The translations under genes and the position numbers were made by a program. DNA of 63,882 nucleotides, filler included, from Stramenopiles sp. TOSAG23-2 (Eukaryota): the NCBI GenBank assembly GCA_900128395.1. It is 13 parts of 13 records of this genome, joined end to end, with 100 filler letters (N's around TTAATTAATTAA, not from the genome) between each part and the next. Parts side by side here need not be neighbours in the genome. Positions count along the whole stretch, not along the records: positions 54,171 to 58,976 come from LT650809.1; 12 more parts are not named here. One strand, written 5' to 3'. Of this stretch, positions 1 through 63,882 are shown one piece after another; within the stretch, counting starts at the first letter, position 1, and each line of letters starts with the position of its first letter. The notes below the pieces were generated by a model, which was not told the origin of the DNA, did no database searches, and saw nothing but the letters and a program-made list of their open reading frames with translations.

Positions 1-558
1 AATGTTCTCTTACTCATATATTATATAAATTTCTTTTACTCCCGTTCATTAACATAACTGGTATGTATAAATTAGTACGAGTATCATAGGAGTGGTATTA
101 TAGTTTAAAAAAACACCGCACATTAAAAGAAGTTAAAAAAAAGGAGAACAAAATAAATATAACACACACTGGGCCTTCAAAAACCATTTTACGAAGATTA
201 TATAAAAATATATATGATATATATATAAAATATTACATTAAAAAATAAATTATGCATTAATTAATATATATATAAAATATTATGTACGTCTTGCTCATAT
301 TTTGTTTTATACGAACTACAAAAATAAAACCTAAAACTACACACACACCTTCTACATTTCATGAAAACCTGTAGGAAAACATGGAATCAAAGCCATACTT
401 TAACCCTTCTCTTGTTAACAATACCCACGACTCATAACCAGATATCATCTGTTGGAAGAAACCTATCCTTGGCAGACCATAGACAAGATAAACCTATTTC
501 CGTCATATTGATTAAGCATGCATTACCTGCATGGTGTACAGCACACCAAAATGATAAA

Positions 559-3500
559 TTAGGATTTGCTGCGCCTAGTTTTCCAACTATTGCTATTCTT
601 TTTCCTTATCTTTTTCCTCATGGAAGAATTGCCTTTATAAAAGTATTTCAATGTGTCTAAACGCGTCTGTAACTCTTTAATCTTCTCTTTCAATGCTTTG
701 TTTTCCACATCACGAAGTTTAAGTCTACTTTCTAACACTGAAGCTTTCATACCATCAAATACACTACCTTTCTCTCGTGTTTGTGTCATTTCAATTTCAA
801 CTTGCGGTGCATCCAACGGATTATCTACCCACTCTGCCTGGCTTGAACGTAACCACAGACCAAATCCTTTCTTACAACAAGGCTGAAATAATTTCCACGA
901 GACCAATTGGGAACATACTTTTTTGCTTCTTCCAACCAATTGTTCACGTCGCTCCATCCATGCCAACCACACATACACACAGAAGCCTACGAAAAAGCAA
1001 AAAATGTTTATAAATAGTACAAAACCTTCCCCAAACTTGCACATGGTGTGGATACTACTCTCCTTTGCTTGACATTCTGGGTACACCACAAACACTCCTC
1101 CTATCCAAAGGGTGACAAAGCAGCAGGATAATAACATGATTTCAAGCAAAGATAAACTCCTGGAGTGGAATGGTTGAACCATGACCGTATGTACCAATAA
1201 CATACCAACCACTCCTATGGCAAGTAGCACTTGTAACTTGTCAGAAAATATACCAATGTATATAATTAAAAGCTTTCGCAAAGCTACCCAAAATTCATGC
1301 ATATAATTGTTTCTAGAAAATCCATCGTATAACATACCAAACCGAACTTGTGTCAACGATTCGTCTAGTTTTTTGCGGTATCTATACAAAGCATACATTG
1401 CAGCTATTGGTAAACCAAGGATATACACAAGGACACACGGCCAACCCAATAGATTGCGCCATAACAAATGGGTACTGTCAGTGCATTTGGTTTCTGGGTC
1501 GATGAGAAATACCTCGCCTATTCCCTCTCCAAAATCATAGCATTTCCACAGCTGAAGAATGTTAGAGGTAATTGCAGGCCAGACAAAATATAAAACCAAC
1601 ACAATAGTTCCTGTCCGCATGGCATTCCGCTTCTCGGGTGGATACCTTCCACCACAGATACACCAGCCCACCACCGAGAGAAGTACCAACATAACAGGAG
1701 CTAGCGCATAGCCCAAGGTTTTAATATACTGAATTTGCGCGATGGACACGGGTTCGGACCAGCTGCAACGCATATCGATGTATTCTTCTCCTACTGAGGA
1801 AACCATGCTCTGCATTTTAAAAAGTTCAAAATACCCTTCTGGCCATGGAATATTCATGGTAGAGGCCAACGCGGCCAGTTGAAGAAAGGAAACAAATATT
1901 TTTTTGGCACCATCGGATACTCGAAAGGCACCGCCACGTTTGACGACGGTAGACCATATAAAGAAAAGCAAGAGTAATAAAATGAGAACGGCAACCAGAA
2001 TGGGAAACAAAAGCTTCAATTCGCCTTTGTAGCAAGGCTTACATCCTGCTGCGCCATCACGACTGTACCCAGGACGACAGTTGGCGCAGAGGACGGAGCC
2101 AGCTTCGAAACCTTTGTCACTGTTACAGCCTTCGTCGGCATCATTTAAGAACACTTTCTCCTTGCAACCAATACCGTCATTAAAAGCTCCAAGGCAAGCA
2201 CAGGGATTTAAACATGCAATAAACCTGGTTGTATTCGGTACGCGCCAATAACCTGCTTTGGCTACCATCCCAAGAGCATCAATGGCATCAGGACAAAAGG
2301 CTCCGTGAGGACATCTGGTGCATTGATTGTCTTCTAAAGTTGACTCTAGATAAAATCCCATACCACACGACTTAGGACAATAATCTTTTACTTTGTTTGT
2401 ATCGTTTTTTAAGCCGGTGATAAGGCTAAATCGGCCAGCTGGACAATCCATGCACGCGTCTCGAAGCTTCGACTGACCTGCCAATACCCCGTATTTGGAT
2501 GCTGGGCATGCTTGACACACGTTGTTTTCGTATTCTTTTGCCTTGTAAGAGGCATTCTGACTGGATATCCCATATTTACCTAAGGAACATGGGGTTTTTA
2601 AACCGTCGCGTTCACAAAAATAGCCATTCGGACAGACCAAACAGTCGCTTTCAGAATTCTGACCAATGCGTGAGCCATACTTTCCAGGCTCGCATACAGA
2701 GCTGCAAGCTTCCGCAAGGGTAGTTTTACCTTTTGCATGACCATACCGACCCCGCGGACATGTGTTGGGGCATCCTTCGTCTATGGAACGAGCGTTTGTA
2801 ACATTTCCATACCTTCCAGGAGGACAATTCGACATGCAGGAGGTTTGGCCTGCGGAAGGGTTGTATCGCCCTGCAGCACAGCTTGCACACGCTTCTGTTT
2901 CCAGAATTACACCTGCCTTGGTTCCATATTTTCCCGTCGGACAATTGTGACAGGCATAAACGTTGGCTCCATACTTGCCGGGCTGACAACCTACAAAGCA
3001 TACAACGCCTTCGTTCGGGTTAGCTTTGTTGACGCAGATGGGGTTGGTATACCCGTTGGAGGTGCAGAGGGTTGGGGTGCATGTGGTGGGGGGGATGAAT
3101 TGCTCGATACCTGCTATTTGTGTAGTTGAATCGAAGCCATAAAAATTGCTTGTGTTGGTCTCTTGAATAAATTTGGTGTTGATGAGTGTGATGGAAGGTG
3201 TGCCTTCTGTCCCATTCACTGTCATAATTTGGTGGCCTTTATTATGATTCGCAATGTTTGAAATAAAGGATGATTCTGTTGAAGTGAAGATGGCATTGTA
3301 ATTGACATGCAACCCGGAACCACCACAATCAGCTTCATTGGACATTGTGATATTATTTCGTTCAACGATTACACGCTTCATAGTAAGCGTTGAACCACCT
3401 TCAATATGGTTACCACTAAGATAAATGCCTGCCCCTGAGCAGAAACCTTTGTTTTCTGAAACAACTGAATCTTCAATATGGGCAATTGACGAATCCAACA

Positions 3501-4770
3501 CTATTCCTATTTGTTCGTTTCTTATTACTCTTGAGTTAGCAACAATATGAAGGTGCCCTAGAACAACATAAACACCACCCCCTTTTTGGCCGGCAACATT
3601 TGCTTCTATAAGAGTACCACTAAAGACAGTCGTTGAACGAAAGAATGTTCCACCGCCTCCATCATAACTAGATTCGCATTTGTTACTGTATAAGCTTCCC
3701 TTATTCATCGTCAAGAAGCCCCTGGAACTGTAGAACCCACCGCCACCATTTCTACCCGTATTATGTGTAACATTTGTATAATTCAACTCAACTTCAGCGC
3801 GCCAAACAAAGAGAGCCCCGCCATGATTTGCTTTATTTGAAATAAGTATAGTCTCCTTTGCGACAAAAACGCTTTGTTCAAGTAACAAAATGGAGCCCCC
3901 CAGACAACCTAAAAAGTCTTCAGGAAAGTTACCTACACATGGAGATATCATTCGAACATCCCCACCCGTCAAATTTAACCATCTGACCGTCAAGCTATCT
4001 CCATCTACATAAAAATGCCTACTGTTCGGAGCCGCAACCAGCTTGGTGTAAACCTTCTCTCTCCCCACAATATTCAAATCACCCGTCAAAACTACCTGAC
4101 CCGACATGTAGCAATCTTCCGTACGTTGAAACACGCCATTCGACGCGGCGCAATCCCATTCTGGCTTTGTGGTTGCACATATGGCGGTGGACGGTGGCAA
4201 ACCATTCTCTACCGAGACAGACTGTTTGTATTCGTTCGCAGGGCAAGTGGTAGCCTCGTCGTAGTCGCACAACACGCCTAGGTTTCCTGTACGATTGGTG
4301 CATGTTCCAGTGAAGGGAAAGATGGTGCAGGGGTTGGAGGCGCAAGTTTGGGTTCCGCAGTAGCCGTGTGTTCCATTGCAATGTAAAGTAACATCATCAT
4401 CGAAAGAAACACCAGCAACATTATTGGCACTCTTGCCAAACCGAACGTTGACTAGCTTGACAACTGGAGAGTATATTTTACCATCACCAACATCATGGAT
4501 TCTTCTCTCTGTGAATATCTCATCTCCTGTTTTTACCGGGGCACTGTTTCCATATAAAGATGATTCTTTTAATACAATGTGTACCTTACATTGTGCGTAA
4601 AGTCCACCACCACCGTTAGCAAGTGTATCTGCGCTCGTAACAAAATTCCATCGTATAATACTTTGATTTTGTATTATAGATGTTGCTTGCAAATATGTAG
4701 CAGTGGTGTATATTCCCCCTCCTCCAACTCCGCCGTTATTATGTTCAACAGTGGTGTTTGAAATTTCCAA
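559..4770 (-). CDS. Large surface/membrane protein (5'-incomplete): GGG-x-Y/F beta-helix (Pmp/pectin-lyase-like) repeats, CxxCxxG Cys-rich repeats, C-terminal multi-pass TM domain
   Basis: 1403-aa ORF with GGGGIY/GGALF/GGGVY repeats, many C-x-x-C-P-x-G-K/R-Y units and about 7-9 hydrophobic segments. No ATG before the upstream in-frame stop at 4825-4827, so the true 5' end is missing. Paralogue of 35068-39018. Confidence 0.85.
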   Translation of the reverse strand: MEISNTTVEHNNGGVGGGGIYTTATYLQATSIIQNQSIIRWNFVTSADTLANGGGGLYAQCKVHIVLKESSLYGNSAPVKTGDEIFTERRIHDVGDGKIYSPVVKLVNVRFGKSANNVAGVSFDDDVTLHCNGTHGYCGTQTCASNPCTIFPFTGTCTNRTGNLGVLCDYDEATTCPANEYKQSVSVENGLPPSTAICATTKPEWDCAASNGVFQRTEDCYMSGQVVLTGDLNIVGREKVYTKLVAAPNSRHFYVDGDSLTVRWLNLTGGDVRMISPCVGNFPEDFLGCLGGSILLLEQSVFVAKETILISNKANHGGALFVWRAEVELNYTNVTHNTGRNGGGGFYSSRGFLTMNKGSLYSNKCESSYDGGGGTFFRSTTVFSGTLIEANVAGQKGGGVYVVLGHLHIVANSRVIRNEQIGIVLDSSIAHIEDSVVSENKGFCSGAGIYLSGNHIEGGSTLTMKRVIVERNNITMSNEADCGGSGLHVNYNAIFTSTESSFISNIANHNKGHQIMTVNGTEGTPSITLINTKFIQETNTSNFYGFDSTTQIAGIEQFIPPTTCTPTLCTSNGYTNPICVNKANPNEGVVCFVGCQPGKYGANVYACHNCPTGKYGTKAGVILETEACASCAAGRYNPSAGQTSCMSNCPPGRYGNVTNARSIDEGCPNTCPRGRYGHAKGKTTLAEACSSVCEPGKYGSRIGQNSESDCLVCPNGYFCERDGLKTPCSLGKYGISSQNASYKAKEYENNVCQACPASKYGVLAGQSKLRDACMDCPAGRFSLITGLKNDTNKVKDYCPKSCGMGFYLESTLEDNQCTRCPHGAFCPDAIDALGMVAKAGYWRVPNTTRFIACLNPCACLGAFNDGIGCKEKVFLNDADEGCNSDKGFEAGSVLCANCRPGYSRDGAAGCKPCYKGELKLLFPILVAVLILLLLLFFIWSTVVKRGGAFRVSDGAKKIFVSFLQLAALASTMNIPWPEGYFELFKMQSMVSSVGEEYIDMRCSWSEPVSIAQIQYIKTLGYALAPVMLVLLSVVGWCICGGRYPPEKRNAMRTGTIVLVLYFVWPAITSNILQLWKCYDFGEGIGEVFLIDPETKCTDSTHLLWRNLLGWPCVLVYILGLPIAAMYALYRYRKKLDESLTQVRFGMLYDGFSRNNYMHEFWVALRKLLIIYIGIFSDKLQVLLAIGVVGMLLVHTVMVQPFHSRSLSLLEIMLLSCCFVTLWIGGVFVVYPECQAKESSIHTMCKFGEGFVLFINIFCFFVGFCVYVWLAWMERREQLVGRSKKVCSQLVSWKLFQPCCKKGFGLWLRSSQAEWVDNPLDAPQVEIEMTQTREKGSVFDGMKASVLESRLKLRDVENKALKEKIKELQTRLDTLKYFYKGNSSMRKKIRKKNSNSWKTRRSKS

Positions 4771-4842
4771 ATACCCTCTACTATTCGTGATTCTTCTTTT
4801 CTTCTTCTTCTTCTTGTTCTTTTTCTACATCTATCATATTTT

Positions 4843-4942
4843 NNNNNNNNNNNNNNNNNNNNNNNNNNNNNNNNNNNNNNNNNNNNTTAATTAATTAANN
4901 NNNNNNNNNNNNNNNNNNNNNNNNNNNNNNNNNNNNNNNNNN
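4843..4942. other. Artificial contig spacer (N-TTAATTAATTAA-N, 100 nt); first of 12
   Basis: Identical spacers with stops in all six frames at 4843, 9784, 14725, 19665, 24588, 29506, 34421, 39335, 44249, 49161, 54071 and 58977. Contig lengths fall from about 4842 to 4806. Confidence 0.99.
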
Positions 4943-5205
4943 TATTCAAAAGATTGTTCCTCTGTCTGTGATTCAGAGTTAGACGAAAGAGCTACTCTTT
5001 CATAAAGTTGTAAATCACATTGTAAAATTATATATCATTTTTATGAATATACATTAAAATAAGTTATGCATTAATTATAATATATATATAATATATTTTT
5101 TAAAAAAATATACGCTTCGTATTATAAAAAATAAATATCATATATACGAGCGCGTACATACTGGCATACACTCTCTTTCCATTATAAATACGAAGAAGTA
5201 TTAGT

Positions 5206-5988
5206 TTACATCATTTTTTTCTCTTTCTTCTTTTTCATCAAAGTTTTCAAGTATACATCAGATTCGTCACCTTCTGATCCATCAATATATGCCATATGTT
5301 TCCGAGTTTCAATTAATTCAATGTCTAATCCAAAATCATCTTTAGCACTAGAGAAAAACTCTAAATCTTTCTCTTCATAGCCTGGATTATGAAAAGTATG
5401 CGCAACAAAAATAATACCACCATCAGCAAGAAGTTCAACACATGAACGCAATAAATTTTCATGTTGGCAATACGTATCGCGCCATAAACATTCGGCAACT
5501 ATGACCACATCGAATTTCTTTCCGTCTAACTTTTCTAAACTCAATATCTTTTTACATGAATCCATATCGCCCCATTTATGACCGGTTACGTGATAATTCT
5601 TTTTTACATTATTGAAATAAGTATTAGTAATAAATTGATTTTCAATTGATTTTATTAAGTTATCATTTGGGAAATCTGTGCATACTACATATTTTGCACC
5701 AGCAACTGCTGCTACCATAGATGGTAGAGCCCCAGCAGCTCCAACCTCAACGACAAGTTTATCTTTAATAGCAAGCGGATTATTTTTAAAATGATCGCTT
5801 ATTACAACTGCACCACCCCATACATCAGATGCAAACAATTCTTTCGGGACTTCGTGAAAATTTGCTGTAGTTATTTTTAGTGTAACTTTATCATTAATTT
5901 TGTACATATTATATGGCAATGGGCCGCTAAATAACGGGACGAATTCTGTCCATTCCTCTTCTTCCTCCTCCGATGATGATACGATCAT
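5206..5988 (-). CDS. EFM7: Seven-beta-strand protein lysine methyltransferase, EFM7/NNT1-like
   Basis: Motifs VWGGA, VVEVGAAGALPS (motif I), VVCTDFP, HKWG, FDVVIVAECLW and EKDLEFF match the Nnt1/Efm7 pattern as I recall it. ATG at 5988 preferred over the GTG at 6027. Confidence 0.8.
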   Translation of the reverse strand: MIVSSSEEEEEEWTEFVPLFSGPLPYNMYKINDKVTLKITTANFHEVPKELFASDVWGGAVVISDHFKNNPLAIKDKLVVEVGAAGALPSMVAAVAGAKYVVCTDFPNDNLIKSIENQFITNTYFNNVKKNYHVTGHKWGDMDSCKKILSLEKLDGKKFDVVIVAECLWRDTYCQHENLLRSCVELLADGGIIFVAHTFHNPGYEEKDLEFFSSAKDDFGLDIELIETRKHMAYIDGSEGDESDVYLKTLMKKKKEKKMM

Positions 5989-6960
5989 CTTTCTATCTAA
6001 AAAAATAACACAATATATATAAGACACTTTGTTTTACTTGTATGAATATATACGTCTGATATACATCTGCTTTCCTTCCTTTATATTTTAGTACTACTTT
6101 AACTTTAAAAACGAAAAATCAACATTATTATTTGTTGTACATATTTATTATTATTTTGTTGCATGCACTTTTTCTTCATCGTTTGTGTTTTTTTTTGTCC
6201 TTTTTTTTATTTAAGGATCGATGAGGAGAGGTTAAGGTTTTCACTCTTCTCCAAAAGAGGAAGAGTAGTCTGCGTCGTCAGACTCTTTCGAGAGGAAGAG
6301 TTCGATTTTCGATTAGAGTAACCACTTAAATACTCGGGTAATTTTGCGGAATTTGGATTTTTACAAACATCCCGATTGTAATGCTGTGTCTATCGTAATA
6401 TTCTTTATGTTGTGTCGTAAAAATATTTTTTCGGACATTTTATAAAATATTATATATAAAATAGAAAATAAGGACTGTAACAATCTATGATGTTTTTGTT
6501 GTTGATGTATTATTTGCATGATAATGATGTGCGGAACGCAAATTTTGTCCTTTCAATCTGGATTTTGGTGAATATAAGAGCCGAAAAGGCACAATGCTAA
6601 TGCTATGTGCTTGCTAAGGCTTGCTTGAAAAAGTTTGAATCCGAAAAAAATAGTATAGACACAGCAGGGACTAAAAGGTTAATATTTGAAACTCAAATTC
6701 CGCAAATTTGCCAGGCTAGTTACCAGGTATCGTTATAAATTATTATGTACTAAGTATAACCACCACGTTGCATAAAAAAAAATAAAAAAATACAGTTGGA
6801 AAAATGTGTGCCAATCATGATATTAAAATATATATATGTGTACAGATTGTGCAGGCAATACATTTGTACAACAATACATCAAGAATAGCATAGCTTAAGA
6901 GTGTGTGTGTGTGTCTGGGCCGGTGAAAACATCACCGTAATACATAGATACGCTTGCATC

Positions 6961-8137
6961 ATGGCAGAAATTAATTTAAATCATTTTGAACAATTAGATA
7001 AGGAACTATTTTGAAAAATATGCAATATCAGACAAACATGAATGTATAAATTTAAAATTAAGAAATCAACGTCAATTTTTCAAGAGTGCTACCGATGGCA
7101 ACAGTGGTGATTTTGATAAAAATAACAACAAAGTAATAATTGATAATATGTTATTAAAACAATTGATAAAGTTGCGAGATAATAATGTCGGTACAATGTC
7201 TGAATTATTATTATCTGAATTAAACAACGAAGATTTGTCCATTTTATGCACATACATGGATGTAATCGATTTAGAAAAGGATGATATTATTTGTGAGAAA
7301 GGTAAAAAAGCAACATTTTTTTGTTTTATCTTAGAGGGGATGATTAAAACGAAGAAAGAAGAGAATAAAGGCAAATGGAAAGCTATTAAAAAGAGTATTG
7401 GAACTATTGTTGGTTATGAGCAAGCATTTGAAGGTGGTTTAAGGCCAATTTACGTTAGTGTGGAATCTGATAAATGCAAAGTTTTAGCTATGCCATTTCG
7501 TATTTTAGATAAAATTGCGATTTTCAACCCGTTACTAGCAATGAAAATGAAAGGTGGTTTTGCTTCTTGCATTATTCATAATATAAGAAAAGAACGTCCA
7601 AAATGGTTACCAAAACCAGTTGATCCCCCTCCAGCAACAACGCCAATACAGGTAAAAGAACATGCAAAAGAACATGAAAAAGAACATGAAAAAATTTCAA
7701 AAAAAAATGGAATTGGTAGAAAAAAAGATAAGCATCATTTGTCCACTAAAAAGCACCATAAAGTATCTTCAAAGAAACAACATCATTCAAAAAAACTCCA
7801 TCATCATAATAATAAGACTCATAAGATCTCAGGTTCATCGCCATCCAAAAAAATAAAGAAAAAAAGCACTGGAAAAATTAAAAAATATATTTTTCGAAGT
7901 GCTCAAAGGTATGTCGATTTTGAATACGATCCTATTCATACCGATGATGATATTAGTAGTGATATTCTTTACAACGAAATAGAAGAATTATTATATCAAG
8001 AAAACCAAAAAGAGATCGAGCAAGTACTTTTAGAAACAGAGAAAGCTGTTAAAAAGGAATGGAATAAACACGTACAGGAGAGGGATAATTTAAAATACGA
8101 TTTATTAAGAGATTTGCGTCGATCGTGGAAAAAGTAA
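6961..8137 (+). CDS. Cyclic-nucleotide-binding (cNMP) domain protein; probable single-base frameshift at 7009-7012
   Basis: LEKDDIICEKGKKATFFCFILEG...GTIVGYEQAFEGGLRPIYV is a cNMP-binding fold pattern. The 7148 frame is open back to 7013 and joins ATG 6961 if one T of TTTT is removed. Confidence 0.65.
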
Positions 8138-8397
8138 AAAAATCAACCCAGCAGAATAACAGGGAAAAAAAAGGCGTATTGTTTGATATTAGCACTGATG
8201 TGTGTCGTTTTAACTTCCGAGAGAGTGGTGTGTGTGTAATTATTTTTTTTTTGTAAAAAAATATTAATGCGCATGTGTACAAAAGAGCGTGTATTTTTTT
8301 TTTTACGCGGAGTAGAAATACTCGCATATTTTTTTTCTAAATTTTTCTTAATGTACGCACAGTATTTTTTATCTTTTATCTCGCACACACTATCTCT

Positions 8398-8874
8398 CTA
8401 CCACCAACCTTTTTGACCTATGTTATGCTCATTTGGGTCAATAGATTGTTTGTACGAACCTGGACTTAAATGTCCTTCCATATCGTTATATTTATTTGAT
8501 TCTTCTTGTAATTGTGATTTTGTCATTCCTATTGGAGTGGTATCAGCATCATCAACTTCGTTTGCTGCATAACGGGAATGCTCACTATGCATACGTGCAT
8601 AGTTTGTACTTCCAACTATACCATTGAATTCCTTATCTTTTGCCTTTAAATACTTATTAAATTGAAGATGATCTGGTCTAGTAGTTTTATCTAAAATTTC
8701 CTCAGTATTCACTGGATGATTTACAGCTCCGTGTTCCGTCATGCTAATATCACGATTTGCTATTCTACTTTTTAATGTGTTATCTGCTATTGCTTTAATT
8801 TTCAGTCTTTTACTAACATCTTCATTTTCTTTTTTTTGTAAATAATGAAGTTCCGTTCGTATCTCCTGGTTACC
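8398..8874 (-). CDS. 3' half of the secreted protein at 8953-9783, inverted by a chimeric join
   Basis: Begins with GNQEIRTELHYLQKKENE, the last residues of the 8953 ORF. 8821-8874 is the exact reverse complement of 9730-9783. Confidence 0.75.
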   Translation of the reverse strand, partial: GNQEIRTELHYLQKKENEDVSKRLKIKAIADNTLKSRIANRDISMTEHGAVNHPVNTEEILDKTTRPDHLQFNKYLKAKDKEFNGIVGSTNYARMHSEHSRYAANEVDDADTTPIGMTKSQLQEESNKYNDMEGHLSPGSYKQSIDPNEHNIGQKGWW

Positions 8875-8952
8875 TATCATAGTAATCACTTGTGACGTGT
8901 AAAAAGACAAGAATCAAAATATATATTCTGTACCTAGTATAATTCGCTAACC

Positions 8953-9783
8953 ATGTTAAAGAATATGTCAATATACACCATATTAATGGTAGCAAGTACT
9001 ACATTGTTTGTTAATATAGAATACACCAATAGTGCATATTTGCGGAATGGTGCTGATGATTGTTTCCATGATCATTTGGATAATTGTGAGTCGTGTATCA
9101 TTGCAACGTACGATAAAACTAGCACTACTAGTGGCCGTTGTGGATACTGTCATTCTGGAAGCCACGGTGGCAAATGTGCCCCTGTATATGGCGATGCAGA
9201 TATGCCTGGTTTTCATTGTGACGATTGGACAAAACCAAACAATGCTAACTCTGGACCAACTACTTGTAAAAGGTCCCGTTCAACTACAGTTGATCGTACA
9301 GCTAAAATCGTTGAACAGAAAGTTGAATTAAAAAACGCGAAGTTGTTAGTTGACCATCCACAATCTATTGCCGATCATCCTGTCACAGATGGCAAACAGG
9401 TTCCTGCTGTAAAATTACAAACAGAACCGGAGCGACAACCGAAAGTACAAAAAGGAACAAAGAATGAAACCAAAAAGATAGTAAAAAAAGGAACACCAAA
9501 AACAGTTAGTACACCCAACAATAAGAAAACCACGTATGCAACAGGACCGCCAGCAATGTCACCTCCTGAAATAAAAAATTTACTGAAGGATACCATTGAT
9601 GATCTAGGTGTTAATTCGGGGATAATGAAACATGAACGTATTGAATGGGATAAGGCACATGAGAAAGAAGAACGAGCAAAAGAAGATTCCAGGAATATTG
9701 ATTGGGAAGGAATTAAAATGAATATGAAAGGTAACCAGGAGATACGAACGGAACTTCATTATTTACAAAAAAAAGAAAATGAA
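8953..9783 (+). CDS. Secreted protein with N-terminal Cys-rich (PSI-like) module, 5' half
   Basis: Signal-peptide-like N-terminus, then CESCI...CGYC...GKC...C...C. Runs off the contig end. Confidence 0.7.
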
Positions 9784-10330
9784 NNNNNNNNNNNNNNNNN
9801 NNNNNNNNNNNNNNNNNNNNNNNNNNNTTAATTAATTAANNNNNNNNNNNNNNNNNNNNNNNNNNNNNNNNNNNNNNNNNNNNTCTTTGTTATCTTGCTT
9901 CGTTAATACCCCTATACACACACATCAGGGCAGGGAATATGTTTGTAGTTTGCTGCTTTTTCGTCTTATTTTTTTTTCGGATTAATTTTGTAAAATGACA
10001 ATCCTATCAAATAACCGATTATTGTACTTGAACGGGAAATTAGAATATCAAAAGTAGATATAATAATTTGATTGGAATATTTAGTATACCATTATGATAT
10101 TTTAAGTACGATTTGGCCATTATTCCTTATACCGCGTCACAAAGGCCTATTATGTTGCATATCGATACAAATTGCAAACTTTTTTAGTTTGTCCGGTAAA
10201 AATCGCTACAACAAATTATACAAATAGATAAAGCACATTGCTAAAATAGGGGGGGTAATGAAAACAGATTATATAATATCAAATATACAAACGGCAATAC
10301 ATATAATATAATATATATATATATAATAAT

Positions 10331-11449
10331 ATGGCTGACACTGATACCAGTACTTCCTCTGAAAATGTTTTCATTATTTTCAGAGGAAGTACTGGTATGG
10401 GGAAAACATATTTATCTGACCAATTAAAAAATAAATACGGAGATGATTGTGTTGTTGCAAGCAATGATAGGTGGTGGCCAAAGCATAAACCAAATGCTGT
10501 ATGGGATCTTGGTATACATTGCAACAAGGCAATACCTTGGTGCAATAAGACCTGTACAGAGGCTATTCTTGCAAAAAAGAAAATTGTGATTCTAGAAAAC
10601 GTAAATCATAAATTATATAATTTTATGCGTCAATACCATGTGGCTAAAGAAGAAAATTATAAAATATTAACTATAATATTAAAAGCAAAGAACATAGAAA
10701 TTGCGCAAAAAGGCATAAGCAGAAATATGCGTGGACACGAACAGGGGAGTACATATGTATCTGGAATGTTGAAACTATATGAAGATTTTGAGTCTACTCC
10801 AATAGAAATTTTCCTGAATTCAAAAGTCTGGCGTCAGAACACACCAAATAAAGGTGATGACCTATTGAATTGGGTGATAGATCATGTTGAAGGAGACAAG
10901 AACGTAATATCAAAGATTTATGTTGATGAAAATGGTAAAAAGTTCGAATATAAGTGGAATCAATACAAATTTGACTTTATCCCCATAGTATCAACTCGAC
11001 AAACAGTAAGTCGTGATAAAAATCAAAATACAGGTTCTAGTTCATCCACTTCATTTTCTAATGAATGTAAACAAAAGAAAAAAAGAAAAAGTGATCGTGA
11101 TTTGAGGGAAGACTTCGAGCACACAAGAAAAAAGTTAAGGGAAGTTGAGGAGATAGTTTATAAAAAAAGTAGTGATAGCAGCAGTAGTAGTAGTAGCAGC
11201 AGTTCCAGTAGTACAACAACTGTTGCAACTCCAGAAAGAAAACCAAAACGAAAAAGGGAAGAGTCAAACAATAATGAAACTAGAAAAAACCCCAAGCATC
11301 AACGATTACTGGGTTTTGGTAAACATAAAGACAAAACATATGAATATGTGAGACAAAATGATGAATGGTATTGTAACTGGGTTAAGATGCAAAAATCATC
11401 AACTTTTGACAAATTTAAAAATTTCCAAAATTATTTGAAAGAAGAATAA
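10331..11449 (+). CDS. P-loop kinase (AAA_33/polynucleotide-kinase-like) with C-terminal FGK-H/Y-K module
   Basis: Walker A GSTGMGKT after a hydrophobic strand, IVILENVN Walker-B-like segment, C-terminal LGFGKHKDKTYEYVRQNDEWYCNWV. Confidence 0.75.
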   Translation: MADTDTSTSSENVFIIFRGSTGMGKTYLSDQLKNKYGDDCVVASNDRWWPKHKPNAVWDLGIHCNKAIPWCNKTCTEAILAKKKIVILENVNHKLYNFMRQYHVAKEENYKILTIILKAKNIEIAQKGISRNMRGHEQGSTYVSGMLKLYEDFESTPIEIFLNSKVWRQNTPNKGDDLLNWVIDHVEGDKNVISKIYVDENGKKFEYKWNQYKFDFIPIVSTRQTVSRDKNQNTGSSSSTSFSNECKQKKKRKSDRDLREDFEHTRKKLREVEEIVYKKSSDSSSSSSSSSSSSTTTVATPERKPKRKREESNNNETRKNPKHQRLLGFGKHKDKTYEYVRQNDEWYCNWVKMQKSSTFDKFKNFQNYLKEE

Positions 11450-11810
11450 AAGTAAAGTAGTAACTCGAGAGAGGGAAATATAAATTTTTTTCGTGTTAAT
11501 AATTCGAAATATTTTGTATGTTACTCCTACTGTAGCCTAATCCAAATGTTACATGGAAAAAGCACGAATCAGATAATTCCGTATTAGCAATCGATTGGGA
11601 AAAAGGAAACGAACGTTCAATGAGTGCCTTGAATATTGCGCAAAGTAAAGGATTTTTCGATGTATTTCAAGAATTAAGCGGGACAAGTCTTAAACGAGAA
11701 GAATCCAGCGCTTGTGGTGTGTTTTTTTTTACTTTTTTTATTTTTATACATCAAACCGTAAAAAATTTTAATAATAATATCTCATTTTATTATACGACGT
11801 ACTTATCATA

Positions 11811-11964
11811 TTAATCATTTTACCACTCCTTGGGCTGTATACCTCAATCAACCATTCTTTGTTTCATCATCACCATGCGTATCTTGTTAATCATTTTACC
11901 ACTCCTTGGGCTGTATACCTCAATCAACCATTCTTTGTTTCATCATCACCATGCGTATCTTGTT
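11811..11964. repeat. Perfect tandem duplication, 76-bp period, spanning a stop codon
   Basis: TTAATCATTTTACCACTCC...GTATCTTG starts at 11811 and again at 11887. Confidence 0.9.
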
Positions 11965-13294
11965 TTCCCTCCCTAGTGGAAGCAGAATTATCTCCAATCA
12001 TGGAATTAGAGACTGAAAATACTTTTGATACCCATGAAAATAACCCATCATCGCTACTACCAGGATTGTTACTATCGTCCTTTTTCACAGCTCCAATACT
12101 ATCATCATTGTTGTTGCTATTGTTTCCCAAATTATTCAACATCTTTGATGCTGATATACTCAAGTTACGAAATGTTTCTTGTGTCTGCCCAGCAGCGTTT
12201 AACGACACTTTACCTGCTGAAATACCAAATTTCTGAATAGCTTCTTGCCAAACTTTTCGATCTGTTAATGTTTTAGGAATAAATATTTGATCCAATTCAA
12301 CAATATCCTCCATGCGTTTTTTAACTTCATTTGCATGACTTATTTGTTTCTCAAGCTCAATAATTTGTCTCTGTAATTGTTTTTTTCTAGACTCCCTGCC
12401 TAACTCATATGAAGATAGAACTTCATGTTCCATAGCTTCCCCATACATCTCAACATCATCTCCAACAAAGTTTCTAGCTTTCCGCCGTTCGTTTCGTTTT
12501 CGAATATCGCTATTCATTTCTAAAATACGAATTTTATGCAGTTCCTCATCTCTTTCAATTGAAAATTTGCTTAATTCGAGTTTCATTTTCTTAAAGTTAG
12601 AAGAGACTTTGCGTAATCTCTTTCAATTGAAAATTTGCTTAATTCGAGTTTCATTTTCTTAAAGTTAGAAGAAACTAATACGGACTTCGGTATCTAATTC
12701 TTGATCTGTTTTATGATCTCGAAGTTGAAAGAAATCATCCCGGCTGTTTCCATAACGCACATTTTTATCATGTAAATATATTTCTACATATCCGATAATA
12801 TGTTCATGTCCTTGCACTTTATTTAATAAAGTAATTAGAATTGGTTTTTTAAATAAAGGATCGTAGACGCCTAAAACGAGACTCTCGTCATACCTTGGAT
12901 TTCTAGTACCGTAGATCCATTTCGTATTTTTAATTTGATCCTGGTATTCAATACGAATTGATGTGTTCAATGGCATGATGCCTTGCCCTGAATCAACCAT
13001 CAAATTTCTAGCTTCTGTAATACCCAATGTTAAATTTCCAATTTCGAAAAATTCATTTTCAACATGTGTAACTCCCTGGTGAACTTGGTTTTTAATATTC
13101 ACTGTATGTATTCTTCCAGTTGATATTTTTCTGTTTCTTGTTGTATTGTTGTTATTGCGAATTTTAGGTACAGTTGTATTTGCTCTTTTAATTTTAGTAT
13201 TGTCATTAAAATTTACTTCAGATATATTTAAACCACCACCAGGTGATGATAGTGCTTTTTGCAATCTACTATTATTATTATTATTATCAGCCAT
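11924..13294 (-). CDS. C2-domain plus coiled-coil protein, interrupted by a 57-bp duplicated segment
   Basis: ORFs 12665-13294 and 11924-12586 are in the same frame. C2 pattern: GNLTLGITEARNL...TRNPRYDESL...IGYVEIYL. The only stops between the ORFs lie inside 12616-12672, an exact copy of 12548-12604. Confidence 0.7.
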
Positions 13295-13324
13295 TTGAAT
13301 ATGAAAGTGTCTCTCGCTGCCTGC

Positions 13325-13356
<32 letters not shown>

Positions 13357-14010
13357 GTCTTTTTTGTTTTATTGTTATGAAATAGAACTTGTATATATTG
13401 TTATTATGTGTATGTATGTATATCTAGTACTATATATCTAATAATATATACATTAACATGTAGATCATATATGTATCGTCTGTTGTTATAGTTATATTAC
13501 TTATATTACATACATATAGTGGTGAGTGGTAGGGAAATCCAAATGATAAACTGTATAACTGTATTATACATTATTTCAATCTATACATATTAGACTATTG
13601 CATTCCAGCACAACAGATTACAGTACACCAACCATCACCGCATATATTATCCAAAATAATGGAGGACATAGCAACTAGCAAGGGCCTACCATTATAATAC
13701 AGAATGAAAATTTCATTCCTGGCTCCTGGCGTAAACTGGTACAGTAAAGCTAAACAAAAGGTGCAAACTGGCAAAAGATCCAAAAAGGTCGAGAGAGGAT
13801 GAGATTACTCATTACATCATTATCAAGACCACAGTTGCAACCTTTCTTCCCAAAAAATATGAATATATATATAATTACATATAATACATTTAAATATATG
13901 ATTAATAAAAGAAAATGATCAATAAATATATATACAAGAGTACTCATATTATAGGAACAATTAATAACAAGATATATATATATATAAATAAATATATAGT
14001 TTGTAAACAT

Positions 14011-14356
14011 ATGATGAAGGTACCAATATTTCTAATTGTAACATTATTAATAATAGCACTGCCATCTTTTTTGCATGGATATGTTGGGGATGAGAAATTG
14101 CAACCATTTGCAGTGGAAAGGCAAGATATTGATTTTTATCCAAGAGAAGTTAAACAAATCGATTATTTTGCTGAGATGTGTAGTGTGCAAAATGTAGAGA
14201 AAAGTGTTGAATGATAAGCGAAAAATTATCTCTCCATATCTATGTCGTAAATGCTGTAACTGGCCAAATTATCATGTTGAACGCTATCCAGATGCAGGGT
14301 TTAAATATATTGCACCAGATTTCTTAAGATGTTGCTTAGGTGTTAATGATGATTGA
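14011..14356 (+). CDS. Small secreted Cys-containing protein; probable single-base frameshift at 14200-14203
   Basis: Signal peptide MMKVPIFLIVTLLIIALPSFLHG. Removing one A from AAAA continues into VLNDKRKIISPYLCRKCCNWPNY...LRCCLGVNDD*. Confidence 0.5.
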
Positions 14357-14373
14357 ATAAATCGTGTGTGCGC

Positions 14374-14475
14374 GTGGAGGAGAGTTTTTTTTTGAAAAAA
14401 AATAATAATTAAACGAAAATATAAGTGGAGGAGAGTTTTTTTTTGAAAAAAAATAAAAATTAAACGAAAATATAA
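14374..14475. repeat. Two near-identical tandem copies of a ~51-bp unit
   Basis: GTGGAGGAGAGTTTTTTTTTGAAAAAAAAATAAwAATTAAACGAAAATATAA occurs twice. Confidence 0.8.
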
Positions 14476-14824
14476 ATTTTTTTATTTTTTTGAAGAGAGG
14501 GACACGTATTTTTAATAAAAAATACACAGCAGTGAAAAAGAGTATTTTTATAAAAATATTAATTTTTAAATATTATTTTCGTATTTTTATCAATTATTGT
14601 AATATTCGGTAAAATATACGAATCGTATGATGCATATTACGTATTAAATACTGATATATATGGAGTATTTAAATCATTTTTGATTTGAGATGTTAATTTC
14701 CGGGAGTAAAAGAAATTTATATAANNNNNNNNNNNNNNNNNNNNNNNNNNNNNNNNNNNNNNNNNNNNTTAATTAATTAANNNNNNNNNNNNNNNNNNNN
14801 NNNNNNNNNNNNNNNNNNNNNNNN

Positions 14825-15119
14825 AACCTTAACGAGCAAATCCACTACGCACCTCAAGAATCGGAGCGTAGCGTATTTAGCTAGAGCTAACCGCCATCCG
14901 CCAAATACCAATTATCTGGATATTAAGGAATCTGATTTTCAAGTAGATTTCATTTCATTTCATTCTTCACATTTTCATCGGGAGAAAAAATTCATAGATG
15001 ATGATGATGATTATTTATTTTGGTTGAAATTTGAATAAATGATGATGATAATAATAACCTTGTTGATCATCCTATATATATGGCCCAATATAAGTAATGT
15101 GCTAATATCCATAATTTTT
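14825..15119. repeat. 295-bp exact inverted copy of 19228-19522 (likely amplification/assembly chimera)
   Basis: Base-for-base reverse complement; this copy starts exactly at the contig edge. Confidence 0.9.
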
Positions 15120-15392
15120 GCAAGATCTAGGAATTATAATGCACGAGGTTTGATAGTAAAATATGTGTCTTTTGTACTTATTAGTATACTAAATATTTAT
15201 TTGACAACTGAAGGTCTCTCTCAGATACATGGGGTCTTATATCTTCTCACGGGAAGTGTAAAATTAATTATAATTTAGATTTTAACCATCATCCTCTCCG
15301 TATATTTTTTTTATAAAATTGTCACACCACACACCACACACTTTCTTTCTAACTCGTTTGCAAAATATTACACACTCTCGTGTATAATATTT

Positions 15393-18300
15393 TTACAATG
15401 TTTCATCTAATATAGCAATTTTTAAATGCGTTGCTTCCAACATTCTTAATGCTTTTAAACGATGGTCGATTGTTAAAGGTATACGAACTAACTTTTCTAA
15501 GTTTTCTATTACATTTAAACCTATATCATTGCATTCCTTCGACAACACAATATACCAATTTTTTGCCTCAGCGGCTATTTCTTTTATACAAATTAAACGC
15601 AGACGGGCAATTTCATCATCGATTGGAGAATCGTTTAAACGGTTCAATTCTTGATTTGACACCAAACGATTTAACCATGTGCATAAATTGACCACACGAT
15701 AAAATAATTCACTCAATCCTTCCATATTCAAATCATTGTCGGCTCTCAAATTAACTATCATAGATTCAATATCTAAATATTCTGCCAAGACGGCGCCAAT
15801 TGAATCCCAACCTTTAATCAAATGCATATCTGATTGTTGTGCCAATGTAGCTACGAAATTCCTGAGATAATCCATGTGTAAATCGTTTCTAATTAAATCA
15901 CGGCCACGATTACCACTGACATTATTTACATTGCTCTGGTTAATACCACTAACAATCCAATGTCTATTTAACATACATTGTGGCATTAAAACATTGATTA
16001 CATTTCGATGTAAGCCACCCCAATCCCCAGATGCAAATTGATATCTCATTTCAGGATATTGCCGTTTCTCATAATAGGAACGCTGGGACAATGCGCGATC
16101 AATCATAACTTCAGGAATACCGATAGTGTGAATCAAAAATAACTTCACGTATTCCCATGAATGTTCCAATTTATTTTCCAGTAGTTTTAATTGCTGCTCA
16201 TTGTACGCTTTTGCTTTTGCTGTTTTCGATATTTCTATCAACACTTTCCTATCTTTGATTTTTAACTTAATGTTCTCGCCCTTTTGAAACGCATCATCCT
16301 CATTTGCTGGACAATGCAAATGTAACAAGTTTGACACGGTTTCATATTTATTTACATTATCACTTAAATATAATGCAATATAAATTGCCCAATGCCATAA
16401 CCCAGCCAATTCCAATTCTTCGACAAAATTACCAATCAGCGAATCACGTAGATTCACATTCAAACTCGATGCTTGCCAAATACCTAAGCCATCCAGTGCA
16501 GTCAACAGGTGCCACGATAAATGGTGTTCAAACGATCCACGTGTGTTGCAATGCTCCGCAAGTGCTGCTGCATGGCTTTGTCCAGGTTCAAATGCCAACT
16601 GTAAAAGTTGAAACATTGCATCATTGTGATACATATTGTTGTTACTGTTGCTAACAGGGTAATTACTATTATTATTGTTGTTATTAAAATTATTATTATG
16701 GTTATCATCTTTTGTTTCATTATCTTCAGCTATGATTGTTAAACTAGTAAAATTTGTTTGTTTTTGCCGAATTCTATCAACTGTTTCATACCATGCATGG
16801 GGAGGTGCGGCTGTGTTGTTAGCATTGTTACCATTACCATTCTGGCCATCACAATTTGATGCATTGCGATAACTAACTAAACCATGTCGTATACTACCAT
16901 TTGAACCACATTTTGTATCCACATTGAAGCATAAATGTATGGCAAATGCTTGTAACCAATGAAATTCTTTCAAACGCAATTTATTTTCACATAATTGCCC
17001 TGATAGTAATAAATATATTCGTTGACGTGCATCATCGATATAATTATTATTATTATTATTATTATTATTATTGCCATCGTCGTCGTCAGTAACAATGCCC
17101 CAACTTTTCCACATATCCACTTGCGTTAAAATGTAATCGCGAGTCACTTGCGAGCCAATCGATTGGGACAAAAGCGTTGCTAAACGTAAATCGCCATTTT
17201 CCATAGCCATTTCTGTTGCTTGTGCTATATTTAATTTAGTCATTTCATTCAATATACTAAATGGTGTTATTGTGCTATTTTGCAGACCTCCCCGGCCACC
17301 TACATTTTCAAACATACGATCGTATGCTTGAACAGATGGGCATGTAATAATAGCTGAATTCAGCCAATGACACAATGCTAAACGTCTCCCAACACGCAAG
17401 CGATGTACTTCAACGCTTACATCATCATTTTGTGGATTATCATTCGCTTCTGCAATATATAATCCTCCATATTTCCATTCGTCATTGAAATATTGAACTT
17501 TCAAGGAATCTTCTATTTGTGGATCTAATTCTCTTCCCCATAATGCATTAAATAATCCCCAGATATTTCTGGAATGCCATAATTTTTCATCCTTAGATAA
17601 TGTTGCTAAGGGAGAGCTGCCGTTGCCATCCATGGGGTATTTTAAAAATAAATGTTTGCTATAACATTTTTGATATCGATGCAATAACGATACGAGCCTA
17701 GGTCCAGTGGGTTTTGGAAAAATTGGCAAACCGAATTCATCAACTCGCGTTACGCTTTCAAATTCTTCATCTTCCTCCTCCATTTTTTCTCCTTTACTTT
17801 CACCACCATTGGTCTTTGTCGAAGTAGTGTCTTTACCACGCAACTTTCTTTTTGTCTCAAACACACGTTCATCTTTCGATGCTTGCAATTGTTCTTTCAA
17901 TGCTGGTACGTATAGAATGTTCTTTGACACAACTAATTTTTGAAATTGAATGGTGTGTGTCTCCCTGTTTAACGATCGGGAAAAAAATTTATTTGGCGTT
18001 ATAACTTGACCATTCAACCCAAACGATACACGGAATGATTTAGCCATATAATCAGCAGGATCGAGCCTTGCTTTCACCGTATTCCCCGTGTCCGTATTAA
18101 TATTATTCTCTTGCAACACTCTGTTTAAAATGGCTTGTGTGGGAGAAACTTTTTGCTCTGTTGAACCTTCTTTACTGCCATCATAAACTGGATGTACAGG
18201 CCATTTTGGTTTAGTTAAGGCTGGGGGTAAAATAACAATCGGCCCATCTGTTGGTACTAATGTACTATTGCTTGGATCTGTTTTCATTTCATTCGATTCC

Positions 18301-19040
18301 ATCATGTTGTTATTGTCATCATGACTATCACCTGCAAATGATATTAATGCCATGTTTGCTTTTGCAGTAGAAGCACCAGACATTTGAATATAATTCCTAT
18401 TAGTATTGATATTATTATTATTGTATTGATTATCATGGCGCATTTTTGCTTTTTTAGCTGAACGAGATGGAAAAGAGGAATTTGCTTCTATTGGGGATAA
18501 TCCAGGATCTGCTGTTGAGTAGTTCCTAGGTGAAAATTCTCTCATTGATGGTGCAGATGCTTTCAACATTTCTCCACGTACGAAGGGAGACGATACATTC
18601 GAAGAATCACTACCTTTTGGTTGTGCAAATAATGAACTTGCTAATGCAGAACGTCGATAATCACTTCTATTTAGCGGCGTAGTACCTCTGATGTTACCTC
18701 CCTCATAATTGTTGTTGTTATTGTTGTTGTTATTGGTATTCTCAATATCATTTCCACGACGACGATTGGATGCTAAAGAACTAGTTGGTGGTGCATTATT
18801 ATTGCTAAAATTATTGTCGTTATTGTTGTTATTTCGTTGTTGGAGTAATGGTGCAGTGGGAAAATCGTTCATATTATTCACATAACCATCTTCATCATCG
18901 TCATCAAAATTTAAAGTTTTATTTGTTTTTGTTGGAACTGTTGCACCAAATAAATTTGTTGTACTACTACTATTTGAATTTTGTTTCGATGGTGTTTTTG
19001 TTTTTTTCTTCCCAGAACGCGGTGCAACGAATCGTGGCAT
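15393..19040 (-). CDS. NUP96: Nucleoporin Nup96 (stand-alone)
   Basis: YMAKSFRVSF, GDLRLATLLSQ, RIYLLLSG, HWLQAFAIHL, HHLSWHL and ELELAGLWHWAIYIALYL follow the Nup96 motif order. Confidence 0.9.
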   Translation of the reverse strand: MPRFVAPRSGKKKTKTPSKQNSNSSSTTNLFGATVPTKTNKTLNFDDDDEDGYVNNMNDFPTAPLLQQRNNNNNDNNFSNNNAPPTSSLASNRRRGNDIENTNNNNNNNNNYEGGNIRGTTPLNRSDYRRSALASSLFAQPKGSDSSNVSSPFVRGEMLKASAPSMREFSPRNYSTADPGLSPIEANSSFPSRSAKKAKMRHDNQYNNNNINTNRNYIQMSGASTAKANMALISFAGDSHDDNNNMMESNEMKTDPSNSTLVPTDGPIVILPPALTKPKWPVHPVYDGSKEGSTEQKVSPTQAILNRVLQENNINTDTGNTVKARLDPADYMAKSFRVSFGLNGQVITPNKFFSRSLNRETHTIQFQKLVVSKNILYVPALKEQLQASKDERVFETKRKLRGKDTTSTKTNGGESKGEKMEEEDEEFESVTRVDEFGLPIFPKPTGPRLVSLLHRYQKCYSKHLFLKYPMDGNGSSPLATLSKDEKLWHSRNIWGLFNALWGRELDPQIEDSLKVQYFNDEWKYGGLYIAEANDNPQNDDVSVEVHRLRVGRRLALCHWLNSAIITCPSVQAYDRMFENVGGRGGLQNSTITPFSILNEMTKLNIAQATEMAMENGDLRLATLLSQSIGSQVTRDYILTQVDMWKSWGIVTDDDDGNNNNNNNNNNYIDDARQRIYLLLSGQLCENKLRLKEFHWLQAFAIHLCFNVDTKCGSNGSIRHGLVSYRNASNCDGQNGNGNNANNTAAPPHAWYETVDRIRQKQTNFTSLTIIAEDNETKDDNHNNNFNNNNNNSNYPVSNSNNNMYHNDAMFQLLQLAFEPGQSHAAALAEHCNTRGSFEHHLSWHLLTALDGLGIWQASSLNVNLRDSLIGNFVEELELAGLWHWAIYIALYLSDNVNKYETVSNLLHLHCPANEDDAFQKGENIKLKIKDRKVLIEISKTAKAKAYNEQQLKLLENKLEHSWEYVKLFLIHTIGIPEVMIDRALSQRSYYEKRQYPEMRYQFASGDWGGLHRNVINVLMPQCMLNRHWIVSGINQSNVNNVSGNRGRDLIRNDLHMDYLRNFVATLAQQSDMHLIKGWDSIGAVLAEYLDIESMIVNLRADNDLNMEGLSELFYRVVNLCTWLNRLVSNQELNRLNDSPIDDEIARLRLICIKEIAAEAKNWYIVLSKECNDIGLNVIENLEKLVRIPLTIDHRLKALRMLEATHLKIAILDETL

Positions 19041-19771
19041 CTTGTATAAAACTAATATATCTTTATGTGTGGATATATGTATATATATATATAGATAGAT
19101 AGATATATGTATAGATAGCTAGATAGCTGGATATAGATATGTTGAATATTTTGGGATATCTTAACACTTATTAGTTCTTTTCTAACTTTTCTCTTGTTGT
19201 AGTGAAATGGTCGTCGATATAATATAAAAAAATTATGGATATTAGCACATTACTTATATTGGGCCATATATATAGGATGATCAACAAGGTTATTATTATC
19301 ATCATCATTTATTCAAATTTCAACCAAAATAAATAATCATCATCATCATCTATGAATTTTTTCTCCCGATGAAAATGTGAAGAATGAAATGAAATGAAAT
19401 CTACTTGAAAATCAGATTCCTTAATATCCAGATAATTGGTATTTGGCGGATGGCGGTTAGCTCTAGCTAAATACGCTACGCTCCGATTCTTGAGGTGCGT
19501 AGTGGATTTGCTCGTTAAGGTTTCCTGAGTAAGCTCTAGCCTGGTTAGAGCTGGCCCAAGGCTGGCCCAGCTGGCCCAGGTTACATCAAATAGGTATTAT
19601 ACAAATAACATACGGTTCGTTGACGACCTAGTACTTGTTGCAGCATATGAAGAGGGAAACGAAGNNNNNNNNNNNNNNNNNNNNNNNNNNNNNNNNNNNN
19701 NNNNNNNNTTAATTAATTAANNNNNNNNNNNNNNNNNNNNNNNNNNNNNNNNNNNNNNNNNNNNATATATT

Positions 19772-19804
<33 letters not shown>

Positions 19805-19821
19805 CATACATATATTAAAAT

Positions 19822-22598
19822 ATGTACGCGAGATTTGCATCGTTAAGTAATTCATTTCGTTCAAGAACACGCAGTAGAAGTAATAATAGTTCCAGTAGCA
19901 ACAGCAACAACAACAATAGCAATGTTATATCCACAGAAGAAGAATTAATACAACGTACAAAAGCTATTATTGATAATGATATTCAACAACGTGGTAAATT
20001 ACATTTAACATATAATACGATCAAAGAAAAATTAATCAATGAATTTGGAATAACATTATATGATAAATGCAAACCGTTTGTACAAGATTTAATTAAACAA
20101 GCTGCACCAAGAACACCAAGAAGCAGAAGTGCTGGTATTAATGAACCACTAGCTATCGACAATAATAATAACAACAACAATATCCCTACAACACGTAGAC
20201 GTGCAACAACTGCTAATGAGGATATACGACAAGTAACAACAAATAATAACCTTAGTACGATGAATCCAAATATATTCATGAAGCAAGCACGTCCAACAAA
20301 TATTACAACAGCTACGATATACAAAGCATCAACTACAGATCAATCGACAATGAAGCATGATTTATGTGGTGCAATGTCACGTACATTAACAGAGCAACAA
20401 GTAGATGCATTGGCAGAACAATTGCATTCATCATGGCCAAAAAAAATAAGTGAACTGAAAAATAAAACTGCGAAAGAACAAATGGAATTGGAACGTGGTG
20501 GTATTATGTCACATAAAGAAGGTAAAGATGGAATGAATTTAAAAGTTGCATTGGAAAGTGCTAGAAACGATCCAAAAATTCAAGCAGAAATGAAAACACG
20601 ACAACAACAATTAAGGAACAACAATAACAACAACAAACCATTTTCACCACGACAACATAATTATACACCACGTAGACGTGCATCTACATTAGCAACACCT
20701 GGGCAAAATATTGAATCCACATTAGCATATAATCAAACATTTGTATATAATGTACAAAGTCCAAAAAAAAGTAATAATAATAATAATAATAATAATATAT
20801 CAAGCTCTACTGCTGAAAGTCGTAGACGTAGTTTGAATAGTTTACAACAACAACAACAACAACAACAACAAAAGGATGCTACTGGTAATTTCATGATACC
20901 AAATAGTCCAAATACAAAACGTACTAAATTTAGATCACCATCATTTGAAGATAGTGATATAAATCCAAGAATGAAATATACAACACCAATGTTAGGTGGA
21001 TATGCAACACAATCGATATCTGAACGTGCACAACGTCTTTCACAAATATCGTTTTTAAAACGCAAAGGTATATTATCAGATTCACAACGTGCATTAGCAA
21101 AAGATTTATTATTACAAGGGGATCAAGGCATTATGATTGCATTGAAAATGTCAGAAACAAATCCATTGAAATTAGTTTCATATTTATCAACTAGAATGGG
21201 ACAAGTTGGTATTGAATCATTATCGCATTTGAAATCAATGAAAAAAAAAGTAAATGCACAAAATGCTAGGAGAATGACTGTAGATGGTGGAATAGCAAAT
21301 AATAATAATAAGCAACGTGGACGTCCAAAACGTAGACGTAGTAGTAAAGAAGGTACAGTTGGTACACGTGAAGCACCACGTATATGGTCGGAAGAAGAAG
21401 ATAAATTATTATTAAATGCAGTTGAAAAATATGGTCCAAAAAATTGGAAATCTATTGCAACAGAAGTACCAAATCGTAATCATGTACAATGTTTGCAACG
21501 ATATAAAAAAGTATTAAAACCAGGTTTGAAACGCGGTGGATGGACACCACAAGAAGATGAATTGTTAAGACAATTATATAAAAATGAAATGAGACGACAA
21601 AATGTTGTTATTCAGGATGAAACACGCCCAACACATGTAAGTATTGCTTTTTTTAATACATATACATATATCTATATATCTTACAACAATATATATATAT
21701 AAACAACTCCGGTGATAGATTGGAAACGGGTAATTTACATCTGATTCATTTGATGATAGTTCTTCCCTAGAGGAGTTTCACAACATACAACCTATATATA
21801 TAATATAATGCACATACATACACATATACATATATTGTACAAATATAAATATACAATTATAGCAATACTAACATATATAATATATATCAATACATATATA
21901 GATTCGTGCTGCATGGTTGAAAAATTGGACAATAATTGCAAATGAAATTGATGGGCGTACAGCAAAACAATGCCGTGAGCGATGGTGTAATCATTTAGAT
22001 CCAAGTATTATCAAAGGCAATTGGACGGAGGAAGAAGATGCATTGATTTTACAAAGGCAAAAAGAAATGGGAAATAAATGGTCGAAAATTTCTAAAATGT
22101 TATTGGGTCGTACAGAAAATGCCGTCAAAGTACGTTGGAAAGCATTAGATCGTGCCGCGAAAAAAGCAAATGCATTAGCTAAAGTAGGTGTTGATGCAGG
22201 TAAAAAGAATAATGCAAATCGATCATCCAATCGACGTAGATCATCAAAGAAAAAAACAACAAAGAAAAATAGTGGTAGCCTTCAACGTCGTAGAACAGGA
22301 AGTACCGGTCCATCATTTGTAAACAATTTAGTTGGTTTTTTAGATAATGATGATTATGATGACAATAATAATAATAATAATAATAATAATATTACTAAAA
22401 ATGACATGAACAATAGTTTAGATGCAAATGGTGATGGCATACGTAATAATAATAGCTTACTGAATGGTATTGATGATCCTGATTTTTCCAATTTATTTAA
22501 TAGTAATGATGAAGATATGATGATATCAACATTAGATATGAATGCAGATGATATGGAAGATGACGATGAAATGGTTGGCACTAGCAACAATAATAATA

Positions 22599-22642
<44 letters not shown>

Positions 22643-22789
22643 TATCGAAATCGCAATTCATTATTAAATAATAGTAGAAATACTCAACATTCACGTGATG
22701 GTAGTGGTAAAAATTGGAAAGATTTAATGAGTTTTGGTACAGATGATTTAAGTGGGTTTGATGTGACAGATGTATTTGCCGATGATTAA
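19822..22789 (+). CDS. Three-repeat Myb transcription factor, 900 aa; exons 19822-21636 and 21902-22789
   Basis: R1 WSEEED...CLQRY, R2 WTPQED...RTAKQCRERW, R3 WTEEED...RTENAVKVRW. Phase-0 intron 21637-21901 (GTAAGT...ACTAAC...AG) joins the two ORFs in frame. AT-hook-like RGRPK and a possible DEK-C-like N-terminal domain. Confidence 0.9.
21705..21777 (+). ncRNA. SNORD16: Intronic box C/D snoRNA, SNORD16/snR87-like
   Basis: Terminal stem AACTCC/GGAGTT, guide GGGTAATTTAC (21728-21738) before D' CTGA (21741-21744), C' TGATGA (21751-21756). The guide is complementary to 18S GUAAAUUACCC. Confidence 0.8.
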
Positions 22790-23464
22790 AAAAAGTTGAA
22801 AAAAATTATACGAAGAAGAAGCGTAGAAACCGAAGAGAAGCGAACTTCGTATATATAATTTTATTTCACATTTTTACCAAGATACCAAATGTCCATATAT
22901 ACTCACATGCTTGTATAGTGTATTAGTTTGCAGACGTGCATTTGTGAGCTTTTACTATACAGATTGTACAGGAAATTGAATTATTATATTCCTGAGATAT
23001 TGAGATCTAGAGTAATTGAGCATAGTATGCACATTTAGTATTTACCAACTACCAACACGGGGAAGTAAAATTATTACGAATTCGTATTAAAAATGATGTG
23101 TGTTTAAAATTTAAAATCAAGATAAAAAAAATACTTTCATTTTAAAAAATTTAAAAAAATATATATATATATATATATGTATATTTAATTACTTCATAAC
23201 ACGTTCTACAGTTCTACACCGTTAAGCGTTAAGTAAGTCCTACTCGTAACACGTTAACACATATGAACGTAATAAATAACAAACTGTGTGAACAAAAACT
23301 TATACTCGTACGAACTCGTAGTTGCACACGCAGTTCAGCAGTTCAGTGGAACCTATGCAAATTTTTATTTTTTTTGTACCACCATAACTGTGCAACTGTA
23401 TGCATAGATCACACCATTGCTGGATTGCCGTATTATTGCCAAACCAGAGGGATTTTTTTGTCAT

Positions 23465-24033
23465 GCTAATGCTGTGTCCATGTAATAAAAACGATATTAA
23501 TGCTGTGTCTATATTAATTACTGCTATGTTTATATTAATTATTCATCAAATGATGCTGTGTCCATGTAATAAAAACGATATTGATGCTGTGTCTATATTA
23601 ATTACTGCTATGTCGATATTAATTATTCATCAAATGATGCTGTGTCCATGTAATAAAAACGATATTAATGCTGTGTCCATATTAATTACTGCTATGTTTA
23701 TATTAATTATTCAGCTGCTAATGCTGTGTCCATGTAATAAAAACGATATTAATGCTGTGTCTATATTAATTACTGCTATGTTTATATTAATTATTCATCA
23801 AATGATGCTGTGTCCATGTAATAAAAACGATATTGATGCTGTGTCTATATTAATTACTGCTATGTCGATATTAATTATTCATCAAATGATGCTGTGTCCA
23901 TGTAATAAAAACGATATTAATGCTGTGTCCATATTAATTACTGCTATGTTTATATTAATTATTCAGCTGCTAATGCTGTGTCCATGTAATAAAAACGATA
24001 TTAATGCTGTGTCTATATTAATTATTCATCAAA
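23465..24033. repeat. 84-bp minisatellite (about 6.7 units) with 252-bp higher-order period
   Basis: Units start at 23469, 23553, 23637, 23721, 23805, 23889 and 23973, in variant order A-B-C-A-B-C-A'. Confidence 0.95.
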
Positions 24034-24900
24034 AAACGTTTTGTTGCCCATCCTCGATATGACCGTTTTTCCCGCCTATGAATCCCCATTATTGTACTTC
24101 TTACAATACGAAGTGAGGACAATTAATATCTCCAATAACTTATATATCTTTTACAAACTAAAACGTGATACAAAAATGTTAAAACTTGATAGGTGTGTTT
24201 TTTCATAGACTAACATAAAACATATACACAGCAGGTAAATCATCATAATAATGTATACTTGGAATTTTGATGTCATTTTTACATTGTTGAAATCACCAAC
24301 TTATTGTTTTAAGTCGAAGAAAGAGAGAGTAGGAAAGGTGGCCAAGAGAGTAGAAAACAGGAAGTGTGAGATATAAATATAAAGAAGATAAAAGAGATAA
24401 ATCATATAATATATAGATTTGTATTTATTGTTTTTTTTTTTTTCGTTTTACTGATATTAGATATAACGAAAGGTAAACATAATATTTAAAGAGATTAGAA
24501 TTATTTATAAATCAAATTATTAAAGTATAATTATAATGTCCAATAATAACGTATCAAGGGAACAATTAGCAAATGCATTAGCAGTTGNNNNNNNNNNNNN
24601 NNNNNNNNNNNNNNNNNNNNNNNNNNNNNNNTTAATTAATTAANNNNNNNNNNNNNNNNNNNNNNNNNNNNNNNNNNNNNNNNNNNNGCTCAATACTCAA
24701 TCGCAAGAATAATATTCTATCCTACTATAGTAAAGCTCTAATACACCTCTGCAAACTAATACTCTACAAGCATGAGTAGTATGAATAGTTATATACGACT
24801 CGTAATTATTTACTCGTATTTCTAATCAAATACGCGCATAAATTTTATATAGAAAAAGGTATGTTGGAAAAAGCAGCTGTGATAATCGTCTTGAAATTGA

Positions 24901-27057
24901 TTAACGACTTTGGAAAGCAGTTGCTTGTGCACGAAAACTACGTGATTTTGCTTCAAGCTTTGCAATCTTACTTTTCGACATGTACTTCTTTGCTTCTTCC
25001 CATTCACGATCCAACCACCACAAGGTACCATGGGTTGTTGCATTTTTACATTGCTCTTTGACAGTCTCCAATGCAATTTCTGCTGCTTGCATACTCTCTT
25101 CACTTCGTACTGCTGCCTCTTTTGCAAGCTCAGCACTTTTTGCTGCTGCTTCTGCTGTTTTAGCTGCTTCTGCCGCGGCTGCTTTTGAAGCTGCTGCTTC
25201 TGCATCAGCTTTTTCTCTTTGTGCTACTGCATTTGCACGCGCTTCAATCGCGCGATTGTGGGAACCAGTTGCAGCCTTTTCTAATGTAAGAGCTGTTGCT
25301 TCTTCTTCTTTTGCAATCTCTTCTTCGTTCTTTGCTTGGTTTTCTGCTTCTTGAGCTGCTAATGCATCTTTTTGTGCTTGCTCTGCTGCTGCTTTTGCAT
25401 CTGCAGCTGCTTTACTTGCTTGTTCAGCATCAGCATCTGCAAGTTGTCTTGCTTCAACAGCTTTTGCACGAACACCAGCAGCCTTTTCCTTTGCTGCGGT
25501 TGCAACAGATCTCTCAGACTCTGCTTCTGCAGCTTTTGCTTTTGCTTTTTTCGCTGCTCTACCAACTTTTCTTACTGTTGCACCTTGATTGATTTTTGCT
25601 CGGTCTAATGGCATTGGATCTTTTGCTTTCAACTGTGCCAGTTCAGCAGCTGCCCGGCCTTTTGTTACTGTACCTGCATCTGAGTCTGCAACTGCTGCTA
25701 ATTGAGTACATTTATCATCATAAGCTTTTTGTTGCGCGTTCATTTCTGCAAGGGCATCTTCAGCTGCTTTTTGAGCAGCTGCCAAAGCATTTGAAGCGGA
25801 TACGGCTTCTGCTTCAACAGTTGCTAATTTTGCCTCTGCTTTGGAACATACTTCCTCTTCGGCAACAGCATCTGCTTCTTTTTCTTTAGCAATTTTTGCA
25901 GATGCTTGTGCAGCTTGTGATTGTTCATAACTTTCATTTGCAGCAACCTCACTAGCTTTTGCAGTTCGTCTTGCTTCTTCAGATGCCTCTTCCGCAGCTT
26001 GGCGTGCACTTGTTGCCTTTTCCGCTTGTTCGTTTGCTGCCTCTCTTGCAGCCGTTGCTGCTTCTTTTTGACTTTTTGCTGATGCTTCTTTTTTAATTGC
26101 TTCTGCCTCACTTTCTTGTGCTTTTTTTGCAGATGCAACTGCTTCTTCTTCTTTTTTCTTCGCCTCTTCTGCCGCTGTCGTAGCAGCGACAGCATCTTCT
26201 TCTGCTGCTTTAGCAGCTACTGCACTTTGTTCAGCTTGAGTTTGTGCGTCTGCTAATGCTTGTTTCGCAGCTTCAATCTTTGCAGTTGTTTCATCGTCGC
26301 CACCAATCACTGCATTTACAAGGACATGGTAATCAAGTGAATATTGGAAAATAAAAAATTCAGTCAATGAAACTTTTTTATTAAAATCAACATCAACCTC
26401 TTTTAAAATTTCACGCATTCTCTTAATTGTCATTACTCTTCCAGTTTTCTCTAAGAAAACATGGGCTTGGAATTCATCAAGCTCATTCCCATCTTTGCCG
26501 TTTTGCAAATCTAACTTTGCAATTAAACGAGCAAAATCCCACACTTTTTCTCTTGCATCAGGATTATTACCAAAATTCATAGGCTCAGTATTCCAATATG
26601 CATTTAGAAACCACTGCGCTTGTTCATAATAATTTTTTTCTGATAATTCTTTCAATTTCGAAAAATCACTTTTTTGCGATGAAGGTGGCGGTGCTTTGCC
26701 AGACTTTGTTTCTGCTGGGCGTAGCATAGATGTGCGTCTTGCTTTTGCTTTGGAAGATTTTCTGGTTTCGTCACTTGGTGCAGCTGGTAAAGCAGATACT
26801 TTATCGTTTGACTCAGGCGCTTTTGGTGCATCAGTTGTTGCTGACATATAACTCAAACCATCTAAGTAACTAGAAAATTCTTCATAATCTTTCAATTGTT
26901 TCCATCCTTCCATAGCTTCGTTCCAGATCCATGTTTCATCATCGATTCCACCATCTTTATGGTAACCAGCCATCTCAGTAGTTGAAAATGGACCAACGTT
27001 TTCAACACCATCTTCACCTAAATAAAACCACTCTGTTTCGTCGTTCCAAGAAGTCAT
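24901..27057 (-). CDS. Mirror copy of the 27136-29292 gene (probably artefactual)
   Basis: Identical translation in the other palindrome arm. Confidence 0.5.
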   Translation of the reverse strand: MTSWNDETEWFYLGEDGVENVGPFSTTEMAGYHKDGGIDDETWIWNEAMEGWKQLKDYEEFSSYLDGLSYMSATTDAPKAPESNDKVSALPAAPSDETRKSSKAKARRTSMLRPAETKSGKAPPPSSQKSDFSKLKELSEKNYYEQAQWFLNAYWNTEPMNFGNNPDAREKVWDFARLIAKLDLQNGKDGNELDEFQAHVFLEKTGRVMTIKRMREILKEVDVDFNKKVSLTEFFIFQYSLDYHVLVNAVIGGDDETTAKIEAAKQALADAQTQAEQSAVAAKAAEEDAVAATTAAEEAKKKEEEAVASAKKAQESEAEAIKKEASAKSQKEAATAAREAANEQAEKATSARQAAEEASEEARRTAKASEVAANESYEQSQAAQASAKIAKEKEADAVAEEEVCSKAEAKLATVEAEAVSASNALAAAQKAAEDALAEMNAQQKAYDDKCTQLAAVADSDAGTVTKGRAAAELAQLKAKDPMPLDRAKINQGATVRKVGRAAKKAKAKAAEAESERSVATAAKEKAAGVRAKAVEARQLADADAEQASKAAADAKAAAEQAQKDALAAQEAENQAKNEEEIAKEEEATALTLEKAATGSHNRAIEARANAVAQREKADAEAAASKAAAAEAAKTAEAAAKSAELAKEAAVRSEESMQAAEIALETVKEQCKNATTHGTLWWLDREWEEAKKYMSKSKIAKLEAKSRSFRAQATAFQSR

Positions 27058-27074
27058 ATTTTATTATTATTATT

Positions 27075-27118
<44 letters not shown>

Positions 27119-27135
27119 AATAATAATAATAAAAT

Positions 27136-29292
27136 ATGACTTCTTGGAACGACGAAACAGAGTGGTTTTATTTAGGTGAAGATGGTGTTGAAAACGTTGG
27201 TCCATTTTCAACTACTGAGATGGCTGGTTACCATAAAGATGGTGGAATCGATGATGAAACATGGATCTGGAACGAAGCTATGGAAGGATGGAAACAATTG
27301 AAAGATTATGAAGAATTTTCTAGTTACTTAGATGGTTTGAGTTATATGTCAGCAACAACTGATGCACCAAAAGCGCCTGAGTCAAACGATAAAGTATCTG
27401 CTTTACCAGCTGCACCAAGTGACGAAACCAGAAAATCTTCCAAAGCAAAAGCAAGACGCACATCTATGCTACGCCCAGCAGAAACAAAGTCTGGCAAAGC
27501 ACCGCCACCTTCATCGCAAAAAAGTGATTTTTCGAAATTGAAAGAATTATCAGAAAAAAATTATTATGAACAAGCGCAGTGGTTTCTAAATGCATATTGG
27601 AATACTGAGCCTATGAATTTTGGTAATAATCCTGATGCAAGAGAAAAAGTGTGGGATTTTGCTCGTTTAATTGCAAAGTTAGATTTGCAAAACGGCAAAG
27701 ATGGGAATGAGCTTGATGAATTCCAAGCCCATGTTTTCTTAGAGAAAACTGGAAGAGTAATGACAATTAAGAGAATGCGTGAAATTTTAAAAGAGGTTGA
27801 TGTTGATTTTAATAAAAAAGTTTCATTGACTGAATTTTTTATTTTCCAATATTCACTTGATTACCATGTCCTTGTAAATGCAGTGATTGGTGGCGACGAT
27901 GAAACAACTGCAAAGATTGAAGCTGCGAAACAAGCATTAGCAGACGCACAAACTCAAGCTGAACAAAGTGCAGTAGCTGCTAAAGCAGCAGAAGAAGATG
28001 CTGTCGCTGCTACGACAGCGGCAGAAGAGGCGAAGAAAAAAGAAGAAGAAGCAGTTGCATCTGCAAAAAAAGCACAAGAAAGTGAGGCAGAAGCAATTAA
28101 AAAAGAAGCATCAGCAAAAAGTCAAAAAGAAGCAGCAACGGCTGCAAGAGAGGCAGCAAACGAACAAGCGGAAAAGGCAACAAGTGCACGCCAAGCTGCG
28201 GAAGAGGCATCTGAAGAAGCAAGACGAACTGCAAAAGCTAGTGAGGTTGCTGCAAATGAAAGTTATGAACAATCACAAGCTGCACAAGCATCTGCAAAAA
28301 TTGCTAAAGAAAAAGAAGCAGATGCTGTTGCCGAAGAGGAAGTATGTTCCAAAGCAGAGGCAAAATTAGCAACTGTTGAAGCAGAAGCCGTATCCGCTTC
28401 AAATGCTTTGGCAGCTGCTCAAAAAGCAGCTGAAGATGCCCTTGCAGAAATGAACGCGCAACAAAAAGCTTATGATGATAAATGTACTCAATTAGCAGCA
28501 GTTGCAGACTCAGATGCAGGTACAGTAACAAAAGGCCGGGCAGCTGCTGAACTGGCACAGTTGAAAGCAAAAGATCCAATGCCATTAGACCGAGCAAAAA
28601 TCAATCAAGGTGCAACAGTAAGAAAAGTTGGTAGAGCAGCGAAAAAAGCAAAAGCAAAAGCTGCAGAAGCAGAGTCTGAGAGATCTGTTGCAACCGCAGC
28701 AAAGGAAAAGGCTGCTGGTGTTCGTGCAAAAGCTGTTGAAGCAAGACAACTTGCAGATGCTGATGCTGAACAAGCAAGTAAAGCAGCTGCAGATGCAAAA
28801 GCAGCAGCAGAGCAAGCACAAAAAGATGCATTAGCAGCTCAAGAAGCAGAAAACCAAGCAAAGAACGAAGAAGAGATTGCAAAAGAAGAAGAAGCAACAG
28901 CTCTTACATTAGAAAAGGCTGCAACTGGTTCCCACAATCGCGCGATTGAAGCGCGTGCAAATGCAGTAGCACAAAGAGAAAAAGCTGATGCAGAAGCAGC
29001 AGCTTCAAAAGCAGCCGCGGCAGAAGCAGCTAAAACAGCAGAAGCAGCAGCAAAAAGTGCTGAGCTTGCAAAAGAGGCAGCAGTACGAAGTGAAGAGAGT
29101 ATGCAAGCAGCAGAAATTGCATTGGAGACTGTCAAAGAGCAATGTAAAAATGCAACAACCCATGGTACCTTGTGGTGGTTGGATCGTGAATGGGAAGAAG
29201 CAAAGAAGTACATGTCGAAAAGTAAGATTGCAAAGCTTGAAGCAAAATCACGTAGTTTTCGTGCACAAGCAACTGCTTTCCAAAGTCGTTAA
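27136..29292 (+). CDS. GYF_2 domain + EF-hand calcium-regulated actin-bundling-like protein with long Ala/Glu/Lys coiled coil
   Basis: WFYL...VGPFS...ETWIWNEAMEGW (GYF_2). EQAQWFLNAYW, LDEFQAHVFLE, EVDVDFNKKVSLTEF, ELAQLKAKDPMPL and GTLWWLDREWEEAKKY resemble the Dictyostelium 34-kDa actin-bundling family. Confidence 0.75.
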   Translation: MTSWNDETEWFYLGEDGVENVGPFSTTEMAGYHKDGGIDDETWIWNEAMEGWKQLKDYEEFSSYLDGLSYMSATTDAPKAPESNDKVSALPAAPSDETRKSSKAKARRTSMLRPAETKSGKAPPPSSQKSDFSKLKELSEKNYYEQAQWFLNAYWNTEPMNFGNNPDAREKVWDFARLIAKLDLQNGKDGNELDEFQAHVFLEKTGRVMTIKRMREILKEVDVDFNKKVSLTEFFIFQYSLDYHVLVNAVIGGDDETTAKIEAAKQALADAQTQAEQSAVAAKAAEEDAVAATTAAEEAKKKEEEAVASAKKAQESEAEAIKKEASAKSQKEAATAAREAANEQAEKATSARQAAEEASEEARRTAKASEVAANESYEQSQAAQASAKIAKEKEADAVAEEEVCSKAEAKLATVEAEAVSASNALAAAQKAAEDALAEMNAQQKAYDDKCTQLAAVADSDAGTVTKGRAAAELAQLKAKDPMPLDRAKINQGATVRKVGRAAKKAKAKAAEAESERSVATAAKEKAAGVRAKAVEARQLADADAEQASKAAADAKAAAEQAQKDALAAQEAENQAKNEEEIAKEEEATALTLEKAATGSHNRAIEARANAVAQREKADAEAAASKAAAAEAAKTAEAAAKSAELAKEAAVRSEESMQAAEIALETVKEQCKNATTHGTLWWLDREWEEAKKYMSKSKIAKLEAKSRSFRAQATAFQSR

Positions 29293-30635
29293 TCAATTTC
29301 AAGACGATTATCACAGCTGCTTTTTCCAACATACCTTTTTCTATATAAAATTTATGCGCGTATTTGATTAGAAATACGAGTAAATAATTACGAGTCGTAT
29401 ATAACTATTCATACTACTCATGCTTGTAGAGTATTAGTTTGCAGAGGTGTATTAGAGCTTTACTATAGTAGGATAGAATATTATTCTTGCGATTGAGTAT
29501 TGAGCNNNNNNNNNNNNNNNNNNNNNNNNNNNNNNNNNNNNNNNNNNNNTTAATTAATTAANNNNNNNNNNNNNNNNNNNNNNNNNNNNNNNNNNNNNNN
29601 NNNNNCATTATTTGATGAATGATGTTGTACCATTACTGGTACAGCTTGTGCTGTTGGCACGTTGCTATTATTGTGGTTTTTTGTTGCAAATGATGACATA
29701 TGATCTATTTCTTTATTGAATATATGATGTAATGATGATGATGATGATATATATCTATATCTAGTTGTCGTCTATTTACTATTATTCAATATAAATTTAA
29801 AATAGTTGTGTTGCTTGTCTTTGTGCATATTTATTATTATTATTATGAGTGTATATGTTGTACTTGGTAAATTATGATGTGAATTTATTATTTGTAATAG
29901 CCAGATAGTTACGAGGAGATATCATTGTTGTTCAATATTTCTGCTGTAGACCACGTATTTATTAATAGCTAGCTAATACTTCCATCAGCCTTGTTGGTTG
30001 TTGTCTTGGTTTGTTAATGCTATTCTTATGCTATAATATTAAACCCACATGAAAAAGATGCTATTTTCATATTATTACTGCACAATGTGCACCCACCCAC
30101 CACCACATTCAAGCTAGCTAGCCATTCCAAGCAAGCCAAGCCTGGCAAGGTAGCTAGCCTACTAGATCGTAAGGAATCTCGGATGGCAGAGATGATAAAG
30201 CTTCAACAAAAGTTAGTCATGATACATGGTACTGGAAGTGGTACCTGGGACTACACTGGAAAACCACGATGTAAACCTGCAAGTGCAGGTAAGAAATACA
30301 GTATTATCTTACTTAAAAAACATGTCTTTGTACAAATTTGGTTACACAGTTGCATGGGATAAGATACCATGTATTATACGTGGACATAGCATACAGACAT
30401 ATAATACCATTGTATTACTATTATATCTTATAATTTATCATTATGCACCCATAATATCCGGCTCAAAAAGAGGGGAAAATTAATATATACATACACACAT
30501 TTATTCTAGATTTATAAAAAAAACAAATTTTAACAAAACATTCCCAAACAATAAAACACAATGCTATTAAAACATAGTTACAAATCAAATCAAATTTGCA
30601 AGAATATATTAAAAAAAAAACAAAAAGATATAAAG

Positions 30636-31352
30636 ATGAAATCATTCACAATATGTTGTATTGTATTGCTACATATCATTTTAGTACCATCATCAATTGT
30701 ATCATTTACACCATTAATTGATATAGATAAAAATTCAGGTCCAGAACGTTCTGTTGATGTATATACACATTTAATAAATAAAGCAACAGTTGATAATCCA
30801 TTGATTATCTATTTTTATAAACCAGATTGCCATCAATGTGAAGATTTTGAACATATATTATCGGCATTAGCATCAGAAAAAACACCATCAATGCAACGAT
30901 TTACATTTGCAAAAGCAATTGGAGATGCATCCAGATCTTTCCCGATTGGAAATCCACATAGTTATACATTTTTACATAAATTAAATATACATAAATTTCC
31001 ATCAGTAAGATTTTTTCCACAAAATGAAAAAGTCGAATGTATGCATGATTTAGATGCTATTAAAAATGCTTTGTTTAAAATGAATATGCTTGGAAAAACA
31101 TTTCCACCTATATTAAAAGCAAATCAACATGAACCAACGCCATATCATTATTCACAAAAATTATTATTAACATCTGCAATACCAATAGCAACAAAACGTG
31201 CATTATCATCAAGAAGAGAAGTAGCTTCTTCCCATCACATTGAAACAAATTCATTTATCCAAACGTATGTACATACACAAACACGTATGAATGCATTTAT
31301 CGAATTATTTAAATATCCTGTACGTGGTGGTCAATGTCATAGTAGTAAGTGA
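30636..31352 (+). CDS. Secreted thioredoxin-fold protein (CHQC)
   Basis: Signal peptide from ATG 30636; IIYFYKPDCHQC and IHKFPSVRFF (cis-Pro motif). Confidence 0.75.
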   Translation: MKSFTICCIVLLHIILVPSSIVSFTPLIDIDKNSGPERSVDVYTHLINKATVDNPLIIYFYKPDCHQCEDFEHILSALASEKTPSMQRFTFAKAIGDASRSFPIGNPHSYTFLHKLNIHKFPSVRFFPQNEKVECMHDLDAIKNALFKMNMLGKTFPPILKANQHEPTPYHYSQKLLLTSAIPIATKRALSSRREVASSHHIETNSFIQTYVHTQTRMNAFIELFKYPVRGGQCHSSK

Positions 31353-31647
31353 GTTAAGGAGGTGGTGTGGTGATATTTTAAAAAAAAAATTATTTAAAGA
31401 ATAAAGAGTGCGTTTTATGTAGTGCGTGTGTCAAAAAAGTCTTTTATTATTTTAAAATTTAATATTTTATGATACGTATTTTTTTTTATTTTTTAAAATA
31501 TATGTGTACACATTACAGGTAATATAAAAAAACATAAAAACGTATTACACACACATACACACACACATTTGTTGACAAAAATTTATACGCACGAAACCCG
31601 TACGAACCGTATTTCTTTCCACACACACACACACAATTTTAAAAATT

Positions 31648-32793
31648 TCAATACCTATTTATATTATGACCCATTAACTCAGCATATCCCATGGATTCAT
31701 TTAATAATTTAATAAATTCATCACATTTATTTGTTGCTTCAAATTTAAAATTACATTTTACACCATCTATGCTTTGAAAGATAAACGATTCATTTCCATT
31801 TCGATTTATTTTACCATTACATAATTTTATTAAAGGCATACCGCCGAAACGAACACCACGTTCAGTAACTTTATTAAATTTATTATCAATATGATTATCA
31901 GTTAAATTAAAAAATTGTATTTCATTAGATATATGATCAAATACAACATGTAAATCTTCAAATTTTTGATAACAACATAGAATTGACTTTGTACATATCA
32001 ATGCCCTAGCATCATTTGATGGAATTTTTTTAATTTTTTCTAATTTGTTTCGTCGTTCCTCTGCTTCTTTTCGTAATTGTTCTTCTTTTTCTTTTCTTGC
32101 TTTTTCTGCAAGTAGCCATTTCTTATGTTGTTCTTCTTGTCTCTTTTTTACATCATCTGAATGTTTTTTCTCTGAATTTTTCATTGCCGTATCTACATCA
32201 ATTCGTGCTGGTAAGTCTGCAGTCACTAATTCCAACGAAACTGTATCTTTACGTTGTATTTCATGACGGCTATCAGCATCCCCTTGATTCCAATGATCAG
32301 ATATCGTTTCTTTACGTTGAATTTCATGTGGATTTATATCACTATTAATTCTTGGTATTGTCGCTTGGCTATCTTTATGTAACATAGTATGACTTTTTTT
32401 CAATAGAAAATCTTCAAATTCTTTTTCATCATCATCATCATTATTATTCTTTCTATCATTTGTATTTGATGTTGCTTGTGATGTAGTTGTAGTTATTTTC
32501 TTTGGTACAGGCATTATCACACCATCACTATTATTATTATTATTTCGTTGTCCAATACTTTGCCCAACTAATTTTTTAGATGCTGGTATTGGTTGTGCCA
32601 TTTTACTCCAATCATCTGATTGATGCCGTTGTATTTGACGCGTAGCTGATGATGCAATTATACTTTTTGCCGTATTGTTGCCATTGTTGTTATCATTACT
32701 ATTATTATGTAACGCATGTGATTGGCTAATTACATTATTCGTTGTTTTTTTGGACCATTCATCACTTTTTTTTGGGTTTAATTTATGTGCCAT
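31648..32793 (-). CDS. Hypothetical protein: disordered N-terminus, charged helix, possible PH-like C-terminus
   Basis: 381-aa ORF; the C-terminal beta-rich segment ends FKFEATNKCDEFIKLLNE (PH-like terminal helix, weak). Confidence 0.6.
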   Translation of the reverse strand: MAHKLNPKKSDEWSKKTTNNVISQSHALHNNSNDNNNGNNTAKSIIASSATRQIQRHQSDDWSKMAQPIPASKKLVGQSIGQRNNNNNSDGVIMPVPKKITTTTSQATSNTNDRKNNNDDDDEKEFEDFLLKKSHTMLHKDSQATIPRINSDINPHEIQRKETISDHWNQGDADSRHEIQRKDTVSLELVTADLPARIDVDTAMKNSEKKHSDDVKKRQEEQHKKWLLAEKARKEKEEQLRKEAEERRNKLEKIKKIPSNDARALICTKSILCCYQKFEDLHVVFDHISNEIQFFNLTDNHIDNKFNKVTERGVRFGGMPLIKLCNGKINRNGNESFIFQSIDGVKCNFKFEATNKCDEFIKLLNESMGYAELMGHNINRY

Positions 32794-33274
32794 TTTTATT
32801 GTAAAAAAAACTAATATATATAAATATATCTATATGTCCTAGCCTATACTATATATTATACACAAACAAACATAAAGAAAAGTATAATATATGATAAATA
32901 TACGATATGGTATGATATTCGTTTCCGTAGGATTGTTGATTTCATTGATACATTGATACAATTATTATATATAAAAATTTTACAAGAAGAAAAACAAATG
33001 TTGCAAATGTTGTATAAAATTGTAAATTATCCTTTCATATCACCTCCTATCAAGTCTTTATAGTATATAAGTACAACAATAGTCATGTTTACCAGTTTAA
33101 GTTTTTTTTTTAAATAAATACTTTTTTAACTTTTGCATGCAACTTTTCGTTCTTCGGTGTGTATTTTATTATACTTTAAACTATGTAAAAAAAATACAAA
33201 AAAAAAAAGAAATAGTAGATATAGAAATAGATAGAATGTAGACAATACATATATATATATATATATGAGAAACA

Positions 33275-33919
33275 ATGAATGAAGTTATTGTATTAGATGA
33301 TAGTGACGAAGAGGAGGAAGGTAATAAACCAAAAAATGGACAAGTGGTACAAGATTTGACAAATGATGATGTTGTATATATTGGTGAGACGAATGATAAT
33401 CAGAATAATAATAATAAAAATGATGATAAAATAAAAGACGAAGATATGAATTTACTTTGTACTTTAGGTTTTCCAAAAGATCAAGTAAGGAATGCATTAT
33501 TGTTGTGTAGTGGTAGTAAAGAAGCAGCGGCAGCGTATTTATTTGATGGGGTATTACCAAATGAAAATGTAAATAATGGTGGTAGTAATAGCAACAACAA
33601 TAACAATAATAATCAGAATAATAATGATGATATGATGATGATGATGATGTTGCAGCAGGAACAATTTCAACTTCCAAATAATAATAATAACAATAACAAT
33701 GGCAATAATAATAATGTAAACAATTTATTAATGTTTTTATTAGAAGATCAAGACTTTTATGAAGCATGCCATCATGCAAATAGGCACGATAGAGATACAT
33801 CATCTAAGGCAGTATTAGAAGCATTAATGAGACTTGGTAAACGAAATCCAGAATTCATGCAAATCATTGCTCAAAATCCATTGCAATTAATTGATTTAGT
33901 ATCATCTATTGAATTTTGA
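33275..33919 (+). CDS. UBA + XPC-binding-like (Rad23-related) protein with N-terminal SIM-like motifs
   Basis: LCTLGFPKDQVRNALLLCSGSKEAAAAYLF (UBA); LMRLGKRNPEFMQIIAQNP (XPC-binding/STI1-like); EVIVLDDSDEEEE. Confidence 0.75.
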   Translation: MNEVIVLDDSDEEEEGNKPKNGQVVQDLTNDDVVYIGETNDNQNNNNKNDDKIKDEDMNLLCTLGFPKDQVRNALLLCSGSKEAAAAYLFDGVLPNENVNNGGSNSNNNNNNNQNNNDDMMMMMMLQQEQFQLPNNNNNNNNGNNNNVNNLLMFLLEDQDFYEACHHANRHDRDTSSKAVLEALMRLGKRNPEFMQIIAQNPLQLIDLVSSIEF

Positions 33920-35067
33920 CATATATCTTACGTAATATAGAGAGTTTTCTGCAAAAAGTGATATTACTCATAAACATTAAACATTTGCGTAATTTGAAAA
34001 TTACATTAATGTACACACACATACGCACACGTATGTTTTAAAGTTGCAACACAGGTATTTTTATCATACATATATATAATACATCTTTCGTTTCCCCAGA
34101 GTACATTTAATAAACACACACACGCACACACACAAGGATGTACTTCTCTGAGTTCTCTCGACCCATGTACCTTTCCTCTCCAATAAAATCGCCACTTTCA
34201 CTTTCTTCCGAGAGCCAAGTTCGACAGTGCTATTGCCATGCTAATATTATATTATGAGAGGCAAATTGATCGCACACACACAATACACACACATCGCAAA
34301 TAGGTACAAATGACATCTAAATTACATCCAAATAATACGTAATTAATAAAACTAAGAATTATATGATATAGAAAGAAATGAAGATTTTGGAAAGTAATAA
34401 AACAACAACAACAACATTATNNNNNNNNNNNNNNNNNNNNNNNNNNNNNNNNNNNNNNNNNNNNTTAATTAATTAANNNNNNNNNNNNNNNNNNNNNNNN
34501 NNNNNNNNNNNNNNNNNNNNACGTTTAAATGTGTGAAAATTGGGGTGGTATAGAGAGCTATAGTGTGTGTTGTGTGTTACGAAGTTCGTAATTATATACA
34601 CACACACACATCATTTGTAATGTATTTAGTTTTTTTAAAAGTTTTTTTGTTTTTTTTGTTTTAAAATAATCGAAATGTGCAAATTATTTTTTTTTAGTAA
34701 AATTAAATAATAATTTAAAAAATTGCGATTTGCGAATTTGCTACGGTATAATATCGGTATTCTAATTAGTACAAAAATACAAAGTATCATCATAAAAATC
34801 GTCCTTTACTATCATTTTCTGGTTTTTTGTTGATGACGGTTATAATAATAAATTAAAATATAAATATCCTTCCAGTTGTTGCAGTTGTTGTTATATGCAG
34901 TTTACTCTGGCAAGCGGGCAAGCGCAGAGTCTTCCCATGCAGTTGAAGAAATGGATTGTGGATCAACCTAGAATCTGGTAAATAGATATAATTATTATTA
35001 TAGATATCCTGGGCAATATCTGGATATTATATATAGTACAATAAGAGCAGCAGCGCAAAAAAGAAAC

Positions 35068-38000
35068 ATGACTTGTTATTTTGTGTGTGTATATGTTTTT
35101 CTTATATTAATAACATTGTTGACAATACTCGTTAGAAATGTTTTGTCCACAAAAAATAATATTCACCATGATGTTGAAGATAGTAGCCCAATATTATCAT
35201 TACCTGTGTGGGACGGAATAAAAAGGACAGGGGCATTTAAACTTACCAGTAATATTGCTACTAGCAGAGCCATTGATATATATAGAAATCAAAAACTACG
35301 AATCTTTGGCATTGTCGACGATAATCATGTTAAACCTGCTATTGATGGGGGTGGTACACATCGCTTTTTTACCCTATATAATGGAGTTAAAGAATTACGA
35401 TTAACAAGTATAACATTAAGAAATGGATACAGTACTGGCAACGCAGAAACGGATATTACAGATGGTGGTGCATTTTATGTAACTTCTGGATCAACATTGA
35501 TATTAGTTAGCTGTACAATATCAAATAATGTGGCAAGTGGAAATGGTGGTGCCTTTTACATTTCCGATATATATAATTCAGTAAGAGTAACATTAATAAG
35601 CTGTATAGTATCAAATAATTTTGCTCATAAGAATGTAAGTAATGCTATAATTTAATTTACTTGTTGTTGCAATATATACACTTTTGCTGATCTAACAATG
35701 TGGTTCTCGTATAAAAATTCTTAATTTCATCTCAGGGTGGAGGATTATATATTTGGAATGGAGATATTAATATCATAAAAAGTCAATTTATTAATAATAC
35801 TGCTTTAGCACAAGGTCCGACCATCTATACATGGGTTCCTATAAATATCAGTTTAAATACGACATTTAATCCACCCAATTCAATATATGGAGATGGATAT
35901 AGTTCATTTGCAGAATGGAATGAAGGAAATAATGGTATCTTTCAGCTTTCTCAAGATGTTAAAATAAGCAAGACTATTACACTAGACACAAACCAGTTTC
36001 TCCCAATAAATTTACAAATTATTGGTATTGTTGATGACAATGGTGTCAAACCAGCTATTGATGGAGGCAACACTCCGGGCTGTATCGTTGCAGGTTGCAC
36101 TACTGGGAAAACACCAATACGTGTATTCAATTTACATTCATCGCATGGACCGTATTATTCTGTGCTGAATTTAACAAATGTGACCATACAAAATGGTTTC
36201 CAGGGTGGTTTTGGTAATTCAGGTGCTGGGATAAATAATAATGGGGGACTAGTAATATTAGTTGATTGCAACTTATTAAATAATACAGCTGAGCGTGGTT
36301 ATGGTAGTAATGGTGGTGGTATTACCTCAGGTAATGGGGGACGCATAAGATTGCAACGCTGTACATTTTTTAATAATTTTGCTGAACAGAATGTATGTAA
36401 TCATATATATGCATCTTTTATGCATTGAAACAACTTAATCACATAGACTAAGTAACTAACAACATGCTATATATATATATCTGTCATAGGGTGGTGGAAT
36501 ATTTATTAGGTCGGGATATGCTCAGATTATATCGTGTGTTTTTTTAAACAATACTGCTCTTCATGGTCCAAACATTAACACCTTTCCACATATTTCCATT
36601 ATAAACACAACGTTCCTGCCACACAAATCGATAGTTGGACGAGTAGAACAATGTCAAGCAGGGATGTGCAAAATAGCAATGCCAGCACTACCAGCTTTTG
36701 GTATTGGTTGCAAAACTAAATTCAGTGAGATACCAGGGACTTCAGAAATGTGCCATGATAGAACATGTATTGAAGGCATTATATGCTTTCCATGCCACCC
36801 TGGTAAATATCTTGAAGCAGATTCAACCTATGCATCATGTCAATCATGTGACTCTGGGAAAGCTACCGAAGCATTTGGTAGTAAATCATGCAAAAATTGT
36901 AAATCAGGCCAATATGCTGTTGAAGCTGGAATTTCAAATTGCTTTCCCATGCCTAAGATCACTAAAGTATACCCTAGTATAAGTAAATTAAATCTGATTG
37001 CTGAATGGAGTTTTTCTTTAGGCGATAAAAGTAAATATGGAGCATTGTTTATTGTAATAGAGCCAATTGATAGCCTAACTACAAAAGTTATTACTAGTGC
37101 AGTTGTAAAAATATCTGTTCGTGGTCACTTAAGTAAAGCTACAACAGGCAAGTTGCCTCGCAGCATTACAGATCGAGTGTATCATCTACGGATATATTTA
37201 AAGGATTCACTGAATAAAACAATTAGTGAGGGCATTCAGTATAGATTACCATGGAATACAACAGAATCATGCAGGGATGGAAATTTTTATTTAAATGCAA
37301 CTGATTTACATATGACAAAATGGCCTTGTGAAAGGTGCCCACAAGGTGCTTCGTGTCATGGTGCAATCACCTGGTCGGGTGTGAAGCCAAAGTTTGGTTA
37401 TTGGCAAGGTATGCATACTGGGGACAATACGTTTTATCCATGTTTATCTCCATCTTCCTGCTTAGGTGCGCCAAACAATGCATTGATACCTCTTTTTGGA
37501 GATAAATTAGCCAATAATATCAATGGTACCTTTGGATGTGCGCCGAATTTTACAGGTCGTTTATGCGCAACATGTCAAACGCATTATGCTCGAAGTTCGG
37601 GCCCTGGTTCATGTGCAAAATGCAGTGAACCAGCCAATATACTTATTTTGATTCTCGCTATAGTTTTTGCGGTGTTTGGTACATGTGTTTTGATACGTGT
37701 AACAGTGTTTAAACCCCGTGAAATTCGGTTTTCCGATGGCGTAAAGAAAATTGTGTTATCGTATTTACAATTAGCATCGTTAGCTGCAAATACAAATGTA
37801 CCGTGGACATCATTATTTCAAAGCTTATTTTCTATACAAGAAATGTCTACCAGTATAGCAGATGCTATGCTTAATTTAGATTGCGTATTATATAATATGA
37901 AGACGTGGGATGTTTTTGTTTTAAAATTGATTGGGGTATTATTAATACCTATACTGGTTATTCCATTTGCATATTTCGGTATACTTCAATGTAGAAAAAA

Positions 38001-39018
38001 GTTAAAAATCAGTGGCGATGGTAATGGTCAAGATCAATTTATTGCAAGTTTGGTGTTGTTATGGTATTTGGCCTTTCCATCCATTGTAAAAAAAATGACA
38101 ACACTCATTACTTGTACTATACCCATAAACAATATTAAATATGTTGAAATAGATCCCCGCATAAAATGTTTTAATGGTGAACATTTAACAATTGTCTATT
38201 CCATTGGAATCATAGGTTTAGTTTTGTACATAATTGGACTTCCGTTGGTAAGCTTCCTCATTTTAAGACATGTTGATCGTTCCAAAGAAAGCTCGCGTTT
38301 ACGGTATGGTATTTTATATGATGGGTATTCAGAAAAATACTGGTATTGGGAAATTGTTGTGGTATTGCGTAAAGTTGCAATTATTTTAATTAGTGGTTTT
38401 ATGGAAGGCCAAGAACAAATATTAAGCATGCTGCTTGTGTTATTTATTGTAATTTATATGACAGCAATTTCCCAACCATTCACAAACATACAGTTATTAC
38501 ACTTAGAACTTGCATCTCTTGCAACATGTTTCATAACATTTTGGATCGGTAGTATATTTTTAATAGAAGGTTCAAAATGCCATGATGGCACATACACAGC
38601 GTGGCAACTGATGATACGATGCCAGTTAGGTGCTTTGTTTGTTATTGCGTTGAACATTGGTGCATGCTTCTACTTGGCACAATTATATTTAAGGGTGAAG
38701 ATAGGAGAGAAGAAAGATTTTATAGCGAAAGTTAGTAGCTCAAGAATATTTTATTATTGCAGATGCTGTTTTCGATCAGAAATTAAAGATATGATAGTTA
38801 AAAAGGAAAAAGAAGATAAAAAGAAATTAAAACAAAGAAGTACCAAACGAAATTCATGGAACATGACTAGCGTTGATGAGTTAGAACAAGCTAAAAAATT
38901 CAAGAAATCTGCTGCACTTACTTCGATGAAAAAAGTCAACAAAACCCAGGCGCCAAAATCTGTGTTAAACCCAGCCAGGCAGTCCGTCGTTAATTCAAAA
39001 CTGAGAAACAACTTGTAA
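35068..39018 (+). CDS. Beta-helix/Cys-rich/multi-TM surface protein, 1250 aa; exons 35068-35634, 35736-36392, 36490-39018
   Basis: Two phase-0 GT-AG introns with CTAAC branch points join three ORFs in frame without stops. Signal anchor present. Shares SDG.KKI..S.LQLA.LA...N.PW and R.G.LYDG motifs with 559-4770. Confidence 0.88.
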
Positions 39019-39504
39019 ATAAGTAGAAAAATGTGTATAAAATATAATAAAATACGTTTATATAAACAAATACCATTAATAAATAAATAGTGTTAATTTT
39101 ATTTTTTAATTTACTATGATACTCATGATAATTCCTACTCTTCAAAAGAATACAATAACTGAGACACAATAATATCTATATATGTACATATATAATATAA
39201 TATTAAAAATTATTATTAGTACGTACGACTTCGCGGTATTTTTGTTTACAATTTACTTTCTTTTTTAATATAATCCTCACGAAATTTTTGATAGTCCTCT
39301 TTGTAATCATCATGCCATCTAGATAATGGTGGACNNNNNNNNNNNNNNNNNNNNNNNNNNNNNNNNNNNNNNNNNNNNTTAATTAATTAANNNNNNNNNN
39401 NNNNNNNNNNNNNNNNNNNNNNNNNNNNNNNNNNTTATTTCCTTTACTAACTTCTTTTATTAAAACCCCTACACATCAGGGCAGGGAATTATTATTATTA
39501 GAAA

Positions 39505-39695
39505 AGAATGCTGGAATGAATGCTGGAATAACGAGTAGGAGTGAGTAGGAGTGCCAGGAGTGCTGGAGTGCTGGCCAGGGCTGGTGTGCCACACAACAAC
39601 TGGCCATCTGGCCATCTGGCCATCCAGCCAGTCAGAATACTGGCAAGGAAAATCTCTGGTGTCCAGAGTACAGCCAGCCATCTGGCCATCCAGAA
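39505..39695. repeat. Degenerate 8-bp simple repeats (GGAATGCT/GGAGTGCT and TGGCCATC)
   Basis: Direct reading; reverse-complement relative of 54171-54320. Confidence 0.7.
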
Positions 39696-39814
39696 GCGTA
39701 AGTTTTTACCTTTTACCTGCTTGTTTAATTGATTAGCATAGAAATTGGGCTAAGAATGCTCTCGTAGTGTTATTTACTTGCTATTTTTTAAGAAAAAAAA
39801 TTTATGTTATGTTT

Positions 39815-42800
39815 TTAATAATTTCGACCACGCCGCCGGTTACCTCTACTACTTCTTTTCTTTGAAGGTACAACTGCACCTTGTGCATCCATTTTAGCAA
39901 TCATTGCATTGGCATCTTCTTCACCAAATTCTTCTTTCAATTTAGCGATTTCAGCATCTCGAATAGATTTTCTAGTAGCAGCTGCATGTTCCATAATTTC
40001 TTTTTGCCTTTGTGAAACTAGTTCTTTCATTCTTGATTCGTGGTTTCTAATTGCTAGTTCATCTGCTGTGCTGGATACATTTCTATAATGTTGTCGAAGC
40101 CTATCAAAGCGCTCTCTTTCTTCCATTAAAATACGATCATCTGTTTCCCGTAGAACCTTATTAAATGCTGCTTTTTCTCTCAATTCTTGCTCTTTAAATA
40201 AAAGCTCAAGCTCTGCTTTGCGATCTTCAATTCTTTCATTATCAATATTCTTTAATATATCTTGTAATTTCTTTTCCTCCTCTTGTATATCTGCACCTTC
40301 GTCTAACTTACGATGCATAATTTGTTCCTCAAACTCCCGTTTACGTTGTAAAGATTCTAATTGCCTTAAACGTTCTTCCCTCATTTCTTTTTCTTGTTGC
40401 ATTCGTGATTCAGCTGCATCTACCAACATGGCACGTTTCGATTGCTGCTCCTCACGCCAACGTTTTAATTCCATTGCCATGATTTTCTGTTCCCTTTCCT
40501 CTTCTTCTAACAATATTCTTTGCCGTCTTTTCTTTTGTTCAATTTCCTCTTCTGCTGACATTTGACCTTCTAACCTAGCTTCTCTCAATTTACGCTCGCG
40601 GTCTGATTCCGCAAGTTTTGCTTCGTACTCTATCTCCGCCACAGTTTGCTTTGTCATCAATTCTCGTCTTACTTTTTCCACTTCCAACTCTGCTGCTTTT
40701 TTTTGTAGTTCCTCCGTACGAGCTTTAATGAGCGCCGCGCGCCTTTCATCTTCTAATTTCATTTCACGCATAGCCCGCTGATGTTGCAACAGTGCCTGCT
40801 TTTGCATCGCTTCATATTCAGCTTGTAAAGCTTCCATATCATCGTCGGTTTTTCTTTTTGCTTGAATTTCTTGGACTTGTTGCATTGATTGGAATTCAAG
40901 AGACAGAAGTTCTTCCTCCTTTGCGCGTTCCTTTAAGGCTTGTTCTTGCTCCTCCATTCTTACTTTTTGCTCTAATTCTGTCTTTTGCTTTTGTATTTCA
41001 ATCGCTTTCTTTTGATATTCTAATGCTCTTGCTGCAGATTCTTGTAAAAAGGCCACTTGCTCCAAGCGCCTTTCCTCTGCTAATCGTGCTAAACGTTGAC
41101 GCTCTTTTGCACGATCTTGCGATTCACTTGCCATTTTTTGCACACGAGCTTCCTCACTTCTTAAATATTCAGCTTGTTGAATTTGCCAATCGCTTTCTCT
41201 ACGACTCAAATCAGCTGCGCGGCGTTGTAAGTCCTGTAAATTGCTTCTTTTCTTTTTGATAGTAGCTTCCTCATCTTCAATCCTTTGCCTTTCTTGCAAT
41301 TGATAATTCACTACATATTTAGGATACCTATCAAAAATTGGATAGTGTCCTGTTCCGATTGGAAAATTCATTGCACTTGCTTCTGTTTTAGTTGGAATCA
41401 ACTCATTTGGTGTATTAGCACGTAAGCGATACATGCTGCGAATTAATCCATCCATACTAACTGGGTTTTGTCGTTGTAAAAATGCTTCGATTTCCTCATT
41501 TGATCCTGCACCAATAATAGCAGAACGAAATTGTTTTAAATATGCAACAATTGCAATTGGAAATAGGCTTGATTCATCGCTGTGAGATAATATATGATCA
41601 AACAAATGCAACCACTCATCACGACTGAGCACTTCAGTGAACAAAGTTCGCATGATTCTCCATGCGTAAACTCTTGCATCAATGCCGCGGGCTACTAAAT
41701 TGTCCAACAATGGTTTGTCGTGATGTGCTAAAAGCCTTTCAACATGTGTCAAAACTGGTATAGGAGGATGTGGAAACGTTTCAAACCAACCATCGCACCA
41801 ATTCAACACAAACGCCATAATTGTTTCAAATGCACCCAACGCTTCAGATTCAAACAATTTAACAAATGGAAATGCCATTGATGGCAAATATGATAAATTG
41901 GAAAAGACTGGAGACCAATGTGCTAGGCCAGATAGCAATTTTTGCAATTTTCTCATAACCCGTTGGTTGTTAATTGGGTAATCTTTTGCTAAATTTGCGT
42001 AGTTTGGATGTATACCACGCCTCATCAATTGCGCAAATGCATCTTCGTTACGTGGTAATTGCAATAAGTATCCCCATATCAATAAACGATATTTTTCTGG
42101 ATATTGACCGTAGGAACGCAACAATGCTAATAATCTTGGTCGACTAAGACGCTTGAAAATTTTACCTTGATCAACTGTACGTGGTTGGCGTTGAGCTTTT
42201 TTCTTTCGTAAAATCTTTTTCTTCTTTGCTGCAACTAAAGCTTGGCGATCATCCGCAGTATTTTTTCCAAATGCCTCATTGATAATAGCGGAAGATGGTT
42301 GTGCATCGACTTGTTTCGGTTGTTCCATCTCATCTGCCATCTCCAATGCTGCAGATGATGCAAGTATTTGACTTTCCATGGTTGATGCCGGTTGTACTTC
42401 AATACCATTGTTCTGTTTTTCTTCTGTTGCCTTGACTATAGCACTTGATTCGTCTTCATCTTCTTCTTTATTTGCAGCAGAAAAATCAGGTCTCGGTCCA
42501 GCTGGAACTTGAACAATACTTGGTGGATCAACTTCCGGTACGACTGGTTTACCATCGCTAGGATCGTACATTGGATAATTCACATCAAGTTCCTCTTCCG
42601 TGGCACCCATTCGTAAACTGGCATCACGAACTTTGTCGTTAAATTTTTTTGCTACATGTATGTCATACAATGCAACACTACCGTTGCTTAAGCAACATGC
42701 GCAATATTTTGCATTTTCATCCATAGAAAAGGAAACAATGGCCATTTTTTTACGTGCAAATTCCATATCTAACCTGGCATCATTATTATTTTCCCCTGCA

Positions 42801-43723
42801 ACTACTTTTAAAAATAACATACGTCCATCGTCCCCTAGTACACCAACGCTTCTAGAATCTGGCATAAAATGTACTTTATGTACCACACCAATGGTCATGG
42901 GCAATTCGATTGCGCTGACAAGACGTTTGCTTTGCACGTTCCACATGTACATATCCCGTGATTTACCACCTGCAATTAATAATTTACCACTTGGTGATAA
43001 GCTAATAGTTTGTATGGTAAACGGACGGTCCGTTTTTGGAACATCATATTTTCCTTGAATAGCGTATGATCCAGTGCTCCAAGACACAATTGTATCATCT
43101 TTAAATGCAACCATTAGCGACGTTCCCCTATCAGCAAATGTTGCAGATACAATACCAGAGCCAGCGCCAAGTGTTTTTATTTTCGACCATTTTTTTAAAT
43201 CCCATATGTTAATACCATCAACAGAAGCTGTTACCATAATAGCGTTGCTACTATGAAATGATATGGAAGTAACGGCTTGTTTATGAGCATTTGCCAACGT
43301 TGCTAATAATCGTTGTGAATCGATATCAAAGATGTATACTGTGCCATCTCGTGTGCCGCATGCAAGTTCATTTTTGCGCAACGGGGAAAATGCCATGGAT
43401 GTTATAGGGCAACCTAAATTCTTTAATTGGACATATCGATTTTTAGTTAAACGAAATAAAGCAACGTTACCTCTTGCATCCCCAGTTGCCATTGCGTCTC
43501 CACGTTGGTTAAACTGTACGAAAGATAATTTAACTGGTGGCTTTACAACGTCCGTTATATTTGCTCTTGCAACATTTTCATTGGTGTTTTTATCCAAATT
43601 GCTCTTTTTAATACTAGGCTTTGAATTTTGCAAAATTGATACAACACCAGAAGCTGTTACAGTAGGTTTGGAAGGCCATATACGACCTTGTCTTTCATTT
43701 AATTCTACAGTATTTACTGGCAT
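39815..43723 (-). CDS. TBC1D31: TBC1 domain family member 31 (WD40 + TBC + coiled coil)
   Basis: N-terminal WD40 repeats; YGQYPEKYRLLIWGYLLQLPRN, LAHWSPVF, YLPSMAFPFVKLF and WCDGWFETFPHPP; long C-terminal coiled coil. Confidence 0.9.
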   Translation of the reverse strand: MPVNTVELNERQGRIWPSKPTVTASGVVSILQNSKPSIKKSNLDKNTNENVARANITDVVKPPVKLSFVQFNQRGDAMATGDARGNVALFRLTKNRYVQLKNLGCPITSMAFSPLRKNELACGTRDGTVYIFDIDSQRLLATLANAHKQAVTSISFHSSNAIMVTASVDGINIWDLKKWSKIKTLGAGSGIVSATFADRGTSLMVAFKDDTIVSWSTGSYAIQGKYDVPKTDRPFTIQTISLSPSGKLLIAGGKSRDMYMWNVQSKRLVSAIELPMTIGVVHKVHFMPDSRSVGVLGDDGRMLFLKVVAGENNNDARLDMEFARKKMAIVSFSMDENAKYCACCLSNGSVALYDIHVAKKFNDKVRDASLRMGATEEELDVNYPMYDPSDGKPVVPEVDPPSIVQVPAGPRPDFSAANKEEDEDESSAIVKATEEKQNNGIEVQPASTMESQILASSAALEMADEMEQPKQVDAQPSSAIINEAFGKNTADDRQALVAAKKKKILRKKKAQRQPRTVDQGKIFKRLSRPRLLALLRSYGQYPEKYRLLIWGYLLQLPRNEDAFAQLMRRGIHPNYANLAKDYPINNQRVMRKLQKLLSGLAHWSPVFSNLSYLPSMAFPFVKLFESEALGAFETIMAFVLNWCDGWFETFPHPPIPVLTHVERLLAHHDKPLLDNLVARGIDARVYAWRIMRTLFTEVLSRDEWLHLFDHILSHSDESSLFPIAIVAYLKQFRSAIIGAGSNEEIEAFLQRQNPVSMDGLIRSMYRLRANTPNELIPTKTEASAMNFPIGTGHYPIFDRYPKYVVNYQLQERQRIEDEEATIKKKRSNLQDLQRRAADLSRRESDWQIQQAEYLRSEEARVQKMASESQDRAKERQRLARLAEERRLEQVAFLQESAARALEYQKKAIEIQKQKTELEQKVRMEEQEQALKERAKEEELLSLEFQSMQQVQEIQAKRKTDDDMEALQAEYEAMQKQALLQHQRAMREMKLEDERRAALIKARTEELQKKAAELEVEKVRRELMTKQTVAEIEYEAKLAESDRERKLREARLEGQMSAEEEIEQKKRRQRILLEEEEREQKIMAMELKRWREEQQSKRAMLVDAAESRMQQEKEMREERLRQLESLQRKREFEEQIMHRKLDEGADIQEEEKKLQDILKNIDNERIEDRKAELELLFKEQELREKAAFNKVLRETDDRILMEERERFDRLRQHYRNVSSTADELAIRNHESRMKELVSQRQKEIMEHAAATRKSIRDAEIAKLKEEFGEEDANAMIAKMDAQGAVVPSKKRSSRGNRRRGRNY

Positions 43724-44350
43724 CTTTTAATTTGTATATACTATATTTACTTTTTCCTAGATAATCTAATTTATTGTATCTAACATTAAATTATTATATA
43801 TATATATATATGATGAAGATGGTAATATTATCTATTAAAAAAATATAAATTGTTTAATGTATTATAATATATGTACATCTATATGTCTCTATCTGTACAT
43901 TGATGTACTATATAAATTTTCACTTTACAAATATAGATCTATGATACTTAAGCTAACAACCCAATTCAAAAAAAATAAAATAGTATTTATAACTGTAAAA
44001 AAGAAGGCGTTTAGCTTGTGTACTGTACCTGGTGGTATACGAGGAGCTGCTACATAATTAATAGACACTAGACACACTGACACACTAACACGATGACAAT
44101 AACATAGAGCTAGAGCTAGCTGGGCTATCGATATATAGCTCTAGCCAGGATAGCCAAATTAAGGTTTATTTTTTCAATTTTTTTGTCATCCGCGACGCAG
44201 TTTAGAAAGTCCCGACGGCAAAAAAGTCTCAAATTTTGCCATGCTCCGNNNNNNNNNNNNNNNNNNNNNNNNNNNNNNNNNNNNNNNNNNNNTTAATTAA
44301 TTAANNNNNNNNNNNNNNNNNNNNNNNNNNNNNNNNNNNNNNNNNNNNCC

Positions 44351-45982
44351 TCCATATATCCACAATTACCCCAAGCGATTCCAATATCACCAGTTGGAAC
44401 ACCTCCATCACAAAAGAAACAAAATAGAAAAAATCGCCAAAATAAATTACAAATCGATAACAATGACGAATTTAATACTTATTATCATGATGGAGAAGAA
44501 GTAAGAAGAGATATAACACCATTACCAAAAATTAAGCAACCAAAAAGTTCACGTGTGAACACAGCACGTAGCGATTATAGTTCATTATTGGATGATTTAT
44601 TGTCATTTGGTGATGATTTCAATAATAATAATAGTAATAATACTGAAAGTAGCAGCCCTATTCGCGATGAAGATTCAACAAACAAATCTTCCCCTGCAAA
44701 AATGATTGATTTTGAAAAAGGATATGAAGAATTTATGAAAAAAGATAGACTGAAACAGCAGAAAAAAGCTTCCCCGGTACATGGACATTCATCATTAAAA
44801 CTTGCATTGAGTGGTAGATATACTGATGGTACGCCTATTTCATCTAGCGATGATGATGAAGATAATGATGCTACTAATAGTTTGAATAAGCGACAACGTC
44901 GTAAAAAGGAACGAGAAGAGCCAGAAGAAGCACCAGCATTTTTATTGCTAGAATCTTGTTGGAATAAAATTGATAAGGCTAGAACACAATCTAGAAAATT
45001 AAGATATGATACAATACATACAGCTCGTTCCAATTATGATTTACGACCGGAAGAAAGATATGAATATAGCAGTAATACCGACCATGATTATGATGGTATA
45101 AGCACTACTACTGGTGAATATAATAATGATACATTCTATTTTAAAGATGTTAGTATGGAAAGTACTATTAAAGATGAGGCAAAAGCAACTGCTATTTTCC
45201 AAGATTTTAATAATGATGTTGATAAATGGAAATTGAAATACCCAACAGGAACTAGTACAAGAGAGGAACAATCACGTTATGCATCTTATTTATCTGAACA
45301 TTATCTGGCATCTAGACTAGACCCACTTGCTGGGACGACGGAGGTTCGGCGAATTAGACGTGAAATTGCTAAACGAATTCAATTAATTGAAAATTATGGC
45401 GATGATACTGTTGCAGTTGTCTCACCACTAGGAATTAGAAACAACCAATATGGTGTTGGGAATAGCAGCAGCAACAACAATAACAGCAACAACACGAAAA
45501 TAAATATTGATGAAAATGCTGGTACATCTGTAATGGAAGATATGACAAATACGGTGCAACAACAAGAATCAAAAGATTTAAAACCATGGAGATGTAAAAT
45601 ATGTACAAAAAGCAATAAACATGATTGTTTAAAATGTATCATATGTGGTAGGGAAAAAACTGCTGATGCGATCAAGACAAGGGCATTTATAAAAGCTGTT
45701 CCAAAACACTCAGTGGCAGATCGAAAAGGTAAAGCAGTTTTAAATGCAATGTCATCGTCCAATGATGTCGGTTCGTATTATTCTGAACGTAAATATATTC
45801 GCCAAATACCAACTGTAAATAATAAAAAGGGTGTCAACGATAATGATCCTAAAACTGGTGGTAACAAAAAAGGAAAGAAACCACCAGCTACATGGGGTGG
45901 ACGTCATTCCGCATCGTTAACATCATTACCCGAACATAGTGTGAAAAGTGTTGGTATTGGAAGACCTATTGGTCATCTGTGA
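44351..45982 (+). CDS. 5'-partial protein with a RanBP2-type zinc finger
   Basis: WRCKICTKSNKHDCLKCIICG; frame is open back to the contig edge. Confidence 0.75.
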   Translation, partial: SIYPQLPQAIPISPVGTPPSQKKQNRKNRQNKLQIDNNDEFNTYYHDGEEVRRDITPLPKIKQPKSSRVNTARSDYSSLLDDLLSFGDDFNNNNSNNTESSSPIRDEDSTNKSSPAKMIDFEKGYEEFMKKDRLKQQKKASPVHGHSSLKLALSGRYTDGTPISSSDDDEDNDATNSLNKRQRRKKEREEPEEAPAFLLLESCWNKIDKARTQSRKLRYDTIHTARSNYDLRPEERYEYSSNTDHDYDGISTTTGEYNNDTFYFKDVSMESTIKDEAKATAIFQDFNNDVDKWKLKYPTGTSTREEQSRYASYLSEHYLASRLDPLAGTTEVRRIRREIAKRIQLIENYGDDTVAVVSPLGIRNNQYGVGNSSSNNNNSNNTKINIDENAGTSVMEDMTNTVQQQESKDLKPWRCKICTKSNKHDCLKCIICGREKTADAIKTRAFIKAVPKHSVADRKGKAVLNAMSSSNDVGSYYSERKYIRQIPTVNNKKGVNDNDPKTGGNKKGKKPPATWGGRHSASLTSLPEHSVKSVGIGRPIGHL

Positions 45983-46214
45983 AAGAAAAAAGGAAATAAT
46001 ATGAATTTGTTCGCTGTTCGCAAATATTAAAATAAGAGAGTTATATCATTATGATAAAATAAAAATATATATATACTGGTTCGTAAAAATAATAAATTAT
46101 AGACCACATATATTGTCGAAACAAATGCAAAAATGCAAAAATGCAAAAGTTCCTTCTCTCTAAATTAAAGTATACACACACATGTTACTTGTTACTTCGT
46201 ATATATTTTTCTTA

Positions 46215-47528
46215 TTATATTTTTCTTATTTTTATCACATCACACTGTGTGTTGTGTTGTTGTTGCTGTTGCTGCTGCTGCTGCTGCATTTTAAATTGTT
46301 TTAATTCTAATAATTGTTGTTGTTTGTGTTTTTGTTCTTCTTTTAAACGATCTCTTTTCTCTTTTAAATTTTGTACATTTTTCTTCTTCTCTTGCTGTTC
46401 ATTTTTTTGTCTTTGTGTTTCACTATATAAATTTCCTAATCGATTGAATAAATTATCTAAATTTGATCCTTCTTTTAATTGTGGCCCACCATTTTGTTGC
46501 AATGTCATTTGTTGTTGGTGTTGCTGCTGCTGACGTTGTTGTTCTTGCATTGCATATGTTTTTGCTGCTTCTTCCATATCTCCAGCAGTACCATGAAAAT
46601 CTGCAAAAAATTCGTTTGAATTATTACTTTGCTTTTGTTGTTCCATAAATTCATCCATTTCCTTTCGTCGTTTATTTGCTTTCTCTATAAAATGTTTATT
46701 ATCATTTTCCCACGTTTCCGTCTCCTTTGCAACATATTTTGCTTTCTCTCCATTGCGTGCAGCACTTTTCACTGTAGATTTGACATCTGCTTTGCTTGAT
46801 TTTCGACTTACTAATAATACTAATTTTTTCGCAGAACCTACTAAATGAGAATCTACCTTTTTCTGCTGTGCATTGACTATACATTGACGTAAACGTTTTA
46901 ATGCTAAACCACTCATATTCATACCAAGTCTACGATTCATTGCATCGACAAGGTCTTTTCTTGCTTGTTCTTTTTCTTTTTCAGGATGTAATGGCTTTGC
47001 ATTTTTTTCTTCAGCATTATTCTTATTGTTATTTGTTGCATCGGTTAATAAACCAGGTGGCGATGAAGAAGACGACGAGGATGAAGAAGTTATCATGTTA
47101 TTATTTGATTTTGTTTTTGGTGGTGATTTTGTTACAATAGCTAATTCTTTTTCAAATTTTTCAAAATTATTATTTATAAGTTGTTGTTTGTTTGGTTTCT
47201 TTTTATTTGCAATTTGTTGTTGTAAAGATTTCGCTGGTCCACGCTGTCGTTGTTGTTGTTGCTGATGAATCATTTGTTTTTGTTGCTGCATCATACGTAG
47301 TTGTGCCATTTGTTGTTGTTGTTGTTGTTGTTTTTGTAATAATAATTGTTGTTGATTATTTGATACTTGTTGTTTTTGTATTTGAATTGTTGGTGGTGGA
47401 CCTTGCCCACCACCTTGAACCCATGCTAAAAATGACATATCCATAGGTGTACGTTGACGTGGATCTTTCATTGATATTTGTTGTAAAATGGCACCAATAT
47501 CCATTTGTGGTGGCGTTGGTTGCTGCAT
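46215..47528 (-). CDS. Gln-rich low-complexity hypothetical protein
   Basis: 437-aa ATG ORF with poly-Q/N tracts like those of other genes in this window. Confidence 0.65.
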   Translation of the reverse strand: MQQPTPPQMDIGAILQQISMKDPRQRTPMDMSFLAWVQGGGQGPPPTIQIQKQQVSNNQQQLLLQKQQQQQQQMAQLRMMQQQKQMIHQQQQQRQRGPAKSLQQQIANKKKPNKQQLINNNFEKFEKELAIVTKSPPKTKSNNNMITSSSSSSSSSPPGLLTDATNNNKNNAEEKNAKPLHPEKEKEQARKDLVDAMNRRLGMNMSGLALKRLRQCIVNAQQKKVDSHLVGSAKKLVLLVSRKSSKADVKSTVKSAARNGEKAKYVAKETETWENDNKHFIEKANKRRKEMDEFMEQQKQSNNSNEFFADFHGTAGDMEEAAKTYAMQEQQRQQQQHQQQMTLQQNGGPQLKEGSNLDNLFNRLGNLYSETQRQKNEQQEKKKNVQNLKEKRDRLKEEQKHKQQQLLELKQFKMQQQQQQQQQQHNTQCDVIKIRKI

Positions 47529-47668
47529 TATTTTTTAATGCGTACGTGTACTATATATGGTATACTATATTTTTCTTTTCAAAAATGAATAATAAATGAA
47601 TTAAGCCCCATCATCCTCACATCTTCTCCCACATCAATATGAGTAGGTATATATATATTTATTTCAAT

Positions 47669-47944
47669 TTATTTTTTGGATAACGGTTGTTGCTTTTGCA
47701 CTTCTTTTGTTTTTTTATTATTATTGCGTACAGGTGAAACTTCTGGTGATGATAATAAATCTTCATCTTCAGCAGTAAATTTATTTAATAATTGATTCAT
47801 TTTATCTAACGAATCATCCATACCTGTTATTTCTCGTTGTTTCCATACTTGTTTCAATTCCGATGCAGATGGTTCATATGGCGTTAGTTTTTTTTTATGA
47901 TTTCTTCGCCGGTTTTTGTTGTTATTATTAATACGAGAGCTCAT
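47669..47944 (-). CDS. Small hypothetical protein
   Basis: 91-aa ATG ORF with protein-like composition; no recognisable domain. Confidence 0.45.
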   Translation of the reverse strand: MSSRINNNNKNRRRNHKKKLTPYEPSASELKQVWKQREITGMDDSLDKMNQLLNKFTAEDEDLLSSPEVSPVRNNNKKTKEVQKQQPLSKK

Positions 47945-48294
47945 TATGAATAAATATTAAGAAGAAGTTGTTTGTTGTTGTTAAAAATGTATCTATATAA
48001 TATTGAGATTTAATGTCCGTATAATCCTATATCTAAAAAAACTTAAAAACTGTTATATCAAATAATATATATACGTACACCTACACCTACAAGATAATAA
48101 TATCTCTGTACATACATATACACAATATACACAATAATCTCTATATGTAGATTAGCATCAGATCAAATACCAAATCCCATCCAACTTGCCAATATATATA
48201 TGGTTTATATTTCTATTTTACATGCAATTAAAAGTGCGCAATCGGGCAATAAATTGGATGGGCTCTCTCCTCTAACGTTATTGAACCACTTTAT

Positions 48295-48423
48295 ATTAGC
48301 AGGTGCATAGGATGGGATATCCATGAGTGCTATCTCCATACTATTGTATTAGCAGGTGCATAGGGTGGGGATATCCATGAGTGCTATCTTCATACTATTG
48401 TATTAGCAGGTGCATAGTGTGGG
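48295..48423. repeat. ~54-bp tandem repeat, 2.3 copies, each able to form a hairpin
   Basis: TATTAGCAGGTGCATAG occurs three times; TAGGGTGGGGATA/TATCTTCATACTA stem. Confidence 0.8.
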
Positions 48424-48590
48424 GAATCAATAGAAATCATTTTTGCATTTTTGTTGACAATAATATTCTATAGAAATATAGGCGGAAGCTAATTTTTATG
48501 ACAACCTCTTCTTCTGTTGATGAAAAATGGGCATATTAATATATAAGAGATGAAAAAAAAGATTTTAAAATGTATTTACATATATTTTTA

Positions 48591-49160
48591 TTATTTATCG
48601 TCGCGCCCATCATCAACCAAATTCTTCTCGTTATTTATTTTCATGCGCTGAATCTCCATTTTACGTTTTTCCAAGCGTATAGTTGATTGGCGCCGCTCAT
48701 TTACGATTTGTTTCTGCAATAGTTCTTCATCAAATTTCTCTTTTGCAAACAATTTTGATGTTAAACTAGGTTTTTTTTCCAGTTTCATCGGAGTTACTTT
48801 TGCTCGTCTTAAAGAACTCAATTTACTTTTTATGACATCCATTTGTTTTTGCCCAAGGGATGATGAGTAATTGTATAATACGGCAATTTTACCGAAAAAA
48901 AATGCTGCAAAAGATATCATACCACCAAACGCACTATAAAAAGTGGTCCAAGTAGAAATCACACCAGTCTCCTCTATAGCAGATGAACTACTGCGAACAT
49001 AAAATTTCATAAATCCTCGGCTGTGTTTGTATGGTTTTACTCCAACCCGCACAGTATGTTTTTCATACATGCTAAACTTCACGTTGTTTGATACATTCCC
49101 AATCTCAAAGAAATCTTTCCGCGTATAACTGTTAGGTTGAAAGTATACCTCTACCCCGAC
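48591..49160 (-). CDS. 3' fragment of a membrane protein
   Basis: One TM segment (FYSAFGGMISFAAFFFG) and a charged tail; lies near the contig edge. Confidence 0.55.
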   Translation of the reverse strand, partial: VGVEVYFQPNSYTRKDFFEIGNVSNNVKFSMYEKHTVRVGVKPYKHSRGFMKFYVRSSSSAIEETGVISTWTTFYSAFGGMISFAAFFFGKIAVLYNYSSSLGQKQMDVIKSKLSSLRRAKVTPMKLEKKPSLTSKLFAKEKFDEELLQKQIVNERRQSTIRLEKRKMEIQRMKINNEKNLVDDGRDDK

Positions 49161-49260
49161 NNNNNNNNNNNNNNNNNNNNNNNNNNNNNNNNNNNNNNNN
49201 NNNNTTAATTAATTAANNNNNNNNNNNNNNNNNNNNNNNNNNNNNNNNNNNNNNNNNNNN

Positions 49261-50300
49261 TTTTGCCATAAACGTGAGTTTTTGATAGATAAATCGTTAT
49301 GTTTTTCTTTTTGTGCAGTTAATTCTTTTTTAAATTTTGCTAATTCAATTTGAATTTCTGGATTGAAACATTTAGTGTGATTATTGTCTGTTATAAATGG
49401 TCTTATACAATCTTTACATTTGCCTGTGCCAACTATTTTGTATGTATTACCTTGGCATTTTATACACATGTTTTTTGCTTTGCATATGCAAGTTTCATTG
49501 CGTCCGCATGTTTTTTTGGAATTGAGATTTGAATTAAAACAATATTTGTTGTTGTATTTGTTTTGAAAACATCCAGGTGGCCGATAACTGAAACTATGTG
49601 CGGTACTATATCCGGTATTATCATCTACGTTCGTCTTCTTATTATGCATAGCTGCTGCTTTGCAATCTTCTTCAGTTGTTATTTTATGAATACATTGACC
49701 AGATGTACGTTTTGGTATTGTGTCGCTTATATTATTATATCCAAAACCAGCATCACAATATATTTCATCTTTTTTTTCTGAACATACATTAATAGAATGA
49801 TATGTATCTATATTTGAAGGTGTATATGGTGCATAAATTGGACATGGTGTACATGTTGGGCTGATACCACCTTCACTATATGTATTGATTGGGCATTTAC
49901 TACATGTTTTTGATTTGCATATACATTTCATACTATTACTACATCTCTTTTTTGATTTTGTGTTGATATTCCAGATATATTTCTTAAATAAACCACTAAT
50001 ATAATAACATCCAGGTGGATGATGCGAATAACTAAATCGGCCTCCAAATCCTCTATTTTTATGAATATTATTCTTACTATTATATTCAGCTGCTAATTGA
50101 CATTCTTCTGCTGTTGTTATTTTAGATATACCACTACATTGCGAACCAGATGTACGAATATCTGTTGGTAGCGTACCGTAACCAGCTTTGCAAGTAAGAT
50201 CCTTTTCACCACGAACAACAAATATCAGCATATACTGCAAGATTAGCAATAACATAACTATATTGATGACGTTCATTTTCATACATAAACTTAAATTCAT
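49261..50300 (-). CDS. 3'-truncated tandem paralogue of the 820-aa secreted Cys-rich protein
   Basis: Identical to 51360-53822 in the 5' part, diverged in about 49261-49605 (e.g. HSFSYR vs LSVSYW). Confidence 0.7.
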
Positions 50301-51359
50301 TTTGTCAATTTGTAAATCAAATGTATAAATACGCAGTGTCTTTAATTGTTTAATAATTTTTTTTGGTTAAATTGTTTTTTGTTATGATTACAATAATAAT
50401 AATAATAATCAACTTTAGTTTCTTTTTATTTTTTTGTTTTTTGCTTTTGTATATGTATATACTTCTTTACTACTTTACTAATACTAGTGAATATCTCTTG
50501 TGGTCTTGTAAAATTATAGCAGGTAAATATAGGATTTAACATTAAACATAGTTCAGTCTAACACAGTGCTTCTATGCTCTCTATCTCCCCCCTTTTTTTT
50601 AACAGTGTTATCAGTAACCCTGAAAGGATTCTGCACTTCGCAGAGGCATTTCCTGATCCAAATCTACTCGATCCCCTCCCTCATCTTCGCCTGCTACAGC
50701 CCACAATTAGGAATTCTGAGCCCAGTCCAAATCTTCGTTTTCCCAGGAAAGCATAATCAGAGAGGGAGCGAGGAGCGAGACTACAGTAATATTTGGTTAA
50801 TCGAGGTTTCTTTTTTATTTTTTGTAATTTTGCCCGATGATAAACCTCAAAAAACCAAACACATTAAGTATTGATTTAGTATACCATTTATAAAATATTT
50901 GATAGATATATGTTGGATAATATCATAAAATCCAAAAATGGCCAATGTTAATTTGATGAAAATACAGAATATCCGATTTTATATATTATTCCATATCTAC
51001 CAGCAAAAACTATATTACGTATATATTTTTGTATACTGATATTTCTATCAATGTGATTTTTTGGGTCAAATAGCAATATTAGTATACAAAAATATATACT
51101 TAATATGTAGCTAACTGGTATAGCCATGAGCATGCTGGAATGCCTCGGAATACCTGGTGATAAAAATATTTATTTTTTCTTTGCAGTTGATGAAAAACGG
51201 ACATCAAAGGAAGGCGGAGAGAGAATAAATTTTGTATTTTTATGCACGCATACTTTAAATTATGTGAAAATATAAAAAAATACATATGGTCATACTCGTA
51301 ATTGCAAATTGCATTTATAAAATTCTAATGATATCATACACTTAATCATATCATATTTC

Positions 51360-53822
51360 TTAACAACTTCCTTGACGCCTATTCAACAACTTCCTCCTCC
51401 TCCCCAGATCGTAAGAACTCTTCACGTCGTATTGCGTTCCCGTCAACACCACGTTTTTGGAATAATGTTTGTCGTGTTTGTCTTTTAATTTTGTCAATTT
51501 GTTTTCACAGCCGTCATACGTTTTACATGTTGTGAAATCGTGGTAATCATTACAACAATTTGTGGTATCAACATATGCTTTTACTTTGACTTTTGCCCCA
51601 ATTAAATATTGTTTCCTTTTACAATACGGCAATTCACTTTGTAAATACCCATTCTCATCTTGTGTATTCAAATTTACTACAGCAACCCATTCTGTTTCGT
51701 TGCCTAACATATCCATCGCGACCTGCTGAATGGAAATATCGTTCGCGGTGAACAATGGCGCAGGGCAAGAACTATCTGTTACCTCGTACCGCAGCTGTTC
51801 AGATAAGCGAAACATCTGTTTATCATTATAAGAAATACCATTTTTTAAATAATGGACCGCCACATTTTTTATGTTTGTATCACTTAAATCCAAATGGTTG
51901 TATCCATGACAAAACTCCGTTTTCTTCTGCTTCAGCTTCGATGACACCCATTTCGAACCACTTGTGCATTTTACATCTACTGCTTTTGGCACTGGTTTCA
52001 TTTGCATCATGTTTTGTATATTGTTTTTCCCTATGCGTTTGACAGCTGAACGTTTACGTAACGATTTCTCCATGGTTTCTAAAAACGATGAGGTCTGGAT
52101 TTTCATTGGTTGCATGTACAAACTTTTAATCAAATTATAAAAGCTCTTCATTGCATGCTTGTATGGTATAAACAATTCACACAATTTATTTTCGGCATTT
52201 CCGGGTGCATCCACAATTCGTGGGCCGCATAACGACACCTCATTAAAGAAAGTCTTAATCAAGCTTTTTGCATTTTTCTTCTTACTCATACGAACTGATG
52301 AAAGAGAATCCAATAACTTCATCATACCTTCATGTAAATAACCATTACGTTTAATCGTATCCGTCACTTCTACGTATAAATTATGACGACTATAATTACC
52401 ACCAGATGACAATGCAAATGGTATAATTTCACCCCGATTTAAATCACCAGACGGGTCTTTACATACTTCTAATGTTGTATCACGTCTTTCTTTACAACAA
52501 ATATTTGGCCAAAATGATTTTGCTTCTTTATCATCAATAGATTGTATTTTAAACAATTTATCTAAATCAGATGTAAATGAACAAAACGATTTTAATAATT
52601 CATCACGATTTGTATCAATACATGTTGTATCTTCAATTTTTTCAATTTCATTTGATATTTCAATCGCAGGGAAGATTATTGTACCATCCTTTCGCTCTTG
52701 TTCACAAAAATCTTTTTCATTTTTATTGTCGTCTGATTTACGTTCTTGCATTAATTTATCATGTTGTAAACGTATTTGTTCTTTTTGCCATAAACGTGAA
52801 TTTTTGATAGATAAATCATTTTGTTTTTCTTTTTGTGCAGTTAATTGTTTTTTAAATTTTGCTAATTCAATTTCAATTTCTGGATTGAAACATTTGGTAT
52901 GTAATTTGTCTGTTATAAAAGGTTTTATACAATCTTCACATTTGCCTGTGCCAGCTATTTTGTATGTATTACCTTGGCATTTTATACACATGTTTTTTGG
53001 TTTGCATATGCAAGGTTCCTTGCGTCCGCATGTTTTTTTGGAATTGAGATTTGAATTAAAACAATATTTGTTGTTGTATGTGTTTTGATAACATCCAGGT
53101 GGCCAATAACTGACACTAAGTGCGGTACTATATCCGGTATTATCATCTACGTTCGTCTTCTTATTATGCATAGCTGCTGCTTTGCAATCTTCTTCAGTTG
53201 TTATTTTATGAATACATTGACCAGATGTACGTTTTGGTATTGTGTCGCTTATATTATTATATCCAAAACCAGCATCACAATATATTTCATCTTTTTTTTC
53301 TGAACATACATTAATAGAATGATATGTATCTATATTTGAAGGTGTATATGGTGCATAAATTGGACATGGTGTACATGTTGGGCTGATACCACCTTCACTA
53401 TATGTATTGATTGGGCATTTACTACATGTTTTTGATTTGCATATACATTTCATACTATTACTACATCTCTTTTTTGATTTTGTGTTGATATTCCAGATAT
53501 ATTTCTTAAATAAACCACTAATATAATAACATCCAGGTGGATGATGCGAATAACTAAATCGGCCTCCAAATCCTCTATTTTTATGAATATTATTCTTACT
53601 ATTATATTCAGCTGCTAATTGACATTCTTCTGCTGTTGTTATTTTAGATATACCACTACATTGCGAACCAGATGTACGAATATCTGTTGGTAGCGTACCG
53701 TAACCAGCTTTGCAAGTAAGATCCTTTTCACCACGAACAACAAATATCAGCATATACTGCAAGATTAGCAATAACATAACTATATTGATGACGTTCATTT
53801 TCATACATAAACTTAAATTCAT
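51360..53822 (-). CDS. Secreted Cys-rich protein, 820 aa, with two internal ~95-aa repeats
   Basis: Signal peptide; RTSG..C..KITT.E.C..AA...PPGCY...CICK twice; C-terminal GRRRKLL. Confidence 0.8.
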   Translation of the reverse strand: MNLSLCMKMNVINIVMLLLILQYMLIFVVRGEKDLTCKAGYGTLPTDIRTSGSQCSGISKITTAEECQLAAEYNSKNNIHKNRGFGGRFSYSHHPPGCYYISGLFKKYIWNINTKSKKRCSNSMKCICKSKTCSKCPINTYSEGGISPTCTPCPIYAPYTPSNIDTYHSINVCSEKKDEIYCDAGFGYNNISDTIPKRTSGQCIHKITTEEDCKAAAMHNKKTNVDDNTGYSTALSVSYWPPGCYQNTYNNKYCFNSNLNSKKTCGRKEPCICKPKNMCIKCQGNTYKIAGTGKCEDCIKPFITDKLHTKCFNPEIEIELAKFKKQLTAQKEKQNDLSIKNSRLWQKEQIRLQHDKLMQERKSDDNKNEKDFCEQERKDGTIIFPAIEISNEIEKIEDTTCIDTNRDELLKSFCSFTSDLDKLFKIQSIDDKEAKSFWPNICCKERRDTTLEVCKDPSGDLNRGEIIPFALSSGGNYSRHNLYVEVTDTIKRNGYLHEGMMKLLDSLSSVRMSKKKNAKSLIKTFFNEVSLCGPRIVDAPGNAENKLCELFIPYKHAMKSFYNLIKSLYMQPMKIQTSSFLETMEKSLRKRSAVKRIGKNNIQNMMQMKPVPKAVDVKCTSGSKWVSSKLKQKKTEFCHGYNHLDLSDTNIKNVAVHYLKNGISYNDKQMFRLSEQLRYEVTDSSCPAPLFTANDISIQQVAMDMLGNETEWVAVVNLNTQDENGYLQSELPYCKRKQYLIGAKVKVKAYVDTTNCCNDYHDFTTCKTYDGCENKLTKLKDKHDKHYSKNVVLTGTQYDVKSSYDLGRRRKLLNRRQGSC

Positions 53823-54170
53823 TTTGTCAATTTGTAAATCAAATGTATAAATACGCAGTGTCTTTAATTGTTTAATAATTTTTTTTGGTTAAATTGTTTT
53901 TTGTTGTGATTACAATAATAATAATAATAATCAACTTTAGTTTCTTTTTATTTTTTTGTTTTTTGCTTTTGTATATGTATATACTTCTTTACTACTTTAC
54001 TAATACTAGTGAATATCTCTTGTGGTCTTGTAAAATTATAGCAGGTAAATATAGGATTTAACATTAAACANNNNNNNNNNNNNNNNNNNNNNNNNNNNNN
54101 NNNNNNNNNNNNNNTTAATTAATTAANNNNNNNNNNNNNNNNNNNNNNNNNNNNNNNNNNNNNNNNNNNN

Positions 54171-54320
54171 GGCATTCTGGCATTCCAGCATTCCTGGCAT
54201 TCCAGCATTCCTGGCATTCCAGGCATTCGGCATTCCAGGCATTCACTCCAGCACTCCAGCACTCCTGGCACTCCAGCATTCCAGCATTCACTCCAGCACT
54301 CCACAGCACTCTCCCAGCAC
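54171..54320. repeat. 8-bp simple repeat (GCATTCCA/GCACTCCA) at contig edge
   Basis: Direct reading. Confidence 0.85.
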
Positions 54321-54912
54321 CAGTACAGTATGTAAATATCTACTGTCTGGGCTGTGTATGGTAATACCATATAATAACATAATAATTCCTTAAATGGAAA
54401 ATGCTTGAATTTGATTACTTTTGATAGCTGCGAAGATTGGATTTTACAGTAGTTCCGTTCACTGGAAAGGATATTCTAATGCCCTAATTTATTATGTCAC
54501 ATAGGTAAACAACTAGCTAGACTATACATTATATACTGTAGCTATAACCAGGCCCTATTACGTGGTGAGCTTCTTGGTTTATTCAATGTGCATATTTATG
54601 ATGTGCCTAAATGTGCATAAATTGGTTTGTAATATTAGAAATATATATTTATAGAAAAAATATAACAGATATACATTGGTATATACATAGAAATATAGTT
54701 GAAAAATATATAAGAAGATTTTGGTATTAAATTGATATATATATACACAGATAAACGTATTGAATATATATATATATTTGTTCTAGGTCAGATAAGTTTG
54801 ATAAAATTGTGATTCATATTATATATATCGATATATAATTATTAATTATACCGTGTAAAATAATATATTATTATTATTATTAATAATAGTCTAAAATAAT
54901 AATAATAATACA

Positions 54913-55971
54913 ATGATGATGATGATGAGTGGAAATAATAATAATAATGGTGCAAATACCTCAAGCACAACAACGACCACAACAATGAATGATAACAATA
55001 ATATGCCACAAATGCCAGATATGTCCATGATGGCAAATATGATGAGTGGTGCTGGAATGAATCCTGAAGATATGGTACAAATGATGTCATCTATGTCCCC
55101 AAATATGCTCCAAAATAGCGGAATGATGCTGATGAACCCAGCTGATATGATGAATTCAATGAATCCCGAATTAATGCAAGCAATGACGACCCCCGAAGGC
55201 ATGCAGCAAATGCAGCAAATGCAACAATTTATGATGCAGCAAATGGGTGCTGCAACTGGGATAGGCGACTCTAATCCAGGTCAATGGTTTAATGCAGCTG
55301 CAAGACAAATGTTGCCAGGAACAGGAACAAACTCAGAGGAAGAACCAATGTATGTGAATGCTAAACAATATAAACGTATATTGTTACGCAGAGAAGCACG
55401 TGCGAAATTAGAAGCAAAATTTAAGCTGACTCGTGGAAGAAAAAAATATTTACATGAATCAAGGCATCAACATGCATGTAGAAGACGTAGAGGACCAGGT
55501 GGTAGATTTTTAACACAAGAAGAAATGAAAAAAATATTGGAAGAAGAGGAATTAGCTAGAAAATCGGAAGCTAATAGTAAGAATAACAAGAAGGACGATG
55601 ATAATAATAACAAAGAAAGTAGTAGTAGTAATAAGAATAAGAATAATAAAAACAAGGATGATTACGACAGGATTAATAATAATAATAGTAATAATAATAA
55701 TAATGACCACAATTCAACACCACCAACCAGTTCTCCGATGAAAGCTGAGGTAGATAGTAGTAGTGGTAGTAATAGAAAGAGTAAGCGAAAAAACAGCCCG
55801 AAAAAAAATATTAATAGTCCAATAATGGTAACTCCAGAAACTAATAACAAACGAACTTCTAAGCGATTTACTAGAAGTAATAGTGGCAGTAGTGTTGATT
55901 CATCAACTACATCATCATCACAACGTCCATTAAAAAAGTCAAAACGTACTCATACTCCCAGAAGAAGATAA
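54913..55971 (+). CDS. NFYA: Nuclear transcription factor Y subunit A (HAP2/CBF-B)
   Basis: [25 protein letters not shown]...[22 protein letters not shown]. Confidence 0.95.
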
Positions 55972-56630
55972 AATGTATGTGTATATATATATATATATAC
56001 TTATTTAATTAATGCATAATTTATTTTTTAATTTACTCATGATAATTCCTACTCTCCAGAAAGAATACAATAACTGAGACAAATCTATCTCACTAAACTG
56101 AAAGATATATATAAATAATAAAAGTACGCGCGTATGATATTTTCATTTTTACGAAGAGTATTATTTTTTAAAAACTCTTTTATATTGTATTCTCAAGATT
56201 TATATAAAAAATCTTATGCATACAAACGTAGATTTTAACCATCTTTATTTTAATATATATATACTTCGTATATATATCTAGAATATAAAATATAATTTAT
56301 TTTTAATGTACGTAAGTATATATAAAATTTTCTATTACTCATATATTATATAAATTTCTTTTACTCCCGTTCATTAACATCTCAAATCAAAAATGATTTA
56401 TCTTATATATATATATTAAAATAATTTTACTTTCCCATTGGTAAAAATATTATGCTCAATACTCTATCTCAAGGGGAATAATATTCAATCCTACGAAGTA
56501 CTATGTAAAACTAAAGCTCTAACGCAGATATACATATATATGTATAAAAGTGTCTCACATACGAAGCTTCGTCGTATTAAAAACCAAATATGATTTTGCT
56601 TTTGCGTGCCGGGGGGGAATCACTCAGTTT

Positions 56631-56690
56631 GATAAGATCGAAAACTATTTCGTATATTTGTTATTTCCTAAATAGTTTTGTCATTTCTTT
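56631..56690 (-). promoter_or_regulatory. Eukaryotic SECIS element in the 3' UTR of the PrdB/GrdB-like gene
   Basis: Minus strand: AAGAA-AUGAC-AAAACUAUUU-AG-GAAAUAACAAAUAUA-CG-AAAUAGUUUU-CGAU-CUU. AUGA/GA core, perfect 10-bp helix II, unpaired apical As. Confidence 0.88.
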
Positions 56691-56791
56691 TTTCTTTTTT
56701 TGGTTCATATTCTTGTGTTATATATTTTTTGTGTTCTATGAATATATTCAAACATAAATAACCATTCACATGTATATATATATATATAAAT

Positions 56792-57939
56792 TTACATCCT
56801 CGCTTGATTGTAATATTTATTTTGTCGGATTGCTTCTGGTGATACAATACCTTCTGCGTCTTGACCATAATGGCCAATTGCTAAAGCCATGTCATCCTCT
56901 GATTGATAAACACGTTTTCTAACGCGTTTTGGTCTTATTGCTGCTCTTGAATTACCAACTTCAAATACATCATTAACAGTATCAGCCCAATCAACATCCA
57001 ATACGTTTACTTGTCCAGGTTTGTTGAAACTATGAAAACCACGAAGAGCAGCATAAACAACATGTTTTTGATCTTCTACATCAAATGGTTTACCACTGTG
57101 GGGCGTATATGAATGAGTGATGTGTTAGAAAGGATATCCTTCTTAGGTTTAGGGGAATAGAATTTTACGTACGCTTGATGGCCTAGAGGGTAGTTCACAA
57201 ACGAGATACGTGGAGCCCATGCATGGCTTAATATATCAAATGCACTACCTAATAACATTGTTGGAATACCAGCTTCTTCTAACCCCCTTGCAATTAGAGA
57301 ACTGGTTTGATGACATAAAGGTCACATAGCTACTACTAAACAAACATCTGGTTGTTCAGCTTGAATTGCTTTTGTAACATTTGGAATTAAATTTTTTGTA
57401 ACTTTTTTTACAGAATAACATGCACCCATAACACTAAAAAAGTTTTTTGTTAAACTTCCAATTAAATGATCTTCGTGTAATGCTGATCGTAATGTATCAA
57501 TTGGAAATATGCAATTTGGATCACGTCTACCATCTGTTAAATAATTTTCCGTGAAATGACTAAAACGTAAGTCAGTAGTAGGTGTATTACTTGGTATGAC
57601 TCGATACGTATCATCATCTTTGTATTTATATGCAAGATCACCCTTAACATGGCAACCCGAAGTGGAAATTAATGTAACTTTGCATTGAGACAATGGTTTT
57701 TCGACTTTAACAAACTTTGGCGGTGTTTCTGAATTTACCCATCCATATGGACGTAAATTGGGATTACCTGCTGCTATATCTGGTATCCAATTTTTACAAG
57801 TATCACAATTTGTTGGTTGTGAAGTAACAGAACGTATTGATTCTCGAAGGCCAGGGACAATTACTTCTCTTTTTTCTTTATACCCTCTATCTACTGGTAA
57901 TTTTGATCCAGAAAAATATGGTGGATATGTCGATGTCAT
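56792..57939 (-). CDS. PrdB/GrdB-like (proline/glycine reductase selenoprotein B family) selenoprotein, 356 aa, Sec206; exons 57939-57173 and 57095-56792
   Basis: KPLSQCKVTLISTSG...DPNCIFPIDTLR...DVCLVVAM-UGA-PLCHQTSSLIARGLEEAGIPT...PLGHQAGKPFD. Family similarity continues through the UGA at 57322-57324. 77-nt GTACGT...CTAAC...CAG intron; SECIS downstream. Confidence 0.9.
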
Positions 57940-58561
57940 GGTGGCGTTATACTTTTGTATATGTAGTATAGCAACTCTGATATAGCTTCTTTAAGCTGTA
58001 CATTAATTTTCTATATTTCAATTTATTAATGTTTAGCAACTACTTTGTATGTATGCCAGGTACTAGTATGCGCGTTCGACGGAGGAGTTGTAAGTAATTT
58101 AATAAGGGGACGAAAAAAAGCCTGGATATAGAATAGCATGAACATAGCTAGCTAGTACGAATTAACATGGTCATAGCATGGTTCATCTTACCCTAATCCT
58201 AACCATAACTATTTTCAAAAAGATAAAACGTCTTTGCATTTATTATTAGCAGCCGCCTGGTTTTATTTTGTCGGCTTTTCTCCACACTAAAAACTGTAAT
58301 ATGAATAACATGACACAGCATTACCAAGATTAAGTTTAACGAATAACGATAAAAGTGATTCGGATGTTGTATTTTTAGATCTAAAAAATACAACTAAATA
58401 CTATTGGAAACATAGATTGATTATTAGGTACAGAAAAAATAAATAAAAATATAATTAAAAATAATGCAACAACACACAAGAAACATATAACAAAACAAAA
58501 GTACAAAAACAAACAAACACACACAGAACATAATAATAATAATAATAATAGCAAAGCAATC

Positions 58562-58843
58562 ATGTCATCATATCAAACCCCAGATACTAAAAAAGAAGAA
58601 TTTCGTAAATACTTGGAAAAAAGTGGTGTAATCGATGCCTTAACAAAAGTTTTAGTAGGCTTATATGAGGAACCAGAACGTCCACCAAATGCTGTGGAAT
58701 ACATCAAACGTTATTTAGGTGCCCCAGCTGGCGTAGATGTGGAAGCTTTGAAATCTGAAAATGCACGATTAAAGAAAGAAAATGCCGCATTACAAGAAAA
58801 GGTTGAACAAGCTGCAAACAATATGGGAGGTAAAGATGAATAA
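58562..58843 (+). CDS. MYCBP: c-Myc-binding protein (AMY-1/FAP174 homologue)
   Basis: KKEEFRKYLEKSGVIDALTKVLVGLYEEPERP. Confidence 0.93.
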   Translation: MSSYQTPDTKKEEFRKYLEKSGVIDALTKVLVGLYEEPERPPNAVEYIKRYLGAPAGVDVEALKSENARLKKENAALQEKVEQAANNMGGKDE

Positions 58844-58922
58844 ATAAATGTAACTTATATCACCTCAAAAATGTTTCGTCACCTTTAATAATAAAAAATA
58901 ACAATGTTTTAGTAAAAAATAG

Positions 58923-58956
<34 letters not shown>

Positions 58957-59130
58957 CAAGTATTATGGTATTAATGNNNNNNNNNNNNNNNNNNNNNNNN
59001 NNNNNNNNNNNNNNNNNNNNTTAATTAATTAANNNNNNNNNNNNNNNNNNNNNNNNNNNNNNNNNNNNNNNNNNNNTTTACAATGCCACCTATACGATAC
59101 CAGGAACGTGTTTTTAAATTTAATTGTTCC

Positions 59131-62100
59131 TGGTTTGCAGATGATGAGCTAGAATCAGCACCAATGGAAAAGAAAACAAATAGGAAAAACAGGGTGGATA
59201 GTAATTTAAGAGAAAATTTAAGTTTTAAAAGTCGCAACCGAGGAACCGTACGTGGAAATAAAGGGACACTTGGTTACAAATTCAAAGATCAATTAAAAGA
59301 GCTACACACGTCACTGATGGCAACTACGCCACATTTCATTCGTTGTATTAAGCCGAATATGTTTAAAGTAGGAGTAAAAGATGATCAAGCAGCTGATCTT
59401 GATAAATTTCATGGAGAGTTAGTGCTTCGACAGATGCGCTATTCTGGCCTATTTGAGCTTATTAAAATTCGAAAAGCTGGGTATATGTTTAGATTTACAA
59501 TTGAAGAGTTTTGTGGACGTTATCGTTTAATTGCACCACATGTTGTACCACCATTGAAAAAAGAAGGCGTAGATTGGCATGCAATGGCTGGTGTCATCTT
59601 ATCAGTAGTAGATCAACGAATGGATGATGTAAAGAAAGTGGGAAGTGAAAACATGGCACGTTGGGTGGTTGGAAAAACAAAGGTCTTTATTAAAAATGGG
59701 GAAGATCAAGAAGTATTAGAACAAATGTTATCGAGTAAACGGTTAAATAGCGTTTTATTAATACAAAACTGGATACGAAGTATTTTAAATCGTAAAAAAT
59801 TTTTCTATTTGTTTTCATTGATTGGTAAATTACATAATAGCGTTCGTCAATTTGATGAAGAAAGATTTGAGATGGTGAAATTAGAATGTGCAAAATACAA
59901 TCATTTTCTAGATCATTTAGTAGAACGTGCAGAAATTATAATGGAAAAAAATCGAAAATTAGTAGCTATATTACGAGGATTAAAATTAGAATTGGCAAAT
60001 GCTATCGAAGCCAAGGATGGTTTGCAGTTAATGCAGATTCTAGAAAAAACTGATCAGTTTACAGCGGAACATAATATTCGATTTGCGCAAAGGGAGGAAG
60101 CAATTGAGATATTAAATTTATTACGAGAGGAAGAAAAAGTTTTAAATAATATTCGTATTGGTTGCATTAATGGTAATTTAGATTTATTAGCAACGAGTTT
60201 AAATGAAGCGGAACAATTAAATTTAAAAACACGTTCCTGGTATCGTATAGGTGGCATTGTAAAAGAATTATTGCAAGCATTATGTAGTAGTGTCCCAGAA
60301 GTATATGCCTACTCTTCGCGTAAAAGACTTAATTCATTAATTCGAATTATGAAAGTCGATCTGAATAAAGTAGATGAAGAAGCATATGAAGGATTGGCAG
60401 CTATTATAGAAGATAGCGAGCAAATTATCAAACGTGGGGAAAGGTTACATGATGTTGCAATTACCTGCAATGGCATGTTGCAATCAGCAATTAAAAATCG
60501 CATATATCGTGAAGTAGAAGAAGCATTAGATTTTACAAGAGAATATATATTAAATGGATTGAATATGAATCTAGATAAATCATTTCAAACGGATGATTTA
60601 ACTGAAGATTTACAACAATTTATTTACGATATGACGTCTACTATGTTTAAAAGTATGGATGAGGCAATAGCGTTGACGGAACAACTTGATAAAGAAGAGG
60701 AAGCATTGCATTATTTATTACTTGCAATCGATGCACGAGAAGAAGAAAAATTAAAAACGTCATTAAGTTTATGTAATAATGTTGGTTTAACAGTCGACAA
60801 TAACGAAATCGTAAAGGACGGCACAAACTTATATAAGCGTGTGGCTCAAGAGGAAGAAATAAGACAAGAAATGCGTGACATGATGTCAAAAAATGTTGCA
60901 TTGCATTATAGGCAATACGATGCAGTTTTGCAAAAAGCAAAGACAATCGGTTTTACGCATCCGGAGGAATTCAGTCTGCTTCAAACATCACGTTGTGTAT
61001 TAAAGGTACAACAATTTATTAGAAAATTAAGAGCAAAGAGAAAAGTAGCTAAATTTCGACGTGCGCAAACTATATTACATGCGGCTATTAAATCTCAAGA
61101 CATGTCTCGTTTGAAAGATTCAATTGTTTATGCCCATAAAAATTTTGGTGGAGAAACAAAATTAATGAAACATGCTAGGTATACCTATGAATATTTAAAA
61201 CGGAGAGATAAAGTTGTAAGAGATGTTACACGTGGCATGGCAGTTGTAACAAATACAAATGCAATTGCCTATGGGATGGATATATTAGGAGAAGCATTGG
61301 CACATGCTGTGAAATATGGAATGACCGATGTACCAAAAATAAAATCTGCTGAAATTTTATTTAAAAATTTAGCTCGTGGTAGAAGAGCAAGGGATATGCT
61401 TCGTAAAATTGGTAAACATGTTGTAATGTCCAATGTACCCGAACAAGATTTATCAGATATGATACAAATTATCGAAGCATCAATGATAGATGCTAGAAAT
61501 AGTGCATTTCCTCAAGATGAAACAGTTATGTCAAAAGCATATGAAGATTTAAAAGTGTTACAAGAAAAAATTAACGTAGTGCGTGAGATTGATTCTGCAG
61601 TGAAACTAAAAAGTTTTGCTAAATTACATACAGCTAGTACAAGCGCATCGAAATTTCGTGAAATGCATGGCTTAGCACATACTGCAACCATGGATCAAAA
61701 AGCAAGGCAAGTTGAAGTTTTATTAAAGTTACGATTGTTTGAACAAGATTTAAGTGTCGTAACATCACCACCAAAAAAGAATAACGAAGGTGAAGAAATG
61801 GATGATGATGAAGGAGAAGATGACGACGACGATATATTAGGTGATGAAGATTTCACAGAAGTAGAAGATATTGATTATGAAGATGATGAGGATAATAATA
61901 TCAATCCTAACAATGACGACGACGACGATGATGATTTAATGAATTTAATAAATTCATTAAGAACAGGATCGATGATGCAAAAGAAACAAAGTATACAAAA
62001 ACTTCAAACATTAGCTGGAGGTGAAGAACAGTTCACTCGTACTGTTCGAGATCATCGTTATCAGCACGGAGCGAAATCTTATAGACTTGGTATACGTAAA

Positions 62101-62610
62101 GATCGAAGAAGAAAATCAGTAACACGAAGAAGAAATTTGAGAACGTCGCCAATTAAAAATCAACAACGAAGAAGAAATGTAAATATGAAAGATCGACCTA
62201 CATGGGGTGTAGGAGAACGGAAATGGTTTGTTGAAAAAACGGATACACCTGATCGTAAGAAGTATTCATTAAATTCGACATCACCTACAGAAAGAGCATT
62301 AGCGGTATTGACAAATAAAAGTAAAAGATTTGCAAAAGGTGAATTATTATCTGGTAACATATCACCAACAGATGCAACAAAACGACGTAATAAAAACCGT
62401 GCTCCGGAGGAATCTATACAAGAAAAACAATCCATTTTAAGACAAAAATCAAATCATGGCAATTCATTAAGTTTACAATACAAAATCTCACAACATTTAT
62501 TGCAATCATCAATTGCACGTCAAAATGAGATATTAGAAAATTTAGCAAAGGATCCAAATTTTATGAAAACATTTGGGGAAACATTGAATTATAAGTTGAT
62601 TGAGAAGTAA
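59131..62610 (+). CDS. Myosin, 5'-partial (end of motor domain, IQ motifs, helical-repeat tail)
   Basis: FKDQLKELHTSLMATTPHFIRCIKPN, VLRQMRYSG, IRKAGY, GKTKVF; IQNWIRS and VQQFIRK. 59077-59130 is an inverted copy of 60210-60263, so the ORF-track ATG is false. Confidence 0.88.
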   Translation, partial: WFADDELESAPMEKKTNRKNRVDSNLRENLSFKSRNRGTVRGNKGTLGYKFKDQLKELHTSLMATTPHFIRCIKPNMFKVGVKDDQAADLDKFHGELVLRQMRYSGLFELIKIRKAGYMFRFTIEEFCGRYRLIAPHVVPPLKKEGVDWHAMAGVILSVVDQRMDDVKKVGSENMARWVVGKTKVFIKNGEDQEVLEQMLSSKRLNSVLLIQNWIRSILNRKKFFYLFSLIGKLHNSVRQFDEERFEMVKLECAKYNHFLDHLVERAEIIMEKNRKLVAILRGLKLELANAIEAKDGLQLMQILEKTDQFTAEHNIRFAQREEAIEILNLLREEEKVLNNIRIGCINGNLDLLATSLNEAEQLNLKTRSWYRIGGIVKELLQALCSSVPEVYAYSSRKRLNSLIRIMKVDLNKVDEEAYEGLAAIIEDSEQIIKRGERLHDVAITCNGMLQSAIKNRIYREVEEALDFTREYILNGLNMNLDKSFQTDDLTEDLQQFIYDMTSTMFKSMDEAIALTEQLDKEEEALHYLLLAIDAREEEKLKTSLSLCNNVGLTVDNNEIVKDGTNLYKRVAQEEEIRQEMRDMMSKNVALHYRQYDAVLQKAKTIGFTHPEEFSLLQTSRCVLKVQQFIRKLRAKRKVAKFRRAQTILHAAIKSQDMSRLKDSIVYAHKNFGGETKLMKHARYTYEYLKRRDKVVRDVTRGMAVVTNTNAIAYGMDILGEALAHAVKYGMTDVPKIKSAEILFKNLARGRRARDMLRKIGKHVVMSNVPEQDLSDMIQIIEASMIDARNSAFPQDETVMSKAYEDLKVLQEKINVVREIDSAVKLKSFAKLHTASTSASKFREMHGLAHTATMDQKARQVEVLLKLRLFEQDLSVVTSPPKKNNEGEEMDDDEGEDDDDDILGDEDFTEVEDIDYEDDEDNNINPNNDDDDDDDLMNLINSLRTGSMMQKKQSIQKLQTLAGGEEQFTRTVRDHRYQHGAKSYRLGIRKDRRRKSVTRRRNLRTSPIKNQQRRRNVNMKDRPTWGVGERKWFVEKTDTPDRKKYSLNSTSPTERALAVLTNKSKRFAKGELLSGNISPTDATKRRNKNRAPEESIQEKQSILRQKSNHGNSLSLQYKISQHLLQSSIARQNEILENLAKDPNFMKTFGETLNYKLIEK

Positions 62611-62737
62611 CCATCACATGGAAATGAGAAGAAGAAGTTGTTTTATATTCGTAGAAAATTTATAATAATTTAGATTTTAACCATCAATTTTATTATAAAA
62701 TTTATGACACTCATAGATAAGTTTAAAAACAATAAAA

Positions 62738-63598
62738 TTATGCTGGTAATAAGATTAATTTTAGAGCTTCAAGTTTTGATTTTGCCTTTCTCATCATAAT
62801 CACAATTTGCCTCATCACACTTTGCCATAAAAAAAAATGATTCAATATTGTTACAAATAGTTTTTCTGAATCTTTCTCATTTTTTAAAAAAGGCATATTA
62901 AACATTACCTCTTGCATATTACTGTACCCAACCACAGCATTCAATATTGATTTTTTATTATCCTTATCTTTGCATTTATCAATACATTTTTTTATTTCTA
63001 CAAACCTTTTGAGATACTTTTGGCCTTGTACACCAAATGAATCAACGTAATTTTTATTTGCTGCTTCCTCTGCTGTCCAAGGTATTATACTTTCACCTTT
63101 ATTGGTTCTTACTGTATTTGCCTTTCTTTTAGCTCTATAACTACTATAAAAACATATAATAGGTCCATTTACCATTCCTGAATGATAAACTTTGCCAATA
63201 GCTGATTTTGTAACCTTCTTTGTTACCTTTTTTGCCAAATCATAGTAAGAAGAATCTAGTTTTATCACACTATTATCATCAATATCAAATTCATTATTAT
63301 TATCAATCCTACTATTTCTTAATCCAAATAATATATGAAAAAATGATTTTGCTCTTTTCTTTGTCTTAAATAGATGTAATGCCATCTCACAATTTACACT
63401 TATTAATTTATCTTTTTGCACACTGCCTTTAACATGTTCAACATGTTGATTGTTTTTAAGTTTTTTAATGATAACGACTGCATCTTGTAGTTTTTGCAGG
63501 AGAGACAAATTTTGTGCCTCAGCTTTTTCTAATAAGCCTTGCTTTAATTGTAACTGGAGTTCCAGTTGCTCAATTTTATTTTTATATACCTCCTCCAT
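62738..63598 (-). CDS. Hypothetical protein with N-terminal coiled coil
   Basis: 286-aa ATG ORF; no domain recognised. Confidence 0.55.
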   Translation of the reverse strand: MEEVYKNKIEQLELQLQLKQGLLEKAEAQNLSLLQKLQDAVVIIKKLKNNQHVEHVKGSVQKDKLISVNCEMALHLFKTKKRAKSFFHILFGLRNSRIDNNNEFDIDDNSVIKLDSSYYDLAKKVTKKVTKSAIGKVYHSGMVNGPIICFYSSYRAKRKANTVRTNKGESIIPWTAEEAANKNYVDSFGVQGQKYLKRFVEIKKCIDKCKDKDNKKSILNAVVGYSNMQEVMFNMPFLKNEKDSEKLFVTILNHFFLWQSVMRQIVIMMRKAKSKLEALKLILLPA

Positions 63599-63882
63599 GG
63601 TTGCTTGAATTAATGTTTTCCTACTAGTGTTGTGTTTTTGTTTCTTACTTTAGTTTTGTTTTATGTTTTAGTATAGACAGTATTATATATATTTACAAGC
63701 TATAATATTATTATAATGTAATATGTAATCATCCAGGTAATATGCTGGCCAGCTGGATATTATATAATAGTGCTACAGTATAGTATAGTAGTCAAAAAAA
63801 ATTACTCCCTGTAAACTTAAAAAACATCAAAGGTCAATAATAGTTTAATACGATGGTATGGCCTTGAAGCGGAAGATGGGAT

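Follow-up and report, generated by a model that had tools for sequence, protein, structure and literature searches.

A probable eukaryotic-type SECIS element behind a PrdB-like selenoprotein gene in Stramenopiles sp. TOSAG23-2

Results

A hairpin in the predicted 3' UTR of a PrdB-like gene of Stramenopiles sp. TOSAG23-2 very probably acts as the functional SECIS of that gene. It was judged so because of compensatory changes in an orthologous locus (L003), the enrichment of similar hairpins behind the Sec genes of the same genome, and the presence of SBP2, SepSecS and tRNA-Sec. The same evidence bears out an earlier interpretation of the DNA (the sequence-only reading), in which the hairpin was said to support Sec decoding of the PrdB-like UGA. 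The hairpin by itself is an ordinary SECIS and the gene it vouches for matters more. The window, that is the whole stretch of DNA analysed, measured 63,882 nucleotides, and the coordinates of the features in it are listed in Table 1.

Table 1. Positions of the hairpin, its parts, the PrdB-like gene and the neighbouring genes, counted along the window.
Feature	Position	Strand	Remark
Probable eukaryotic-type SECIS element, whole	56631..56690	minus	anatomy, shuffles, orthologue
SECIS core 5' half, A + UGAN	56680..56684	minus	motif match
SECIS core 3' half, CGAU	56637..56640	minus	C where published consensus has G/U
Helix II 5' arm	56670..56679	minus	ten Watson-Crick pairs
Helix II 3' arm	56641..56650	minus	both bases of pairs 3 and 4 differ in L003
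Apical adenosines AAA, unpaired in predicted fold	56664..56666	minus	14 nt from AUGA
Possible 3-bp mini-stem (type II), weak	56654..56664	minus	pair probability 0.10-0.12
Helix I, three pairs, weak	56634..56689 (56689-56687 with 56634-56636)	minus	folding
Exon 1, PrdB-like selenoprotein gene	57173..57939	minus	ATG at 57939; spliced product 356 aa
In-frame TGA, codon 206, first position of UxxC	57322..57324	minus	TGA invariance in relatives
Intron, 77 nt, GT..AG	57096..57172	minus	exons join gapless against intronless relatives
Exon 2, ends in TAA	56792..57095	minus	colinearity with intronless relatives
C-terminal Ala-Arg-Met, PTS1-like	56795..56803	minus	fits peroxisomal PTS1 consensus
Site of bacterial-type hairpin just after UGA	57293..57311	minus	broken, 4/7 pairs
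c-Myc-binding-protein-like gene, divergent upstream neighbour	58562..58843	plus	also adjoins orthologue L003
NF-YA gene, convergent downstream neighbour	54913..55971	plus	same gap-free contig

Anatomy of the hairpin

All letters that the sequence-only reading had described were found at their place on the minus strand, and the distance from the stop codon, which it had put at about 105 nt, was measured as 107 nt from the end of the stop at 56792 to the beginning of the core. Helix II was perfect, as claimed, with ten ungapped Watson-Crick pairs (56679-56670 with 56641-56650) whose probabilities were 0.67-0.99 when the core was held open and 0.42-0.98 in the free fold. One further pair was present beyond these ten, and 10-11 of the 14 spacer positions were paired. 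The apical adenosines stayed unpaired in the predicted fold, again as described, and their offset of 14 nt was the same in L003 and in the GPx gene L062 of this genome.

The hairpin had also been called a canonical eukaryotic SECIS, a description that was correct for the core, helix II and the apical adenosines but too strong for the first base of the 3' core half, a C for K, and for the marginal helix I. The tandem G.A core was present (5' AUGA, with the 3' GA at the base of helix II), and the five letters of its 5' half were identical in L003, in L062 and in the Prx-like gene L080 of this genome. The 3' half read CGAU where the UGAN/KGAW consensus, as given in section 4 of PMC3753652, has KGAW. 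A C at this position was shared by 2 of the 7 other SECIS elements of the genome; the C-type 3' half was seen in L062 and L080 and also in L003, L008, L033 and L035. The C reads as a local variant of the consensus preference and not as a loss of the core.

The proposed type II mini-stem can form as three A-U pairs, but its probability was low (Table 1), and L003 folds a longer apical stem instead. Likewise, the three pairs of the proposed short helix I are possible, but had a probability of only 0.04 with the core open; they reached 0.53-0.60 in the free fold, which mispairs the core. Helix I was similarly weak in L003, L060 and L064.

On the spliced mRNA the hairpin lies about 560 nt from UGA 206. 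Part of the region 56400-58000 was contained in 20 of the 21 sequencing runs listed, 15 being recorded as RNA; these figures denote presence only and were not counted as evidence of transcription. A poly(A) run follows the hairpin in two relatives, about 130 nt after its end in L005 and about 80 nt in L007.

Chance expectation and covariance models

A strict descriptor (R-UGA-N, ten ungapped pairs, AA at offset 10-14, N-GA-N) had this hairpin as its single match over both strands of the window. When the 300 nt that follow the stop were shuffled 3000 times with dinucleotide content kept, one shuffle gave a match with 10/10 pairs. The folding energy alone was unremarkable (z -1.46; 24/200 shuffles were as good). 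A looser thermodynamic descriptor was satisfied by 32/1000 shuffles; as its background it gave 9 matches over the window and 15 over 84,417 bases of antisense DNA. In the first 350 nt 3' of the stop it matched 7 of the 10 testable Sec genes of the genome and none of the controls, which comprised 17 family members without Sec (the 3' sequence of three being shorter) and 25 long ORFs of the window. Fisher's p for the Sec genes against the family controls was 1.4e-4, an optimistic value, as this descriptor was tuned after the elements had been seen. The Sec genes L059, L061 and L063, whose stop or 3' region lay off the contig DNA examined, stood outside the count, and L065 and L064 were counted as one SelT gene. 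No match was present in these 350 nt behind the GPx gene L058, the MsrA gene L075 and the Prx-like gene L085; L075 has an AUGA hairpin in which the 3' GA is missing.

The covariance-model match that the sequence-only reading had proposed as a check was not obtained from Rfam or from two models built for this analysis. At gathering scores Rfam gave no SECIS match in the window, and at E<=10 the surroundings of the element returned mir-297 alone (E 1.6), on an AT repeat upstream. The Rfam model RF00031 had no match genome-wide (121 of 678 candidates scored), so its miss at the element says little. Model R1 was built from 11 other elements, the window copy being excluded, on a MAFFT alignment with 5 pairs in register, and it ranked the element 9th of its 14 window matches (E 4.4). 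Model R2 held 2 elements and 11 pairs, again with the window copy excluded; the element was absent among its 24 matches. When R2 was run on five held-out elements of this genome, two were recovered in full at E<=0.01 and one at E 4.7; the models thus also miss other elements of the genome. MAFFT failed to bring both arms of the SECIS helix into register. R1 and R2 are underpowered and gave the element no support. Non-metazoan SECIS are described as the hardest to predict in the part of PMC3753652 consulted.

The low folding z-score, the shuffles that satisfied the loose descriptor and the silence of the covariance models would suit a hairpin that folds by chance in 3' DNA rich in A/T, the UGA being recoded by another, undetected element; three of the ten Sec genes of this genome lacked a descriptor match, so that other signals exist or are missed. 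We consider this very unlikely. The strict match was rare in shuffles and unique in the window, no second descriptor match was found within 350 nt of the PrdB-like stop, and L003 keeps the core, the offset and compensatory changes while its flanks have diverged. The hairpin as the SECIS of the PrdB-like gene is thus the reading that we prefer.

Conservation in eukaryote-like relatives

Of 47 metagenome loci, 43 were examined; at L043, L044, L047 and L048, which were excluded, the match stops before the Sec site. The UxxC motif was shown by 41 of the 43 loci, with TGA in 41/41. Among the loci of named genomes TGA was found at the Sec site in 35/36, the remaining one being without the motif.

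The orthologue L003 had 70% protein identity to the window gene and the same upstream neighbour; a Mis12-like gene adjoins it as well. Its SECIS arms were identical to those of the window at 16/21 and 11/14 positions, compared with 13/40 and 11/40 in the flanks. Helix pairs 3 and 4 still pair after their change on both sides, a compensation seen in this one orthologous comparison, while pairs 6 and 7 are mismatches and the AA offset is unchanged.

Ten loci were treated as eukaryote-like (L002-L008, L033, L035 and L040), of which L004, L006 and L008 are near-copies of others in the set and L033 and L040 were assigned by the tree only. L002 matches the DNA of the window locus at 97% identity and shares its intron, a poly(A) run closes L005 and L007, and L035 is marked by a candidate intron and by a mitochondrial-carrier gene beside it. 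A core-and-helix hairpin was present 44-135 nt after the stop in 10/10 eukaryote-like loci with enough 3' sequence. Five of these hairpins (L002, L003 and L004-L006) had the apical AA and were rare in shuffles (1-7/300). The other five (L007, L008, L033, L035 and L040) lacked it and were individually within chance (18-119/300 shuffles); if functional, they would be non-canonical SECIS forms. Where bacteria-like loci had 100 nt or more of 3' sequence, 0/23 had a hairpin with AA and 3/23 had one when AA was not required.

The similarity between L002 and the window stops near 56396. Downstream, L002 carries a nitronate monooxygenase gene (L002:2292-3458) where the window (54913-56400) has NF-YA, a difference that reflects either a rearrangement or an assembly join. 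Intergenic DNA 3' of the element (56263-56161 and about 56110-56030) is met again elsewhere: blastn gave a further piece of it in L002, and the region 3' of the GPx gene L058 visibly resembles it, which suggests a dispersed non-coding repeat. Elsewhere in the window, two identical 78-nt stretches on opposite strands (26848-26925 and 27268-27345) form an inverted repeat.

Sec machinery and other Sec genes of the genome

The genome holds tRNA-Sec at three places, a SepSecS gene and an L7Ae-domain protein whose best PDB match was human SBP2 (E 9e-24). In-frame TGA codons were found in 6/6 GPx, 2/5 MsrA and 3/10 AhpC/TSA matches of this genome and also in its SelW- and SelT-like genes. A search for Sep15/SelM gave no usable match in the genome, with no control responding, and a search for AhpC-TSA_2 gave one gene, without TGA.

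Several of these loci had further features. The SBP2 frame at L071 (G000:C722, frame 1 to 3087) continues through a PAM2 motif and an Asn-rich stretch and then into a Methyltransf_16 lysine methyltransferase domain; it may possibly encode an SBP2-methyltransferase fusion, or two genes or an intron may have been read as one frame. At L063 (G000:C1029) a SelW-like CxxU domain is followed, after what looks like an intron, by a long frame that contains hydrophobic segments; this is possibly a fusion of the domain to a membrane protein. The AhpC/TSA-like loci L080 and L083 (G000:C613 and C744) have an in-frame TGA and a SECIS-like hairpin and end in SKL and AKM, respectively, two of the three PTS1-like ends among 82 ORFs of this genome; in L083 a second TGA codon lies three residues from the first (UxxU). 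Both are further candidate peroxisomal selenoproteins. Tandem tRNA-Sec genes (L049/L050) lie about 2 kb from the TGA-containing AhpC/TSA-like L085 on contig G000:C1254.

The PrdB-like gene

The PrdB-like gene, the SECIS, NF-YA and the c-Myc-binding-protein-like gene share a single gap-free contig. Since the best named matches of the c-Myc-binding-protein-like neighbour are stramenopiles, the host most probably belongs to that group. The Sec motif of the predicted protein is M-U-P-L-C-H-Q, with UxxC formed by U206-P-L-C209.

Public gene callers stop the protein at residue 205 and cut its database relatives at the UGA as well, which would fit genuine termination at the UGA, or its decoding as Cys or Trp, with a hairpin that does no job on the gene. 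The 150 residues after the UGA are nonetheless conserved and colinear with Cys-containing relatives, and TGA stands exactly at the catalytic position in the 41/41 metagenome and 35/36 named-genome loci. Cys replaces Sec in the more distant relatives P0030, P0085 and P0097. TGA also ends ordinary genes here, for example GPx at L062, and the Sec machinery is present. Termination or Cys or Trp decoding at UGA 206 is therefore extremely unlikely, and we read the codon as Sec. The family is hidden in public catalogues because gene callers cut all its proteins at the UGA.

The best family match, found with the exon-1 product only, was TIGR04483 (PrdB; E 3e-35), at 121.8 bits against a cut-off of 300; matches to GrdB-type families were weaker and a Pfam search of the protein gave no match. 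Eukaryotic copies have a longer C-terminus and an N-terminal segment of their own, bacterial relatives beginning about 60 residues later. In the window this eukaryote-specific segment (residues 1-63, 57939-57750) contains an invariant Cys45, which sits in a CxxC whose second Cys is variable. A structure model of the exon-1 product had a mean pLDDT of 72 and placed the Sec position after a predicted strand, at the start of a helix. Foldseek returned no match to the model at E<=0.001, the best VIA Z was 7.3, no specific fold match was found, and a sequence search of the PDB gave nothing below E 0.18.

PF09338 (PrdA/GrdE type), which we take to be the pyruvoyl-forming partner subunit, was found in 1/20 bacterial genomes carrying the closest relatives. 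It was not found in this incomplete genome, where no control responded either, or among 31 neighbouring ORFs from 8 loci. A Stickland-type reductase role is unlikely, because the partner occurs in one of the 20 carrier genomes and was not found in the incomplete genome of the host. The designation PrdB-like from the sequence-only reading therefore stands as far as the best family match goes and falls short at the family cut-off, and the searches above gave no PrdA-type partner here. That the gene encodes a true PrdB subunit of D-proline reductase with a PrdA-type pyruvoyl partner is very unlikely given the score and the partner searches, even though TIGR04483 is its best match and UxxC is the motif listed for PrdB in the part of PMC13188914 consulted.

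Exchange of the recoding signal and origin of the gene

A 7-pair hairpin that starts 10 nt after the UGA was perfect in 22/22 distinct bacteria-like loci and had 7/7 pairs in 35/36 loci of named genomes, which are mostly MAGs of Alpha- and Betaproteobacteria. Bacterial SECIS lie in the same place, just after the UGA (PMC2398784, in the part consulted), and from its place the hairpin would be the SelB signal of the bacterial genes. It had 4/7 pairs in the window and 2-5 in 7/8 distinct eukaryote-like loci; L033 keeps 7/7 pairs at the site. The decay coincides with amino-acid changes, and the loss of the hairpin may be a by-product of these.

In a quick tree of 34 rows (no bootstrap, midpoint root) the eight eukaryotic rows fell on one side of a branch with an SH-aLRT of 98, and the sister group of the eukaryotic clade was not settled. 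In a tree of 73 rows the corresponding eukaryotic group of 18 rows had support of 94/87 and its core of 15 rows 100/99. The eukaryotic copies, which span 33-71% G+C, make up a single clade that lies among proteobacterial copies. A single gain in a common ancestor, or a single gain followed by transfer among protists, fits these data best. The clade, together with the hairpin after the stop in 10/10 eukaryote-like loci, suggests that the SECIS was gained in an ancestor and not in this species alone.

The sequence-only reading had inferred that the SECIS was gained after transfer of the gene from bacteria. The post-UGA hairpin, intact in bacteria and broken here, and the tree support a replacement of the bacterial-type signal by the 3' UTR SECIS after transfer, but place the gain before this species. 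Alternatively, the gene may be old in eukaryotes, for example from the mitochondrial ancestor, and lost in most lineages, with a real SECIS as old as the gene. The closest named relatives do include Alphaproteobacteria, and a single eukaryotic clade over such a range of G+C, with a sister group that the tree leaves unsettled, would also suit old inheritance. The protein is nevertheless still about 50% identical to bacterial copies, and no eukaryote-named entry was present among the 28 and 5 homologues found, so that we regard old inheritance as unlikely and lateral gain as the better account. Under lateral gain or old inheritance alike, a eukaryotic signal took the place of the bacterial one.

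Protein function and targeting signals

Neighbouring genes were sampled at 8 of the 36 loci from named genomes, with 31 of their 49 ORFs scanned. An acyl-CoA dehydrogenase lay near four of the eight loci and a family III CoA-transferase near two, and a link of the PrdB-like enzyme to acyl-CoA catabolism is tentatively suggested.

The C-termini of the window protein (ARM), L003 (AKM) and P0344 (AKL) are PTS1-like, the consensus being (S/A/C)(K/R/H)(L/M) in the part of PMC3178647 consulted; P0345 and P0346 end without PTS1. Such ends were seen in 0/59 bacteria-like loci, against a background of 3/82 ORFs of this genome. Outside the stramenopile branch, eukaryotic copies carry a PTS2-like nonapeptide in the N-terminal extension. 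A loose pattern of our own making (the published motif is given in the consulted part of PMC7710942) matched 11/21 protein rows and 2/3 loci (8 distinct sequences), and a stricter pattern matched 6/21 rows; among the other matches, 2/131 and 1/131 were positive with the loose and strict patterns, respectively. The stramenopile branch accounts for 7/10 of the rows without a match, and P0012, P0074, P0080 and L035 have no PTS2. Diatoms use PTS1 only, according to the part of PMC7710942 consulted. The two kinds of signal, PTS1 in the stramenopile branch and PTS2 elsewhere, point to the peroxisome, where the protein would most likely act as a selenol/dithiol oxidoreductase of acyl-CoA or amino-acid catabolism and not as a D-proline reductase. 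Since the PTS1-like tail lies 3' of the UGA, we lean towards import of the read-through product alone.

Proposed mechanism and significance

As in known eukaryotic SECIS, the tandem G.A pairs would form a kink-turn that is bound by SBP2, which would bring Sec-tRNA to the upstream UGA 206 and so yield a protein of 356 aa with a UxxC redox motif. The gene would have passed once from a proteobacterium into the ancestor of several protists, in which the bacterial post-UGA hairpin would have decayed while the 3' UTR SECIS took over. The complete picture has, in our estimate, an even chance of being correct: an unreported eukaryotic family of stand-alone PrdB-like UxxC selenoproteins, taken once from marine proteobacteria and spread over several protist lineages, its hairpin swapped for a SECIS, and peroxisomal, mostly through PTS2 but in stramenopiles through PTS1, so that their import would need Sec readthrough.

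Selenoproteins of the PrdB type have a known place in anaerobic fermentation of amino acids, and their genes are also abundant, without explanation, in marine bacteria. The family provides a side-by-side record of one gene moving from bacterial to eukaryotic Sec decoding, and the survival of transferred selenoprotein genes becomes directly testable with reporters. Its targeting signals are a first handle on the site of action of PrdB-like enzymes without a partner.

Comparison with known systems

The eukaryotic branch of PrdB-like selenoproteins looks unreported. It was not found in the literature searched, which left subscription journals mostly outside, and an earlier listing under another name is possible. 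Neither PrdB nor GrdB is mentioned in PMC7539508, whether in its main text, its section 5 or its list of abbreviations, and the PrdB-like family is absent from two of the three supplements of PMC3753652.

The hairpin resembles eukaryotic SECIS, as defined in the consulted parts of PMC2761289 (AUGA/GA core; helix II spacing of about 14-15 positions from AUGA to the apical AA) and PMC3753652, in its predicted 3' UTR position, its AUGA/GA core, helix II and the distance of 14 nt from AUGA to the apical adenosines. Its distance from the UGA is well above the minimum of 51-111 nt given in section 4 of PMC3753652. It differs in the C that comes first in the 3' core half, in having only 10-11 of its 14 spacer positions paired, in a helix I of three weak pairs and in being unrecognised by RF00031.

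With PrdB (TIGR04483) and the GrdB-type selenoprotein B (PF07355, TIGR01918) the protein shares homologous sequence and Sec in UxxC. Unlike these, it scores below the curated cut-offs, and the PrdA/GrdE partner is missing in 19/20 of the closest bacterial carrier genomes; the eukaryotic copies differ further in the N-terminal segment of about 60 residues with its invariant Cys, the longer C-terminus and the signals that resemble organelle targeting. D-proline reductase is listed among prokaryotic selenoproteins in the part of PMC13188914 consulted. Abundant marine PrdB-type selenoproteins were reported from the GOS survey (PMC2398784, in the part consulted), and this marine pool was probably the source of the gene. 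There PrdB was not among the eukaryotic families, whereas here it occurs in intron-bearing eukaryotic loci and poly(A) transcripts.

Bacteria-derived selenoproteins with a eukaryotic SECIS have been described in algae. The consulted parts of the sources name a methyltransferase, a thioredoxin-fold protein and a peroxiredoxin of Ostreococcus (PMC2375036) and AhpC_b (PMC7539508), and such cases appear in PMC6627142 as well. The present gene resembles them as a bacterial-type selenoprotein with a 3' UTR SECIS in a marine microbial eukaryote, so that SECIS gain after transfer has precedent. It differs from the algal cases in belonging to another family and in that the decay of the old signal can be set beside the new signal at each locus.

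Follow-up and report, generated by a model that had tools for sequence, protein, structure and literature searches.

We report that a gene of Stramenopiles sp. TOSAG23-2 very probably specifies a selenocysteine enzyme, 356 residues long and bacterial in ancestry, and apparently represents a eukaryotic selenoprotein family that is as yet unannotated. The reading that we hold with high confidence is that of a nuclear, intron-containing marine-eukaryote gene for a member of the selenoprotein-B (PrdB/GrdB) superfamily, in which UGA at codon 206 would be read as selenocysteine (Sec) through a SECIS element in the 3'UTR, and which would go back to one capture of a stand-alone PrdB-like gene from Proteobacteria. 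A sequence-only reading of the same DNA had reached this overall interpretation, and it is supported here with corrections regarding the nearest relatives and a neighbouring ORF taken for MYCBP. With eukaryotic selenoproteomes so small, and so closely catalogued, a further family matters. Bacteria place the SECIS within the ORF, eukaryotes in the 3'UTR, and the gene offers a clean comparison for the long-standing question of how a UGA-containing gene survives transfer from the one to the other; should the more tentative account given further below be true, it would be a rare case in which the passage of a selenoprotein gene from one Sec-decoding system to another, incompatible one can be traced.

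The window, by which we mean the whole 63,882-nucleotide stretch of DNA that was analysed, holds the following features in and around the gene:

57173..57939, minus strand: exon 1, codons 1-255 plus 2 nt; ATG at 57939-57937; open but for one TGA; PrdB match over residues 72-253
57322..57324, minus strand: in-frame TGA, codon 206, predicted selenocysteine in U-P-L-C; TGA kept in relatives, Cys forms reading CPVCHQ
57096..57172, minus strand: intron, 77 nt, GT-AG (GTACGT...CACAG); homology across the junction
56792..57095, minus strand: exon 2, codons 256-356 plus TAA (56794-56792); C-terminal homology to relatives
56630..56692, minus strand: candidate eukaryotic SECIS in the 3'UTR; best kink-turn-type match in the 820-nt 3' region
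54895..55971, plus strand: CBF-B/NF-YA-domain ORF, convergent neighbour; Pfam PF02045, E 2.1e-25
58561..58843, plus strand: small ORF, divergent neighbour, first called MYCBP; no Pfam family at E<=0.001

Three ORF fragments had been proposed to be one gene at 56792-57939, and translation bears out both the coordinates and the union: on the minus strand, 57939..57173 and 57095..56792, spliced in silico, give one frame of 356 codons, with a PrdB match that spans the TGA. The spliced coding sequence is 1071 nt long, ends in TAA directly after codon 356, and has as its sole internal stop the TGA at codon 206. Exon 1 (57939..57173, with TGA as U) translates as MTSTYPPYF...LVVAM-U-PLCHQTSSLIARGLEEAGIPT...YPLGHQ, U being residue 206; the peptide around this residue is VVAM-U-PLCHQ (with a longer downstream flank, VVAM-U-PLCHQTSSLIAR), and the motif at the predicted Sec site is U206-P-L-C209, reproducing the U-x-x-C and the protein length claimed beforehand. 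The intron at 57096-57172, likewise claimed to join HQA to GKPFD, has GT-AG ends; splicing from 57173 to 57095 restores the frame through an alanine codon divided as GC and T, and with the intron retained the frame stops 32 codons further on. Its placement is further indicated by comparison with orthologous transcripts and intron-less relatives, all of which run uninterrupted over the junction (YPLGHxAGKPxD). Homology in exon 2 includes a ...YQxxED... block and the eukaryote-type tail ...GIVSPEAIRQ...; the exon 2 matches P0227 and P0229 (94-97% identity) were rejected as proof of the spliced form, being unspliced or variant DNA.

Assignment to the PrdB/GrdB family holds as homology to PrdB across the TGA, and does not extend to equivalence with PrdB itself. 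The NCBIfam PrdB model (TIGR04483) matches window exon 1 over residues 72-253 (E 6.4e-35, 120.7 bits), and matches P0226, a full-length orthologue 67-68% identical to the window protein, over model positions 15-234 of 238 (E 1.8e-37, 129.1 bits), both scores being far below the model's equivalog cut-off of 300 bits. A frame maintained through TGA is far beyond chance, given the PrdB model match across it and the same TGA kept in diverged relatives. Against Pfam GRDB (PF07355; gathering score 22), exon 1 and P0226 reach 17.1 and 18.2 bits, whereas orthologue L004 (31.0) and the Cys forms P0037 (33.2) and P0032 (43.8) pass; membership is accordingly given at superfamily level only. Similarity to GrdB, GrdF and GrdH is weak and local, before the Sec (model positions ~280-340), with the same order of Sec then Cys; GrdB is ~430 aa long, only its C-terminal third aligns, and the window gene has no GrdA, GrdC or GrdE context. 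With PrdB of the Clostridium sticklandii and C. difficile type there is near whole-model homology (P0226) and Sec in a UxxC, the catalytic position carrying Sec or Cys in alignment to relatives rather than to clostridial PrdB itself.

The Stickland-type kinship suggested previously does not stand: the nearest relatives are stand-alone 'PrdB' selenoproteins, without a PrdA neighbour, from Proteobacteria that are aerobic and for the most part marine, and the hosts here are aerobic marine organisms, not Stickland fermenters. Such stand-alone 'proline reductase PrdB' selenoproteins of marine bacteria appear in the Sargasso Sea and GOS selenoproteome surveys (PMC1088965, PMC2398784). The window protein shares with them the UxxC and its flanks (HQT..AR.LE..GI.T), a ~270-residue core, the lack of a PrdA/GrdE neighbour and a common cluster in the tree, and is 42-49% identical to proteins from Alpha- and Betaproteobacterial MAGs; it differs in having an extra N-terminus (~60 aa, low pLDDT) and C-terminus (~25 aa), an intron in its gene and poly(A) tails in its orthologues. 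That the protein is nonetheless a true D-proline (or glycine/betaine) reductase B subunit, whose PrdA/GrdE-type pyruvoyl partner is encoded elsewhere in the nuclear genome, would suit the homology over the whole PrdB length; and although the 20 window ORFs scanned with Pfam include no PrdA, in line with the earlier remark that the window has no PrdA/GrdE partner, this absence means little because eukaryotic genes are not in operons. We nevertheless regard it as unlikely: the scores of 121-129 bits fall well short of 300, and the nearest bacterial relatives stand alone, with no PrdA or GrdE in the 10 neighbour ORFs scanned beside them. The commonest neighbours of these relatives are a 424-aa ORF family (12/34 loci) and a 375-aa ORF family (11/34), which correspond in size, side and strand to the MFS transporter and the acyl-CoA dehydrogenase identified by Pfam next to related metagenome loci.

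Horizontal acquisition, as proposed before, agrees with the phylogeny. In an IQ-TREE analysis of 61 rows, the eight eukaryote-type rows form one clade (100/98), nested inside a 52-row clade (100/100) that otherwise consists of Pseudomonadota MAGs and genomes, so that the eukaryote-type sequences sit among proteobacterial stand-alone PrdB-like proteins; this tree fits a single acquisition from bacteria. In tblastn searches of prokaryotic species genomes, the closest match is 53% identical over a short, partial segment of 120 residues (L094), and matches of ~230 residues or more reach 49% identity at most.

Several lines of evidence bear on how the UGA is read. In related metagenome loci, TGA is followed by P[LVI]CHQT in 36/37 cases, and all 12 loci inspected have TGA, then P[LV]CHQT and ~150 further codons. 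Cys forms read CPVCHQ at this site, so that U206 aligns with their first Cys; in relatives of bacterial and of eukaryote type it aligns with TGA, and 34 of 55 prokaryotic genome loci carry Sec as against 21 with Cys. The gene shows this mark of a eukaryotic selenoprotein: its orthologues keep the in-frame UGA, and homologues have Cys in its place. Decoding of this UGA as Cys or Trp under a changed code, or by near-cognate read-through, is very unlikely in our view. Some protists do reassign UGA, the data hold no direct sign of selenium, and stop usage is slightly odd, TAG ending none of the 30 ORFs of at least 200 aa. Against this, TGA is no sense codon here: the 10,189 codons of 14 long ORFs include 115 TGG, 114 TGT and 77 TGC, and no TGA. 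Orthologue L004 also uses TGA as a true stop; the codon persists in bacteria, followed there by a SECIS-like hairpin, and across many unrelated lineages; and in 7/7 eukaryote-type loci it is accompanied by the 3'UTR stem-loop considered below. A scan of the window for further in-frame TGAs with redox motifs gave 37 sites, none of them convincing apart from this gene.

Slightly less likely again is that the UGA is an ordinary stop, yielding a 205-residue protein, with the downstream frame a decaying remnant or a separate ORF. This is how every gene caller treats it: the NCBI entry (cluster 1) is a 205-aa 'hypothetical protein' ending at the UGA, 12 database proteins of eukaryote type break off at ..V[AP]M, and, among the 17 of 28 matches that were inspected, 16 end exactly one residue before TGA and the remaining one reads CPVC. 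Rfam, moreover, finds no canonical SECIS. The ~150 downstream codons are, however, as constrained as those upstream: between the window and L002, pN/pS is 0.220/0.815 upstream of the TGA and 0.212/0.772 downstream, with amino-acid identities of 65% and 67% respectively. The frame past the TGA stays open in all loci examined, in AT-rich and GC-rich lineages alike, the most conserved block of the family (CHQT..AR..E..G..T) sits downstream of it, and family similarity continues there, the PrdB match of P0226 running to position 234 of 238.

Under the favoured Sec reading, UGA at codon 206 would be decoded with the help of a kink-turn SECIS stem-loop ~110 nt into the 3'UTR. The window candidate starts ~109 nt after the stop, with a 5' core AUGA (56684-56681), a 3' core GA (56639-56638) and a helix II with 12 pairs over 14 positions, after which the loop reads AAA; this AAA lies 14 nt from the core, whereas in a typical SECIS the AA motif lies 11-12 nt from it. 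By criteria that were set after candidates had been seen, a [AG]UGA..GA stem-loop with 11-14 helix pairs occurs within 250 nt after the stop in 7/7 eukaryote-type loci, and the same scan of bacterial loci gave 0/22 exceeding 9 pairs; stem-loops with at least 12 pairs arise in the window at a background rate of 0.04 per kb on each strand. Taken by itself the window stem-loop is weak: its 121-nt fold has a z of -0.31, and 47 of 300 shuffled UTRs contained an equally good match under looser criteria. A loose IUPAC SECIS pattern told nothing, with 362 matches where 309 were expected. Rfam gave no SECIS family in window positions 56000-58200 at E<=10, returning just four chance-level non-SECIS matches, and its SECIS_1 model matched orthologue L004 alone (28.7 bits, E 0.046, under the gathering score of 35). 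The GC-rich orthologues L006, L007, L032, L033 and L038 have no AA motif directly after helix II, and the 3' arms of the seven 3'UTR elements did not line up in a MAFFT alignment; strain L001, 99% identical to the window, shows no differences from it within 56553-56750. ARAGORN found no tRNA, hence no tRNA-Sec, within the window. Conservation of the UGA and of a stem-loop after the stop in 7/7 eukaryote-type loci is thus observed, while a SECIS role for the window copy and Sec insertion at codon 206 are inferences that would fit it.

Bacterial relatives are arranged differently. A conserved CAGAC-CGUGU-GUCUG stem lies ~13 nt past the UGA in 11/11 bacterial loci tested, whereas no post-UGA hairpin was found in the window, L002, L004, L006, L007, L033 or L038 (z -0.15 to +1.45); the eukaryote-type L032 retains a strong one (z -5.35). 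Judged from these predicted folds, most eukaryote-type genes appear to have lost the bacterial hairpin, L032 being the exception, and the window gene differs from the marine stand-alone genes in pairing this loss with a kink-turn stem-loop in its 3'UTR, which would replace the hairpin within the ORF. The same pattern, that of a bacterial selenoprotein family with UGA and 3'UTR SECIS in marine unicellular eukaryotes, is known for a different protein family.

The eukaryotic setting of the gene had been argued from its linkage to NF-YA and MYCBP, of which the first is confirmed (PF02045), leaving the contig eukaryotic, and the second is not: Pfam does not bear out the putative likeness of the small ORF to MYCBP. 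NF-YA lies 820 nt downstream of the gene and another ORF ~620 nt upstream; Pfam families in the window include NF-YA, myosin head, WD40 with RabGAP-TBC, Nup96 and Myb, and the nearest protein clusters to a TBC1D31-like window ORF are eukaryotic. Bacterial contamination, against which the sequence-only reading had also argued, or an assembly chimera is scarcely credible: the family is otherwise prokaryotic and the window has oddities of the kind that assembly can produce (a 2.5-kb palindrome and inverted repeats of 295 nt, all perfect), but the gene has a GT-AG intron, its GC and codon style fit the surrounding contig (0.30-0.31 GC around the gene), an independent contig (L001) carries this gene, intron included, at 99% identity, the orthologous transcripts L004 and L006 have poly(A) ends, the bacterial post-UGA hairpin is missing and prokaryotic genomes come no closer than the partial match at 53%. 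Two 842-aa ORFs elsewhere in the window (36490-39018 and 51360-53888), considered as possible homologues, are not homologous and share their length by coincidence.

In an AF2 model of P0226 (pLDDT 81.2, pTM 0.84), a strand at 202-206 is followed by U209, which opens a helix at 210-225; the modelled U-P-L-C sits at a helix N-terminus, next after a beta-strand, in an alpha/beta domain that is Rossmann-like. Among PDB sequences a profile search returned nothing real, and Foldseek against the PDB (best E 5.5e-3) and a VIA wide search (best Z 8.2) returned generic Rossmann-like, LacI-type or SDR folds only. By the scheme proposed for PrdB/GrdB, the selenolate would attack an electrophilic centre of the substrate, the Cys three residues on (C209 in the window protein) would resolve the adduct to a selenenyl-sulfide, and a thiol system would then re-reduce it. 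The substrate is probably other than D-proline, since the nearest bacterial relatives show no PrdA-type partner.

A wider account may be offered tentatively, at somewhat less than even confidence: the gene would belong to a widespread, unannotated eukaryotic family that goes back to one capture of a proteobacterial stand-alone PrdB-like gene, lost the bacterial hairpin, gained a 3'UTR SECIS and kept the UGA, and would act without a pyruvoyl partner, probably on a marine small-molecule or thiol substrate. The eukaryote-type clade has extensions of its own at the N-terminus (..PPYFSGS..RESIR..PTNCD..DIAA) and at the C-terminus (..VSPEA.RQ..). In the surface ocean, stand-alone PrdB-like proteins rank with the most abundant selenoproteins, and we know of no substrate for them; the eukaryotic branch provides a second kind of system in which their function can be sought. 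No published eukaryotic description was found in main texts, and an entry as a 'hypothetical selenoprotein' could exist in supplements; passages of PMC7539508, PMC2375036, PMC6627142 and PMC3753652 do not name PrdB or GrdB among eukaryotic selenoproteins. The family occurs in several lineages of marine protists that have diverged from one another, as well as in poly(A) metatranscriptomes, and public annotation truncates it everywhere; the full-length form was not found among 5.8 billion proteins, and the C-terminal 156 residues of orthologue L002 had no match among target proteins of 198-630 aa. The stretch itself is present in 20 sequencing runs of 14 studies, six of these runs being poly(A)/cDNA marine metatranscriptomes that contain 0.53-0.60 of the sampled words.

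The gene under study is a real, expressed-looking eukaryotic gene that very probably encodes a selenoprotein, and it has been overlooked by public annotation: in the protein cluster to which the window sequence itself belongs, the entry from NCBI is a 205-aa hypothetical protein, and a query made of the C-terminal half of an orthologue (from the intron-less locus L002) found no full-length protein. The features concerned are as follows:

57939 to 57173, minus strand: ATG-started exon-1 frame, whose sole stop is the TGA at 57324-57322
57172-57096, minus strand: intron of 77 nt, with GTACGT at its start and CACAG at its end
56684-56681 (AUGA) and 56639-56638 (GA), minus strand: candidate SECIS, with 12 pairs and then AAA in the loop
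54895-55971, convergent neighbour: CBF-B/NF-YA ORF (Pfam, E 2e-25)

With the TGA read as U, exon 1 gives ...PDVCLVVAM-U-PLCHQTSSLIARGLEEAGIPT...YPLGHQ, in which U is residue 206. An Ala codon forms across the 57173/57095 junction, so that HQA leads into GKPFD, and the spliced CDS has 1071 nt (356 codons and a TAA), its sole internal stop being codon 206; left unspliced, the frame ends 32 codons further on. A sequence-only reading had proposed that three ORF pieces are one gene, running through the UGA and rejoined across this intron, and retranslation and joining in silico bore out both that structure and all of its coordinates. The support for the intron is comparative: the junction is uninterrupted in poly(A)-tailed transcripts (L004, L006) and in four further loci (L002, L032, L033, L038), all reading YPLGH[QPS][AC]GKP[FL]D; at the same place a Cys form (P0037) reads YPLGHSAGKPFDPEDQ and a 65%-identical relative (P0228) reads YPLGHQAGKPFD; and in contig L001 (99% identity) this intron recurs without a single mismatch.

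Comparison across relatives indicates that the UGA is conserved and that the frame behind it is coding. Among 5.8 billion proteins, a word-indexed search found 28 matches, 17 of which were retrieved: 16 of these, comprising 12 eukaryote-type proteins (49–99% identity) and four bacterial ones, stop exactly one residue short of the TGA site (..V[AP]M or ..VPV), and the remaining one is a 315-aa Cys form (..VPNCPVCNQS..EEAGIVT). Exhaustive HMMER searching returned 737 relatives at E<=1e-3, among them full-length Cys forms with CPVCHQ and a fragment (P0169) that begins directly after the Sec position. The earlier reading had put forward a search for orthologues with the UGA as a check; a scan of metagenome contigs gave 47 related loci (12 viewed by eye, 37 parsed; 10 of the 47 excluded because they were duplicates or truncated ahead of the TGA site): TGA is followed by P[LVI]CHQT and ~130–150 open codons in 12/12 viewed and 36/37 parsed loci, L045 being the out-of-frame exception. 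Prokaryotic genome loci (55 of 76 scored) have TGA in 34 cases and TGY in 21. Family similarity continues downstream of the UGA, with a PrdB match that spans the TGA. Between window and L002, pN/pS is 0.212/0.772 downstream and 0.220/0.815 upstream. The window organism does not use TGA as a general sense codon: the 10,189 codons of 14 long ORFs include 115 TGG, 114 TGT, 77 TGC and no TGA. Among window ORFs of at least 200 aa (30 stop-to-stop ORFs), the stops are TAA in 21, TGA in nine and TAG in none; TAG seems to be shunned, and exon ends may account for some of the TGA terminations.

The NCBIfam model TIGR04483 (D-proline reductase PrdB) covers residues 72-253 of the window protein, spanning the TGA (E 6.4e-35; 120.7 bits, equivalog cut-off 300 bits); GrdB-type models match weakly (Pfam GRDB, 17.1 bits, cut-off 22 bits). 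Because P0226, the 360-aa protein of L002, spans positions 15-234 of the 238 in the PrdB model (E 1.8e-37, 129.1 bits) yet scores below 300 bits, the window protein is, as judged by profile matching, a PrdB homologue over its whole length but not a PrdB equivalog. The proposed PrdB/GrdB membership therefore stands as PrdB homology across the TGA, and falls below both the PrdB equivalog and the GRDB cut-offs.

An AF2 model of P0226 (24-row alignment; pLDDT 81.2, pTM 0.84) has low confidence at residues 1-51, the remainder being an alpha/beta domain in which U209 follows strand 202-206, at the N-terminal end of helix 210-225; such placement is typical for redox-active CxxC/UxxC motifs. Invariant in 24 sequences are U/C209, P210, C212, E224, R247, G256, G260 and W295 (P0226 numbering). 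Fold searches with the model returned generic Rossmann-like neighbours only, and no relative with a solved structure was found by fold or PDB-sequence searches. Beside bacterial relatives, no PrdA/GrdE and no peroxiredoxin or glutaredoxin-like protein was found (10 neighbour ORFs, Pfam). By Pfam, L013, L020 and L022 have an MFS transporter on their downstream side, and L014, L020 and L022 an acyl-CoA dehydrogenase on their upstream side; the commonest neighbour families of the genome loci, a 424-aa downstream ORF (12/34) and a 375-aa upstream ORF (11/34), resemble these in size, side and strand only. We consider it highly likely that the window protein contains Sec. It would act as a thiol-dependent selenol/thiol reductase through a PrdB-type cycle in which Se would attack and Cys then resolve; D-proline or a glycine derivative is improbable as its substrate.

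As to how the UGA is probably decoded, 11/11 bacterial loci tested carry a stem CAGAC, loop CGUGU and GUCUG ~13 nt past the UGA, matching a bacterial SECIS in both position and form; the stem is seen in the minimum-energy fold of 10/11, and L014 has identical letters. A post-UGA fold of this kind is absent in the window, L002, L004, L006, L007, L033 and L038 (z -0.15 to +1.45). L032, a GC-rich eukaryote-type orthologue, has a strong hairpin within the 48 nt directly behind its TGA, where the bacterial SECIS would lie (-32.4 kcal/mol, z -5.35), and, in its 3'UTR, the best of the kink-turn stem-loops (14 pairs; L032:739-860); it may be an intermediate, or its post-UGA hairpin may be a Sec-redefinition element.

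The 3'UTRs were searched for [AG]UGA...GA, a kink-turn core that closes a helix of <=14 positions, under criteria set after the candidates had been seen. The window has one such element, starting 109 nt past the stop, and every other eukaryote-type 3'UTR has one at 46-137 nt (pairs: L002, L007 and L038, 13; L004 and L006, 11; L032, 14; L033, 12). Within 250 nt past the stop, 7/7 eukaryote-type loci reach 11-14 pairs and 22 bacterial loci at most nine; per kb and strand, the background rate of such hits (>=12 pairs, span <=70 nt) is 0.04 for the window and 0.014 for GC-rich loci. Rfam SECIS_1 scores the L004 element at 28.7 bits (gathering score 35, E 0.046), and between window and L001 the 3' flank has 40 mismatches overall and none within 56553-56750. 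Against this stand several points: Rfam gives the window's element no score, 47/300 shuffled UTRs equal it under looser criteria and its fold has z -0.31 (alone it is non-significant), GC-rich eukaryote-type elements have no AA directly after the helix, and the criteria were post hoc. The element is therefore a well-supported candidate SECIS and not a demonstrated one.

Horizontal acquisition, as first proposed, agrees with the phylogeny. In an IQ-TREE analysis (LG+G4, 61 rows, 285 columns, two short rows dropped), rooted by our choice on four Chloroflexota Cys forms, all eight eukaryote-type rows form one clade (100/98*) nested in a 52-row clade (100/100*) otherwise made up of MAGs and genomes from Alpha-, Beta- and Gammaproteobacteria, together with a single MAG bearing the label Acidobacteria. 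This tree gave no clear sister group, and a previous quick tree set L033 and L038 apart from the other six. Two features mark the eukaryote-type proteins and are missing from bacterial forms: an extension at the N-terminus (..PPYFSGS..RESIR..PTNCD..W..DIAA) and a tail at the C-terminus (..VSPEA.RQ..). Among prokaryotic species genomes, the best tblastn segment reaches no more than 53% and is a partial match covering 120 residues (L094), and prokaryotic matches of ~230 or more residues reach at most 49% identity. The nesting, the shared extensions and this ceiling on prokaryotic identity fit one transfer from a proteobacterium-like donor to eukaryotes.

The surroundings of the gene are eukaryotic, and GC near it (0.30-0.31) is in line with the contig. 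Its neighbours had been read as NF-YA and MYCBP; Pfam confirms the former, and the MYCBP ORF has no Pfam match. Other Pfam domains in the window are myosin head, WD40 with RabGAP-TBC, Nup96 and Myb. The stretch was detected in 20 runs from 14 studies, namely marine and seawater metagenomes plus six poly(A)/cDNA metatranscriptomes (0.53-0.60 of sampled words), and the window organism is therefore a marine planktonic eukaryote. The nearest atlas clusters of a 1303-aa ORF (39815-43726, minus; WD40 and RabGAP-TBC) are TBC1D31, a protein of centriolar satellites and cilia; this hints at a flagellated organism.

Known since the Sargasso Sea and GOS surveys, the bacterial family 'PrdB' (UxxC, pfam07355) ranks there with the most abundant families of selenoproteins (PMC1088965, PMC2398784), and bacterial-type selenoproteins in marine protists are likewise a known pattern (PMC2375036, PMC3753652). 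The main text and abbreviation list of 'The algal selenoproteomes' give 42 families, including a 'Hypo' class and no PrdB/GrdB-like one; the available parts of PMC6627142 and PMC2375036 make no mention of a eukaryotic PrdB/GrdB-like selenoprotein, and full-text literature searches turned up none either. That the family is already listed under another name is the less likely case, though a serious one. For the selenoprotein field, the value lies mainly in a eukaryotic family so far missing from annotation, and in a probable switch from bacterial to eukaryotic SECIS that can be traced.

Several further features of the window deserve mention. A perfect 2514-nt palindrome (24586-29607; arms 24586-27099 and 27094-29607, 100% complementary), carrying a 719-aa GYF-domain ORF twice in opposite orientations, looks like amplification or an assembly chimera, not biology. 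Perfect 295-nt inverted repeats (14825-15119 and 19228-19522, 4108 nt apart), which flank a 1241-aa Nup96-domain ORF (15393-19118, minus), could be an artefact or a real inverted duplication. Across 4843-59076 lie 24 runs of exactly 44 N (1056 N), paired 12 nt apart every ~4.9 kb, a spacing that points to masking or scaffolding and not to gaps in the sequence; some interrupt ORFs, such as the myosin ORF, which is cut at 59033-59076. A 300-nt direct repeat (49261-49560 and 52783-53082; 94% identity, 3.5 kb apart) overlaps two minus-strand ORFs, and a tandem array at 23380-24135, inside a plus-strand ORF (23388-24062), has an 84-nt (28-codon) unit and is listed as seven overlapping 252-nt copies at an 84-nt offset with 64-100% identity.
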